Of a stretch of DNA of 64,000 bases, positions 1 through 64,000 are shown one piece after another. A model generated the notes under the pieces. That model did not search any database, had not been told where the DNA came from, and saw nothing but the letters and a program-made list of their open reading frames with translations. How positions within the stretch are numbered: the first letter of the stretch is position 1; each line of letters begins with the position of its first letter. The stretch is from positions 9,754-73,753 of the forward strand of contig JAGCVC010000001.1 of assembly GCA_017962565.1 (NCBI GenBank), read 5' to 3'. Origin of the DNA: Alphaproteobacteria bacterium. Lineage in GTDB: Bacteria > Pseudomonadota > Alphaproteobacteria > CAAHEQ01 > UBA3637. Made by a program: the position numbers and the translations under genes.

Positions 1-79
1 TAAAGAAGTATTTTCTTTACTCGGATTATATTCAAGTGTTTGCACAATCGTTACCGGTGAATAATCTAACATAACCACA

Positions 80-110
80 AAAAAACTCCTCGCTTTTGCG
101 AGGAGTTTCT
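80..110 (-). terminator. Rho-independent terminator hairpin (actcctcgc-tttt-gcgaggagt) with T-run on minus strand, downstream of the 137..730 gene
   Basis: Perfect 9-bp inverted repeat with 4-nt loop; A-run on plus strand (= U-run for the minus-strand transcript) immediately follows the stop of ORF 137..730. Confidence 0.6.
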
Positions 111-136
111 TATTTCAAAATACTGTTACTTTCTTA

Positions 137-730
137 CTATTTCTTCCAACCGATTGCTTGGGATATAATGACACGTTGCCCGGTTGGCAAATTTAATACC
201 TTAGCCACTTCTTCATGGTCAAAATAACCGCGTACGATACTGGCCATATTGCTTGCCGCCACATACAATTCTACATTTTGATAGGCCGATCCTGCATGCA
301 TAACAGCATAGTCTTCCCCGGAACCCGTATAAACCAAAACAGTTGATACAGAATTCATGTAATCTTGCTTTTGGAACAAATCCAAATGGTTTTCATTTGA
401 CTGTTGTTTCAACGTATTTGCATCAGCATCGTACAACCAAATACCGTCTTTATTAAATACATATACATTTAAATCTTTTTTATTCATAGCAGTCGGGATT
501 GTACGTTTACCATCGGCTCTGTTTACCCCGTAAGCTGACCATAAAATCGTACTGAGCGTTTGATTATCGACTTCTTTATCGGAAAATTCATGCTGCGATT
601 GACGATCTTCCAAAGATTGAATTAAAGTTGTTTTATTTGATTTATCCGGTTCTGGCAATTGAATATCCGCAGCCATCACAGATACTGCAACAAATACCAT
701 TGCAGACGCTAAAATAATTTGTTTAAACAT
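137..730 (-). CDS. Secreted hypothetical protein (197 aa) with N-terminal signal peptide; weak resemblance to nitroreductase/SagB-type fold (LWSAYGVN-like motif)
   Basis: Complete ORF; signal peptide MFKQIILASAMVFVAVSVMAADIQ; RBS AAAGGGA upstream of ATG at 730; terminator downstream. Confidence 0.6.
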   Translation of the reverse strand: MFKQIILASAMVFVAVSVMAADIQLPEPDKSNKTTLIQSLEDRQSQHEFSDKEVDNQTLSTILWSAYGVNRADGKRTIPTAMNKKDLNVYVFNKDGIWLYDADANTLKQQSNENHLDLFQKQDYMNSVSTVLVYTGSGEDYAVMHAGSAYQNVELYVAASNMASIVRGYFDHEEVAKVLNLPTGQRVIISQAIGWKK

Positions 731-751
731 ATTATTATCCCTTTCGTTTAA

Positions 752-1621
752 CTATTCCAAAATTGTATCAGCATCTTCCCAAACATTATCCAAATGGATG
801 GAATGTTGTAAGATATATAATTCGCTTATCAAGAAATAATAAGGATTGACTTTTGTTGAAATTTCTTCCCGTTCTTGTTCTTCCACTGCCAAAAGAACAC
901 GCATATAAGCCTTATAACGTTGAACATTGATTGCCGTTTCACGCATACATGTCAAGCATTTTTCGTCTTTTATGTAACATGGGCATTTTTGTTTTCCGTA
1001 ACCGCTTTCATTTAAAGAAAACACGTCATAAACGACTTCATAAAAATTCCGGCCATCAACATTTTTTATTGAATAAATGTAAATTTCCTGTGTTATGCCA
1101 CCGGCTTGACGTCTTAAAGCGGCTTCCGCTTCCGGTAAAAATGCTTCATAAAGTTTTGGGGCATAAGCAAAAACTTTCCCGTTTTGTCCCCAACGGCGCG
1201 TCATTTCTGCCCGATTAGATGTTACCTGATAACGCTGAATCAAATAATCTTGAATTAAATTTTGATAAATCAAATCCATTTTATTTAAAACGCGCCAAGA
1301 TTTTTCAACCGGTTTAAGTTCTTTGTTGTAATAATCCAAATTATATAAGAAAGTATCTTGACTGTTTGGATTATCCACAACCGCTTCGACCAAAGACGCA
1401 TTTCGAATGTAAATAAAACACATAGCAAAATTGAGTGTAATACTGATTAAGGTTGCAACCACCCAAAAACGTGACGTTTTTAAATAACGGCGTTCGGGTA
1501 AAGCTTCTACATGGAAGTGCTCCGGATAAGCTTCCAAATGGTCATTAGAAGCTTCTTCGCGGTAGCTTAAAGATGAAAAGACTTTTCGAAAATGCATCAC
1601 TATCTCCCTTGCTGATGCCAT
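752..1621 (-). CDS. Hypothetical bitopic membrane protein (289 aa; single TM near residues 52-73, Cys cluster CPCYIKDEKCLTC)
   Basis: Complete ORF; start 10 nt downstream of the stop of the giant 1631..9211 gene (likely co-transcribed); hydrophobic segment FWVVATLISITLNFAMCFIYI. Confidence 0.55.
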   Translation of the reverse strand: MASAREIVMHFRKVFSSLSYREEASNDHLEAYPEHFHVEALPERRYLKTSRFWVVATLISITLNFAMCFIYIRNASLVEAVVDNPNSQDTFLYNLDYYNKELKPVEKSWRVLNKMDLIYQNLIQDYLIQRYQVTSNRAEMTRRWGQNGKVFAYAPKLYEAFLPEAEAALRRQAGGITQEIYIYSIKNVDGRNFYEVVYDVFSLNESGYGKQKCPCYIKDEKCLTCMRETAINVQRYKAYMRVLLAVEEQEREEISTKVNPYYFLISELYILQHSIHLDNVWEDADTILE

Positions 1622-1630
1622 TCAATTGTA

Positions 1631-4600
1631 TCAGAGGCAGTTACCAAATTCATCTTGTGCAGTAGTACATGTTATAGGAACACATTTACCTGTTCCATTG
1701 CCCCAAAGCCATTTTGTATTGCTTCCTGCAGGGCAACAATCACTATTATTTCGATCAGCATCAACATATATACCTGAGCTACTGCAACAATGCCCTTCAT
1801 ACAGATAGTCAGAATCATTAAGGCATCGAGTTGGAGTACAATGCCCATTCGAATAAGTTGCTCTTGTAACAGTGTAACCAACATCTTCTTTCGGACATAA
1901 CCTGCATGAATGATCAGATAGATTAATACCTAGTCTAGCACCCTGATAAGCATCACATTCCGAACATTCACATGTAACACCCGGATTTAAATAGTGATCA
2001 CATGCTTCCTTACCATTTATAAATGTTTCATCACAATCTACACATTTTCCGTTCTGCACGAAATATCCAGTACTACACCTTGTACAAGAACAAGTGCCAT
2101 TGTTATTTACTGCCTCAGCACAACGTTCCATTTCATCCGCATTTGAACAAGGAGTACACACACCTGCAGAAAGACCAAAGCCATCCTTGCAAATACATTT
2201 ATTTTTAACAGTACTCCATTCCTCATTTGGTCCACAACATGACTGCTCATACCATTCACCGTTTTCACTATAATAATACCAGCCATTGTTATCACAGCAG
2301 TGTCCATTTAATAAAGTGTTGCCGGGGTCACATTTTTTACATTCACAAACACCGTCTACATCAGTTTCATATTCCGCACATGTAGTTTCATATGGTGAAC
2401 AAAACTTACATGTATTTGTTGTTGTGTCAATGGCATAATGATATTCATCACTACATGATTTGCAAACACATTTATTCAGCGTTGTATTATATTCATAGAA
2501 ATCGCAATAATCAACAAGATCATCATTGTTACACAACTGACAAGTACCCGTATTTTGAAGGTCAGGATCAGTAATAAGACCATAGGTATCATCCTCCCCC
2601 CATCTACGACACAAACTACACTCACAACTGATTCCCGGTTCCGTATAATAACCATCACCTTCAGGATCACATCCTTCAGGACATTCTACGCAAGTATGTT
2701 CTGCCGTCAATCCATATCCCCATGAACACTTTGTACAAACAGAAGCATTTGTGCACTGTGAACAATTTTCGGAACATTTTTGACAAACTCCATTTGCATC
2801 TTGGTAATATCCGGATGCACAAGGGAATGCGCATACACAACTCAACCCCGGTCTCAAATACGTCTCACATCCATAACTCGGACATGATACACATTTTCCA
2901 TTAACTAACTCATATCCTTTATCACACCTTAAACATTCGCAAGACAAGCCGGAATTAGCAAAAAGATCACAATGATGGGTATTATAATAATCACTTGCAC
3001 ATGGCTCACAATTATAAATATCAGCAACACCATTAGCATTCAAAGGAGGATAGTACCCTTTAGAACACCGTGCACAAGAACAATCAAATCCCGGATTTAT
3101 GTAATCAGAACATTTTATATTGCATGCTGTACAACGATTATTAACCAATTGATAGCCTTCGTCACAAGCAGCGCAAGTACAATCTATACCCGGATTCAAG
3201 AAACGACCATCACAAAAATAAAGTTCTCGTCCTTGAGCATTATCACATGCTTCACAAGAATAGTTTCCATCGCTATCTATTGTCCTATAATATCCTGGAT
3301 CACATTTTCCGCACTGTTTTGTTTCATCAACAAGACTTATACTGTCAACACAGTCTAAACAATGATCTGTATGTGTATCAAAACAGTACTCTGCCTCATT
3401 ATTAGCTGAAACATGACGACAATAACCTTTGGCGCATCCATCCCAAGAAATACAGTCACAAGTTAACCCCGGATCACCATAAACGGCACAGTCATTTGTT
3501 ATGTTTGTCGGACATTTAACACATTGATTCTCAACTAACTTGTATGTTTCATTGCACTTAGAACAAATACACCTCGACTGTGTACTATCATAAGAATAGG
3601 TATCGCAGCTTTCTACCAAATCTGAGGATTTGCATTCTACACATTGCTGATGATCAGAAGTCAAACCATAATAGGTTCCATCATCAGAATCACAATACAG
3701 ACAATCACCTGTTGTATCTGTTCTACCACACATACGAACCGATGACTCGCCTTGGCCCCAGAATCCTAAGAGGCACAAAGGATATTTTTCTTCAGTAGGA
3801 TAATCATACGCAAAATACTGCGTAGAGTAACCCCAGTCACTACAGTCACCGCACTCTATAGCGAAACAGCCTGTCAAACCACTATATCCTCTGTTAACGT
3901 TAAAATAAACCATTTTATATGGCATGTAGACGAGAGTAGTAGTTTCGCAAGTGTGCTCATCATTCTGTGTCCAATATTCCATTCTAAGAGGATAGGCTTC
4001 CCTGAATTGAGATGTAAGAGCTTTCAAATTATGGAAATAGAAGTGTACCATACTCGTATCTATATTATGTTGAGCACCATAATACTCACACCAACTGTGT
4101 GCACTCCACTGATTCAACCTCTTAGTATCATCAAATTCTTCGCCCGGTACCAAATACACACGACCGCTATCACCTGATAATACTGCCCGATCCATCGGAT
4201 AATCGGCATACGGTACACAACGACCTTCCCCAGCACCCCATGTCCAGTAAGCTTGTGAACAACTATGTGCATTTAATTCCACACCATTCAAAGGATTGCT
4301 GACATATTCTTCATATCCTAAGGCATGTAATTTTTCAATAATGATGTCAATATTTGCCTTAAGTTCAGTACACTGACGATCTTGTGTTGGAGCCGGAAAC
4401 GGATTATCAAACAAACAGAAGTATCCATCCGGACATCCCGTAAAATCACCAACAGCATCATCTTCTCCATATTCAGGATCTCTTCTACTACCCGCCGGAT
4501 GAGGATAACATTTCATTGTTACTATCGGCTCTCCTTTACATACACCTTCATCATTAAGTGTTTTACCTTCCGGACAACCCAAGTCACAAAGGGCATAATG

Positions 4601-7600
4601 TCCATTGCCTTCATTTCGATCTAAACCGGCAACATTATTAGTTTCGTAAGAATCAGCAACATGCGCAACACAATTATTTCCATAATCTTGCAACCAGAAT
4701 TTAAGATTACTACCTGTACTTGCAGCACTTCTCAAATTTGCATATCCGGTTGATGTACATGCCGTATCCGGATAACATGCTATGCTGTTTGTTGTTGCTG
4801 ATGGTGTCGGGCGACTTACTGTACTTTGTGATACACACCAACTTTGTGCACTCCACCAATTCATCGGTTTGCTACGCAACCACTTATGTCCATCAGCTGT
4901 TGTCACCTCGGAATTATCCGGTGCATAATCAGAGACAGGCAAACACTTACCAATTCCAGATTCTGCACAAGAGGTAGCATCTCCAAAATAACAGAACCCG
5001 CCTTCTGGACATCCGCCATTCTCCACGCCTTTTTTCGTCCAACTTCTACACAAAAGTTCTGCTTTACACAAAGCACGGATATTCTCCGGCCTTGGTGCAC
5101 CAATGCCCTTTAAGTCATCTTCAGAATAATAAGTCAAACTTACATTGCCATTTGCATCTTTGCCACCAACCACTACGGCATGAATGCAATTACATTCCGT
5201 TTGAGTACCTGCACAAGTGCCCCGACTACAACCATTAGATGTAGAATGGGATACATGACTGCCACCGTTTATCCAGAATGATCCACCGGTAATCTTTCCT
5301 GTCTTTACAAGGCTGACTAATTCATCATCAGTTGCAAGGTTATACCCATGTTCTGCATCATTACGTTCCATTTGTCCTATTGCCCAACAATAACTCTTGG
5401 CGGTTGCAGCACTTACTGAACCGAAAGTATTATAAACAAAACGATCAAATGCACTATCATTCAATAAAACACTTTGTTTACCCCAGAATGCTACCGGATT
5501 ACAAGCACCAATATTAGGTACTTCAGTATCGCCAGTAGTGGATTTTCTTATAGTATATGCTCCGGGTCCATCTCCAGATGAATCCGCACGACAAACAGCA
5601 GATCGCGAATAAGTACAGAAAGTACTTCCGGGGCCGATATTAGTAACATCACACACACCCCAATTAGAACATCCCCAAGGAACGCCTGTTTCCAAATCTG
5701 GTACGCATCTGTTACAACCGTCATTTTCTACAAGATGGTAACCCGTTTCACATGCTGCACATGCATGGTTTGAACCACTTATTGCGGTACAATGAGGCAT
5801 TAAACAATAACCACTTATTTTACAGGACTCTTCACAATTGCTTATACAATCCGTTGAATTACACAAGTGATCAAGGCATACACCATTCGCACAAGGCGGA
5901 TTTGGACAAGGTGGCGGTGAAGGACATGTACATATCCCATTGACATCAGGACATCTTTCCGGACATGGACATTTAGTATCCGGATCAGGGTACTCAGCAT
6001 CTTTGTCACGAAGAGAAGCCTCTAGTGGATCGGTTGGCATTACACACTTATATTTTGTACATGGACAATCTATATTTGCCTCTGGGTAGTACTTACTTGT
6101 ATCTTCTTCTGTACAAATATTACCATCGGAAAGTTCATGTGGCAAAGTATGTTGTACACATGGTGTCTTACATACCCATTCGCCGTCTTCATAAAAATCT
6201 TTCCAACCATCTCCACAAGGACATCTTAGCTTTTCATCAGTCGTTGCATTACCTGTAAAAGTCGTACGACATACATCATCGACAGGATCAACAGGAACTT
6301 CTTTACGATGCGCTTCATTTGTCGGCTTTATACATGAACATCCTTCACATTTACAATATACAACAACCTTCGAATATGATTGATAAATCCATTTTGGCAA
6401 TCGAATTCTACCTTCTGCCGTACAATCTGTTTCATCCTCAACACATATACGTTCACACGTTTTATTATCACTGCTCTTGCTCCAACCTGTATACTTTACT
6501 CCGTCTATTGTCAAACCAGAGACAGATAAATCTTTTCCAGTCATACACGGACATGATTGATTTGGCGTATCATATTCCTGTCCTTCATTGTATTCTGTAC
6601 AACATGGATTATAATCGGATGAATCAATCGTTGGCTTTTTACAAGGATAAGAATACTCAATGCATGGGCAATAATCATCATCCGCATTTGTTAAGGAATA
6701 ATTATTATATGCGACGCACCCTTCTATCTTATGGGCTTCGTCACGTTCTCTACAATAGCATCTATGTACGCTTTCAGGAGCAGGCCCCACTCGATCCGGA
6801 TACTCTGCCGGACAAAGACAGCTAACCCCTTTCGACCACGTCGTCGGACATGTTCCATTTGATAAAAGACCGCCCGACAAAAGCGTACCTGTAATCCGGT
6901 GTGGATCTTCATGCGGGTCATACCCATCAGGTGTTACACAATAACAACAATCAGCACAACACGGACAAGGTCCTGCGTTTGTTGAACAAGAATCATACGC
7001 AGAACACCCTTCTATTGCGTTTGCACTTGTTCTTGTCTGACAATAACATTTTTTTGTACTATCATTTCCACAAGTTCTTTCTTCATAATTACTTGTATCA
7101 CAATAGCATTTCGTAGTCTCATTATACGTAGATGCGCATACCTGATGATAATTTGCATCTAACGCCCTTATAAGACGACGTGCAGCATCTTCTGTATCAG
7201 TCGGCATCACACAATTACAGTTACATGGACAGAACGGCACAACACCGTTTGTCACTTGTGATGCAGCATAAACTGTCGACGTATTTTCTGATCCGTTACA
7301 CAAAGGATCCGTATTACCCGGCGTACAACAATAATCTTTACATGTACAAGAAACTACGCTACTTGGATGTTCACTGTGCACCCATTTTTCATTTTCATTA
7401 TATGAATGACAATTGTTACCAACTCCTGTGCCTGTACAACTGCTGTTAGGTATTCCTGGAACGCAACTACGTACGCACTGATTACCGCTAATGCTCCAAC
7501 CACCATAGTTTACTCCATCGATGACCAAACCGGTATCTCTTAAATCAAGGCTGTTATCATTTACATCTGTACATGGACAAGGTTGATTTGGTGTAGAATA

Positions 7601-9211
7601 CGTCCGTGTTTCATCATACCCGAGACAACATGGATTACCCGTAGGCACTTTACATTTGTATTCTATACACTTGCAATCTCCCTCATGTGTTGCGTATGAA
7701 CTCGTTCCATCCCCGTCTTCATATTTAACGCAATCGTCAATTTTTTTGAACTTACAATAACATCCTGAACGACCATTATCATTCGGATTTGTTCTTTCTT
7801 CACGATTTCCTCTACATGGGCATATAAATTCCGGAGCACAAACAGCACCACTCAAACTACCTGTCTCATTTGTTTCCGGATTAACACGATTGTTCGGATT
7901 AACACCTTCTACATTACATATTGTATAACAATGCCCATCACTTTTCTTTCTATAACCCTCTTTACATGTTGATTCACAAACAAGACATTCTTGATCTGTT
8001 GAAAATGCCTCGGTAGCATAATCAGCACAGGTGTCAGCATCATCCGGCACGTAACACATAAGTTTTGTACACGGACATCCACCACCTTTTTCTGTTGCAG
8101 GAGTTGCTTCATTCCATTCTTTACACTGGCAAGGCGGCCAATCTTGATTTCCGCTGTGACAGAACCAACCGGTACAAGCACAACACTCTGATGTTCCTTC
8201 AAATTCATCGTTATATTCTACACATTCTTCATCTCTTGGACATTTTTTGCTACCAGGATAAGGATTTATACAAATTCTGATTTTTATACAAAGCCCCGTA
8301 GGCTCGTCCAATTCAAATCCTTCCTCGCATTCTTTACAAGGACATTCATCTGACTGTTCAGCATAATTATAATCGACACAATGCGCAATCTTCACAGGAT
8401 CACAAGCAAATTCAACCGAATCTTCACCAAAACAAGCACACGTTTCCGGATTTATTCCACCTTCTTCCTCACAGTCATCCGGAACGCACTTTCCACCACA
8501 ACTGACAGTTCCGAGCGGACAACACCTTTCTGGTCTATCAACTCCATCACCTAATTCGTTTCTAAGATCATTTAAGCAAAGAGCTCTTCCTTCACTAAGT
8601 CCCTCACAACAACAACCATTACACAACTCAGCAGCAGTACATCCTTCTGCACAGGAAGGATTACCGCTGAAATAGAAACGAACAGTCACAGTTGTTTCTC
8701 TCTCTTCTATTGGCTCATCTTCTATTATTTTCGGTTGGCAAATGTCTTTTGGTTTTGTTTCATCTTTTTTAAAATCTCTTACTTCACCTTTTGTAATAAT
8801 CGCCATTTTATGTTTATCTTGTGCTTTTGGCAACAAAACCGAACAATCATCCGGCAATACTGTCGGCACATCAATATAGAATGATTCCCCTGAATCTTTG
8901 ACTGCTGCCAACGCGTATATACTGTTCCCTCTGAAATCCGTTTCAGCGATTACTGCGCCTTCTTCAATTTCCCCTTTAGGGATATCTTCCAAACGTTCAT
9001 ATATCGTAAGAGCCAAACGTTCCACATCATCGGCGATCTGATTAGCATGGTGGTGATTGATTGATATATGATACAAAGATATACCTGCTATACTCAATAT
9101 GCCCACAATAGCCAGAACGCCCAGCATTTCCAACATAGAACGTCCTTTCTGAATAGCAAATTTCACGGTTGTTTTCTTTTGTTTTTTGAAGAAATTCAGA
9201 GGATTTAACAT
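1631..9211 (-). CDS. Giant (2526 aa) cysteine-rich modular surface protein with N-terminal prepilin-type (class III) signal/pilin-like helix; dozens of EGF/furin-like Cys-rich repeats (CxxC...GY.LVN..C..C), NxT/S sites
   Basis: Uninterrupted 7.58-kb ORF; strong RBS AAGGGAG 9 nt upstream of ATG at 9211; N-terminus KG|RSMLEMLGVLAIVGILSIAGISLY (G, E at +5, ~20 hydrophobic residues) matches type IV pilin/pseudopilin leader; extreme Cys content with periodic spacing. Confidence 0.8.
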   Translation of the reverse strand: MLNPLNFFKKQKKTTVKFAIQKGRSMLEMLGVLAIVGILSIAGISLYHISINHHHANQIADDVERLALTIYERLEDIPKGEIEEGAVIAETDFRGNSIYALAAVKDSGESFYIDVPTVLPDDCSVLLPKAQDKHKMAIITKGEVRDFKKDETKPKDICQPKIIEDEPIEERETTVTVRFYFSGNPSCAEGCTAAELCNGCCCEGLSEGRALCLNDLRNELGDGVDRPERCCPLGTVSCGGKCVPDDCEEEGGINPETCACFGEDSVEFACDPVKIAHCVDYNYAEQSDECPCKECEEGFELDEPTGLCIKIRICINPYPGSKKCPRDEECVEYNDEFEGTSECCACTGWFCHSGNQDWPPCQCKEWNEATPATEKGGGCPCTKLMCYVPDDADTCADYATEAFSTDQECLVCESTCKEGYRKKSDGHCYTICNVEGVNPNNRVNPETNETGSLSGAVCAPEFICPCRGNREERTNPNDNGRSGCYCKFKKIDDCVKYEDGDGTSSYATHEGDCKCIEYKCKVPTGNPCCLGYDETRTYSTPNQPCPCTDVNDNSLDLRDTGLVIDGVNYGGWSISGNQCVRSCVPGIPNSSCTGTGVGNNCHSYNENEKWVHSEHPSSVVSCTCKDYCCTPGNTDPLCNGSENTSTVYAASQVTNGVVPFCPCNCNCVMPTDTEDAARRLIRALDANYHQVCASTYNETTKCYCDTSNYEERTCGNDSTKKCYCQTRTSANAIEGCSAYDSCSTNAGPCPCCADCCYCVTPDGYDPHEDPHRITGTLLSGGLLSNGTCPTTWSKGVSCLCPAEYPDRVGPAPESVHRCYCRERDEAHKIEGCVAYNNYSLTNADDDYCPCIEYSYPCKKPTIDSSDYNPCCTEYNEGQEYDTPNQSCPCMTGKDLSVSGLTIDGVKYTGWSKSSDNKTCERICVEDETDCTAEGRIRLPKWIYQSYSKVVVYCKCEGCSCIKPTNEAHRKEVPVDPVDDVCRTTFTGNATTDEKLRCPCGDGWKDFYEDGEWVCKTPCVQHTLPHELSDGNICTEEDTSKYYPEANIDCPCTKYKCVMPTDPLEASLRDKDAEYPDPDTKCPCPERCPDVNGICTCPSPPPCPNPPCANGVCLDHLCNSTDCISNCEESCKISGYCLMPHCTAISGSNHACAACETGYHLVENDGCNRCVPDLETGVPWGCSNWGVCDVTNIGPGSTFCTYSRSAVCRADSSGDGPGAYTIRKSTTGDTEVPNIGACNPVAFWGKQSVLLNDSAFDRFVYNTFGSVSAATAKSYCWAIGQMERNDAEHGYNLATDDELVSLVKTGKITGGSFWINGGSHVSHSTSNGCSRGTCAGTQTECNCIHAVVVGGKDANGNVSLTYYSEDDLKGIGAPRPENIRALCKAELLCRSWTKKGVENGGCPEGGFCYFGDATSCAESGIGKCLPVSDYAPDNSEVTTADGHKWLRSKPMNWWSAQSWCVSQSTVSRPTPSATTNSIACYPDTACTSTGYANLRSAASTGSNLKFWLQDYGNNCVAHVADSYETNNVAGLDRNEGNGHYALCDLGCPEGKTLNDEGVCKGEPIVTMKCYPHPAGSRRDPEYGEDDAVGDFTGCPDGYFCLFDNPFPAPTQDRQCTELKANIDIIIEKLHALGYEEYVSNPLNGVELNAHSCSQAYWTWGAGEGRCVPYADYPMDRAVLSGDSGRVYLVPGEEFDDTKRLNQWSAHSWCEYYGAQHNIDTSMVHFYFHNLKALTSQFREAYPLRMEYWTQNDEHTCETTTLVYMPYKMVYFNVNRGYSGLTGCFAIECGDCSDWGYSTQYFAYDYPTEEKYPLCLLGFWGQGESSVRMCGRTDTTGDCLYCDSDDGTYYGLTSDHQQCVECKSSDLVESCDTYSYDSTQSRCICSKCNETYKLVENQCVKCPTNITNDCAVYGDPGLTCDCISWDGCAKGYCRHVSANNEAEYCFDTHTDHCLDCVDSISLVDETKQCGKCDPGYYRTIDSDGNYSCEACDNAQGRELYFCDGRFLNPGIDCTCAACDEGYQLVNNRCTACNIKCSDYINPGFDCSCARCSKGYYPPLNANGVADIYNCEPCASDYYNTHHCDLFANSGLSCECLRCDKGYELVNGKCVSCPSYGCETYLRPGLSCVCAFPCASGYYQDANGVCQKCSENCSQCTNASVCTKCSWGYGLTAEHTCVECPEGCDPEGDGYYTEPGISCECSLCRRWGEDDTYGLITDPDLQNTGTCQLCNNDDLVDYCDFYEYNTTLNKCVCKSCSDEYHYAIDTTTNTCKFCSPYETTCAEYETDVDGVCECKKCDPGNTLLNGHCCDNNGWYYYSENGEWYEQSCCGPNEEWSTVKNKCICKDGFGLSAGVCTPCSNADEMERCAEAVNNNGTCSCTRCSTGYFVQNGKCVDCDETFINGKEACDHYLNPGVTCECSECDAYQGARLGINLSDHSCRLCPKEDVGYTVTRATYSNGHCTPTRCLNDSDYLYEGHCCSSSGIYVDADRNNSDCCPAGSNTKWLWGNGTGKCVPITCTTAQDEFGNCL

Positions 9212-9311
9212 TATTGTGGCTCCCTTTTTAAATTAGTTTTTTTTAGTCTACTCCCTTTCATTACTCTTTGCAAGCATAAATTTTCAATATTTTCTATTTT
9301 TTTCTTTTTCG

Positions 9312-9340
9312 TTGACTTTCAAACAAATATGCGGTACATT
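9312..9340 (+). promoter_or_regulatory. Candidate sigma70 promoter (TTGACT-17 nt-TACATT) upstream of small ORF 9381 and phosphatase gene
   Basis: -35 TTGACT at 9312-9317, 17-nt spacer, -10 TACATT at 9335-9340, about 40 nt upstream of ATG 9381. Confidence 0.35.
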
Positions 9341-9380
9341 TCAAGCAGTTGCGTGAATAATTAAAAAGGATTTTAATACG

Positions 9381-9563
9381 ATGTCAAGAGATGATACCTT
9401 CAAGGAAAATCAAACGGTGGAAAACACTTCATGTAGTGAAGAAGAACGGGCGGAAATTCAAGAAGGTTTGACCATTTTAAACTCTGACGCGCCAAAAGAA
9501 GTTAAAACTCAACAATTAAAGAAACTATTTGAAAAACGCAAGAAGCGCGAAAGAGGATATTAG
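9381..9563 (+). CDS. Small hypothetical acidic/basic protein (60 aa), possibly co-transcribed with downstream phosphatase
   Basis: ORF only; stop overlaps region of RBS for next gene; no homolog recognised. Confidence 0.3.
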   Translation: MSRDDTFKENQTVENTSCSEEERAEIQEGLTILNSDAPKEVKTQQLKKLFEKRKKRERGY

Positions 9564-9564
9564 A

Positions 9565-10374
9565 ATGCAAATAACATTACTAAGACACGGAAAATACGAA
9601 CAATCAGTCGGACATCTGACCGATGAAGGAATAAACGATACAGTTACGGCAGGGCTTTCTTTGGGAAATGCCGTTGTAAAAAAGTTGCCAGACATTGTGT
9701 ATTGCGGCGCAGAATATCACAGTGATATTTTAATCCCAATAAATTTTTTGCCTAAGGAATATCAGGAGCCAATTCAAGCACCTGATTTGATTTTGACATC
9801 CCCATCACTTCGTACAAAAGAAACGGGATTTGCCTTTGCGGAACAGTTGAAGAATACCGGTATACTAACAGAAACCCGAAACGACATTGCTTATTTGAAC
9901 GATTTGGATTTAATTTCAAATGATTACAAACTTAATCACCATGACTATATAGATGAAGAAACTGCTAAAAAGATGACTTCCCTTCCCCCTATTCAAAAAA
10001 CAGTTGATTTAATCAAACGTTTAGAAAAAGAAGGCAAAAAGCACGTTGTAATTGTTTCTCATCAACCGAATATTCATGTATTATTGAATTTATTATCAAA
10101 AGAACCCGGAATTGCCTTAAAAGCGCCTGAAAATAGTGTTATTTATACAGTTTTATCTGTTAATGCGGAAAATATAGGTAAAGAAAAGTACCCAACGCAA
10201 ATGAGATGGATAAAATCTTTTGATTTAAAGAGAGCATATTCTCTGGCTTTTTCCGTAGCCGGAATTTACGTTCCATCAGCAGAAGATATTAAATGGAAAA
10301 TGCCGGATTACATGTATATGGATATTCTGGCCAATAAGAAAAATGAACGCAACAATGGCAAAAGCCGAGTATAA
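9565..10374 (+). CDS. Histidine phosphatase superfamily protein (phosphoglycerate mutase-like; RHG motif)
   Basis: N-terminus MQITLLRHGKYEQS... contains catalytic RHG signature; RBS AGAGGA 8 nt upstream of ATG at 9565 (ORF track start 9529 is probably too long). Confidence 0.65.
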   Translation: MQITLLRHGKYEQSVGHLTDEGINDTVTAGLSLGNAVVKKLPDIVYCGAEYHSDILIPINFLPKEYQEPIQAPDLILTSPSLRTKETGFAFAEQLKNTGILTETRNDIAYLNDLDLISNDYKLNHHDYIDEETAKKMTSLPPIQKTVDLIKRLEKEGKKHVVIVSHQPNIHVLLNLLSKEPGIALKAPENSVIYTVLSVNAENIGKEKYPTQMRWIKSFDLKRAYSLAFSVAGIYVPSAEDIKWKMPDYMYMDILANKKNERNNGKSRV

Positions 10375-10385
10375 AATTAAAAAAA

Positions 10386-28364: not shown

Positions 28365-31082
28365 TTAATATTCACAAGATCCATTGTTATAGGTACGAAC
28401 ATGCTGGCTTCCAGGATAGTCACATTTGTCGCATTCTTCCTTTGATGTTTCCTTGGCGTTCGCGTTAAAACATCTTGTACAATTACCATTGGCATTTCTG
28501 AACCACCCCAACGGACACGACCAATCGCAATAACCATCCTCACCTATTTCACGGGTACCACATGACAAACATTCTGCATCATTATAAGCCCCTCTTCTGT
28601 AAAGATCTTCACAACTTCTACACTGTTGATCTGAACTCCAATATTTACCGGCTCCACATTTTGGTACATTCGTTCCATCACATGTCGCACCGGATGGACA
28701 ATTTGCACAACTGCTACCATTCCAGTACTGATTACTATTGCAAGATGTTGCCGTTACACGCGTTCCGTCGCATGTTGCACCCTCCGGACAATTTACACAA
28801 GAACTGCCGTTCCAATACTGATTTGTTCCATGACAGCAATTCACGTACAAAGCGTTAGAAGCGCTATTAGTATTAGGAGCATAGGTATGTGAAACATAAC
28901 CGGCCTTACAACTTGCCCCCGTTCCGTCACATGTTGCGTTATTTGGGCAATTCCTGCAAGTATTACTAATCCAATATTGATTACTTTTACAACAAGCCAA
29001 ATTTCCGGTAGAAGTCATATGTGAAGTATAGTCGCCTCCACAATTTCCTTCCGAACCATTACATGTCATACCGTTTGGACAAGAAACACACTTATTACCG
29101 TTCCAATATTCCTTCGTGTTGCTGCAACAATACGAAATACCGGAATAGTTTGTATGTAAAATATAGCCACTTGGACAATTATCTCCTTCACATGTTGTAT
29201 TATTATTCGGACAAGCATTACATTTATTACCACTTACATATCTACCTTCGCCGCAATCTACTATAGTAAAGCCATCACATCTTGCATTGTCAGGACAATT
29301 AGCACAATTAGTCCCATTTTTATATTTACCTTCGCCACAATTTGTTATTTTTCCTGCCTCACATGTCGCACCGCTTGGACAAGCAGCACAACCGTTATCA
29401 TTCCAATATTGATTTGAAGTACAACAATATTTATCGGCTCCGTTTTTCTCAAACAAGAAGGAACCCTCATTACATCTTACATTTTTCCCATCACATGTTC
29501 CACCGTTTGGACAATTCTTACAAACACCTGCGTTATTCAAATACTTACCACTACCACAATCTGCTTTTGTTCCATCACATGTTGCACCGTTAGGACAAGT
29601 TTTACACGAATTAGTTTCATGATCATAGTATAAGAAACCATTACCGCCACAATTTACACCGGTTCCATTGCATACTGCACCGGAAGGACAAATATAACAT
29701 CCCCCTTCTTCTAACAAATACTTACCTTCCCCACAAGTTTCTATACCCGTTTCGTTACATGTTGCATAGGATGGGCAGAAAGAACAAAAGGATCCATTCC
29801 AATACTCATTTGCACTGTTACAACAATACAAATTAGGAACGTTGCCATGTGAAATATAGTTCGCCGCACAACCATTTACATTCACTCCATCGCATATTGC
29901 ACCGGTTGGGCAAGGTTTACAAGCACCTATTTTATTCAAATAATAACCAACGCCACAATTTGCATTCGTTCCGTCACATGTTGCACCGTTCGGACAAAAT
30001 TGACAGACACCCGTCCAATATTGACTTGTATTGCCACAGCAACCTACATTTTGTCCTTCTTTATGAAGAGTGTAACCTTCCGCACAACCCGTTATATTTT
30101 TACCATCGCACACCCCATGAGCGATGCACGATGAGCAATTAAACTTACGTTCATTCCAATATTCTCTTCCTATTTCACAACAATACGCGTTGTTTTGATA
30201 TACCTTAGCTAATAGATACCCTGACGGACAATCCGCACTTGTTCCATTGCACGTCATACCAGTCGGACAAAATTCACATGTTTCGCCATCCCAATATTCG
30301 CTTTGTTCTCTACAGCATCCGTACAGTTCTTCAATATTACCATTGAACACATAACCTTCGTGGCAACTGAATTTTTTTCCGTCACAAACCAAATTACTAC
30401 CCGGGCAATCTGCACAATTACCATTTCTATCTATATATTTACCTTCACCACAGTTTGCGTTTGTTCCATTACATGAAGTAAGACCATCCGGGCAACTTGC
30501 ACAATTGCCATCATTGTCTACATATTTACCTTCCCCACAATTTGCATTCGCACCATCGCATACTGCACCCGCCGGACATGTTGCGCAACTGGATCCATTC
30601 CAATATTCATCTTCTTGGCATCCATAATCTTTAGGCTTGACCCCACCTTTACTGCCGTCAAATGCTATACCTATGTTATTGAATTCTGCACATGATGCCT
30701 TCTGAACCAGTGCCATTTCGCCATTTTCATAGACATCGTAGTAAACTACCTTTCCCCCCTTCATCTTTAACATATGTTCGCAGATTTTTTCCGGAACCTC
30801 TATCGCTTGCACATATGTTATTAACTTACCATGACCTGTTGCACGTATAACTTTAAATACAAACCCGCTTTCCGCCGCTATAGAGTATTCTGTCCAATTT
30901 GGATATTCTGTCTCTGTTGATTCAACCGATCCATATATCAAAGATGCATCCTGAATCGCTCTATTGGCTCTATTCTTATTCATCACATAAGAAAAACCAA
31001 ATAATGCTGCTACACTCAATATACCTATAATTGCCAATACACTCAGTGTTTCCAGCATGCTACGTCCGCGTTCATTTCTCAT
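28365..31082 (-). CDS. Cysteine-rich modular protein (905 aa) with N-terminal prepilin-type signal (RG|RSMLETLSVLAIIGILSVAALFG) and about 18 tandem Cys-rich modules of roughly 35-40 aa (YCC..EYWNG..C..CP.GATCDG.NANCGEGKY)
   Basis: Uninterrupted ORF; RBS GGAGGAAAG 9 nt upstream of ATG 31082; N-terminal 30 residues about 75% identical to those of the 2526-aa protein; regular Cys spacing throughout. Confidence 0.8.
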   Translation of the reverse strand: MRNERGRSMLETLSVLAIIGILSVAALFGFSYVMNKNRANRAIQDASLIYGSVESTETEYPNWTEYSIAAESGFVFKVIRATGHGKLITYVQAIEVPEKICEHMLKMKGGKVVYYDVYENGEMALVQKASCAEFNNIGIAFDGSKGGVKPKDYGCQEDEYWNGSSCATCPAGAVCDGANANCGEGKYVDNDGNCASCPDGLTSCNGTNANCGEGKYIDRNGNCADCPGSNLVCDGKKFSCHEGYVFNGNIEELYGCCREQSEYWDGETCEFCPTGMTCNGTSADCPSGYLLAKVYQNNAYCCEIGREYWNERKFNCSSCIAHGVCDGKNITGCAEGYTLHKEGQNVGCCGNTSQYWTGVCQFCPNGATCDGTNANCGVGYYLNKIGACKPCPTGAICDGVNVNGCAANYISHGNVPNLYCCNSANEYWNGSFCSFCPSYATCNETGIETCGEGKYLLEEGGCYICPSGAVCNGTGVNCGGNGFLYYDHETNSCKTCPNGATCDGTKADCGSGKYLNNAGVCKNCPNGGTCDGKNVRCNEGSFLFEKNGADKYCCTSNQYWNDNGCAACPSGATCEAGKITNCGEGKYKNGTNCANCPDNARCDGFTIVDCGEGRYVSGNKCNACPNNNTTCEGDNCPSGYILHTNYSGISYCCSNTKEYWNGNKCVSCPNGMTCNGSEGNCGGDYTSHMTSTGNLACCKSNQYWISNTCRNCPNNATCDGTGASCKAGYVSHTYAPNTNSASNALYVNCCHGTNQYWNGSSCVNCPEGATCDGTRVTATSCNSNQYWNGSSCANCPSGATCDGTNVPKCGAGKYWSSDQQCRSCEDLYRRGAYNDAECLSCGTREIGEDGYCDWSCPLGWFRNANGNCTRCFNANAKETSKEECDKCDYPGSQHVRTYNNGSCEY

Positions 31083-31290
31083 ATGACTTTCCTCCTCTGA
31101 TAGGAACTATTTTCTCAATTTTAACTTTTACCTTCTAATTATCTGATTTGTCAAGTACTTTTTATATTTTTTTTACATCATACTAAATTCGTTTTAGCAT
31201 TCTGCTGTGAAAAGACTCTGAAATTCAAAATAACACCATGCACACCAGACCATAAAAACGGAATCTTATGGCCTTTTCCGCACAAAAAAG

Positions 31291-34200
31291 TTAAATTTGT
31301 TTGATTTGACGTATACCCGGAATTGAACACAAAGCACCGATTGTATCGGATGATAGAGCATACCCGTTTGGCAATTTGATTTCCACTTGGTAATCATTGG
31401 CCTGAACAACAATAATTGCCGTTCCGCGTCCTTTTTTGTCTGCATCTAAAACTTGTTTTACTCTTGGTAAACAAGAAGCACTTTCCACATAAATCATAGC
31501 CGTTTCGGACATACTAGCCACAACATCGGCCAAATATTCAACATTTTGGACTGTTGCACGTACAGCACCTTCTTCGTTTAAATCAGCGGCCAACGACACA
31601 ATCAATGGCTTGTTTGATTCCAATTTTTCACGACTTTGATTCAACATTTCGGAAAAGCACAGAGCTTCAAAAGTTCCAACAGTATCCGAACCAACAATAA
31701 AAGCAAATTTCTTACCGCTTTTTTGACTGATTCTTTCGCGTTTTTCATTGATAATACAAGCAATTCGCAAACGTGCTGAACCGGCGCTTTTCACTAAAGG
31801 TTCAATTTCATTTGTAAAGTTAACACGCAAACGTTCAAAGTTATCTGCATAAGCATCCAACGGGTGCGCAGATAAATAAAAACCGACAGCTTCACGTTCC
31901 AAATCCAATTTTTGCATTGCCGGATAATCGGGAATTTCCTGCATGCGCAATTCTTCAAAAGATGCTTCCCCGCCAAAAAGTGAAGCTTGCGAACTTTCTC
32001 TTGATTTTTGTAAACTGGCTGCATGCTGTCCCATTTTTTCGACATTTGCCAATAATTTTGCCCTGTTTTTATCCAAACAATCCAATGCACCGGATTTAAT
32101 CAAACTTTCCAAACAACGTTTGTTCATAACGGCCGGACTTGAACGCGCAATAAAATCTTGAATAGACTTATACGGTCCGTTCTTTTCACGTTCTGCGACC
32201 AATTCTTCCACAGCACCGTCACCCACATTTTTAAGCGCAGATGCAGCATAGCGAATAGCACCGTCTTCCACCGTAAAATTAACACAAGATTTATTAACAT
32301 CCGGGGGCAAAATTTTAATCCCCATTTGCGAAATTTCACGTTTAAAGAAACCCAATTTATCCGTATCGATTTTATCCAAAGTCATTGTAGCGGCCATAAA
32401 TTCAACCGGGTAATGCGCTTTTAAATAAGCTGTTTGGTAAGAAACAAAGGCATACGCCGCTGCGTGTGACTTATTAAAGCCGTAGCTGGCGAATTTTTCC
32501 ATTAATTCGAAAATTTCAATAGCTTTTTCTTCTGCAACACCCTTCTTTTTAGCGCCTTCAATAAAGACTGCTTTTTGTTGTTGCATCACATCAAATTTCT
32601 TTTTACCCATAGCACGGCGCAACAAATCTGCTCCGCCCAAACTGAAACCGGCTAATACTTGAGCAATTTGCATAACCTGCTCTTGATAAATCATAATACC
32701 GTAAGTTTCTTTTAAAATACCTTCCAACAAAGGATGTAAATAATCGGGTTGTTCTTGTCCGTGCTTACGTGCAATATAGGATGGAATATTTCCCATCGGA
32801 CCCGGACGATACAAAGCCACAATAGCAACAATATCTTCGATCTTATCGGGCTTCATATCTTTTAAAATTTTGCGCATACCGGCACTTTCTAACTGGAACA
32901 CCCCGGAAGTATCCGCATCACCCAACAATTTAAATGTATCAGGATCATCCAAAGGAATAGCACTTAAATCAAATTCAATTCCTCGAAGCTTCAATAATTC
33001 CATCGTCTTTGCCAACGTGGTTAAAGTCTTTAATCCCAAAAAGTCAAACTTGATCAACCCCGTTGACTCAACATATTTCATGTTGTATTGAGTTACCGGC
33101 ATATCTGATGACGGATCTTTATAAATCGGCAAAATTTCATTTAAAGGAAAACGTCCGATAACAACACCGGCTGCGTGTGTAGAAGTATTACGGTATAAGC
33201 CTTCCAATTGCAAAGCAATTTCGAGCAAATGTTTAATTTGCGGCTCATTTTTTGCTTCTACTTCAAAAGCCGGTTCAATATCCAATGCTTCTTGCAAAGA
33301 ATACGGCTTGCCTTTTTCATTCATACCGTTTGGTACTAATTTTGAAAGCCTATCCACAACCGGATAAGGAATTTGCAACACGCGCCCGACATCTCGAATA
33401 ACCGCTTTAGGTTGCAACTGACCAAAAGTAATGATTTGCGCCACATGATCAAAGCCATAATGATCTTGCACATATTTGATACTTTGTTCACGCTTTTCCT
33501 GGCAAAAATCCACGTCAAAATCCGGCATGTTCACACGTTCCGGATTTAAAAAACGTTCAAACAACAAATTAAAACGCAAAGGATCAATATCGGTAATTGT
33601 TAAAGCCCATGCCACCACAGAACCGGCACCCGAACCACGACCCGGACCGACCGGAATATTATGTGCTTTTGACCATTGAATAAAATCCGCAACAATTAAA
33701 AAATAACCGGGAAAGCCCATCTGCTTAATTACGCTCAATTCATACTGTAAGCGCTGATTATATTTTTCAAACTCATCAGAGCGATTTTTCATACGCGCGG
33801 CCAAACCGGTTTCTGCTTTTTCACGCAAGACTTCATCTTCCGTTTTACCATGACAATCATAGCGCGGAAATTCGGGCTTATGAAACTCCACCATAAAACC
33901 GCAACGTTTAGCTATTTGAACCGTATTTTCCAAAGCTTCCGGTAAATCGGAAAATAATTCAGCCATCTCTTCCGGGCTTTTTAAATAATGCCCCGGCGAT
34001 AATCGTACTCTGTCTGTTACATCAACATATGTTTTTTGACCTATACACATCAAAGCATCATGCGCTTCATACATTTCCGGTTTATCATAAAAAGCTTCGT
34101 TTGTTGCAACCAAAGGAATATCCAAATCAAATGCCAATTTTAAAAATTCATCTTCTGTTTTAGCTTCGTCCGGTTCACCGGTTCTGGAAATTTCCATATA

Positions 34201-34728
34201 AAAGCGATTGCCAAAAGCTTTTTTTAAAAATACCGTTAATTCTTTGGCTTTTTCTGGTTTTCCCTGTAAAATATAACGTCCGATCGGACCTGTTGCACCA
34301 CCGGAAAGCAGTATCAAGCCTTCATTAAATTCTTTTAATTCTTCTAATAACAAATGCGGCGTTGTTTGTTTTGTCGGTCCCATATAATAGCGGTCAAAAA
34401 TTTTGAGTAAATTCTTATAACCAGCTTCATTTTGTACCAACAAAATAATTTTATCTAAAATGGGATTGATTTGGTCTTCCGGTAAAATAAGTTTACCTTT
34501 TTCCGTTTCTTGTTTCAATAACAGCTGTGTTCCCAAAATCGGTTGAATACCGTTATCGGCAGCCTCGTGCGAAAAATCCATACCGCAACAAAGATTTCCG
34601 CTGTCCGTCACAGCAACGGCAGGCATATTTAATTCTTTGACACGTTTTACCAACTTGCCCATTTTCATTGCTCCTTCAAGCAATGAATAAGCAGAATGTG
34701 TTCTTAAATGGATAAAAGTCGGTGTCAT
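31291..34728 (-). CDS. dnaE: DNA polymerase III alpha subunit
   Basis: 1145 aa; PHP domain N-terminus (IHLRTHSAYSLLEGA), polymerase core and OB-fold; length and motifs canonical. Confidence 0.95.
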   Translation of the reverse strand: MTPTFIHLRTHSAYSLLEGAMKMGKLVKRVKELNMPAVAVTDSGNLCCGMDFSHEAADNGIQPILGTQLLLKQETEKGKLILPEDQINPILDKIILLVQNEAGYKNLLKIFDRYYMGPTKQTTPHLLLEELKEFNEGLILLSGGATGPIGRYILQGKPEKAKELTVFLKKAFGNRFYMEISRTGEPDEAKTEDEFLKLAFDLDIPLVATNEAFYDKPEMYEAHDALMCIGQKTYVDVTDRVRLSPGHYLKSPEEMAELFSDLPEALENTVQIAKRCGFMVEFHKPEFPRYDCHGKTEDEVLREKAETGLAARMKNRSDEFEKYNQRLQYELSVIKQMGFPGYFLIVADFIQWSKAHNIPVGPGRGSGAGSVVAWALTITDIDPLRFNLLFERFLNPERVNMPDFDVDFCQEKREQSIKYVQDHYGFDHVAQIITFGQLQPKAVIRDVGRVLQIPYPVVDRLSKLVPNGMNEKGKPYSLQEALDIEPAFEVEAKNEPQIKHLLEIALQLEGLYRNTSTHAAGVVIGRFPLNEILPIYKDPSSDMPVTQYNMKYVESTGLIKFDFLGLKTLTTLAKTMELLKLRGIEFDLSAIPLDDPDTFKLLGDADTSGVFQLESAGMRKILKDMKPDKIEDIVAIVALYRPGPMGNIPSYIARKHGQEQPDYLHPLLEGILKETYGIMIYQEQVMQIAQVLAGFSLGGADLLRRAMGKKKFDVMQQQKAVFIEGAKKKGVAEEKAIEIFELMEKFASYGFNKSHAAAYAFVSYQTAYLKAHYPVEFMAATMTLDKIDTDKLGFFKREISQMGIKILPPDVNKSCVNFTVEDGAIRYAASALKNVGDGAVEELVAEREKNGPYKSIQDFIARSSPAVMNKRCLESLIKSGALDCLDKNRAKLLANVEKMGQHAASLQKSRESSQASLFGGEASFEELRMQEIPDYPAMQKLDLEREAVGFYLSAHPLDAYADNFERLRVNFTNEIEPLVKSAGSARLRIACIINEKRERISQKSGKKFAFIVGSDTVGTFEALCFSEMLNQSREKLESNKPLIVSLAADLNEEGAVRATVQNVEYLADVVASMSETAMIYVESASCLPRVKQVLDADKKGRGTAIIVVQANDYQVEIKLPNGYALSSDTIGALCSIPGIRQIKQI

Positions 34729-34796
34729 ATACTCTAATTCCTTTGTTACGAGGAGTCATAGCATATTTTTTTCAAAAAATCAACGGATTTTAAATA

Positions 34797-35168
34797 TCAT
34801 TTTGTTTCTGTTACATGCGTTTCCGGTTGATACGTAGATTTCAGATAATTGGCAATTTCTTTTTTATAAACTTGTATCAAAATTGCCAAAACAAAAACAC
34901 TAAAAAGTAGAAAGAATATAAAGCCCGAAAAAAGTCCTGCTTTTGGATGGGGCAAAAGCATAAAAATTAAAACAGCTAAAACAATTATAAAGAATGCTCC
35001 TATTGTCAATATAGACAATATAAATTTGTTCACATCCTCCCCTTTTGCAGCCGCCTTTTGAAGTTCTAAGTATATTGCGTTTGCGATCTCAATTATGTTG
35101 TTATGAAAACAAACGAACACCAATGCCAAAAGTAATAAAATAATACAAAAAAACACTCTTTTTTTCAT
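34797..35168 (-). CDS. Hypothetical small membrane protein (123 aa, 3 TM)
   Basis: ORF; ATGA start/stop overlap with upstream 195-aa gene. Confidence 0.5.
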   Translation of the reverse strand: MKKRVFFCIILLLLALVFVCFHNNIIEIANAIYLELQKAAAKGEDVNKFILSILTIGAFFIIVLAVLIFMLLPHPKAGLFSGFIFFLLFSVFVLAILIQVYKKEIANYLKSTYQPETHVTETK

Positions 35169-35752
35169 TTTTCTTCCACTAAAGCTCCGTTTTCCAAATG
35201 AGTATGCCCGTCTGTCTTGGCTGCTAACTGCGGATCGGGTTTTGTAATTAAATCAGCTAATTCTTTTTCGATCATTGTATTTAGCAACAAACACTTACCT
35301 TCTTTGAAACTTCTGTTTTGACATTGCTTACACAATTCTTCGTTAACATTAACCGCCTTTAATTCTTTACACAAAACTTTTTCTTGTCCGTTTTCAATAA
35401 CAACTGCATTGGGTAAATGAGTAAAGTAATAATATATTCCAAATATAAAAACAGGCATCAAAATTGCATTTACTTTTCTTACCCATCCGCCCTTTAAAAA
35501 GGCTAAAATTAAATTAAGCAAAATGAAAAAAGAAAAAATAGAAATAACGATAACACCATTCGAGGCATCTTTGGAAAATCCTAAATACATTAATTGGAAA
35601 TATTCAGATGCAAAATCCATTGTCTCCAAATGAAAAACATAAAAAAATGTTAAAAGAAAAATCCCTTGAATAAGACTAAGCCATACAGTCCATGGATTAT
35701 CCCGCAGTCTTTCATCTTTTTCTTTTAAAGAGGCCTCATAAAAACTTTTCAT
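35165..35752 (-). CDS. Hypothetical membrane protein (195 aa) whose last about 20 codons are a duplicate of the lolD 3' end
   Basis: ORF with ATGA overlap to lolD stop; C-terminus ...DPQLAAKTDGHTHLENGALVEEK parallels LolD ...NPQLAAKMDRRIHLENGILVEEK and the DNA is about 85% identical over about 70 bp. Confidence 0.55.
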   Translation of the reverse strand: MKSFYEASLKEKDERLRDNPWTVWLSLIQGIFLLTFFYVFHLETMDFASEYFQLMYLGFSKDASNGVIVISIFSFFILLNLILAFLKGGWVRKVNAILMPVFIFGIYYYFTHLPNAVVIENGQEKVLCKELKAVNVNEELCKQCQNRSFKEGKCLLLNTMIEKELADLITKPDPQLAAKTDGHTHLENGALVEEK

Positions 35753-36438
35753 TTCTCCTCCACCAAAATACCGTTTTCCAAATGAATACGCCTGTCCATT
35801 TTAGCGGCCAACTGCGGATTATGTGTTGCAATTAATGCAGACAACCCAGTTTGACGTACTGTGCTCAATAACTCGTTAAAAACCTTTTCACTGGTCTTTG
35901 GATCTAAATTACCGGTCGGCTCATCCGCCAACAATAAAGTCGGTTTATTTGCCAAAGCACGAGCAATCGCCGCACGTTGTTGCTCACCGCCGGACATTTC
36001 TCCCGGACGGTGTTTCAACCTGTGTTTTAATCCCATTGTTTCCAACAATTCTGTTGCACGCTCTGCCGCTTCTTTTTTATCGACACCACCGATTAAAAGT
36101 GGCATCATCACATTTTCCAAACACGTAAAATCCGGCAATAACAAATGCGACTGATACACAAAGCCCAAGTATTTGCGGCGCATCATCGTGCGTTCTTTTT
36201 CTTTCATTTTAGCACAAGGTTGACCGGCCAAGAAAATTTCACCCGCGCTGGGTGTATCCAACAAACCTGTTTGGTAAAGCAAAGTTGATTTACCGCTACC
36301 GCTGGGACCTGTTAAAGCAACAATTTCACCTTTGGCAATTTTTAAATTAACACCGTTTAAAACGTTCAGTCGTTTATCACCATCACCAAACCAACGTTTA
36401 ATATTTTTCAATTCCAAAATCGTATCAGTCATGTTCAT
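35749..36438 (-). CDS. lolD: Lipoprotein-releasing system ATP-binding protein LolD
   Basis: 229 aa ABC ATPase; Walker A GPSGSGKST, signature LSGGEQQR, Walker B LLLADEPT, LolD-type length. Confidence 0.85.
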   Translation of the reverse strand: MNMTDTILELKNIKRWFGDGDKRLNVLNGVNLKIAKGEIVALTGPSGSGKSTLLYQTGLLDTPSAGEIFLAGQPCAKMKEKERTMMRRKYLGFVYQSHLLLPDFTCLENVMMPLLIGGVDKKEAAERATELLETMGLKHRLKHRPGEMSGGEQQRAAIARALANKPTLLLADEPTGNLDPKTSEKVFNELLSTVRQTGLSALIATHNPQLAAKMDRRIHLENGILVEEK

Positions 36439-37031
36439 TTTCCAGAAAAAAGAATTATAAGAACCATTATTATAATAAATAAAATTTGTATTTTAAAATT
36501 TAACATATCGGTCGTGTCTGCTCTTTTGCCTTTCATTTTGCCCAAATAGAACCTTAAACGAAGTAACATCATATTCAATACAACCAACACACAAATATAA
36601 GCAGACCATTTAATTGACAAAATAGGAATGCTGAAACCCACAGGAAGCACTGCACTTTTCCATAGTTTTTCTTTCTTTTTCTTGCCAAAAAAACACCATG
36701 ATAATTGTACACTTATTACAGATAAAAAAGCAAAGCCCCAATTTCTTAAGGTATTATCGATATATCCTATTGCAAAAGGTATGGAAGAAAAGAAAATTCC
36801 CACCAACCATATAAAAGCAATAACCTTTTTCAAAAAAGAAACCAAAAAATTATTTCCTTCTATTAACTCTTGTTTGGTGAGTTCTTCGGAATCATTATCA
36901 ACATCATCTGCATTCATAGATTGCGCCACAAAACTTTCCCCACCCATTTGAAAGAAAGGATTGAGTTGTTTTCTTTTGGATGATTTTTTCAATTTTATCT
37001 TACCCATACCATTCCCTTTTTTAATCATCAC
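36435..37031 (-). CDS. Hypothetical membrane protein (198 aa) inserted between lol permease and ATPase genes
   Basis: ORF with 4-nt overlap to lolD start; several TM segments; exact start uncertain (internal Met at residues 2 and 9). Confidence 0.5.
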   Translation of the reverse strand: MMIKKGNGMGKIKLKKSSKRKQLNPFFQMGGESFVAQSMNADDVDNDSEELTKQELIEGNNFLVSFLKKVIAFIWLVGIFFSSIPFAIGYIDNTLRNWGFAFLSVISVQLSWCFFGKKKKEKLWKSAVLPVGFSIPILSIKWSAYICVLVVLNMMLLRLRFYLGKMKGKRADTTDMLNFKIQILFIIIMVLIILFSGK

Positions 37032-38250
37032 AAGTTCTGTCTATACCGCCATTGGCAAAATTAATAAAAGCAGAACCCGTCAATTCTCTTTTTTCTCCTT
37101 TATCCGTATAGCAAAAACTTTTTATCATTTTTCCGTCTTTGAATTCACTTTCCATCGACAAAGAACCGTTTTCATTATATAATCGTTCATAACCGTTCTC
37201 TTTATCGTCTTTAAATTGAGTTTCTTGTATAATTTGACCATTATCTAAATATATTCGGAAAAATCCTTCTCTTTTCCCGTTAACAAAATCTGTTTCTTGT
37301 CTGACACCAAAACGAACGGCTGTTTTTCCATCTGCATGCGGATAATATATTTGTTTTCCTTCTTGTTTTCCGTCTTTGTAATAGAAAGTCGAAACAATCT
37401 CTCCGTTTTTGTTAAATGTCTTTGCCGGACCATTTGCAACACCATTTACACGTTCAAACGTTTCGAACAAACTTCCGTCCGGCGAGTAAACTTCAACTGT
37501 TCCATGCTCTATTCCATTCACATACGGTATCTTCCACAATTTATCTTGTTTTTCCACTTCGGCAACACTATTACGGAAAACACAATAACCGTTTTTCATC
37601 TCTCTGTTACTACAACGTGCGCAATCTTCTTCGGAATAACGAAAATCTTTATCGGAACAACTTTCGCATCTGCCAGAATAGGTATTTTTCAAAGGATATT
37701 TTTCATTCAAACACTTTTTAGGAACGCAATGATCATTGAAAAATTCTGCGTTTGAACACTTTAAACATTCGCTTTCTGAAACACTCCACGCAACGTACGT
37801 TTCCGGACAAGACACACAGTAACCATCTTTGTCCCTTATTTCACCTTCTTTACACTTGTAGCGACATTTCCCGTCCAACCAAACACGATTGTCAAGTGAC
37901 TCACAGTCTTTTTGATTTGTTGTATTTACGGAAGGCCCCCTTTTAGTCTCCCAATGTTTGACTTGCTGCGTGCGTACAAAGAAAATAGAAGAAAAAAGCA
38001 CACCCGTTAAAAGAATGTTAGATAAAAGAAATATCCCTAAAAACTTCCATTTACGTGCAAGGACAGAAAAAAGAATAAAGAAAAACAAATACATTCCCAA
38101 AAAAACAAAAAAAGTAATGGGAGTTTCCACTATAAGATAGTATCGTGTTTCTGTCGGAAGAAGAAATACAATACATAAATATATTCCCAACAATGAAACA
38201 CATACCAATAAAGATAAAAATAAAGATTTTAATACTGTTAATTTTTTCAT
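37021..38250 (-). CDS. Membrane-anchored protein (409 aa): 3 N-terminal TM helices, Cys-rich linker, C-terminal MORN/YwqK-like repeats (G..EG....Y..NG....E..FKDGK)
   Basis: Complete ORF overlapping downstream gene by 11 nt; repeated YxxxGxxxG/FKDGK motifs characteristic of MORN-repeat proteins. Confidence 0.6.
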   Translation of the reverse strand: MKKLTVLKSLFLSLLVCVSLLGIYLCIVFLLPTETRYYLIVETPITFFVFLGMYLFFFILFSVLARKWKFLGIFLLSNILLTGVLFSSIFFVRTQQVKHWETKRGPSVNTTNQKDCESLDNRVWLDGKCRYKCKEGEIRDKDGYCVSCPETYVAWSVSESECLKCSNAEFFNDHCVPKKCLNEKYPLKNTYSGRCESCSDKDFRYSEEDCARCSNREMKNGYCVFRNSVAEVEKQDKLWKIPYVNGIEHGTVEVYSPDGSLFETFERVNGVANGPAKTFNKNGEIVSTFYYKDGKQEGKQIYYPHADGKTAVRFGVRQETDFVNGKREGFFRIYLDNGQIIQETQFKDDKENGYERLYNENGSLSMESEFKDGKMIKSFCYTDKGEKRELTGSAFINFANGGIDRTCDD

Positions 38251-38265
38251 ATATTCTATCCTTTT

Positions 38266-47601: not shown

Positions 47602-50600
47602 ATGAAGAAATTTTTGTTGATTCTATTAGTCATTTTTTTGTTGGTTGCCGGCGGTATGGTAGCTTTATTTTACAGAAGCTTTGATGAAAAAAATTTCAAA
47701 GAGCAAATTATTGCATCCACAAAAGAACTGACCGGTTGTGATGTTGTCATTGCAGGCGGAATAAATGTTAAAATACTTCCCTCTCCAACCGTTACTTTAA
47801 AAGATGTTATTGTTAAAAACAACCCGGAATCACAATCCGCGGGAGATCTTATGAAGATCGAAACCGTGGAAGCTCGTATTCGCTTTTCTTCATTGCTGAA
47901 AAACCCATTGATTGTTGATAACATTGTCTTAAACAAGCCGGAAATTTTCTTAAGTAGAAATGAAAAAGGTATAACAAATTGGAATTTTTCATTCTTAAGA
48001 AATTCTCACGCAGTCAGCAACGATAACCTGTTAGGTGAAAGCTTTGTTGATACACCCCCGCAATTTCAAAACATGGAATTGAAAAACGGTGTGATTTCGT
48101 ATCAAAATGCTATAAGCGGTACAAATTACAAATTGACGGAATTAGAAGGAAAAATAACTTCTTCTTCGATTACCGGGCCTTTTGATTTTTCAGGCACGGC
48201 AAAAAAAGATGCTATACCGTTAACCATTTCTCTATTTGTAGATAAATTAGATGCGGCCCCGCAAACAGCATTTAAAATGTCTATTGAAAGCTCGTCAAGT
48301 AAAGCTATTTTATCCATTCGTGATGGAAAAATTGAAAAATTGGGTGCCCCCGGACAAACTTTTTCCGGTTCTTTAACTTTCAATATTCCGAAATTATCCA
48401 ACTTCCTTTTGGAAAAGAAAGGTTATAAAAATTTGCCGGAACCGCTGAATAAGCCTGTTACCGGCAGCGGAAAATTTAACATAACCGATAAAGTTTTTGC
48501 ATTAAATGAAGTTGCAGTTCATTACGGAGCTGATGAAATCGGCGATGGTTCGGAAAATGCAGCCGTAGTGGATATCAGTTATATTTACCCGGCAAAACCA
48601 GATGAAAAAAAGAAGATTACAACGCAAATACAATCTGCTTTAATAAATTTGGATACGTTTGTACCATATCTTCCGAAGCAAATATCATGGAAAGAGTCTT
48701 TGGTAAAAGCAAAAGAATTCTTGCCTAAAGACCTGGATATCGTTATGAGAACAAATAAAATTATGTTGTTTGAACAACCTATCAAAGACTTTGATTTTTC
48801 GGCAACACTGCAAGATGATACACTGACCGTTCGTGAAATAAAAGTCAATCTGCCGGAAGAAGTTTTGCTCAAAACAAGCGGTATTGTTGATTTCAAAGAA
48901 GAACCTGTTGTTAAATTGGATTATTCTTTACAAGCAAAATCCATCCAGAAAACGCTTGATTGGTTGAAACTTAAAGAATTCCCGGTCCAAACAAGCAAAA
49001 TCGATACATTAACCGTTGCCGGACAATTTCAACTCCGGTCACAAGATTTGACATTAGGAAACATTGATATGACTATCAACAACGGAACAGTCAAAGGCGG
49101 CATTGTTTTTGCATTAACGGAACCGAATTTAACTGGTTACGTCAATTTAAATTTAAAGAAAGTTAATATAGATGATTTTGTTCCGTATGAAGCTCCTGCA
49201 AAAGAAAGAACTTTCAAAGAATGGTTGCAAGGAGTAAAGGCAGGTTTGGAAAAATCACCTTTGCTTGAAGATGTTAATGTATCTTTGACCCTGTCCGGAC
49301 AGGATATTACATTCCAATCATTACCGATGGATCAATTTACGTATGAAGGAAAAATAGAAAATAAAGCATGGAAAACAAACAGTTTGAAAGTTTCTCAAAT
49401 TGCAATGTCAAACATCGATTACAAAGGAACCATTCAAAAATTACCGGATAATTCTTTGCAATTCAACGATGTCCAAATTTCTTTAGAAATGCCAAAATCC
49501 ATGTTATTGTTAAGCAGATTAAAAATTGAAACTCCGATTACAAATAACAGCAATAAAATTAATTTAAAGACGAATTTTTCCGGTTCTTTTGATGAAATGA
49601 ATGTGGCTTCGGATATTTCACTTACGCAAGGACGTATTTACTTGCAGGGAACGGTCAAAAAAGTTTTAGCAGAAGCTTCTGATTATTCTTTATTGGTTAA
49701 ATTATCCCATCCGAATTTCCATCAATTTATGCGTTTATTCGGAGTTGAATTAAAACAACTTCCATCATTAAACGGAAACTTTTCTTTTGAAGGTAACGTA
49801 AGAAGCGTTCCTCAAAAGTTATCGTTTACAAACACAGATATGTCTATCGGATCTCAAAAAATTCAAGGTAATTTGGAATTATCCGGAAGTGATTCAGGCA
49901 TAGCGGCAAAAGGATCTGTCAAAACACCGTACCTTTATTTTGATAAATTCTTCACCGCAAATGACGTTGTAGGCAGAACAAATACAACAACAGGAAAATC
50001 AAATTTCTCCAATAGTCTGTTTAAATTTGATGCCATAAAAGATTTGTCCTTGGATATTCAATTATCTGCCGAAAAAGCAAGTTTGGGCAAAATGGAATTA
50101 GAAGCATTAGGTTCTCACATTTTATTGTCTGAAAAAATGCTTGTTTTGGATAAAACAACAGCCACTTTAAATGGTGGAAAATTAGATTTTTCATCTGCAT
50201 TAAATTACAGTACGGCAATTCCGTTTATTAAAGGTTCTTTGAAATTAAATGAAGTGCCTTTACGTGCTGATTTGATAACGTTGGGAATGTTCCGCTTAAA
50301 AAGCGGTGTAACTTCTTTAGCATTAGATTTCAATGCACGCGGAAATTCACTTAACGATATGATACATGAACTGTCAAGCACCGGTAACTTTACCATCAAT
50401 AATGGTGCAATATCCAGTTTGAATTTAAAGGCTTTTGAACATCGTGTTCGTACAACATTAGCCCGTAGCGAAAGCCTTGATAACCTGGCTCAACAGTTGA
50501 ACCGTGAAATGACTGTCGGAGAAACTGAATTTGACTCTTTGGCAGGAAGTTTTGCTGTCACAAACGGCATATTAAGAACATCTGATACTGTTTTACGTAC

Positions 50601-51459
50601 TCCTGATGCAAATGCCATTATTCAAACAAGCCTTGATATTTCCGAATTAATGGTCAATTCCTCTTGGGCCATTAACTTTAAAAGCTTCACCGGTTATCCG
50701 CCTATTTCCATTCTTATAAAAGGAATGATGTATAACCCACAAACAAATATCGATTTTGCGTCCTTTATCAATTATATGAAAACAACGTCAAACGATATCA
50801 AAGAACGCTTGGTTAAACAAGAACAAGCTAAGCAACAAGAACAGCTGCGTAAAGAATCTAGAGAAAGAACTCAATCATTATTTAAAATGGTAGAAAACGC
50901 ACGCGATCAAATTGCAAAAACAGAACAAATAATGGCTCTTGCTTCAACTCCGGAAACTAAAACAGAGTTGATCAGAGTAAAAGATGCTTTTGTTATTCTG
51001 CAAGAATTGGCAAATAAACAATCTCCTTCTGTAGCAGATACAGAAAAAGCCGCTCAACAAGCTTCATTAATTGAATCCAGAACTTCTATGATTTTAAAGA
51101 GTGTGACAGAACAAGCTGTCCAAGCAATCCGTCAGGAAATCAAAGCAACGGAACAAAAAGCTCAAGAAAAAATGCATTCTATTAACAAGATAAATCAAAG
51201 ATTGTACTCCGTAGAATTTGTCGAAGAAGCTTACAAAAATGCGTTTGAAGCTATGACTTTGATCAAACAAATATTAAGTGAATCAAATAAATCTTCTGAT
51301 TTGGAAAAATTAAACGAATATCTTCAAAATGCACAAGAAGCTTTGAGCGTTATTGAAGGCCAATATGAAAGTATTGCTAAGTTTGATTTAGACTCTCAAA
51401 TTCAAGAAGAACCGGCTCCGTCTTCAAAAGTATCGGGTTCAATCCGCAGAGCTTCATAA
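47602..51459 (+). CDS. asmA: AsmA-family large envelope protein (1285 aa) with N-terminal TM anchor and C-terminal coiled-coil region
   Basis: RBS GAGAGGAG; N-terminal anchor MKKFLLILLVIFLLVAGGMVALFY followed by long beta-rich AsmA-like domain. Confidence 0.7.
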   Translation: MKKFLLILLVIFLLVAGGMVALFYRSFDEKNFKEQIIASTKELTGCDVVIAGGINVKILPSPTVTLKDVIVKNNPESQSAGDLMKIETVEARIRFSSLLKNPLIVDNIVLNKPEIFLSRNEKGITNWNFSFLRNSHAVSNDNLLGESFVDTPPQFQNMELKNGVISYQNAISGTNYKLTELEGKITSSSITGPFDFSGTAKKDAIPLTISLFVDKLDAAPQTAFKMSIESSSSKAILSIRDGKIEKLGAPGQTFSGSLTFNIPKLSNFLLEKKGYKNLPEPLNKPVTGSGKFNITDKVFALNEVAVHYGADEIGDGSENAAVVDISYIYPAKPDEKKKITTQIQSALINLDTFVPYLPKQISWKESLVKAKEFLPKDLDIVMRTNKIMLFEQPIKDFDFSATLQDDTLTVREIKVNLPEEVLLKTSGIVDFKEEPVVKLDYSLQAKSIQKTLDWLKLKEFPVQTSKIDTLTVAGQFQLRSQDLTLGNIDMTINNGTVKGGIVFALTEPNLTGYVNLNLKKVNIDDFVPYEAPAKERTFKEWLQGVKAGLEKSPLLEDVNVSLTLSGQDITFQSLPMDQFTYEGKIENKAWKTNSLKVSQIAMSNIDYKGTIQKLPDNSLQFNDVQISLEMPKSMLLLSRLKIETPITNNSNKINLKTNFSGSFDEMNVASDISLTQGRIYLQGTVKKVLAEASDYSLLVKLSHPNFHQFMRLFGVELKQLPSLNGNFSFEGNVRSVPQKLSFTNTDMSIGSQKIQGNLELSGSDSGIAAKGSVKTPYLYFDKFFTANDVVGRTNTTTGKSNFSNSLFKFDAIKDLSLDIQLSAEKASLGKMELEALGSHILLSEKMLVLDKTTATLNGGKLDFSSALNYSTAIPFIKGSLKLNEVPLRADLITLGMFRLKSGVTSLALDFNARGNSLNDMIHELSSTGNFTINNGAISSLNLKAFEHRVRTTLARSESLDNLAQQLNREMTVGETEFDSLAGSFAVTNGILRTSDTVLRTPDANAIIQTSLDISELMVNSSWAINFKSFTGYPPISILIKGMMYNPQTNIDFASFINYMKTTSNDIKERLVKQEQAKQQEQLRKESRERTQSLFKMVENARDQIAKTEQIMALASTPETKTELIRVKDAFVILQELANKQSPSVADTEKAAQQASLIESRTSMILKSVTEQAVQAIRQEIKATEQKAQEKMHSINKINQRLYSVEFVEEAYKNAFEAMTLIKQILSESNKSSDLEKLNEYLQNAQEALSVIEGQYESIAKFDLDSQIQEEPAPSSKVSGSIRRAS

Positions 51460-51469
51460 GGCACAAAAA

Positions 51470-52018
51470 ATGAAAAAATCAATTACAATCACAGGTTCTT
51501 TGGGTTCCGGAAAATCAACTGTTGCCAAAAAATTGAGTTCAGATTTGGGATTGACTTATTATTCAACCGGTTCTGCGCAACGGCAAATTGCCGCACAAAT
51601 GGGCATTACAACGTTGCAACTAAATCATCTTGCAGACAAAGATAAAAGCATCGACGAAAAAATTGATGGCGTTATTAAAAATATGAATAATGACGGGAAT
51701 GCCTATATCGTAGATTCTCGTCTGGCATGGCATTTTATGCCCGCTTCATTCAAGGTCAAATTGATTGTTGAAAAGACACACGCAGCGCAACGCATTTTTA
51801 ACGACAATTTACGCTCATCAGAAAGCAAGTATAAAAATGTAGATGAAGTAATCAAAGCAATTGAAGAACGCCGTCAGAGTGAACGAGAACGCTTTTTGCG
51901 CGTATATCAAGTTGACATTGAAAATAATTCTGCTTTTGATCTGGTTGTTGATACAACGAATCTGTCCATTGATGAGGTCTGTCAACAAATCAAAAACGCT
52001 TATCAGAAAGCTATCTGA
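51470..52018 (+). CDS. Cytidylate kinase-like family P-loop NTP kinase (182 aa)
   Basis: Walker A GSLGSGKST at N-terminus, short (archaeal-type/Cmk-like family 2) architecture; 10 nt downstream of asmA stop. Confidence 0.6.
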   Translation: MKKSITITGSLGSGKSTVAKKLSSDLGLTYYSTGSAQRQIAAQMGITTLQLNHLADKDKSIDEKIDGVIKNMNNDGNAYIVDSRLAWHFMPASFKVKLIVEKTHAAQRIFNDNLRSSESKYKNVDEVIKAIEERRQSERERFLRVYQVDIENNSAFDLVVDTTNLSIDEVCQQIKNAYQKAI

Positions 52019-52161
52019 AAGTTTTATTCTTAATACTCCATTATGGTCTATATCAGAACAGCTTATACAAAATAAGCTTTTTTCCCTATTTTCATTGACT
52101 TTACCCATTCTTAATGCCAGCATTTTGAAAAACAAAATGTTATAAATAAAAGGATGGAAAA

Positions 52162-52530
52162 ATGTATAAAGAAAAAATCTTACCTGTAAAAAATTGGTTG
52201 ATGGCATGTTTTAACATAAAAAAAACATGCCTTGATGAAAATTTCAAAACAAACAAATTTAACATTCCCATTCAAATACATGCAAATACAAAACCGTCTT
52301 TGCCCATCCATATTGCCCTATCATCAAACAAACCGTATAAAATCAATTCCGCAATAATAAATGCATTAGGTGGGTTAAATAACATAGAAACTTATCATGA
52401 AATTCCAAATTCCAGACGAATACGTCTAACGTTGGTCAATCCGTCTTTAATCAATAACACTCTATTGGAAGAATTGGATGTACGTATGTTTATTCGGATA
52501 GGAAAAAAGATTGTACATATTATCCCGTAA
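52162..52530 (+). CDS. Hypothetical protein (122 aa)
   Basis: ORF only; convergent with virB11. Confidence 0.4.
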   Translation: MYKEKILPVKNWLMACFNIKKTCLDENFKTNKFNIPIQIHANTKPSLPIHIALSSNKPYKINSAIINALGGLNNIETYHEIPNSRRIRLTLVNPSLINNTLLEELDVRMFIRIGKKIVHIIP

Positions 52531-52545
52531 AACGGGACTACAGCA

Positions 52546-53535
52546 TTAAGTAATACTTGTCACGGCACGGATGTTACCATTACGGTTGATTTGAACAACA
52601 CGCAACTTATCGTGCATTTCCTTTAATGTTTTTTCTCGGTCGATTGTCGGTGTTGTACGCATAATACGTGCAACGAAAGCTCTGTATGCTTCTTCGGTAT
52701 TTTCGGCATGGATAGTTGCAAAACAGTTTTCATGACCAGATCCCATCAGTTCCCAAACCGCGCTGGCATTTGATGTAGAAATTTCACCGCAAATAATCGC
52801 ATCCGGCGTAAAACGCACAATCAAGTCAATCACGCGTGTATAAGAAAACTTATTGGTTTGATCTGTACGAGGCAACACAACATGCACTCTGTTTTTATGC
52901 GGAATAATCAATTCGCGTGTATCTTCAACCGTAATAATGCGCTTATGTTCATCAACCAACTTTATCATATTGTTTAAAAAAGTTGTTTTACCGGTTGCCG
53001 TTCCACCACTAATTAAAATGTGTTCACCTTTTCGAATAGACAATAACAAACGATCGTAAGGATCATCAGGATCTTCTACCTGAGCCATTTTATTTAAAGG
53101 CCGTAACCGTTGCCCTTGTTCCAAATTAAAGTCGCTAAATTCAATCCCGATATCTTCTTTATAAACACGGATGGCTAATGCAACACCACCTGTCAAATCT
53201 TCATTATCATACATTACATTCCGACCACTAATGCCCGTAAAACGATGCCCGCCCGGTAATGTAGCATAAACAACAGGGTTACCTTCTGTCGGTTCAAAAG
53301 ATTGATCATAGCTGTTTGCAATAATATACAAAATATTATTCAAATATTCTCTGGTTAACTTTGGATCTTCCTGTTCTTGCCAAGGATGCTCTCTACGTCC
53401 ACGCAAACGCAACCAAATGGCACCCGGATGGTCAACAGCAACTTCCTCCACACCGTCTTGTTTATACCAGTAAGATAAAGGACGCAGAGCAGATTCTAAA
53501 ACCTTATACGTTTCGGAAATTGATAACTCTGGCAT
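52546..53535 (-). CDS. virB11: Type IV secretion system ATPase VirB11
   Basis: 329 aa; Walker A GGTATGKTT, VirB11/TrbB/GspE-family Asp and His boxes; RBS AAGAGAGGGG; start 15 nt after virB10 stop. Confidence 0.9.
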   Translation of the reverse strand: MPELSISETYKVLESALRPLSYWYKQDGVEEVAVDHPGAIWLRLRGRREHPWQEQEDPKLTREYLNNILYIIANSYDQSFEPTEGNPVVYATLPGGHRFTGISGRNVMYDNEDLTGGVALAIRVYKEDIGIEFSDFNLEQGQRLRPLNKMAQVEDPDDPYDRLLLSIRKGEHILISGGTATGKTTFLNNMIKLVDEHKRIITVEDTRELIIPHKNRVHVVLPRTDQTNKFSYTRVIDLIVRFTPDAIICGEISTSNASAVWELMGSGHENCFATIHAENTEEAYRAFVARIMRTTPTIDREKTLKEMHDKLRVVQINRNGNIRAVTSIT

Positions 53536-53549
53536 TAACCCCTCTCTTT

Positions 53550-56500
53550 TTAATACAGCGTATCTGAAGCATTCACACGACTGGAACCACGTTTTGCCAA
53601 CGGCTTAGCCACACTCTGATTAACCTTGTAGTCCGATAATCCCTGACGAGAACGATAACGATCTTCCAAGCTCTGTTCTTTCTTGGAAGCCGTTTCTTCA
53701 TCTTCATCAGAAGAAGCCGGTGTATAGATATTTTCATCTGTATATTCCGGTTCGTAATAATCCTCATCATCTTCAGATTCTGCTTCATCGGATCCCTGTG
53801 ATCCATTCGTTGCAGCAGGACGTGTCGAACGGTCAGCAGTTGGTCTTTGCTGCATCCGACCAGAATTACCCTTTGGTGTCTGAGCCGCTGTCGGATCCGG
53901 TCCGTTTTCGGCAACATAATCATCTTCATCATCCTGTTCGCTACGTAACCACAAATCATCCATAGCAAACACAGTCATACGCGTACCGGACGGAACAAAA
54001 ACAACCGGCGGAGTTGAAGAAGATTCTTCTATCATCTGCTGGAAGATTTGTTCCATGTCATCCAAGAATCTTTCACGTGCATCTTGTGCAGCTTGAGCTC
54101 TGGCAGATTGAGTAGAAGTACCATAGTTTTCATTGGTAGTTACAGCATCATCTGAGGAAATAATATAACTGATTGCAGAAGTCAATGTTGATTGCAACAA
54201 AGGTTTACCGTAACGAGCTAACCATTGTTCATCCAAGTAAGCAGCTACACCGCCTCGACCTTGAGCATCTCCGGATGTTCCGCTTAAAGTAAACTGCGAT
54301 CCGTCAGGACGGATTAAACGTTCCCAAGAAATTTCCATCATAGACACGTGGTTTGTTCCTGCACCACCCGAACAACGACCGATTAACTTACTACCGGCCG
54401 GGATAACGATATTACGTCCATCTTCAGCAAACACATTACGTTCCACAATTGCAGAAGCAGGCACACTCGGATAACGAGAGTCAATTGAACGTACTAACAC
54501 AGCAGGAATTGCTTTGTCTTTCAAAATCATTCTTGTCATGTCAACCGGCCAAGATGAAACGATCTTTGAACCAAAATCTTTATCCTGTTTTTGTTTTGCA
54601 CGCGCTAAGACACGTCCGTCTGGTGTAATCTTTGCCATATTACGACCAACACCTTGTTTCATTTCTGCCCGTCGACGAGCCAACAAATCACGCATTGCAG
54701 AAGCTTGTGCCGGATCAAACTGTAATTTTTCTTGTGGATAAAGCCCGTTTGCACCCGTAGCACCATTCAATCCTAATTCATCAGCTAACAAATTGCCGGA
54801 TAATGAATAAGGAACACCATTGCGTAAAGTACCAACAACTGCACCGGTTGCATCAACAATTGTATTATCAGGCATTACAAAGAAACTCTTATCCCCGATT
54901 GCAATCCGACGACCCGTTAAACCGGCACCACCTATTCCCGGCGATCCCGCTAACAAATTCTTTACACCGGAAACAAATCCCGTTGAAGAAGTGGGTTTTA
55001 ATTTACCAACAACTTTACCATTGATTTCAACAGTACCATCCGGATGAATCTTTCCGATGATATTACCATTTGCATCACGGATGTTTCCGAATTCGTCAAC
55101 ATAACCGATGACATTACCGTATTTATCATAAACTATACAATTTTTGATGGTATAAAGCAATTCACCATTGTCATCATAGACTGTTCCATCATACTTTTTA
55201 CATGGCGGGTTTGTATCCAATTTACCCAAGATTTTACCATTGACTTCAACAGTACCATCCGGATGAATCTTTCCAATGATATTGCCATCTTTATCGCGAA
55301 TGTTTCCGTATTCATCCACATATCCGATAACATTACCGTATTTATCATACAAGACACAATCTTTAATCCAACCGTTCATTTCACCATTTTCATCATAAAT
55401 GATACCATCGTATTTCTGACACGGTTTTTCAAAGTCTTCAAACATCGTAATTGTGCCATCAGGATTCAAACGTCCTATTGGTTTACCGTTCATATCATAA
55501 ATGATGCCGTCCGGTCCGATCCAGCCGGTTTGATTACCATCCAAATCAAATAACTTACCGTCTTTGATATATCCCGTAATATTACCGTTTGCATCATAAA
55601 TGTAGTTTGGCAAATTCGTTGCATTACCAATCTTATTTCCGGCTAAATCATAGATATTGCCGTCTTCATCCAAATAGCCAATTAAGTTACCGTTTGGATC
55701 ATACAATTTATCATCGGCACCAACCGTAAATAAGTGCTTACCGTTATTGTCAAATACTTTACCGCCTTTATCCATAGAACCGATAATGTTGCCATTATCA
55801 TCAAAGAGCAAGTGGTTCTTTTTGATATCGACAACAGAACCGATCTTGTTGCCGTCCAAATCAACAACCGTTCCATCACCCAATACTTTACCGATAACTT
55901 CACCGTTAGCATTAACAACTTGTCCGTTTCTTAAAACACGACCGATAACGTTTCCGTTTTCATCAACAACAATACCGCGTTTTAATACATGACCGATAAC
56001 ATTGCCATCGTGGTCAATAACCGTTCCGTCTTCCAAAGCACAACCGATTGACACACCTTCCATATTTACAACATCAGCATCCGGCAACGTACGACCCAAC
56101 ACATCACCATTGTCTGCAATAACAGTTCCTTTTAATACAATACCGCCCAAAGATTGACCTTTTTCGTCTTTAGCCAATCCGTCTAATCCGACATAACCGA
56201 CCACTTTGGCATTACCATCAATAATACGACCATCGTAACGAACTTGTCCTTGAATTTGACATTGTTTTGTAACCAATTCTTTCGGAACAACAGCACCTAA
56301 AGTTTTTAATTGATGCTTTCCTTTAACAGCTCCGTTAGAAGCCAAAGGACCAACTTTTGCACCTTTGATATCTGTTACATAACCGTCACCGGTTGAATCA
56401 CCGATAACATTTGTTTGATGATCAATTGCTGTTCTAAAACCAACCAAAGCACCGGCCAAATTACCGTCTGTTCCCAACAACGTTGCATCATCCAAAACGG

Positions 56501-59500
56501 AAGCTATCTTTTTATTAGCTATATCTAAAACATCACCACTAGGCATTGAACGACCGAATAAAACCGGTTTCAAACCGATCGCAGCACCACTGCTGATAAC
56601 ATCTGCAAAATCAGGCATTACACCATAACTGTCACGACTGAGCAAACGAACGATTGTACCATCCTGCATAGCACGTCCGACAAGTGCTCCGTCTGCTTTA
56701 ACAACAGAACCATCAGGTGCAACAAAACCAACTATTTTTGCAAAATCATCTACCGCTGCACCGATCGGCATTGTTATACCAACCAAACGATTGTCAACAC
56801 TTAATGCTGTACCGAACGGCATCAGTGTTGCAATACGTGAACCTTCGTTATCATTAACCGCATTTGAAATAGATGTTGTACCGACAATACGTCCGTCACG
56901 ACCAACCATCACGGATGGTTCAATCAAACCGCCGACAACTTTATCCAAGGAATCATACATAACTGAATCCGGTAAAGTTTTTGCCGCCAAAGTATTACTT
57001 TGTAAAACCGTTCCATCGGCAATTGCATTTCCGGCAATTGATAAATCGGAAGCCAAACAAATACCAAACGGAACATATCCTCCAACGATTGCCTTATTCT
57101 TATCTACAATACGCATACTGGTTGTTAAAACATCTGTTTCTTCAACACCATCAACTTCTTGTAAAACAGTAGCATCAGAGAAAATATGTCCCATGACTTT
57201 GCCTTGTTCATTTTCTGCAAAGCCTTGCGGCATCATGTTACCCAAAATTTCATCATTATTATTGACCAATGTTGTTCCGATTACTTGTCCGACAACGGCA
57301 CCTTTGCCATCACGAACAACACCATCAAATGCCATAGCACCCAATACTTTTCCTTTTTGATCAAAGTAAAGTGTTCCGTAAGGAATATAAGAACCTAACA
57401 CTTGATTGTTAGCATCTATAATTCTGTTATCATAACGAATTTGTCCGATAGCTTGTCCGCGTTCATTGACAACAGCAGCATCATAACGTGTGAATCCCAA
57501 TTTTTTACCATTGACATCCAATGCAACACCTTTTTGTAAAACGCGACCAACCCAAATATCTTTTGCATTGATTAAACGGTCATCATAAGGGAAGGATCCC
57601 AATACTTCGCCCGTACGACCCAAAACACGTCCGTCAACGGAAACGACACCTGCAAAATTACCTTTTAAATCCGTCACTGTTTGACGCGGTATCAAATGAC
57701 CAACTTGCATACCGGATTCATCAACAGCATATCCGTCAGGCATCATCTTTCCGATAGAATGGAAATCTTCACGTGCATTTACTTTTCCTTCAAAGGCTAA
57801 CCAACCTTTTACTCTGCCGTCTGTTCCGATAACAGAACCCAAACGCACCAAAGAACCTAAAACTTGACCGTTATTACCGTAAACATTACCGGCAGCCGTC
57901 ACATGTCCGACAGGCTTACCGTCTTTATTTACTTCGCCATTGATTGTCATAAATCCGATTAATTCACCGTTCTTACCCAATGGAATAGAAGCTTCCGGGA
58001 ATACCATACCGATAACGGCACCATCAGAATTTAAAACTGTTCTGTTTAAAGTAACAACACCGATTTGTTTTTGGTCGGCAGACATAACCGTTCCGTTACC
58101 TTGAACAGAACCCAATACCTTACCATTCCAATCTAAAACAGAACCGGTCGGCATCAAACCACCCAAGACGACACCATCTTTATCCATGACACTGCCATCA
58201 GCACGAATATTACCCAAAATTTGAGAATTACTATCTATTACTTCACCGTTACCGTTAACAGAACCGATCCGTTCATTATCAATATTGATAATCTGACTGC
58301 CATCCGGAATCAAAGCACCGATGATTTCTGATTTTTCGATACTGACAGCTGTATAATCCGGCAAGACACGCGCAAACTTAACACCTTTTGGATCCATCGC
58401 AAAACCAATCTTGCTGGTAAAGCGTCCCAAGAAACGACCTTCCGGAGAAACGATGATACCATCTGGCGGAATAAATCCGATAATTTCACCACGTTCATTA
58501 ACAACTTTATCATCAATCAACGTACCGATTAAATTACCGTTCTCATCATATTCTTTGCCATTAACAACGGTCCAACCTGTCGGATTACCATTTTCATCCA
58601 AAATAGCACCCGCTGTTGCATCAGCAACAATACCGATTAAGTTACCTTTTTCATCAACAACCGTTCCATCCGGGTTAACGCAACCGATAACAGAGCCGGT
58701 CTTATCAACAACTTTTCCATCCGGACGAACATAACCCAAGAATTTACCTTTTAAGTCTACAACCGCACCCAACGGGGTAACACCACCGATAACTTCCCCG
58801 GATCTGTTCAAAACTTTTTTATCCGGATCAACAAAACCGACAGAAACACCTTCTGAATTGATTACTTGGCCATTCAAATCAAGAATACCCAACAAGACAC
58901 ATCCCGGAGCAACAGCGGTTCCTTTTGGTATAACCGCACCGATAATCTTTTCGTTCAAATCCATCACATAACCGGAAGTCAGGACAGAACCGACAGCTTC
59001 ACCTGTTGGTTTGACAACAAAACCACTTGGTAAAACCAAACCTTGAACTTCACCATCATATCCGATTACACGACCCCGTGGCATAATCGCACCGATAATT
59101 TCTTTACCGGAAGCAACTGATCCATCCGGATTAACACAACCGATTAAATCAGCATCTTTCGTAACAGCCTTACCTTCAGAATTTAAGAAGGCAATAACTT
59201 CACCCGCCGGATTAATGATTAAACCTTCACGAATAACCATACCGACCGGAACTCCGGACATATCTAAAACTAAACCATTGATTGTTGTGTAAGCAACTTG
59301 TTGATCAAAGGCATTATAAATTTTACCATTACCGCCAACTTTACCCAAAATACCGCAAGTATGACCGATACCTAAACCTTTTGCAACAGTTCCACCGACA
59401 ATGGCGCCACTGTCATTGACAACCAAACCACCCGGTAAGATCCGTCCGATTACTTGACCTTCAGCCGAAACAACCGTACCATTTAATTGTGTAGCACCAA

Positions 59501-64000: not shown

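Follow-up and report, generated by a model that had tools for sequence, protein, structure and literature searches.

A putative giant modular type IVb pilin with a cysteine-rich passenger in gut Alphaproteobacteria

The window analyzed here, a stretch of 64,000 nucleotides from an alphaproteobacterial contig, contains an open reading frame (ORF) for a protein of 2526 amino acids, referred to below as the giant, whose features and neighbors are collected in Table 1. The first-pass annotation of this DNA had described the ORF as uninterrupted over 7.58 kb and preceded by a strong ribosome binding site, and on both counts the sequence agrees with that description. A full-length search of 5.8 billion proteins returned the giant itself and one ortholog and nothing more; the ortholog has 2467 residues, is 44% identical to the giant, and lies at the syntenic locus of a second metagenome. 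Because this intact syntenic ortholog exists in another metagenome, the gene is real, and we ruled out a pseudogene, a possibility raised in the earlier annotation, as well as an assembly artifact. The 85 kb that we examined of the 281-kb contig also holds a VirB8-11 type IV secretion cluster, and ankyrin-repeat proteins are likewise encoded in the lineage. A tie between the giant and the neighboring VirB genes was considered and rejected, given that no relation between them is known and that the signal of the giant is of the type IVb pilin type.

Table 1. Positions of the giant gene, its parts, and related genes in the window
Feature	Position	Strand	Remarks
Whole gene	1631..9211	(-)	2526 codons + stop; GenBank MBP5533890.1, locus tag J6Y03_00060
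Shine-Dalgarno GGGAG	9220..9224	(-)	8 nt upstream of the ATG at 9211; read straight from the sequence
Leader peptide, aa 1-23, basic, Gly(-1) last	9143..9211	(-)	Putative cleavage after Gly23
Pilin module with predicted type IVb fold, aa 24-165: Arg+1, Glu+5, alpha-1 helix aa 25-76, beta-sheet, Cys123/Cys158 pair	8717..9142	(-)	
Cys-rich region I, aa 186-1185, internal duplications	5657..8656	(-)	Ortholog is the sole detectable homolog
Predicted C-type-lectin-like domain, copy 1, aa 1207-1329	5225..5593	(-)	Weak match to HMM from 315-aa-class passengers, E 0.012
Predicted C-type-lectin-like domain, copy 2, aa 1393-1543; small Cys knot just before	4583..5035	(-)	
Predicted C-type-lectin-like domain, copy 3, aa 1659-1782	3866..4237	(-)	HMM from 315-aa-class passengers, E 3.3e-7; internal repeat with copy 2
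Cys-rich region II, aa 1820-2526, ~13 divergent furin-like repeats C-x-C..C..GY.LVN..C..C	1634..3754	(-)	
905-aa paralog, GRSMLE pilin module then a different Cys-rich repeat, 102 Cys	28365..31082	(-)	
289-aa single-pass membrane protein, directly downstream of the giant gene	752..1621	(-)	Synteny kept; 84% identical in the second genome

The N-terminus of the giant reads MLNPLNFFKKQKKTTVKFAIQKG up to the predicted cleavage site and RSMLEMLGVLAIVGILSIAGISLY beyond it. The short basic leader (23 residues, ending in KFAIQKG/R, net charge of about +6) closes with Gly at position -1, and the putative mature protein begins with RSMLE-MLGVLAIVGILSIAGISLY, which places Arg at +1 and Glu at +5 ahead of a hydrophobic stretch of ~20 residues (alpha-1N). 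A class III signal pattern had been proposed from these features, and it is supported by a search of the PDB with a profile of the family described below: type IV pilins alone occupied the top of the list, with Glu +5 in register with Glu5 of FimA, TcpA, and PilA. The AF2 model likewise contains the expected alpha-1 helix, which is long (aa 25 to 76, 52 residues) and packs on an antiparallel beta-sheet, and the best fold matches of the module were the type IVb pilins CofA, TcpA, and PilS. The length of the leader is typical of type IVb pilins (range of about 15 to 30), and the non-Phe residue at +1 is a further trait of that class. Curated family models gave a weaker signal. The giant scored below the cutoff of Pfam PF07963 (13.0 bits versus 21.2) and also below that of NCBIfam for the N-terminal methylation motif, as did the paralog (14.2 bits for PF07963; 13.3 versus 16.3 for TIGR02532); all 37 family members scanned matched Pfam N_methyl, every one of them below threshold, and no match of the giant to PilS (PF08805) or Bundlin (PF05307) was found. 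By signal and predicted structure, residues 24 to 165 are a genuine type IV pilin module with a type IVb fold.

We considered that the N-terminus could instead be a standard signal peptide or anchor of the Sec pathway, with only a coincidental likeness to pilins. The positively charged n-region, the ~20 hydrophobic residues after it, and the sub-threshold N_methyl match would all be compatible with such a reading, which we nonetheless find scarcely credible and reject as the identity of the N-terminus, given that no Ala-x-Ala-type site stands behind the hydrophobic stretch, that this segment runs unbroken into the 52-residue helix on its pilin-type sheet, and that its conservation is far above that of Sec signals. 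Against coincidence there is also homology, given that the giant aligns with an E value of 2e-17 to a PilS-type pilin encoded in a pilus operon (L024:9995-10678).

Arg at +1 has, to our knowledge, no characterized precedent among pilins. The first-pass annotation had called this residue atypical, had observed that it recurs in the 905-aa paralog, and had suspected a leader variant specific to the lineage. The paralog does start with GRSMLE, as the giant does, and the suspicion was substantiated by over 5,400 proteins (clusters) that make up a family defined by the invariant signal G/RSM[VIL]EMLGVLAIIG. Among the members that we read out of these matches, Arg +1 and Gly -1 were invariant, including in a bona fide PilS/Bundlin-type pilin that ends a type IVb operon. 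These GRSM proteins come from metagenome-assembled genomes (MAGs) of gut Alphaproteobacteria and from human, rabbit, and ruminant gut metagenomes, and GTDB genomes contain at least 585 copies, nearly all of them in gut alphaproteobacterial MAGs. The lineage is uncultured. Most members have a leader of 5 to 10 residues and a mature size of ~145 aa, and the alpha-1N segment is nearly invariant across the family. Lengths run continuously from 120 to 2504 aa with the giant as the extreme member; those of 600 aa or more all contain 8 to 12% Cys, and one member carries teneurin-type EGF repeats. A single genome can encode dozens of copies with differing passengers, for example 15 within a 16.7-kb locus (L005). 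Our search of the literature found no account of this family, of pilins in gut Alphaproteobacteria, or of giant prepilin-type proteins. The GRSM pilins thus form a large, hitherto undescribed family built on a "pilin plus passenger" plan, and they probably serve as adhesins on pili.

The signal is also linked, at the level of the lineage, to pilus machinery and to prepilin peptidases. At locus L024, genes for a TcpQ-like protein, a secretin, PAP_PilO, T2SSE, and T2SSF are followed by a pilin with GRSMVEMLGVLAIIGVLSIGG, which passes the Pfam models PilS (56 bits) and Bundlin (46 bits) and sits at the end of this conserved type IVb operon. When the L024 ATPase was used as the query to retrieve 80 gut-metagenome loci, an ATPase ortholog was present at all 80 and a GRSM pilin as well at 41, and the loci long enough to judge had the gene order of L024, with one to three GRSM pilins behind the machinery genes. 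On one MAG contig, a Cys-rich GRSM pilin of 296 aa and an A24 peptidase (54.7 bits) are encoded 6 kb apart. The prepilin peptidases of the lineage are short, consisting of the A24 domain with no methylase domain, and are encoded outside the type IVb operon. None of the 165 relatives of this peptidase that we found is on the contig of the giant, and the one named GenBank hit (MBO7244031.1) belongs to another MAG. The 85 kb examined of the giant's contig, which includes both flanks of the window (10 kb past its right end and the left side towards the contig end), yielded neither pilus machinery nor a peptidase. Four inspected loci of small family members showed no pilus machinery nearby, and at none of the 80 loci is a modular family member encoded within 10 kb of the type IVb operon.

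This distance from the operons speaks for an alternative role, in which the pilin module is a mere membrane anchor or the stem of a short pseudopilus and the protein stays bound to the envelope like a type II secretion system (T2SS) pseudopilin, never entering an extended pilus. The passenger is also far bigger than any pilin passenger that we found described, and dozens of paralogs per genome (15 in L005) seem more than one pilus needs. We nevertheless judge such a role improbable, given that the near-invariant alpha-1N is a signature of helix-helix packing in filaments and not of a simple anchor, that the major pilins of the operon bear the identical signal, and that a 250-kDa Cys-rich fiber has no obvious task in the periplasm.

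Beyond the pilin module, the giant carries a passenger of ~2,350 residues that comprises Cys-rich region I, three C-type-lectin-like domains, and repeats resembling furin-like repeats of ciliates. The Cys-rich modules reported from the first reading are evident in the composition: the protein has 260 Cys (10.3%), with CxxC occurring 38 times and CxC 41 times versus ~27 +/- 5 in shuffled sequences, and CC is depleted (13 versus 26). The many N-x-S/T sites reported alongside them did not hold up, as 25 sites compared with 21.7 +/- 4.2 in shuffles is the level of chance, and we rejected an enrichment of N-glycosylation sites. Scans of the full protein and of five Cys-rich segments against Pfam and NCBIfam gave no family above threshold, and a PDB sequence search with the whole giant gave weak matches to R-spondin only (E 0.01). 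Region I (~1,000 residues) contains internal duplications (aa 464 to 629 resemble 798 to 960, and 501 to 549 resemble 1037 to 1085) and returned no signature, no detectable homolog other than the ortholog, and no match in a PDB sequence search.

The central region has three domains with a predicted C-type-lectin-like fold, and the best structural matches of the central domain were mostly animal C-type lectins. By sequence, Pfam Lectin_C gave no match, and a profile of the domain found nothing relevant in the PDB. The EPN/QPD and WND calcium- and sugar-binding motifs are absent from all 35 aligned copies of the domain, which rules out a canonical calcium-dependent lectin, so that the predicted fold is C-type-lectin-like without that identity. 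The same domain occurs singly, as the sole passenger, on many ~315-aa GRSM pilins, and it forms the C-terminal passenger in 27 of 29 carriers, the two exceptions being the giants. The earlier view that the protein beyond its N-terminus is unlike any pilin was therefore mistaken, because its central domains recur on small pilins of its own family.

For the C-terminal repeats (aa 1820 to 2526), only 50 of 1.84 billion representatives matched at E<=1e-3. The top named matches are Tetrahymena proteins (phmmer E 4.6e-40 to 1e-10; 45 to 49% identity per repeat stretch), which pass Pfam Furin-like_2 (PF15913) at the matched positions and thus establish homology transitively; these ciliate proteins are the sole strong relatives in that set. 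The giant itself remained below threshold for Furin-like, Furin-like_2, EGF, and Ephrin_rec_like (16 bits versus 23.1 for the last), and a profile of 13 repeats found nothing in the PDB. The furin-like appearance that had been pointed out is thus borne out for the C-terminal repeats through their ciliate relatives, and on sequence affinity we describe them as divergent furin-like repeats.

We hypothesized that gut ciliates or other eukaryotes were the source of the C-type-lectin-like domains and of the furin-like repeats, which would now mimic or bind eukaryotic surface proteins together. This origin would fit the Tetrahymena Furin-like_2 proteins as top named relatives, none of the relatives of aa 1820 to 2526 having a pilin N-terminus, as well as the animal lectins among the structural matches and the fact that the lineage also has a type IV secretion system and proteins with ankyrin repeats. 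We regard it as possible and rather doubtful; it is compatible with the giant being a modular pilin.

Comparison of the two genomes showed where the protein changes. Flanking genes are 77 to 84% identical, and identity between the giant and its ortholog falls from 58% in the pilin module to 43% in region I and 27 to 40% in the distal part. Such rapid divergence of the passenger is the pattern expected for an exposed, diversifying adhesin.

We consider it fairly probable that the product of the gene is a modular type IVb pilin of giant size, as the first-pass annotation had proposed in outline, given that the N-terminal module has the fold and the signal of a pilin and belongs to the GRSM family. 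The N-terminal hydrophobic helix would insert the prepilin into the inner membrane, where the short A24 peptidase would cut after Gly23 and leave Arg at +1. The pilin module of ~140 residues could then be taken into a type IVb machine consisting of the secretin, the PilO-like protein, the PilQ-type ATPase, and the PilR-type platform, which in this lineage would polymerize PilS/bundlin-type major pilins of ~190 aa with the same signal. Because its passenger is so bulky, and by analogy with TcpB, CofB, and the PilV protein of R64, the giant would be a low-abundance subunit at or near the pilus tip. There the passenger may form a long disulfide-stiffened stalk, running from region I through the three lectin-like domains to the ~13 furin-like repeats, and may act as an adhesin to a eukaryotic or microbial surface.

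Several points count against assembly of the giant into a pilus. A passenger of ~250 kDa would have to cross the secretin, and the periplasm, in what is probably an anaerobe, would have to support the formation of 130 disulfides. The giant keeps Glu5, and tip-capping subunits are often devoid of it (PMC10191384). The sub-threshold N_methyl score, Arg +1, the distance of modular members from the operons, and the lack of pilus machinery and peptidase in the 85 kb examined of the contig also weigh on that side. Type IVb pili double as secretion devices, as in the export of TcpF and CofJ by the TCP and CFA/III pili (PMC10120004, PMC9565799, PMC6048534), and the pilin module could be an export handle with which the machine passes the protein through the secretin in a T2SS-like manner, after which it would be released as an adhesin or coat protein, either soluble or loosely bound. 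We think this quite unlikely, given that the known effectors secreted by type IVb pili have no pilin module and that the junction of module and passenger shows no sign of a linker motif or of a second site for cleavage.

A giant modular pilin would extend several known systems. Modular pilins have been invoked to account for the many functions that simple type IV pili acquire. They are widespread, with 1,219 surveyed in 2021, including three architectures that join a pilin to a C-type lectin, and the most elaborate one named had 860 residues (PMC8179133). The surveyed proteins, and likewise PilB (vWA) and PilC (lectin) of Streptococcus sanguinis, resemble the GRSM pilins in having a small pilin module joined to its passenger by a short linker and in adhesion as a proposed common theme; they were found by the InterPro N-terminal methylation signature (PMC8179133), which the GRSM family fails, and the 860 residues of the most elaborate case named contrast with 2526 in the giant, whose region I has no signature at all. 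Minor pilins of the type IVb class are located at the tip and are modular (PMC10191384; PMC5207764, PMC6048534). TcpB of Vibrio cholerae and CofB of ETEC have about 420 to 520 aa, Met at +1, and beta-repeat/beta-sandwich passengers and are encoded in the pilus operon, whereas the giant has Arg at +1 and Cys-rich, lectin-like, and furin-like modules and is encoded away from any operon seen.

The operon of the lineage is akin to that of the R64/IncI thin pilus (PilL-V), with its TcpQ/PilL-like protein, PilN-type secretin, PAP_PilO, PilQ-type ATPase, PilR-type platform, and PilS-family pilin. The PilV adhesin of R64 with its shufflon offers a further parallel, in that variability and specificity reside in the C-terminal part of a pilin-type adhesin. 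R64 varies one gene by DNA inversion, whereas in the lineage each passenger has a gene of its own, with dozens of such genes, and the peptidase, unlike that of R64, is encoded outside the operon. Adhesins of the intimin/invasin type also display a compact lectin-like fold lacking the EPN/QPD-WND motifs on a rod of repeated domains; they are autotransporter-type outer-membrane proteins with Ig-like rods, whereas the giant has a pilin as its carrier and its lectin-like domains in midchain. The Tetrahymena furin-like/EGF-like proteins (PF15913) share the C..C...GY.L....C..C repeat with aa 1820 to 2526, differing in being secretory proteins of eukaryotes that lack a pilin module, and the giant reaches no Pfam threshold.

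In summary, our study describes an abundant gut pilin family, new to the literature as far as we found, with a noncanonical signal that has Arg at +1 and with passengers of up to ~2,350 residues, compared with the one or few hundred extra residues of known modular pilins. We tentatively propose, with more doubt than confidence, that in uncultured gut Alphaproteobacteria a single type IVb pilus serves as a general platform for display, for which each genome would encode dozens of swappable passengers that share the G/RSM.E address with Arg +1 and a methylase-less peptidase. The giant would stand at the extreme and might be the largest pilin subunit so far encountered, a fiber of ~250 kDa and 130 disulfides built of eukaryote-type modules to bind or mimic host or protist cells. 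If it is really assembled, it would set a new upper bound on export by a type IV pilus machine and secretin and would provide a testable case of eukaryote-like adhesion modules shown on a bacterial pilus.

The uninterrupted reading frame and the ribosome-binding site noted in the first-pass annotation were both confirmed, with GGGAG lying 8 nt 5' of the ATG of the giant gene. Its product (MBP5533890.1, J6Y03_00060) comes from a 280,827-bp contig of an 'Alphaproteobacteria bacterium' MAG, and the presence of rpsB, tsf, and dnaE shows the window to be chromosomal. One ortholog (P0002, 2467 aa) occupies the syntenic locus in another metagenome and, together with the intact reading frame, argues against a pseudogene and indicates that the gene is real and intact. 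The N-terminus reads MLNPLNFFKKQKKTTVKFAIQKG up to the predicted cut after Gly23 and RSMLEMLGVLAIVGILSIAGISLY beyond it. In P0002 (residues 1-75) and a further ortholog, P0003 (residues 1-62), the leader is about 55-62 aa long versus 23 aa in the target; the additional 30-40 residues, rich in Cys and Lys (e.g., KSTGCCKFVCDMMKKFCRLLKDFSC), sit between a conserved MLNP..KKQ start and the cleavage site between QKG and R. The giant contains 260 Cys residues (10.3%), with CxxC and CxC about 1.5-fold above shuffles and CC below them. The supposed abundance of N-x-S/T sites is at chance level (25 observed versus 21.7 +/- 4.2 in shuffles).

The N-terminus of the giant is a type IVb pilin module. Searches of Pfam and NCBIfam with the whole protein reported nothing, and the N_methyl motif scored 13 bits, under the cut-off of 21.2. 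A profile of the first ~190 residues retrieved more than 5,400 proteins. The family defined by this signal (the GRSM family, with Arg at +1 and Glu at +5) carried G-R-S/T-M-x-E-M-L-G-V-L-A-I in 127 of the 129 sequences read, the remaining two being N-terminally truncated, in agreement with the earlier idea of a lineage-specific leader variant. Most members have basic leaders of 5-10 residues and a mature length of ~145 aa, which is ordinary pilin size. When a 37-member profile was searched against the PDB, the top entries were exclusively type IV pilins (FimA, TcpA, PilA, geopilin, and PAK pilin), with the family Glu aligned on Glu5, and the prepilin-type N-terminus first proposed from the sequence alone thus stands. 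The target module also aligned with the pilin of the related locus L024 over 172 residues (26% identity, E 2e-17), far past the helix. That this N-terminus is instead a Sec signal is far less likely, given that the hydrophobic stretch continues unbroken into the helix's amphipathic portion and is followed by no Ala-x-Ala site. In species-representative genomes, the family numbers at least 585 copies, at several loci per MAG, and is virtually confined to gut 'Alphaproteobacteria bacterium' MAGs (humans, rabbits, and ruminants). An exceptional local expansion of pilin genes is found in L005 (GCA_045632845.1, JAZQXL010000018.1, 1750-15600), where 15 tandem paralogs of ~150 aa lie on both strands within 16.7 kb.

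The GRSM signal belongs to a type IVb pilus system of this lineage. When the fetched loci were searched with Gsp/Hof proteins of E. coli, L024 proved to encode a PilB-type ATPase together with a platform protein, and another locus, L073, an A24 peptidase. By Pfam, a complete type IVb operon is present in L024 (TcpQ-like protein, secretin, PAP_PilO, T2SSE, T2SSF, and bundlin-like protein). Directly after it comes a pilin with the sequence ...QSGRSMVEMLGVLAIIGVLSIGG, which scores above threshold for both PilS (56 bits) and Bundlin (46 bits). Using the L024 ATPase as query, we retrieved 80 loci from gut metagenomes, all with an ATPase ortholog and 41 with a GRSM pilin as well. Wherever the locus was long enough, the gene order matched that of L024, and the machinery genes were followed by one to three GRSM pilins whose mature length is 180-208 residues. 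Given that the operons seen held no obvious GRSM minor pilin, we infer that scattered family members may fill this role. The conserved gene between those for the platform and the major pilin (L024:9263-9877, with an equivalent in 61 of the 80 operon loci) encodes a pilin-like protein of ~200 aa that matches Pfam Bundlin at 27 bits. Its N-terminal membrane helix lacks the GRSM signal, and the protein is apparently not a peptidase substrate.

The L073 peptidase passes Peptidase_A24 at 54.7 bits and has the GAGDVK motif; a Cys-rich GRSM pilin of 296 aa is encoded 6 kb away on that MAG contig. Its 165 relatives, one of them named 'prepilin peptidase [Alphaproteobacteria bacterium]' in GenBank, are all 226-265 aa with PF01478 as the sole domain. 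Like Tad-type peptidases (PMC10191384), those of the lineage lack the N-terminal domain responsible for N-methylation in other peptidases. These short A24-only peptidases (L073:2975-3679 and P0130-P0249) occur in a lineage whose pilus system is type IVb, not Tad. Arg at +1 may go with a non-methylating peptidase. A salt bridge between the N-terminal amine and Glu5 has been described in type IV filaments, and the Arg guanidinium might stand in for this amine.

Features of the giant protein and of other loci in the window
Feature	Position	Strand	Description
Giant pilin gene	1631..9211	minus	open without interruption, 2526 aa
Pilin module	aa 24-165		self-comparison, family HMMs
Short acidic linker	after pilin module		self-comparison, family HMMs
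Cys-rich region I	aa 186-1185		internal duplications
Trp-rich block	aa 1186-1790		three copies of C-type-lectin-like domain
Cys-rich region II	aa 1820-2526		~13 repeats of C-x-C..C..GY.LVN..C..C
Membrane protein	752-1621	minus	289 aa, single-pass; directly downstream of giant, synteny kept; no Pfam family
Large protein	13722-18425	minus	1567 aa; faint Pfam matches only
Repeat protein	18873-21605	plus	910 aa; pentapeptide repeats and BspA-type LRR
Paralog	28365..31082	minus	905 aa; Cys-rich repeat different from giant's
MORN-repeat protein	37021-38250	minus	
Type IV secretion cluster	53550-60545	minus	VirB8-VirB9/CagX-VirB10-VirB11
Type IV secretion cluster, further parts	52546-53535, 60651-62261, 62383-63144		

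Self-comparison and family HMMs split the giant into five parts. Its lectin-like copies lie at aa 1393-1543 (E 2.7e-23), aa 1659-1782 (3e-7), and aa 1207-1329 (0.012). The same domain is the single C-terminal passenger of ~315-aa family members, so the assertion that the remainder is unlike any pilin does not hold. Region I had zero matches in Pfam and the PDB, and region II only sub-threshold matches, to Ephrin_rec_like and the furin repeats of R-spondin. Exhaustive searching of 1.84 billion representatives with region II (phmmer) returned just 50 relatives, none with a pilin N-terminus; the best named are proteins of Tetrahymena thermophila, T. malaccensis, and T. utriculariae (E down to 4.6e-40). 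Given that these pass Pfam Furin-like_2 precisely at the stretches matched by the target, region II consists of divergent furin-like repeats, and their closest known relatives are eukaryotic, consistent with the furin-like spacing described earlier. Region II has a G+C of 0.37-0.39, like the remainder of the gene, and thus shows no sign of recent transfer. G+C is 0.39-0.42 at window positions 2000-9200 (giant), 26000-34000 (paralog/dnaE), and 52000-62000 (giant VirB10) and 0.33-0.36 elsewhere; the raised G+C of the pilin genes is probably a Cys/Gly-rich composition effect, not foreign origin.

The giant is part of a size continuum and no singleton. The 192 family ORFs in the fetched loci span 120 to 2504 mature residues, with 13 at 600-1000 aa and one truncated ORF above 1100 aa, and Cys makes up 8-12% of every member of at least 600 aa. 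Of the 29 members with the lectin-like domain, all but the two giants have it at the C-terminus. Another eukaryote-type module is carried by a 609-aa GRSM pilin (L068:10022-11848, plus strand), whose passenger passes Pfam teneurin EGF models (EGF_TEN, 78 bits); a Pfam scan of nine other large members found no domain. Between the two giant-bearing genomes, identity is 77% for the flanking nitroreductase and 84% for the downstream membrane protein, and within the giant it is 58% for the pilin module, 43% for region I, 27-40% for the lectin block, and ~27% for region II, where the repeats are reshuffled. Divergence thus grows toward the distal end, as expected of an exposed, fast-evolving binding surface.

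We consider a modular type IVb pilin the best-supported reading of the giant, one that works on the same principle as S. sanguinis PilB/PilC. Pilins bearing a C-type lectin are already on record in three architectures, and among the modular pilins named in the 2021 survey the most elaborate is 860 residues long (PMC8179133). The giant differs in a passenger about three times longer than this 860-residue case, with modules otherwise typical of eukaryotes. Its family differs in three further respects: the signal peptide evades the standard signature, the peptidase has no methylase domain although the context is type IVb rather than Tad, and the paralogs are very numerous. The searchable literature yielded no account of this family. 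The modular-pilin reading is weakened by the passenger's size, the sub-threshold N-methylation motif, the retention of Glu5, and the finding of no pilus machinery or peptidase within the 85 kb read of the target's own MAG, and also because Arg at +1 has, to our knowledge, no characterised precedent. Rival readings are that the giant is a cell-bound pseudopilin-like anchor or that it is exported and then released.

The VirB10/TrbI protein of the secretion cluster, at 2331 aa, is unusually large for VirB10 and carries ~16 five-fold and 6 four-fold beta-flower repeats and RHS/YD repeats, all before the TrbI domain. The window also encodes the 1567-aa, 910-aa, and MORN-repeat proteins of the table, and ankyrin-repeat proteins adjoin pilin genes in the related loci L001 and L002; a set of proteins of this kind recalls bacteria that interact with eukaryotic cells. 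As a modular type IVb pilin, the giant prepilin would be inserted into the membrane and cut after Gly23 by a short A24 peptidase, and its pilin module would be taken up by the type IVb machine. By analogy with TcpB, CofB, and PilV, the model for tip display (PMC5207764, PMC6048534, PMC10191384), it would probably be located at or near the pilus tip, where the passenger would extend as a long stalk, rich in disulfides, that displays lectin-like and furin-like modules for binding.

Follow-up and report, generated by a model that had tools for sequence, protein, structure and literature searches.

The 905-amino-acid protein encoded between dnaE and rpsB in the 64,000-nucleotide stretch of alphaproteobacterial DNA analysed here (hereafter the window) is probably a modular minor type IV pilin with a type IVb fold that displays a disulfide-rich adhesin. 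Its family, which is very large and had not been described before, comes from uncultured gut Alphaproteobacteria, and the members are probably pilus-borne adhesins. An identical protein is on record (MBP5533907.1), on a 280,827-bp contig, under the database name 'type II secretion system protein'. Positions of the gene, its parts and its neighbours are given in Table 1. Apart from one 16-nt palindrome within rpsB, no inverted repeats were found in positions 27000-35000, and a shufflon-like inversion system at this locus was rejected on that ground.

Table 1. Features of the 905-aa gene, its neighbourhood and its paralogue (window coordinates)
Feature	Position	Strand	Basis or comment
Candidate modular pilin gene (905 aa), complete	28365..31082	minus	ORF list, ATG start; GenBank MBP5533907.1
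Shine-Dalgarno sequence GAGGAGG	31091..31097	minus	8 nt 5' of the ATG, read directly from the sequence
rpsB	27422..28201	same as 905-aa gene	start 163 bp downstream of the 905-aa gene
dnaE	31291..34728		upstream of the 905-aa gene
Putative leader peptide MRNERG, six residues, the last being the invariant Gly(-1)	31065..31082	minus	Gly invariant in two family alignments; register against solved pilins
Predicted pilin module, aa 7-150	30633..31064	minus	R(+1)SMLE(+5), hydrophobic alpha1N inside a 46-residue helix (aa 9-54), then beta-sheet
18 Cys-rich units, aa 166-809	28656..30587	minus	unit parsing, MAFFT alignment, DNA repeat families of 60-78% identity
C-terminal ~96-aa Cys-rich tail, aa 810-905, four CxxC pairs	28368..28655	minus	comparison with paralogue P0002
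Paralogous leader and pilin module of the 2526-aa protein	8642..9211	minus	gene at 1631..9211; BLASTP and N-domain profile search

N-terminal signal and pilin module

The N-terminus of the 905-aa protein shows every determinant of a class III (prepilin) signal, namely a short, basic leader (MRNERG) ending in Gly(-1), a Glu at +5 and a following run of ~20 hydrophobic residues, alpha1N (R-S-M-L-E-TLSVLAIIGILSVAALFG). Prepilin-peptidase cleavage is predicted after the Gly of MRNERG, which would make the next residue the mature +1. All 141 top matches with a detectable motif carried the Gly, followed by Arg at +1 in 140 of them and by Lys in one. In an alignment of 45 diverse family members, G6, R7, E11, L13, L16, N40 and C101 were invariant; Gly(-1) and Glu(+5) of the pilin motif are therefore conserved on proper alignment, and the resemblance goes beyond that of a generic signal peptide. 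Canonical type IV pilins have a hydrophobic residue at +1 (Phe, Met, Leu, Trp and others), whereas the 905-aa protein and its family have Arg, which is without precedent among the solved pilins matched in our profile search of the PDB. That search, made with the pilin module, returned 18 matches, all of them type IV pilins or pseudopilins, in the register of which the family Arg is +1 and the Glu is +5. These exclusively pilin-type matches bear out the original prediction of a prepilin-type leader.

Established signature models recognize the signal at or below their cutoffs. TIGR02532 (cutoff 16.3) scored 16.4 bits against the N-domain alone and 13.3 against the full protein, and Pfam N_methyl (PF07963, cutoff 21.2) scored 17.2 and 14.2 bits, respectively. 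At E <= 0.1, N_methyl matched 34 and TIGR02532 20 of the 45 aligned members, and further recurrent matches of family members were to GspH, PpdD, GspG, ComG pilins and PilA. An AlphaFold (AF2) model of the pilin domain, with a pLDDT of 89.7, consists of a 46-residue helix followed by a beta-sheet, and the module holds a conserved cysteine pair, Cys101/Cys131. From this model, the first ~150 residues are confidently predicted to form a pilin 'lollipop', nearest to type IVb major and minor pilins; a Foldseek search of the model against the PDB gave no significant match. In the lollipop fold, a helix of ~50 residues at the N-terminus packs against an antiparallel beta-sheet, and a disulfide is frequent near the C-terminus. 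Sequence and model together indicate that the leading domain is a complete type IV pilin module and not a leader alone.

The same domain opens a second, 2526-aa protein of the window. Counted from the Gly, the N-termini of the 905-aa protein (MRNERG↓RSMLETLSVLAIIGILS, also MRNERG↓RSMLETLSVLAIIGILSVAALFG) and the 2526-aa protein (QKG↓RSMLEMLGVLAIVGILSIAGISL) are identical at 16 of 24 positions, or 15 of 19 as far as GILS, which makes the originally reported leader similarity of about 75% a fair estimate. BLASTP of the first ~155-190 residues of both proteins gave 28% identity over 155 aa (E 1e-11), and the similarity spans the whole ~150-aa domain, beyond the leader. The N-domain profile search also ranked the 2526-aa protein first (197.6 bits). 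When the window was scanned in all six frames, the pattern G-x4-E followed by 16 uncharged residues occurred at two sites only, one in each of these proteins. At the DNA level, similarity of the two genes is limited to ~70 nt encoding GRSMLE..GILS, and no DNA common to their upstream regions was found.

Cysteine-rich body and tail

The 905-aa protein contains 102 Cys (11.3%; Gly 13%, Asn 11%), an even total made up of one pair in the pilin module and the 100 of the body. The body comprises 18 units with a start-to-start mean of 36.8 aa, each opening with C-x2-C-P, or in one case C-x2-C-I. Nine units are short (28-31 aa, 4 Cys) and eight are long (44-53 aa, 6 Cys), the long ones carrying an extra ..CC-x3-4-(E/Q)YWNG, and the last merges into the tail; the consensus reads C-x2-C-P-x-G-x-x-C-(D/N)-G-x3-4-C-x-x-G-(K/Y)-Y, with or without ..CC-x3-4-(E/Q)-Y-W-N-G. 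The original description of about 18 modules of 35-40 aa thus holds for their number and average length, but the period is bimodal; the strict Cys register that it proposed was recovered by both unit parsing and alignment of all 18 units. As the units are only 60-78% identical in DNA and yet keep this register, the pattern has been kept by selection and is not the product of recent duplication; Tandem Repeats Finder detected no array.

The tail is much better conserved than the remainder of the body, being ~65% identical to that of a paralogue from the same metagenome-assembled genome (MAG), P0002, against 32% overall. In P0003, a repeat body of the same kind is preceded by an ordinary Sec signal. 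Between the bodies of the two window proteins, no significant similarity was detected (best E 0.099), and the N-terminal domain is the only part of them that is recognizably paralogous. The proposed family of pilin-anchored Cys-repeat proteins therefore stands as regards a paralogous pilin module, with Cys-rich bodies that are not homologous between the two.

Searches of PDB sequences with the body (phmmer) and with a unit profile (hmmsearch) gave no matches, for the unit profile even at E 10. When the body, a 206-aa repeat segment and the 97-aa tail were compared with Pfam and NCBIfam, only sub-threshold noise came back, including DUF7631 (E 0.008), TNFR_ELAPOR1_6th (E 0.13) and L37e. A precomputed match to PF27023 ('6BHPP') was marked 'faint' for the 905-aa protein and unmarked for P0002; no paper mentioning '6BHPP', 'PF27023' or the peptide string turned up in the literature searched. 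Whole-protein AF2 modelling without an alignment gave a pLDDT of 42.8, so low that the modelled repeat body could not serve as a query for fold comparison, and the suggested beta-hairpin stack or solenoid is only hinted at by this low-confidence model.

Size and distribution of the family

In profile searches, the family came to at least 6225 representative clusters at the 50% identity level and, at the 90% level, to no fewer than 7478, whereas a single-sequence, word-indexed search with the N-domain gave one relative only. Together with a third large paralogue (978 aa) in the same MAG as the two window genes, these numbers strongly support the original prediction that the giant gene belongs to a family and is not a one-off fusion. 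Nearly all located members came from MAGs of gut or rumen Alphaproteobacteria, with at least 12-15 copies per genome and up to 15 or more. Clusters otherwise 25-40% identical still keep Gly(-1), Arg(+1) and Glu(+5). The leader, six residues in the 905-aa protein, is typically 6-12 aa long in the family; short members of 130-250 aa are abundant, and two members (P0006 and P0007) bear an added vWA-like module. Many of the genes lie at contig ends, and members are labelled T2SS proteins or pseudopilins by both NCBI and JGI. In our reading, these paralogues, which have the pilin module in common but differ in their bodies, would provide a single pilus with a choice of adhesins.

Pilus machinery and prepilin peptidase

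Family genes are scattered among housekeeping genes and almost always unlinked from pilus machinery. No pilus machinery or peptidase gene was found within the window or 10 kb past either end, and none of the short members on long contigs had pilus machinery beside it. On L014, a sequence from a family-bearing MAG, the gene order was TcpQ-domain protein, secretin, PAP_PilO, a 308-aa protein, T2SSE ATPase, T2SSF platform and a family member truncated by the contig end. The PilO-like protein of L014 matches plasmid proteins annotated 'type 4b pilus protein PilO2', and the Bosea plasmid pBSY19_1 has the same order with a PilV tip adhesin at its end. Ten further T4bP operons akin to that of L014 were found in metagenomes; in none of them was the platform gene followed by a family member, so the adjacency in L014 may be coincidental. 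An R64/PAPI-1-like type IVb machine (TcpQ, PilN-type secretin, PilO2, T2SSE, T2SSF) can thus be assigned to the lineage, not to this genome. The 905-aa protein, with its 6-aa leader, and its family, with short leaders and scattered genes, do not show a long leader (15-30 aa) and pilin genes clustered with machinery; neither leader length nor gene clustering is a discriminatory criterion for type IVb systems (PMC10191384).

A prepilin peptidase was found in a close relative, L028, the source MAG of which has a VirB11 94% identical to that of the window, in the form of a Peptidase_A24 domain (58 bits, cutoff 26.5). A sample of ~1.4 Mb from these genomes contained 138 prepilin-like sites of the G-R type, against six that were plainly unrelated; G-R motifs being the sole prepilin-like type, G-R proteins are the only visible substrates of the A24 peptidase. 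Two other candidate assignments were rejected: a T2SS pseudopilin (the NCBI name) as the primary reading, as the machinery is T4bP-type (PilO2, TcpQ) with no GspC/L/M-type genes seen, and a T4SS effector, because of the N-terminal class III signal.

Proposed function and alternative explanations

As a modular minor pilin, the 905-aa protein would be inserted into the inner membrane by alpha1N, a methylase-less A24 peptidase would take off MRNERG and expose Arg(+1), and periplasmic Dsb enzymes would oxidise the 50 Cys pairs of the body. The pilin module would then join a type IVb pilus as a subunit of low abundance, probably at the tip, comparable to CofB, TcpB and PilV, and a slender, disulfide-stapled repeat rod with the conserved 96-aa tail would stick out from the pilus as an adhesin or ligand-binding module. 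Modular pilins are widespread, with more than 1200 proteins in 264 architectures, and are likely tip-exposed (PMC8179133), and the T4bP minor pilin CofB forms a trimer at the tip (PMC10191384). The capping tip subunit of known filaments is without Glu(+5) (PMC10191384), and the retention of this residue in the 905-aa protein counts against this reading. So do the unusual Arg(+1), the N_methyl scores under the cutoff, the Foldseek search with no significant match, the missing homology to Bosea PilV past the signal, and the search of the window and 10 kb on either side that found neither pilus machinery nor a peptidase gene.

A possible but distinctly less probable reading is that the class III signal serves for export and anchoring only, the cleaved protein being tethered by alpha1N in the inner membrane, or released or displayed at the surface, and never being built into an extended pilus. 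Archaeal substrate-binding proteins with a class III signal provide a precedent, as do T2SS pseudopilins that never leave the periplasm; the position of family genes among housekeeping genes and almost always apart from pilus machinery, the very large bodies (up to 2526 aa) and the T2SS or pseudopilin labels of NCBI and JGI would all suit it. It is, however, the entire globular pilin module that is conserved, Cys pair included, and not the signal alone; a T4bP machine with a secretin is present in these lineages, and the abundant short members of 130-250 aa offer a possible filament shaft. The invariant Glu(+5) likewise argues for the filament, since its known role is subunit docking there (PMC10191384).

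An ordinary bitopic inner-membrane or periplasmic protein, with an uncleaved signal anchor and a pilin likeness that is a relic without present function, is improbable. A membrane anchor alone gives no reason for Gly(-1), Arg(+1) and Glu(+5) to be invariant over thousands of clusters that are 25-40% identical, and a Glu buried in a transmembrane helix is costly unless used; full-length N_methyl and TIGR02532 scores under their cutoffs, the non-canonical Arg(+1) and the fact that no peptidase was found on this contig speak for it, set against the A24 peptidase of the close relative and the G-R proteins as its only visible substrates. We consider it most improbable that the gene results from faulty annotation or assembly, or is a pseudogene in decay built from low-complexity Cys/Gly/Asn-rich sequence, as its biased composition (Cys 11%, Gly 13%, Asn 11%) and the many family genes at contig ends might suggest. 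The frame is open for 2715 nt behind a strong Shine-Dalgarno sequence, and the gene lies inside a 280-kb contig and not at its end. The Cys register is strict over 18 units that have diverged in DNA, with an even total (2 + 100) and 4 or 6 Cys per unit, and the C-terminal 96 aa are still ~65% identical in a paralogue of the same MAG.

More tentatively, and with considerable doubt as to the whole, the minor-pilin reading can be extended to a hitherto unrecognised pilin class of uncultured gut and rumen Alphaproteobacteria, with an invariant Arg at the mature N-terminus and methylase-less processing. Dozens of scattered genes per genome would supply one chromosomal, conjugative-type type IVb pilus, located beside genes for VirB type IV secretion, with disulfide-rich adhesin bodies that can replace one another and reach 2500 aa. 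Such a system would do with many genes what the PilV shufflon does with one, and would choose the host or bacterial cell on which the T4SS then acts.

Few bacterial surface machines have been studied as thoroughly as type IV pili, yet surveys of pilins rely on the canonical G↓F/M-x-x-x-E signature and InterPro domains. The large family described here sits at or under the thresholds of such surveys, and its bodies match no domain model. If these proteins are pilus-borne, the size range of modular pilins rises from about 860 aa to 2526 aa, Arg is tolerated, or required, at the pilin N-terminus, and the large adhesin repertoire of uncultured gut Alphaproteobacteria needs explaining. That these organisms also have VirB secretion systems and eukaryote-like repeat proteins suggests intimate contact with other cells. 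In annotation, a testable description can now take the place of 'type II secretion system protein' and 'hypothetical protein'.

Comparison with known systems

In composition, the body looks similar to the CxxC repeats of Giardia VSPs, to ciliate surface antigens and to furin-like or TNFR-like modules. The likeness lies in short CxxC units with 4-6 Cys per ~30-45 aa and high Gly, Asn and Thr, presumably folded as disulfide-stapled hairpins in an extended rod. The original prediction raised possible matches to models of Giardia VSP, Paramecium surface antigen and furin-like domains; these found no backing in Pfam, the whole protein at E <= 1 and the 206-aa segment and 97-aa tail at E <= 10 matching no model of these kinds, within HMMER filters that may hide very weak matches.

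A close parallel in architecture is with the modular type IV pilins PilB and PilC of S. sanguinis, in which an N-terminal class III signal and a small pilin module precede a bulky C-terminal module that is not specific to pili and endows the filament with a new binding function (PMC8179133, Raynaud et al. 2021). In the 905-aa protein, the predicted pilin module (aa 1-150) is likewise followed by a 750-aa Cys-repeat body, and the vWA-like module of S. sanguinis PilB recurs in P0006 and P0007. The present family differs in its predicted type IVb fold, Arg(+1) and own motifs ((F/Y)xYAMNKHRAN), in its expansion to at least 12-15 copies per genome, and in an added module made of unclassified Cys-rich repeats, 750 aa long here and about 2300 aa in the neighbouring gene; in the survey of Raynaud et al. 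2021, the largest modular pilin has 860 aa in total (PMC8179133). CofB (ETEC CFA/III) and TcpB (V. cholerae TCP) have C-terminal domains without sequence homology to this family and are single-copy proteins encoded inside the pilus operon, in contrast to the scattered, multi-copy and Cys-rich genes described here.

PilV of the IncI plasmids R64 and TP114, and PilV2 of PAPI-1, are tip adhesins of the conjugative thin pilus, the machinery of which is of the same class and shows the gene order TcpQ-secretin-PilO2-ATPase-T2SSF. An hhalign comparison with Bosea PilV gave a probability of 0.07 and no sequence homology past the signal. In PilV, the N-terminal pilin part is constant and is joined to one of several C-terminal adhesin parts, which determine the target (PMC5430464; PMC9045228), an arrangement that this family resembles; its variation, however, comes from shufflon DNA inversion at repeated sfx sites within one gene, whereas here it comes from many separate genes.

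The N-terminal pilin module

The 905-aa protein is encoded by an uninterrupted ORF with an ATG start, on the same strand as dnaE on one side and rpsB and tsf on the other, and databases already list its sequence, labelled only generically as a 'type II secretion system protein'. Its N-terminus, MRNERG|RSMLETLSVLAIIGILSVAALFG, corresponds to QKG|RSMLEMLGVLAIVGILSIAG in the 2526-aa giant paralogue, and a six-frame scan of the 64 kb identified these two N-termini as the sole sites with G-x4-E and then 16 uncharged residues. The original prediction that the N-termini are paralogous was borne out, with the alignment extending past the leader over the first ~155 residues (28% identity, E 1e-11). DNA likeness of the two genes was confined to ~70 nt coding GRSMLE..GILS, with none further upstream, and no significant similarity was found between the two Cys-rich bodies (best E 0.099).

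Exhaustive search of 1.84 billion representatives with a profile of six N-termini yielded 6225 clusters at E <= 1e-3 (4344 at <= 1e-10), with family lengths of 103 to 2526 aa, whilst with a 45-sequence profile the number of clusters at 90% identity came to at least 7478. Among top hits with a detectable motif, the residue after Gly was Arg in 140 of 141 and Lys in one. G6, R7, E11, L13, L16, N40 and C101 were invariant in 45 diverse members, and C131 was at least 90% conserved. All 18 matches from the PDB profile search were type IV pilins or pseudopilins (including geopilin, TcpA, PilA, PilE and PpdD), with marginal E-values of 1e-3 to 0.5 and a consistent register placing the family Arg at mature position +1 and Glu at +5. 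As an isolated domain, the module scored barely above the TIGR02532 cutoff (16.4 vs 16.3 bits) and under that of Pfam N_methyl (17.2 vs 21.2 bits). Over the 45 members, N_methyl matched 34, TIGR02532 20 and GspH 20, and matches to PpdD-type pilins, GspG, ComG pilins and PilA also recurred. Pilin-module comparison gave 7.9 for CofA, the CFA/III type IVb pilin (132 aligned residues), followed by C. difficile PilA1 (6.8), TcpA (6.4), S. Typhi PilS and PilM (5.7 each), CofB (5.5) and TcpB (5.1). We conclude that residues 1-150 form a complete pilin module of type IVb-like fold rather than a leader only.

The Cys-rich body

The body holds 100 of the 102 Cys and was parsed into 18 units, each starting C-x2-C-P: nine short (28-31 aa, 4 Cys), eight long (44-53 aa, 6 Cys, with an additional ..CC-x3-4-(E/Q)YWNG) and a last unit running into a ~96-aa tail. 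The regular 35-40-aa modules initially described therefore hold as an average (mean spacing 36.8 aa), but the actual units are either short or long. At the DNA level, units were only 60-78% identical and Tandem Repeats Finder reported no array, indicating that the Cys register is upheld by selection rather than recent duplication. No matches to the body were found among Pfam and PDB sequences; the suggested kinship with VSP or furin-like repeats was not supported, as Pfam searches detected no relationship, and a precomputed PF27023 '6BHPP' match was graded 'faint'. A single-sequence AF2 model (pLDDT 42.8) only suggests serial beta-hairpins. The repeats (CxxCP..C(D/N)G..C + CC..QYW) also occur in P0003, a 1510-aa JGI metagenome protein, behind an ordinary Sec-type signal peptide and in the absence of a pilin domain, and so the body is a mobile module.

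The middle of the 2526-aa protein contains three copies of W(W/S)SA(Q/H)SWC plus non-repetitive segments between Cys-rich regions. The motif copies and segments may point to lectin-like modules; no Pfam match was found for this region.

Distribution of the family

When one genome per species was scanned under a motif restriction, 107 matches were confirmed and 79 loci kept. Uncultured Alphaproteobacteria MAGs supplied all of these but one, which came from a bin labelled Gastranaerophilales, and isolate names indicated human gut, ruminant gut or rumen samples. Motif-bearing ORFs were counted in 35 assemblies; CASECI01 has no fewer than 15 members and CAKPYQ01 no fewer than 12, these copy counts being lower bounds with many matches at contig ends. 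Across L002-L080, a large share of family genes lay at MAG contig ends. The conserved 5' ends of family genes probably break short-read assemblies, so that copy numbers are underestimated. Runs of two to six are frequent among the short members (130-260 aa, 0-5% Cys), whilst long members (400-2500 aa) contain 8-15% Cys. The source MAG itself carries a third large paralogue, P0002 (978 aa), on another contig from the same sample and with the same locus-tag prefix, J6Y03. It shares the pilin module, repeat type and C-terminal 96 aa with the 905-aa protein, the tail being ~65% identical compared to 32% overall. A literature search found no paper describing the family.

The dnaE-adjacent slot in CASECI01 also holds a family member (dnaE 69% identical), and JAZSNA01 encodes a 366-aa member close to dnaE. 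No near-orthologue of the 905-aa protein was found among the sampled loci of the close relative CAKPYQ01, and the best match across all fetched loci was 29% identical, which is consistent with fast evolution of the bodies. Family members at the dnaE-adjacent position in other genera (L021, L017) differ greatly in body length (366 aa in L017 vs 905 aa in the window).

Additional observations were made in the window and related loci. A row of four small genes in L085 (123, 149, 144 and 136 aa; membership confirmed for the 144-aa gene only) precedes a Thioredoxin_4 (DsbA-like) gene. The window encodes a VirB8/VirB9(CagX)/VirB10/VirB11 cluster, with a 2331-aa VirB10 in which beta-flower repeats (PF21785, PF21784) take up ~1900 aa ahead of a TrbI domain; a 1567-aa protein in which a ~37-aa helical repeat (AYTTLSDIVRAQPDLAEQVFETLKIGLQSDKNDGNSL) recurs about eight times almost unchanged, and for which Pfam matches were sub-threshold or spurious only; and a 910-aa pentapeptide-repeat/BspA-type LRR protein. 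Eukaryote-like/host-interaction domains (mTERF, ankyrin repeats, MORN, Sel1) hint at a cell-associated lifestyle.

Coordinates of features in the window and in related loci
Feature	Locus	Coordinates	Remarks
905-aa protein gene	window	28365..31082 (-)
Shine-Dalgarno GAGGAGG	window		8 nt 5' of ATG, 905-aa gene
2526-aa protein gene	window	1631..9211 (-)
dnaE	window	31291..34728
rpsB	window	27422..28201
tsf	window	26449..27336	beyond rpsB
virB8-virB11 cluster	window	52546..63144 (-)
1567-aa protein gene	window	13722..18425 (-)
910-aa protein gene	window	18873..21605 (+)
Eukaryote-like domains	window	37021..38250
Eukaryote-like domains	L085	18278..19354
Eukaryote-like domains	L115	1269..2801
Four-gene row and Thioredoxin_4 gene	L085	9114..11685
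dnaE-adjacent member	L021	5749..10218
dnaE-adjacent member	L017	2987..10065
Peptidase_A24	L028	5065..5763	two genes downstream of virB11, ahead of rodZ and prfA
VirB4-like and VirB3-like	L093	109..2847
P0006 gene	L037	9971..13024

Pilus machinery and prepilin peptidase

No T2SS/T4P genes were detected in the window or within 10 kb past either end; the sole T2SSE-family protein of the window was VirB11. Family genes are mostly scattered among housekeeping genes. In CAKPYQ01, whose VirB11 is 94% identical to that of the window, locus L028 encodes a 232-aa Peptidase_A24 (58 bits vs cutoff 26.5) two genes downstream of virB11 and ahead of rodZ and prfA, an arrangement not kept in the window. This peptidase carries a GGGDVKM motif, and no CxxC pairs were seen in its first loop, so the methylase domain is probably absent; some known prepilin peptidases lack it (PMC10191384). 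All 138 credible prepilin motifs in ~1.4 Mb sampled from family genomes were of the Gly-Arg type.

Another family-bearing MAG (L014) encodes, in order, a TcpQ-domain protein, secretin, PAP_PilO, a 308-aa protein, a 566-aa T2SSE ATPase, a T2SSF platform and a family member. Its PilO-like protein matches a plasmid-borne annotated 'type 4b pilus protein PilO2', and a Bosea plasmid has the same gene order with the PilV tip adhesin last. Ten further operons of this type were recovered from metagenomes (ATPase 67-85% identical). In none of them is the platform gene followed by a pilin gene, and one adjoins VirB3/VirB4-like genes. The position of a family member beside the L014 operon may be fortuitous. 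Coming from other genomes and metagenomes, the L028 peptidase, the L014 operon and the ten further operons link the lineage to a peptidase and a type IVb pilus (T4bP) machine. By-eye assignment placed VirB4-like (811 aa) and VirB3-like (96 aa) genes directly upstream of a T4bP operon in L093.

Proposed mechanism

With its signal determinants, pilin fold and modular architecture, the 905-aa protein would be inserted into the membrane, cut after Gly6 and, following formation of ~50 disulfides in the periplasm, enter a type IVb pilus as a minor, probably tip-proximal subunit. The repeat rod and conserved tail would then act as an adhesin, and the paralogues would make up a set of alternative adhesins. 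As precedents, modular pilins occur widely and are likely exposed at the tip (PMC8179133), CofB assembles into a trimer at the tip of T4bP (PMC10191384) and PilV variants set the target specificity of conjugative thin pili (PMC5430464, PMC9045228). Glu5 of known filaments forms a pair with the N-terminal amine on a neighbouring subunit (PMC10191384). Speculatively, the Arg+1 guanidinium might supplement or substitute this pairing, especially if the N-terminus is unmethylated.

Comparison with known systems

Beyond explaining a single 905-aa gene, the analysis places it in a large, lineage-specific family that is unexpected in its size and N-terminal residue. By hhalign comparison with the Bosea PilV, the 905-aa protein is not a PilV homologue. 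P0006 and P0007 combine the family pilin module and CC..TYWNG..C.CP repeats with a vWA-like module (LVDRSGST, DxSxS MIDAS-like motif), paralleling S. sanguinis PilB. Overall, the 905-aa protein shares the main defining features of modular or minor type IV pilins, namely the signal, Glu5 and fold, but departs from type IV pilins in its Arg at +1, its short leader together with a IVb-type fold, the unlinked position of the family genes and its unclassified Cys-rich body.

Follow-up and report, generated by a model that had tools for sequence, protein, structure and literature searches.

A composite membrane-protein gene with a lolD-derived 3' end in the lolD-dnaE interval of an alphaproteobacterium

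How did the end of lolD, one of two conserved essential genes, come to close an unrelated membrane-protein gene beside it, and how old is the arrangement? The question arose in the window, a 64,000-nt stretch of an alphaproteobacterial genome (GenBank assembly GCA_017962565.1, contig JAGCVC010000001.1, positions 9,754 to 73,753 of the forward strand), where a first-pass annotation had noticed the lolD 3' end a second time, at the end of a 195-aa gene (orf195). The window's own sequence is called WIN; related loci carry L numbers and proteins P numbers, and X labels a very small family of membrane proteins, confined to this clade, that share a Cys motif. The relatives compared were uncultured gut Alphaproteobacteria, partly represented by short metagenomic contigs (L096, 2.7 kb; L098, 1.6 kb). 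In WIN, orf195, orf123, lolD and dnaE all lie on the minus strand, with these features:

31291-34728, minus strand, dnaE, conserved right flank of the hot spot
34729-34792, minus strand, ancestral lolD stop (TAA) and lolD-dnaE spacer (TAAAATCCGTTGATTTTTTG...TATGCT...), now displaced to just past orf123
34797-35168, minus strand, orf123, small membrane protein with an N-terminal and two further hydrophobic segments (hydropathy)
35165-35752, minus strand, orf195, chimeric ORF: X-family membrane protein, short bridge, tail derived from lolD
35162-35256, minus strand, repeat copy 2, relic lolD tail: orf195 residues 165-195 (LADLITKPDPQLAAKTDGHTHLENGALVEEK), orf195 stop, ATGA overlap and first two orf123 codons
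35261-35281, minus strand, bridge, orf195 residues 158-164 (NTMIEKE), with a short alignment to L098
35282-35752, minus strand, X body, orf195 residues 1-157: two to three hydrophobic helices, then the Cys motif
35746-35840, minus strand, repeat copy 1, functional lolD 3' end (codons LSALIATHNPQLAAKMDRRIHLENGILVEEK), stop and ATGA overlap with the orf195 start
35749-36438, minus strand, lolD, ATPase of the lipoprotein-release ABC transporter (Pfam, NCBIfam, PDB, gene order)
36435-37031, minus strand, orf198, accessory ORF between lolC/E and lolD
37021-38250, minus strand, orf409, accessory ORF between lolC/E and lolD
38266-39507, minus strand, lolC/E permease, conserved left flank (TIGR02212 lolCE, 463.6 bits against a cutoff of 362.45; Pfam MacB_PCD and FtsX)

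A repeated lolD 3' end and a chimeric orf195

The lolD product has 229 aa when read from the first ATG and 227 aa from the ATG at 36432. It matched Pfam ABC_tran (E=7.7e-34), and its top NCBIfam match was TIGR02211 LolD (E=1.6e-82); the score of 276.3 bits was under the curated equivalog cutoff of 307.75, so the name rests on the best match and the gene context. The top PDB matches were solved chains of E. coli LolD (7v8l_D, E=2.7e-64, residues 6-227). lolC/E lies upstream of lolD, and the order lolC-lolD-dnaE is conserved across Alphaproteobacteria.

The 3' end of lolD and its junction with the next gene were indeed duplicated. The repeat search found a single direct repeat here, 35162-35256 against 35746-35840 (95 nt, 77% identical, gapless, spacing 584). 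The 73 matches in 95 nt were in frame, and the repeat took in the 31 final codons of lolD, its stop, and the ATG with which the next gene overlaps that stop. Both copies closed in AAATGAAAA, so that codons 1 and 2 of the following ORF, with the stop/start overlap, belong to the copy. The first-pass annotation had put the identity at about 85% over about 70 bp; the measured value was 76-77% over 76-95 nt, and a pairwise alignment of the 76-nt core it had chosen (35165-35240 against 35749-35824) gave 58/76 (76%), with the repeat itself real. Upstream of about 35260/35844 the similarity dropped to background. The binomial probability of 73/95 at the base composition of WIN was about 4e-24 per position pair, and about 2e-14 once multiplied by all position pairs in the window. 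A Smith-Waterman alignment of the lolD tail with 34701-35745 scored 51; shuffles scored 10.3 ± 1.3, with a maximum of 16.

The tail peptides LSALIATHNPQLAAKMDRRIHLENGILVEEK and LADLITKPDPQLAAKTDGHTHLENGALVEEK, each running to its stop in the same frame, were identical at 21/31 residues. Copy 1 aligned to the H-loop and the last strands of E. coli LolD; in copy 2 the catalytic H-loop His is gone (ATHN to TKPD). A Shine-Dalgarno-like run (GGAGGAG) lies 4 nt ahead of the ATG in copy 1, and the corresponding element ahead of orf123 (GGAAGAA) is weak. A promoter/terminator scan found no enrichment over shuffles and no candidate inside the repeat.

The make-up of orf195 is chimeric, with a grafted lolD-derived C-terminus (residues 165-195) as the first-pass annotation had proposed, and this ABC-transporter-like end is a relic rather than a functional ATPase domain. 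Hydropathy of the X body showed hydrophobic membrane segments, and its Cys motif reads LC-x12-C-x2-C-x-NR-x-F-x-E-G-x-C, with the Cys codons between 35291 and 35371. The X body was 54% identical to L098 orf157 (P0125), 54% to P0126 and 27% to L010 orf214; all three stop shortly past the Cys motif and have no lolD tail. The motif was also present in orf409 (E=4e-6), L013 orf185 and L090 orf166. A 46-nt alignment in L090 had suggested that the motif (CP[ND]RxFxEGxC) itself resembles the lolD tail (MDRRIHLENG); the likeness was not independently significant past the last 14-18 nt and was discarded.

Between the X body and the tail, the bridge is probably the former 3' flank of X, judging from its alignment with L098 (WIN ..TTGCTAAATACAATGATCG.. 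against L098 ..TTGCCTAACAAGTGAATT..), which is short and requires two indels. An out-of-frame TGA was kept in the bridge and aligned with the X stop of L098.

The X family is tiny and without annotation. A word-index search among 5.8 billion proteins returned as the only close homologue of orf195 a 97% variant from the same species, and an exhaustive HMMER search of 1.84 billion representatives returned only two real relatives and one fragment. Neither orf195 nor orf123 matched a Pfam or NCBIfam family above threshold, and JGI metagenome contigs scanned with the X and the orf123 alignments gave no matches. The structure of orf195 was identical in two independent assemblies (L002, L003) and was also found in a third sample, L001, at about 3% protein divergence, excluding an assembly artefact. 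Between WIN and L001, orf195 carried 7 nonsynonymous and 10 synonymous changes (dN/dS 0.165, P=5e-4 against neutrality) and is under purifying selection; the relic tail accounted for 4 synonymous and 1 nonsynonymous change.

Gene content of the interval in related genomes

The lolD start/stop overlaps and the position immediately 5' of dnaE are hypervariable insertion sites throughout the clade. In several closer relatives lolD and dnaE are neighbours with no gene between them, the ancestral state of the locus. Empty sites, with lolD GAAGAATAA joined to AATCCGTTGATT, were found in L004, L008, L094 and L101, where the sequence of the WIN spacer (34729-34792) lies directly 3' of lolD; lolD abuts dnaE in L011, L012, L016 and L099. 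The same spacer sequence comes after the inserted ORF in L090 and L098, and the boundaries of the whole WIN insert are precisely the final Glu codon of lolD on one side and the ancestral TAA on the other. All junctions of the operon are ATGA or GTGA overlaps.

The 5' side of lolD varied as well. In relatives without inserts lolC overlaps lolD directly; orf198 and orf409 were missing from L007, L008, L011 and L012, and the site between lolC/E and lolD held other ORFs in L004, L010, L013/14, L090, L094 and L096. Across the species of the clade, at least ten different orphan ORFs occupied the hypervariable sites.

Both genes of the WIN insert were found singly or in other combinations. L096 has the arrangement lolD-ATGA-orf123-TGATATT/TAAAA...spacer-dnaE; there the 123-aa gene follows lolD directly through an ATGA overlap and the 195-aa gene is absent, which is the synteny that the first-pass annotation had proposed looking for in related genomes. 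WIN and L096 have the same orf123 C-terminus (..TETK before the stop) and the same right-hand junction. In L096 and L098 orf123 lies directly 3' of lolD with the same GAAGA(A/G)AAATGAAAAAAAG junction as in WIN. The outgroup L010 is lolD-X-dnaE. L098 reads lolD-ATGA-orf124-GTGA-X-TGA../TAAAATCCGTTG spacer, that is lolD-123-X-dnaE, with the gene order opposite to that of WIN, no 95-nt repeat and an altered orf124 C-terminus; the opposite order and the tail-less X of L098 indicate that the two genes were stacked independently in two lineages. In L090, orf166 was inserted at the lolD-dnaE site and ends ..CVLVEE on the ancestral TAA. Its end is a short lolD-end copy (Smith-Waterman score 17 against 7.4 ± 1.4, reached in 0/2000 shuffles), and the duplicated length is about 14-18 nt there as against 95 nt in WIN. 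Further relic lolD-tail fragments at the orf123 3' end were not significant in WIN (P=0.27) or L096 (P=0.41).

Homologues of orf123 were P0123 (69%) and P0124 (65%). Interspecies dS of orf123 was only 0.34-0.54, whereas the core genes dnaE and lolD of the same species stood at 0.9-1.7, indicating that orf123 was exchanged between species; as far as synonymous divergence tells, it demonstrably behaves as a cassette moved between species. No genome at dS <0.5 had lolD-X only or lolD-123 only, and no intermediate was found in the window's own species group, so the order of events was inferred from more distant genomes and short metagenomic contigs. In this clade the lolD-dnaE interval is a hot spot in which small membrane- or secreted-protein ORFs are gained, lost and exchanged between two conserved essential genes.

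Age of the tail and the route to the composite gene

Of the synonymous sites, about 56% differed between the two WIN copies of the lolD end. Among the lolD tails of three separate species (WIN, L004, L090) the figure was 55-56%, and core-gene dS among the species of WIN, L004 and L090 was 0.83-1.1. The copies are therefore as far apart as the lolD genes of different species, showing, contrary to the first-pass annotation, that the event was not recent; the structure is already present in the strain L001 (dS 0.03-0.26). Nucleotide and synonymous distances were calculated from the relic tail to 13 lolD tails. It was equidistant (55-59/78 nt) from those of WIN, L004, L098 and L092, so a foreign source and the genome's own are not separable by distance.

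We consider it fairly probable that an X allele and an orf123 allele were joined by one illegitimate crossover in lolD. Two alternative alleles would have existed in the species group, lolD-X-spacer-dnaE and lolD-orf123-spacer-dnaE, in both of which the accessory gene would start in an ATGA overlap with the lolD stop. At a single illegitimate junction, the 3' flank of X would have been joined to a point about 93 nt inside the lolD of the orf123 allele; this junction (X flank to lolD position -93) was mapped to within about 10 nt. The other crossover would have been ordinary homologous recombination in a conserved flank, so that the whole process would amount to homology-facilitated illegitimate recombination or, equivalently, unequal crossover. 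The product would be lolD-X-(lolD tail)-orf123-spacer-dnaE, and the repeat would be the second allele's own lolD 3' end, not an in-situ duplication.

The tail would have been retained because it serves as the translational leader of orf123, with a ribosome-binding region, a stop and an overlapping start. We infer that X lost its stop via a small indel; it would then be read in frame through the 7-codon bridge and on along 31 codons of lolD origin, as far as the relic stop, and this read-through would restore termination-reinitiation coupling with orf123. Such a coupling role of the tail is suggested by the overlap at its end. As to direction, we lean slightly towards X as the resident and the tail with orf123 as the incoming part.

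The first-pass annotation had instead proposed an insertion into a resident lolD-orf123 locus. In that case the X body would have been copied or inserted at the junction, through a template switch during replication or a staggered break, and a stretch of about 95 nt from the genome's own lolD end would have been duplicated as a long target duplication. We regard this as unlikely, though not far-fetched: the direct repeats flank the X body exactly, L096 presents the proposed pre-insertion state, the tail has the PQLAAK signature in common with the WIN/L004 type of lolD, and in L090 a short lolD-end duplication flanks another insert at the same site. The product would be formally the same as that of the crossover, and sequence alone hardly tells the two apart. 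However, the divergence of the copies (0.56) is of interspecies size, and the tail is no nearer to the lolD of WIN than to that of L004, which does not speak for a copy of the resident gene. The duplication and the graft in that proposal were borne out, as was the synteny it asked about (L096), but its recency and its identity figure were not, and the 195-aa gene is not clearly the newcomer. X looks old in the clade and adjoins lolD in L010, and its dS between WIN and L098 was 1.04, like that of core genes, while orf123 with its lower values looks recently exchanged.

The same pair of genes stands in reversed order in WIN and L098. An L098-like lolD-123-X locus might have been doubled over the lolD tail, 123 and X and then have lost the first 123 and the second X, swapping the gene order and leaving the tail as the duplication boundary. 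This would account for the tail being contiguous with the orf123 start. The lolD/X junction of WIN also resembles the 123/X junction of L098 (17/20 nt), a borderline match (P about 0.016); a comparison of the sequence upstream of X in L098 with its own lolD gave no further relic tail (P=0.27). But three events would be required, no genome with the duplicated intermediate was found, and WIN keeps the ..TETK end and the TGATATT/TAAAA junction of L096, which an L098-like ancestor would already lack; we hold this course of events to be distinctly improbable. Movement of X or orf123 by a transposase or by an integron-like or other site-specific recombinase, with the repeat as a target or att duplication, seems very improbable. 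It would fit the many different single-ORF cassettes at precisely the same sites across species and the two inserts bracketed by lolD-end copies, but the repeats are diverged rather than exact, and their length differs between cases (95 against about 14-18 nt), as that of a fixed target-site duplication or an att site would not. Within 10 kb on either side, precomputed Pfam showed no gene for an integrase, transposase or recombinase; inverted repeats were absent from the unit boundaries, and Rfam gave nothing beyond a chance miRNA match (E=0.99) in 34000-40000. That orf195 is a decayed lolD paralogue from a whole-gene tandem duplication, recognisable only at its 3' end, is scarcely credible and was rejected. 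BLASTP did align orf195 with lolD over 130 residues (31% identity, E=1e-11), and tblastn of orf195 also matched the L004 lolD; yet the BLASTP score stems from the last 31 residues and the DNA similarity ends at 95 nt, while residues 1-157 contain hydrophobic membrane segments and have their homologues among X proteins, which do not resemble ABC ATPases. At 584 nt, the spacing falls short of the lolD length by about 100 nt, and no relative has two lolD genes.

Comparison with known systems

A published precedent comes from Vibrio cholerae, where homology-facilitated illegitimate recombination displaces T6SS effector-immunity modules (PMC5361080); that work cites Jackson et al. (2009, PMC2935791) for C-terminal displacement and orphan 3' fragments at rhs/CDI loci. 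As in those displacement arrays, a conserved upstream gene would serve in WIN as the homologous anchor for a new module beside it, and the older module would have moved downstream along with a relic of that gene's 3' end; module content varies among close strains or species, and no integrase is involved. The relic between modules is the 95-nt lolD tail between X and orf123; alternative modules are seen in L096 (lolD-123), L010 (lolD-X), L098 (lolD-123-X), L090 (lolD-orf166) and the empty sites; and the dS of orf123 points to a horizontal origin of at least one module. In contrast to the T6SS and rhs arrays, the anchor is an essential housekeeping ATPase gene and not a toxin gene, and each module is one small ORF for a membrane or Cys-motif protein; for orf195 and orf123, the Pfam and NCBIfam searches gave no support for a toxin or immunity function. 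The relic was absorbed in frame as the neighbour's C-terminus, not left as an untranslated orphan.

Bacterial pangenomes have integration hot spots between conserved core genes. The interval resembles these in that accessory genes turn over in one place while the conserved core flanks supply homology arms, but the scale is very small, individual ORFs of 110-410 codons placed exactly where a start and a stop overlap within an operon, and mobile-element genes are absent. With an intact gene end at one side of the insert and a displaced copy of that 3' end at the other, the topology recalls the att duplications made by islands and prophages that integrate into the 3' end of a gene; WIN differs in having no integrase, an insert of about 0.5 kb, repeats that are 77% identical and not exact, and a repeat length that varies in another species. 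For a transposon or IS, boundary inverted repeats and a transposase in the 20-kb neighbourhood (precomputed Pfam) were both absent and the duplication length was not fixed. Of integron traits, the neighbourhood showed no integrase and no structured-RNA or repeat signal.

The locus speaks for a turnover of accessory genes between conserved core flanks with no mobile-element enzymes at work, and it is probably an instructive but fairly ordinary case of illegitimate recombination, not a new class of system. A more far-reaching reading, which we think quite improbable, casts the lolD 3' end as a docking site dedicated to a family of envelope proteins that evolve fast (small membrane, MORN-repeat and Cys-motif ORFs); each gene, together with its leader, would pass as one unit between gut species that live side by side. 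The start/stop overlap would then deliberately wire such proteins into the translation of the essential Lol machinery, and the lolD-tail copies would be a portable ribosome-binding leader and homology arm in one, making the cassettes mobile without a recombinase. If this were true, essential-operon junctions would be recombinase-free, integron-like platforms in reduced genomes.

Like chimeric genes formed by partial duplication or fusion, and like C-terminal extensions through stop-codon loss, orf195 is a new ORF made of an unrelated body and a fragment of an existing gene; its own stop was probably lost, and it now runs into neighbouring sequence. It differs from them in that the fragment is only 31 codons of an ATPase core (H-loop and last beta-strands) with the His lost. 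Such a fragment cannot fold or function as in LolD, and its value would probably lie at the mRNA level, in coupling to orf123. On the crossover reading, orf195 offers a clean, datable example of a composite gene arising in a bacterium, in which the relic of an essential gene would have arrived as the translational leader of a transferred cassette and then been absorbed as the C-terminus of its neighbour.

Structure of the repeat and of orf195

Scans of the region and of the whole window agreed on one direct repeat at this locus, pairing 35162-35256 with 35746-35840. The copies were 95 nt long, gapless, 77% identical and spaced by 584 nt, and beyond about 35260 and 35844 their similarity was at background level. 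The first-pass annotation had described a duplication of about 70 bp at about 85% identity; the duplication was upheld, but it was longer and less similar, with 58 of 76 nt (76%) matching even in the 76-nt core for which the higher value was given. The binomial probability of the match was about 4e-24 per position pair, and the local alignment score was 51 (shuffles, 10.3 +/- 1.3); chance is excluded as its source. The same strain, assembled twice independently (L002, L003; L-numbers denote loci or contigs of related uncultured Alphaproteobacteria), had the structure both times, and a third sample (L001) had it in slightly diverged form, showing that the structure is no assembly artefact.

Genes and gene parts around the repeat
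38266-39507, minus strand: lolC/E
37021-38250, minus strand: orf409
36435-37031, minus strand: orf198
35749-36438, minus strand: lolD
35165-35752, minus strand: orf195
35282-35752, minus strand: X body of orf195 (X-family homology)
35261-35281, minus strand: bridge of orf195, 7 codons
34797-35168, minus strand: orf123
31291-34728, minus strand: dnaE

Both copies were in frame with their own stop codons and encoded LSALIATHNPQLAAKMDRRIHLENGILVEEK (lolD) and LADLITKPDPQLAAKTDGHTHLENGALVEEK (orf195). Both continued into AAATGAAAA, showing that the duplication extends across the stop/start overlap as far as the second codon of the following ORF; the copied junction claimed earlier was thus confirmed. 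By best match the donor gene is LolD: the best NCBIfam match was TIGR02211 (276 bits, below the curated cutoff of 307.75), and the top PDB matches were E. coli LolD structures (E about 3e-64). The lolC/E gene upstream exceeded its own cutoff. In the ATPase core, the 31 duplicated codons span the H-loop and the final strands, and the H-loop ATHN was changed to TKPD in the orf195 copy, indicating that no ATPase function can remain there.

Neither orf195 nor orf123 matched a Pfam or NCBIfam family above threshold. Against 5.8 billion proteins, the sole match to orf195 was a 97% variant. An exhaustive HMMER search added two genuine homologues, P0125 (157 aa) and P0126 (154 aa), each 54% identical, and a distant one (27% identity) was a 214-aa ORF downstream of lolD in MAG SIG52 (L010). 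Each covered orf195 residues 1 to about 157 and stopped a few residues past a Cys motif (..C-x2-C-x-NR-x-F-x-E/N-G-x-C-LL..), and the lolD-like tail was absent from all three when aligned with orf195. This family is here named X. Orf195 thus consists of an X body, a bridge and a lolD tail, in agreement with the grafted C-terminus proposed at first. Hydropathy points to a putative topology of two to three transmembrane helices ahead of an extracytoplasmic domain bearing the Cys motif. The motif was also present in orf409 (E=4e-6) and in secreted Cys-rich ORFs of L013/L014 and L090. The reading of orf195 as a decayed paralogue of the whole lolD gene was rejected, because residues 1-157 are homologous to X and the DNA similarity stops at 95 nt.

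Insertion points around lolD in relatives

The locus was gathered from about 30 related uncultured Alphaproteobacteria, chiefly from human-gut and ruminant metagenomes, via homologues of lolD, dnaE and orf123. The order lolC-lolD-dnaE was old and widely conserved. Many relatives, including L011, L012, L016, L020, L024 and L099, had lolD-dnaE without an insert, and in L007, L008 and L094 the interval was only a spacer of about 60 nt starting TAAAATCCGTTGATT, the lolD stop with promoter-like sequence behind it. Other relatives carried differing orphan ORFs at three exact positions.

Orphan ORFs at the three insertion positions
lolC/lolD overlap: window, orf409 + orf198; L004, orf115; L010, orf205; L013/14, orf185; L090, orf405; L094, orf61 + orf191; L096, orf171
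lolD stop codon: window, orf195 + orf123; L010, X; L013/14, orf111; L090, orf166; L092, one ORF; L096, orf123; L098, orf124 + X
just upstream of dnaE start: L004, orf137; L101, orf127

In the window, the entire 1-kb insert is bounded precisely by the final Glu codon of lolD and the ancestral TAA, and the ancestral lolD stop and spacer resurface behind orf123 (34729-34792). The 166-aa secreted Cys-rich ORF of L090 (5681-6181) lies at the lolD stop, ends ..CVLVEE on the ancestral TAA and contains a significant short copy of the lolD end (at least 14-18 nt); it supports the general pattern as a second, independent example. The hot spot is a more interesting by-product than the lolD-tail relic itself.

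The lolC/lolD start-stop overlap was a second insertion hot spot (window 36435-38265; L004, L010, L013, L014, L090, L094, L096). It was empty in L007, L008, L011 and L012, whose lolC was about 86-94% identical. The inserts were unrelated orphan ORFs, several of which reused the ancestral lolD start (ATGAATAAA..: MNKE.., MNKK.., MNKS..). A 5-codon mini-ORF, ATGAATAAAAAAGGATAG (38256-38273, minus strand), is the surviving ancestral lolD start overlapping the lolC stop, and stands just ahead of the orf409 start at 38250. At the third point, L004 (6749-7162, 137 aa) and L101 (2353-2736, 127 aa) carried unrelated orphan membrane ORFs that followed the promoter-like spacer of dnaE and each ended in an ATGA overlap with the dnaE start.

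Age and origin of the arrangement

Core-gene dS (lolC, lolD, dnaE) between the window and L090, L004, L008, L094 and L098 was about 0.83-1.1, save for L008 lolD (1.73); it was 1.5-1.7 for L096 and 0.16-0.26 for L001. Between the repeat copies, 11 of 19.7 synonymous sites differed (pS 0.56), as many as separate the window lolD tail from that of L004 or L090 (0.55-0.56), indicating that the event dates back about as far as the species group itself, unless the tail came from another group member. Contrary to the initial claim, the insertion was not recent. With 55-59 of 78 nt, the relic tail was equidistant from four lolD tails, those of the window, L004, L098 and L092. The X dS between the window and L098 was 1.04, similar to core genes. 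For orf123 (homologues at window 34797-35168, L096 1394-1765 and L098 85-459), dS was 0.48 for window-L098, 0.54 for window-L096 and 0.34 for L098-L096, far under the core values (0.9-1.7), showing that orf123 has moved between species; such low divergence indicates that this small cassette was exchanged recently.

Between the window and L001, orf195 had 10 synonymous and 7 nonsynonymous changes (dN/dS 0.165, P=5e-4 against neutrality), showing that it is a real gene under constraint; the tail only had 4 and 1 (P=0.01, small numbers). Because this stretch of lolD is conserved, the 13 nonsynonymous differences between the copies all lie on the orf195 side. The dN/dS of the orf195 copy, about 0.6 if the 11 synonymous differences are divided equally between branches, points to constraint that is relaxed, not absent.

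Three relatives were informative about gene order. L096 had lolD (ending ..EEK)-ATGA-orf123 homologue-TGATATT/TAAAAC..spacer-dnaE, so a relative with lolD directly before the 123-aa gene, as the first-pass annotation had asked after, does exist; the orf123 C-terminus (..TETK) and right-hand junction were common to L096 and the window. L098 had the same two genes as the window in reversed order: lolD (ending ..HLENGVLVEEK)-ATGA-orf124-GTGA-X (157 aa, ending CLLPNK)-..TAAAATCCGTTG spacer-dnaE, with X lacking the lolD tail and orf124 differing at its C-terminus. The outgroup L010 had lolD-X-dnaE.

The history that most simply accounts for L010, L096, L098 and the window would start from alleles with one cassette each, lolD-X-spacer and lolD-123-spacer, which a single illegitimate junction would have brought together in each of two lineages independently. 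In the window, the X 3' flank would have been joined to position -93 of the lolD preceding orf123, giving lolD-X-tail-123-spacer; in L098, a junction near the orf123 3' end would have given lolD-123-X-spacer. In formal terms this would be an unequal crossover or, with the second crossover placed in a conserved flank, homology-facilitated illegitimate recombination. This process has also been proposed for T6SS effector-immunity arrays, in which the old effector has its 3' end "shifted back"; the authors connect this to rhs C-terminal displacement (PMC5361080). The window keeps a TGA aligned with the L098 X stop, one base out of frame (..TTGCTAAATACAATGATCG.. vs ..TTGCCTAACAAGTGAATT..), suggesting that the X stop was lost via a small indel, so that X now would end at the relic lolD stop, overlapping the orf123 start. 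All junctions from orf198 through orf123 were ATGA-type overlaps and a GGAGGAG run lies inside lolD, ahead of the orf195 start, from which we infer that the tail was kept chiefly to lead and couple the translation of orf123.

In-situ duplicative insertion of X, the model first put forward, would yield the same product as the proposed crossover. We consider it unlikely, though still worth weighing: the divergence values, and the fact that X adjoins lolD in L010, make us lean towards tail+orf123 as the newcomer, and the 195-aa gene was probably wrongly cast in that role. An L098-like ancestor could also be envisaged that underwent tandem duplication and then differential loss, but this requires three events and conflicts with the orf123 C-terminus common to the window and L096. 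Against a transposon or integron origin, no enzyme gene was present within 10 kb, no inverted repeats were found and the repeat length was not fixed. The feature is a relic 3' fragment and chimeric ORF, probably from illegitimate recombination, in a core-flanked hot spot, a kind already known.

Other variable genes in the window and relatives

L008 lolD was 85.7% identical to that of the window at the amino acid level (dS 1.73), far more diverged than its neighbours lolC and dnaE (93.5-93.7%, dS 0.92-0.93), which suggests recombinational exchange of lolD itself within the clade. Orf409 (37021-38250) was 64% identical to L090 orf405 (3764-4981), compared with about 93-96% for lolC, lolD and dnaE of the same species pair, and its dN/dS was 0.20 vs 0.03-0.05. 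It is membrane-anchored, with a Cys-rich region, MORN_2 repeats and a weak NCBIfam match to the LIC20035 adhesin family, and is a fast-evolving envelope protein.

Between uvrD and thiF (41902-44487), tandem paralogous orphan genes were present (ORFs 41909-43180 and 43220-44464, minus strand; 423 and 414 aa), with DNA about 70-75% identical including 3' ends and junctions (repeats D8, D14, D15); L004 had one copy and L008 zero. Directly downstream of dnaE, a 905-aa ORF (28365-31082, minus strand) consisted of numerous degenerate, Cys-rich repeats, each about 84-135 nt long, and its position holds different ORFs in relatives. Very large ORFs at 13722-18425 (1567 aa), 18873-21605 (910), 1631-9211 (2526) and 53550-60545 (2331) had internal tandem repeats (e.g., 117-nt units at 15820-16922 and 165-nt units at 20378-20872) and are probably repetitive surface proteins.

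What the first reader, a model, noticed from the sequence alone, without database searches (positions are those of the whole stretch)
55020..55350. Near-identical about 215-bp direct duplication (Cys-containing 70-aa block) inside the virB10 repeat region
Two blocks encoding C.KYDG..YD.NGE......K.C..YDKYGNVIGYVDE.GNIRD..GNIIGKIHPDGTVE.NGK..GKL are more than 85% identical at the DNA level and arranged head-to-tail, whereas the rest of the 13-mer repeats are diverged. Such recent in-frame duplications are the substrate for RecA-mediated expansion and contraction, as in the cagY middle repeat region, and imply ongoing size variation. The paired Cys residues could form disulfides in the periplasm.
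Basis: seen in the sequence. Interest (0 to 1): 0.5.

Follow-up and report, generated by a model that had tools for sequence, protein, structure and literature searches.

The report
Duplicated beta-flower domain in giant VirB10
A 2,331-residue VirB10 secretion-system protein of an uncultured Alphaproteobacterium (nearest relative a human gut MAG) carries two head-to-tail copies of a 73-residue cysteine-containing mini-barrel domain. The number of copies differs between related genomes, and the copies keep exchanging sequence, while the rest of the huge repeat array is fixed in length.

Summary
The period is 219 nt (73 aa), not about 215. The two full copies lie at 55203-55421 and 54984-55202 on the minus strand. 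They are 76% identical overall and 85-88% identical only in the central 100-150 nt. The background repeat is a 17-mer, not a 13-mer.

Each unit is one complete 8-stranded, four-hairpin beta-flower domain (AF2 pLDDT 92; Pfam Bflower). It sits at the end of a roughly 1,650-aa beta-flower array between the membrane anchor and the VirB10/TrbI barrel.

Relatives carry 2, 3 or at least 4 units, and four short-read scaffolds break exactly in this array. The nearest orthologue differs from the window by one whole 73-aa unit.

The duplication is not recent, because unit heads and tails are orthologous between genomes. The unit cores, however, are more alike within a genome than between orthologues, at synonymous sites too, which indicates gene conversion.

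The rest of the array has no indel of 3 aa or more among orthologues at 60-80% identity. Only 5 exact repeats of 16 bp or more exist in the gene, against more than 300 potential recombination events in the cagY middle repeat region.

This is therefore slow, local, module-level copy-number evolution, not cagY-like hypervariability. The proposed disulfide is plausible but untested.

The parts
53550..60545 (-). virB10-like gene, 2,331 aa. It has an N-terminal anchor, a roughly 1,650-aa array of 17-aa beta-hairpin repeats, a TrbI/VirB10 C-terminal domain and an acidic tail.
   Evidence: ORF listed, translation. Pfam gives TrbI 3.5e-34, Bflower_2 1.6e-105 (15 stretches) and Bflower 5.5e-48 (5 stretches).
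55203..55421 (-). Cys-module unit 1 (aa 1709-1781), one 4-fold beta-flower domain with Cys1709 and Cys1730.
   Evidence: Coordinates. Pfam Bflower 5.4e-09 on the unit alone. AF2 gives a short helix plus 8 strands, with pLDDT above 90.
54984..55202 (-). Cys-module unit 2 (aa 1782-1854), a tandem copy of unit 1 with Cys1782 and Cys1803.
   Evidence: 167/219 nt and 51/73 aa identical to unit 1. AF2 gives a second helix plus 8-strand domain.
55248..55352 (-). Homogenised core of unit 1 (unit aa 24-58). It contains exact matches to unit 2 at 55330-55349 (20 nt) and 55245-55274 (30 nt).
   Evidence: The core is 87% identical to the unit 2 core, against 80% to the orthologous L001 core. Codon identity at identical residues is 23/31 against 14/33. 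Exact runs are listed. A run of 16 consecutive variable sites agrees between the units, permutation p=1e-4.
55029..55133 (-). Homogenised core of unit 2 (unit aa 24-58). The exact matches lie at 55111-55130 and 55026-55055.
54984..59933 (-). Whole beta-flower array (about aa 205-1854), base period 17 aa (51 nt).
   Evidence: Protein autocorrelation peaks at offsets 17, 34, 51 and 68. Repeat spacings are multiples of 51. Pfam hits. No indel of 3 aa or more against L005 and L006 between aa 80 and 1776.
60426..60485 (-). Predicted membrane anchor (aa 21-40, LLFIGIAALLVFLFIFMGVM), preceded by KRSNRR.
   Evidence: Read directly from the translation. The topology is inferred from the positive-inside rule and the established topology of VirB10.
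53946..54527 (-). TrbI/VirB10 C-terminal barrel domain (aa 2007-2200).
   Evidence: Pfam TrbI at 118.7 bits against a cut-off of 35. Matches to solved structures: ComB10 2bhv 9.4e-20, VirB10 6gyb 1.1e-14, CagY 8cb2 7.2e-08, TrwE, TraF.
52546..53535 (-). virB11-like ATPase gene, immediately downstream of virB10.
   Evidence: Pfam T2SSE 1.3e-22.
60651..62261 (-). virB9/CagX-like gene (536 aa), immediately upstream of virB10.
   Evidence: Pfam CagX 1.8e-11.
62383..63144 (-). virB8-like gene.
   Evidence: Pfam VirB8 8e-15.

Best explanation
The feature is a tandem duplication of one complete structural domain. The domain is a 73-aa, 8-stranded (four-hairpin) beta-flower mini-barrel with an N-terminal helical turn and two invariant cysteines. 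It forms the last module of a roughly 1,650-aa beta-flower array that replaces the usual short periplasmic linker of VirB10, between the inner-membrane anchor and the outer-membrane TrbI barrel.

Shown:
- The unit boundaries coincide with the domain boundaries.
- The module is present in 2, 3 or at least 4 copies in related genomes.
- The closest orthologue differs from the window by exactly one unit.
- The duplication is older than the split from that orthologue.
- The central roughly 105 nt of the copies have been re-homogenised within each genome since that split.

Inferred:
- Copies are gained and lost by unequal recombination or replication slippage between adjacent units. This is always in frame because the unit is 219 nt.
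- Short-tract gene conversion keeps the cores alike, while the heads and linker tails stay position-specific.
- Each unit carries an intradomain Cys1-Cys2 disulfide formed in the periplasm.
- The copy number adjusts the size of the membrane-distal end of the VirB10 spacer next to the outer-membrane core.
- Turnover is slow, on the scale of species or strains, and is not a rapid switch.
For: **Domain identity.**
- The AF2 model of aa 1700-1860 has pLDDT 91.8 and pTM 0.76. Each unit is a short helix followed by 8 strands.
- Pfam Bflower and Bflower_2 hit each unit alone.
- The beta-flower fold is described as 8, 10 or 12 strands built from hairpin petals with a [DNEQ]xxG tip motif (PMC10584680).

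**Copy number.**
- Unit counts are given.
- The window and L001 proteins differ by a single 73-aa gap.
- 100-N scaffold gaps fall inside this array in L002, L003, L004 and L013.
- Inter-unit identities in relatives reach 89% (with an 87-nt exact run) and 111/114 nt.

**Concerted evolution.**
- Within-genome unit identity is 0.69-0.89 and mostly exceeds between-genome identity (at most 0.76). The one clear exception is the orthologous pair win_1/L001_1 at 0.80; in L001 only the 1/3 pair (0.74) clearly exceeds the between-genome values.
- Units cluster by clade and, within L003, by genome in the NJ tree (which does not include L005 or L006). Unit length, 73 or 79 aa, is shared by all copies in a genome.
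- Codon identity at identical residues is 0.745 for win_1/win_2, against 0.47 +/- 0.07 between genomes.
- The pattern is a mosaic, with the core closer between paralogues and the head and tail closer between orthologues (Fisher p=0.013).
- In the GENECONV-like test, p=1e-4 for win A/B and 2e-4 for L001 A/C, with no comparably strong signal between genomes (the only nominal one is the orthologous pair win_A/L001_A, p=0.045).

**Within-species hotspot in a relative.** 21 of the 31 L002/L013 mismatches lie in 425 nt of the last unit, and 12 of them fall within 50 nt.

**VirB10 identity and context.**
Against: - There are no reads or strains of the window's own species, so present-day length polymorphism in this genome is not shown.
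- The longest exact match between the two window units is only 30 nt, which is a weak recombination substrate.
- Repeated independent duplications in each lineage could mimic part of the concerted-evolution signal. The position-specific heads and tails argue against this as the sole cause.
- The Fisher test on core codons is only p=0.013.
- Copy numbers in the scaffolds with N-gaps are lower bounds, and the gaps could have other causes.
- The disulfide and the functional role are inferences.
- Periplasmic location rests on canonical VirB10 topology and was not tested here.
Confidence: 0.72

Rival explanations
1. This is a static, ancient duplication. The two units have simply been retained, and their similarity reflects purifying selection on a well-packed domain plus codon bias. 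No recombination is going on, and the L001 third copy is a one-off event.
For: - The duplication predates the split between the window and L001 lineages.
- Overall identity is only 76%, with 22 non-synonymous differences.
- Only two exact repeats of 16 bp or more lie in the duplication.
- The rest of the array is length-invariant.
Against: - Synonymous codon identity between the paralogues is 0.745, above the between-genome baseline of 0.47 +/- 0.07 (maximum 0.63) and above the orthologous pair in the core (23/31 against 14/33).
- Significant runs of shared variable sites occur only within genomes.
- Most within-genome unit pairs (in the window, L003, L005 and L006) show the same within-genome excess; in L001 only the 1/3 pair does clearly.
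- Copy number takes at least three different values among relatives.
- A mismatch cluster lies in this module between two strains of one species.
Confidence: 0.15
2. This is a cagY-like contingency element. Frequent in-frame recombination among many DNA repeats rapidly changes VirB10 size and secretion activity or antigenicity within a host, as in the H. pylori cagY middle repeat region.
For: - The protein family is the same (VirB10), with a very large repeat region and regularly placed cysteines.
- All exact repeats in the gene are in frame.
- The closest relative with a stated source, L001, is a Hadza human gut MAG, so host-associated relatives exist.
- cagY behaviour is documented in PMC2194252 and PMC5954226.
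Against: - Only 5 exact repeats of 16 bp or more occur in 7 kb, against more than 300 potential events in the cagY MRR (PMC2194252).
- The array has no indel of 3 aa or more across orthologues at 60-80% identity, outside the Cys module.
- The repeats are beta-hairpins and are not homologous to the alpha-helical A and B motifs of CagY (PMC2581425).
- No within-host or within-species length data exist.
Confidence: 0.08
3. This is an assembly artefact. The duplication was created by mis-assembly of a repeat, by collapse or by false tandem joining.
For: Relatives' scaffolds do break at this array, so the region is hard to assemble from short reads.
Against: - The two window units differ at 52 of 219 positions, and their differences preserve the reading frame and the domain pattern.
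- The same two- or three-unit arrangement is found in independent gap-free contigs L001, L005 and L006.
- The unit heads and tails are orthologous across genomes.
Confidence: 0.03

Closest known systems
Helicobacter pylori CagY (VirB10 orthologue) middle repeat region
   Same: - It is a VirB10-family protein, with homologous C-terminal domains (CagY 8cb2 7.2e-08).
- A very large internal repeat region separates the membrane anchor from the VirB10 domain.
- Cysteines are regularly placed in the repeats (PMC2581425).
- Repeat-unit gains and losses are in frame (PMC2194252; here).
   Different: - CagY repeats are alpha-helical A and B motifs; the A motif is 38-39 aa (PMC2581425). Here the repeats are 17-aa beta-hairpins forming beta-flower barrels.
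- cagY carries hundreds of exact DNA repeats and varies within hosts (PMC2194252, PMC5954226). This gene has 5 exact repeats of 16 bp or more, and its array length is conserved across species except for one module.
- No functional or immune link is shown here.
Beta-flower fold families (Pfam PF21784 Bflower, PF21785 Bflower_2; clan CL0395)
   Same: - The whole protein and each 73-aa unit match these models.
- The model shows 8 short antiparallel strands per unit, consistent with the four-fold form.
- The [DNEQ]xxG hairpin-tip motif is visible in the sequence (YDENGE, YDKYGN, RDKDGN, HPDGT).
   Different: - The described beta-flowers are mostly small single-domain proteins, some of them lipoproteins (PMC10584680). 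Here about 20 such domains are strung together inside a secretion-system subunit.
- The two units of the finding add a Cys pair and an N-terminal helical turn.
Canonical VirB10, TrbI, ComB10, TraF and TrwE
   Same: - The TrbI domain scores above the Pfam cut-off and matches solved ComB10, VirB10, TrwE and TraF.
- There is an N-terminal single anchor.
- The gene order is virB8-virB9-virB10-virB11.
   Different: - Solved VirB10-family chains are 216-406 residues long. The canonical short proline-rich periplasmic linker (my own knowledge) is replaced here by about 1,650 aa of beta-flower domains.
- A roughly 130-aa acidic tail follows the TrbI domain.
Concertedly evolving tandem domain repeats in bacterial surface or envelope proteins (general class; my own knowledge, not tested here)
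   Same: Whole-domain tandem units occur, with copy-number differences between strains or species. Within-genome homogenisation by gene conversion or unequal crossover is typical.
   Different: Here only the terminal module of a long, otherwise fixed array behaves this way, and the copies are only 76% identical in this genome.

Membership tests
VirB10/TrbI family (T4SS core subunit) | C-terminal TrbI/VirB10 beta-barrel domain | tested here: met
   Pfam TrbI scores 118.7 bits against a cut-off of 35, E 3.5e-34, over aa 2007-2200. phmmer matches ComB10 2bhv at 9.4e-20 and VirB10 6gyb at 1.1e-14.
VirB10/TrbI family (T4SS core subunit) | N-terminal cytoplasmic tail plus a single inner-membrane anchor | tested here: met
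   A hydrophobic stretch at aa 21-40 is preceded by KRSNRR (translation). This is a sequence-level reading only.
VirB10/TrbI family (T4SS core subunit) | Encoded next to virB8, virB9 and virB11 | tested here: met
   VirB8, CagX/VirB9 and the T2SSE ATPase flank the gene on the same strand. The same order is seen in L001 and L003.
VirB10/TrbI family (T4SS core subunit) | Assembly into an outer-membrane core complex with VirB7 and VirB9, and a role in secretion | not testable with these tools
   This needs biochemistry or cryo-EM.
Beta-flower fold (Pfam CL0395: PF21784/PF21785) | Significant match to the family HMMs | tested here: met
   The whole protein gives Bflower_2 at 347 bits and Bflower at 163 bits. 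The single units give Bflower at 36.9 and 27.7 bits against a cut-off of 25.
Beta-flower fold (Pfam CL0395: PF21784/PF21785) | Closed shallow barrel of 8, 10 or 12 short antiparallel strands built from hairpin petals | tested here: inconclusive
CagY-type recombining middle repeat region | Repeat motifs homologous to the CagY A and B alpha-helical motifs | tested here: not met
   The repeats are beta-hairpins of the Bflower families. The array has no PDB sequence match to CagY. The CagY motifs are alpha-helical (PMC2581425).
CagY-type recombining middle repeat region | Extraordinary density of exact direct DNA repeats of 16 bp or more | tested here: not met
   There are 5 such repeats in 6,996 nt, and 0-11 in orthologues. 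cagY has more than 300 potential events in the MRR per strain (PMC2194252).
CagY-type recombining middle repeat region | In-frame gain or loss of repeat units between related strains or species | tested here: met
   A 73-aa whole-unit indel separates the window from L001. Relatives carry 2, 3 or at least 4 units. This holds only for the terminal Cys module.
CagY-type recombining middle repeat region | Within-host or within-population length variation that alters T4SS function | not testable with these tools
   No reads or isolates of this species are available. The only within-species pair, L002/L013, shows clustered substitutions in the module, but its length is unresolved because of N-gaps.

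The most novel reading that the evidence does not exclude
Giant beta-flower VirB10 proteins of uncultured, partly gut-associated Alphaproteobacteria would be a second, independently evolved case of a VirB10 with a huge repeat region. In them, a defined Cys-stapled terminal module is gained, lost and converted between strains, tuning the outer end of the secretion machine. The literature treats such a repeat region as unique to CagY ('unlike other VirB10 orthologs', PMC5954226). Because the remaining roughly 1,500 aa of the array are length-invariant, the array would be a precisely sized structural assembly rather than a floppy spacer.
Probability: 0.3. Interest if true: 0.6.

Novelty: new variant of a known kind. 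Interest (0 to 1): 0.4.

Why it matters
CagY is the textbook and supposedly unique VirB10 with a large recombining repeat region. Here a non-homologous repeat type, beta-flower mini-barrels for which PDB searches here found no solved counterpart, fills the same position in VirB10. This occurs in a clade of uncultured Alphaproteobacteria, at least one of them from the human gut.

One specific module shows copy-number change and gene conversion. If that is confirmed in populations, it gives a tractable natural experiment on how the length and composition of the VirB10 spacer affect type IV secretion. It would also give the beta-flower fold its first clear cellular context.

As it stands, the finding itself is an ordinary tandem domain duplication with slow concerted evolution.

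Tried and rejected
- An exact look-up of the window protein in the assembly index returned nothing on record. No same-species sequence was found, and the best protein hit is 62% identical. Population-level indels for this species therefore could not be checked.
- I tested whether window unit 2 is a chimera of L001 units 2 and 3, which would be the signature of an unequal-crossover deletion. The 21-nt bin profiles are ambiguous (69% against 71%, with no clean breakpoint). Gain in L001 cannot be told apart from loss in the window.
- Foldseek against PDB gave only spurious Rhs and sialidase hairpin matches, with TM 0.12-0.22.
- The AFDB50 library was not available.
- A PDB sequence search with the array gave only marginal phage-tail hits, E 0.002 and weaker.
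- Literature searches for DUF3659, and for VirB10 combined with tandem repeats and gut Alphaproteobacteria, found nothing relevant.
- The Cys-Cys distance could not be measured because model coordinates are not exposed.
- I rejected the idea that the RHS_repeat hit makes this an Rhs or YD protein. The hit is below or near the cut-off on single units and reflects the shared hairpin motif only.
- I rejected the antisense ORF 55044-55553 (+) as a gene. It lies wholly inside the repeat region of virB10.
Full report
**1. The observation**

The region lies inside a 6,996-nt ORF on the minus strand (53550-60545, 2,331 aa).
- Tandem Repeats Finder reports a single array in 53000-61000. It spans 55000-55397, with period 219, 1.8 copies, 81% matches and no indels.
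- The repeat finder reports a 149-nt pair at 85% identity with 219-nt spacing (D10).
- In protein coordinates the units start at C1709 and C1782, exactly 73 aa apart. Unit 1 is window 55203-55421 and unit 2 is 54984-55202.
- Whole units share 167/219 nt (76%) and 51/73 aa (70%). Codon differences are 13 synonymous and 22 non-synonymous.
- In a complete self dot-plot of the gene, offset 219 gives the best 100-nt window (88/100). The runners-up are 70/100 at offset 102 and 68/100 at offset 51. Codon-shuffled controls reach 52-55/100.

So the duplication is real, and it is the single outstanding off-diagonal in the gene. It is not 'near-identical', however. The period is 219 nt rather than about 215, and the background repeat is 17 aa (51 nt) rather than 13. 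Autocorrelation peaks fall at offsets 17, 34, 51 and 68, and DNA repeat spacings are multiples of 51.

**2. What the gene is**

- Pfam finds a TrbI/VirB10 domain at aa 2007-2200 (118.7 bits against a cut-off of 35). It also finds very strong matches to the beta-flower families: Bflower_2 at 347 bits in 15 stretches and Bflower at 163 bits in 5 stretches.
- The C-terminal part matches solved ComB10 (9.4e-20), Xanthomonas VirB10 (1.1e-14), a CagY fragment (7.2e-08), TrwE and TraF.
- The flanking genes on the same strand are virB8, virB9/CagX and a virB11-type ATPase.
- The N-terminus has a KRSNRR motif followed by a 20-residue hydrophobic stretch.
- By canonical VirB10 topology (established knowledge), the roughly 1,650-aa array between the anchor and the TrbI barrel would be periplasmic.
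- The window is chromosomal, carrying dnaE, uvrD-like, trkH, asmA and tRNA genes. Its GC content is 37%.
- The nearest relative found is an uncultured alphaproteobacterial MAG from a Hadza gut sample.

**3. What the unit is**

An AF2 model of aa 1700-1860 was built with a 30-sequence alignment of beta-flower segments. It is confident, with mean pLDDT 91.8 and pTM 0.76.
- Each 73-aa unit is a short helical turn, containing Cys1, followed by eight short strands, that is four hairpins.
- Each unit alone hits Bflower and Bflower_2.

The duplication is therefore a duplication of one whole domain, in register with the domain boundaries (73 = 4 x 17 + 5 linker residues).

Cys2 sits in the short turn between strands 2 and 3. 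Cys1 sits just before strand 1, on what should be the same face of the barrel. This is a topological inference only, because coordinates could not be read. Both Cys are invariant in all 14 complete units compared, from seven genomes.

**4. Relatives**

Two genome contigs, eight metagenome contigs and three contigs recovered through protein hits carry related genes.

| Locus | Units | Unit length | Note |
|---|---|---|---|
| window | 2 | 73 aa | gap-free |
| L001 | 3 | 73 aa | gap-free contig |
| L005 | 2 | 79 aa | gap-free contig |
| L006 | 2 | 79-80 aa | gap-free contig |
| L003 | at least 4 | 79 aa | 100-N gap in the array |
| L002, L004, L013 | at least 2 | 79 aa | 100-N gap in the array |
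| L007, L008 | none | - | 49% identity in the TrbI region |

- All four scaffolds with 100-N gaps (L002, L003, L004, L013) have the gap exactly inside this array. Their units are very similar: 212/237 nt with an 87-nt exact run in L003, and 111/114 nt in L002.
- Global alignment of the window protein with L001 (79.6% identity) shows only two indels of 3 aa or more. One is a 73-aa gap, exactly one unit, and the other is 7 aa in the acidic tail.
- Against L005 (70%) and L006 (60%) there is no indel of 3 aa or more between aa 80 and 1776. The big array is thus strikingly length-invariant, and only the Cys module varies.
- A more distant full-length orthologue, P0006, is only 878 aa. Array size has therefore changed on deeper time scales.

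**5. Age and dynamics**

*Whole-unit identities.* Window unit 1 and L001 unit 1 are 80% identical. This is like the flanking DNA (82.5%) and higher than unit 1 against unit 2 of the window (76%). The duplication therefore predates that lineage split and is not recent.

*Mosaic pattern.* In the head and tail, orthologues are closer (77% and 87%) than paralogues (67% and 67%). In the core (unit aa 24-58) the paralogues are closer, at 87% against 80%. The difference is carried by synonymous sites: identical codons occur at 23/31 identical residues against 14/33 for the orthologues (Fisher p=0.013).

*Synonymous identity overall.* Codon identity at identical residues is 0.745 for the window pair, against 0.47 +/- 0.07 (maximum 0.63) for 82 between-genome pairs.

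*Conversion tracts.* A GENECONV-style permutation test finds long runs of shared variable sites only for within-genome pairs. Window A/B share 16 sites (p=1e-4) and L001 A/C share 14 sites (p=2e-4).

*Same pattern elsewhere.* In the window, L003, L005 and L006 the units are closer to each other than to units of any other genome; in L001 only the 1/3 pair (0.74) clearly is. In the NJ tree, which includes the window, L001, L002, L003 and L004, units cluster by clade and the three L003 units cluster together. The unit length, 73 or 79 aa, is shared by all copies in a genome.

*Within one species.* L002 and L013 are 98.7-99.6% identical. 21 of their 31 mismatches lie in the 425 nt covering the last unit, and 12 of those fall within 50 nt.

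Taken together, this is concerted evolution: an old tandem duplication whose cores are repeatedly homogenised, with occasional gain or loss of whole units.

**6. Comparison with cagY**

- By the criterion used for cagY (identical direct repeats of 16 bp or more; PMC2194252), the window gene has 5 such repeats. Only two of them, 20 and 30 nt long, lie in the duplication. Orthologues have 0-11.
- cagY has more than 300 potential recombination events in its MRR per strain and shows within-host size variants (PMC2194252, PMC5954226).
- CagY repeats are alpha-helical A and B motifs with conserved Cys (PMC2581425). Here the repeats are beta-hairpins.
- The resemblance is therefore one of position and principle: a VirB10 with a large Cys-containing repeat region and in-frame unit turnover. 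It is not one of homology or of rate.
- RecA dependence was not tested here. Even for cagY, size variation was reported not to require RecA (PMC2194252).

**7. Verdict**

The finding is a genuine tandem duplication of a whole domain, with local, slow concerted evolution.
- The disulfide idea remains plausible and untested.
- The more interesting object is the gene as a whole, a VirB10 with about 20 beta-flower domains. It recurs in many uncultured Alphaproteobacteria, and I found no description of it in the searchable literature.

Noticed in passing
window 54984-59933 (-); L001, L005, L006 orthologues: The roughly 1,650-aa array of 17-aa repeats is length-invariant. There is no indel of 3 aa or more between aa 80 and 1776 against orthologues at only 60-70% identity. 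That is unexpected for a repeat array and suggests a precisely sized assembly rather than a floppy spacer.
   Followed up: partly
window gene aa 397/470, 549/622, 1429/1502 (about window 59355/59136, 58899/58680, 56259/56040): Three further Cys pairs are spaced exactly 73 aa apart, one four-petal module. They are conserved at equivalent positions in L001 and L005-L008, down to 49% identity. They may be disulfide 'staples' closing or linking individual beta-flowers.
   Followed up: no
protein hits P0072-P0102: Beta-flower arrays are also fused to CpaB/RcpC (Flp/Tad pilus assembly) proteins, for example in Gilvimarinus species. The same repeat type therefore recurs in another envelope-machine protein (Flp/Tad pilus assembly) of a different system.
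   Followed up: no
L002 548-647, L003 8164-8263, L004 1454-1553, L013 1324-1423: Four independent short-read scaffolds each carry a 100-N gap exactly inside the Cys-module array. True copy numbers in these genomes are therefore unknown and probably higher than counted.
   Followed up: partly
L002 759-1075 against L013: Two strains of one species (98.7-99.6% identical) differ by a cluster of 12 substitutions in 50 nt at the head of the last Cys unit. This looks like a conversion patch from an unseen donor copy.
   Followed up: partly
window 53550-53945 (-), aa 2201-2331: An acidic, low-complexity tail of about 130 aa follows the TrbI domain. It carries motifs (EEYYDPGYT-like, and a terminal S/TLF or TLY) that recur in the consensus of the seven aligned relatives. 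Its function is unknown.
   Followed up: no
window 60651-62261 (-): The VirB9/CagX homologue is 536 aa long, with a weak C-terminal SPOR-like match (E 0.004). This hints at a peptidoglycan-binding extension.
   Followed up: no
window 1631-9211 (-), 13722-18425 (-), 28365-31082 (-): Three other very large ORFs (2,526, 1,567 and 905 aa) have no Pfam family, or only spurious ones. They could be candidate effectors or surface proteins, or simply uncharacterised genes.
   Followed up: no
window 55044-55553 (+), 56791-57360 (+): Long antisense ORFs (169 and 189 aa) lie entirely within the virB10 repeat region. They are most likely by-products of the repetitive, stop-poor complement and not genes.
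   Followed up: no
window aa 60-200 of the VirB10 (about 59946-60368, -): A conserved non-repeat N-terminal periplasmic domain carries four Cys (134, 144, 196, 199; CxxC at 196-199). It is present in all orthologues, including the short 878-aa P0006, and has no Pfam match.
   Followed up: no
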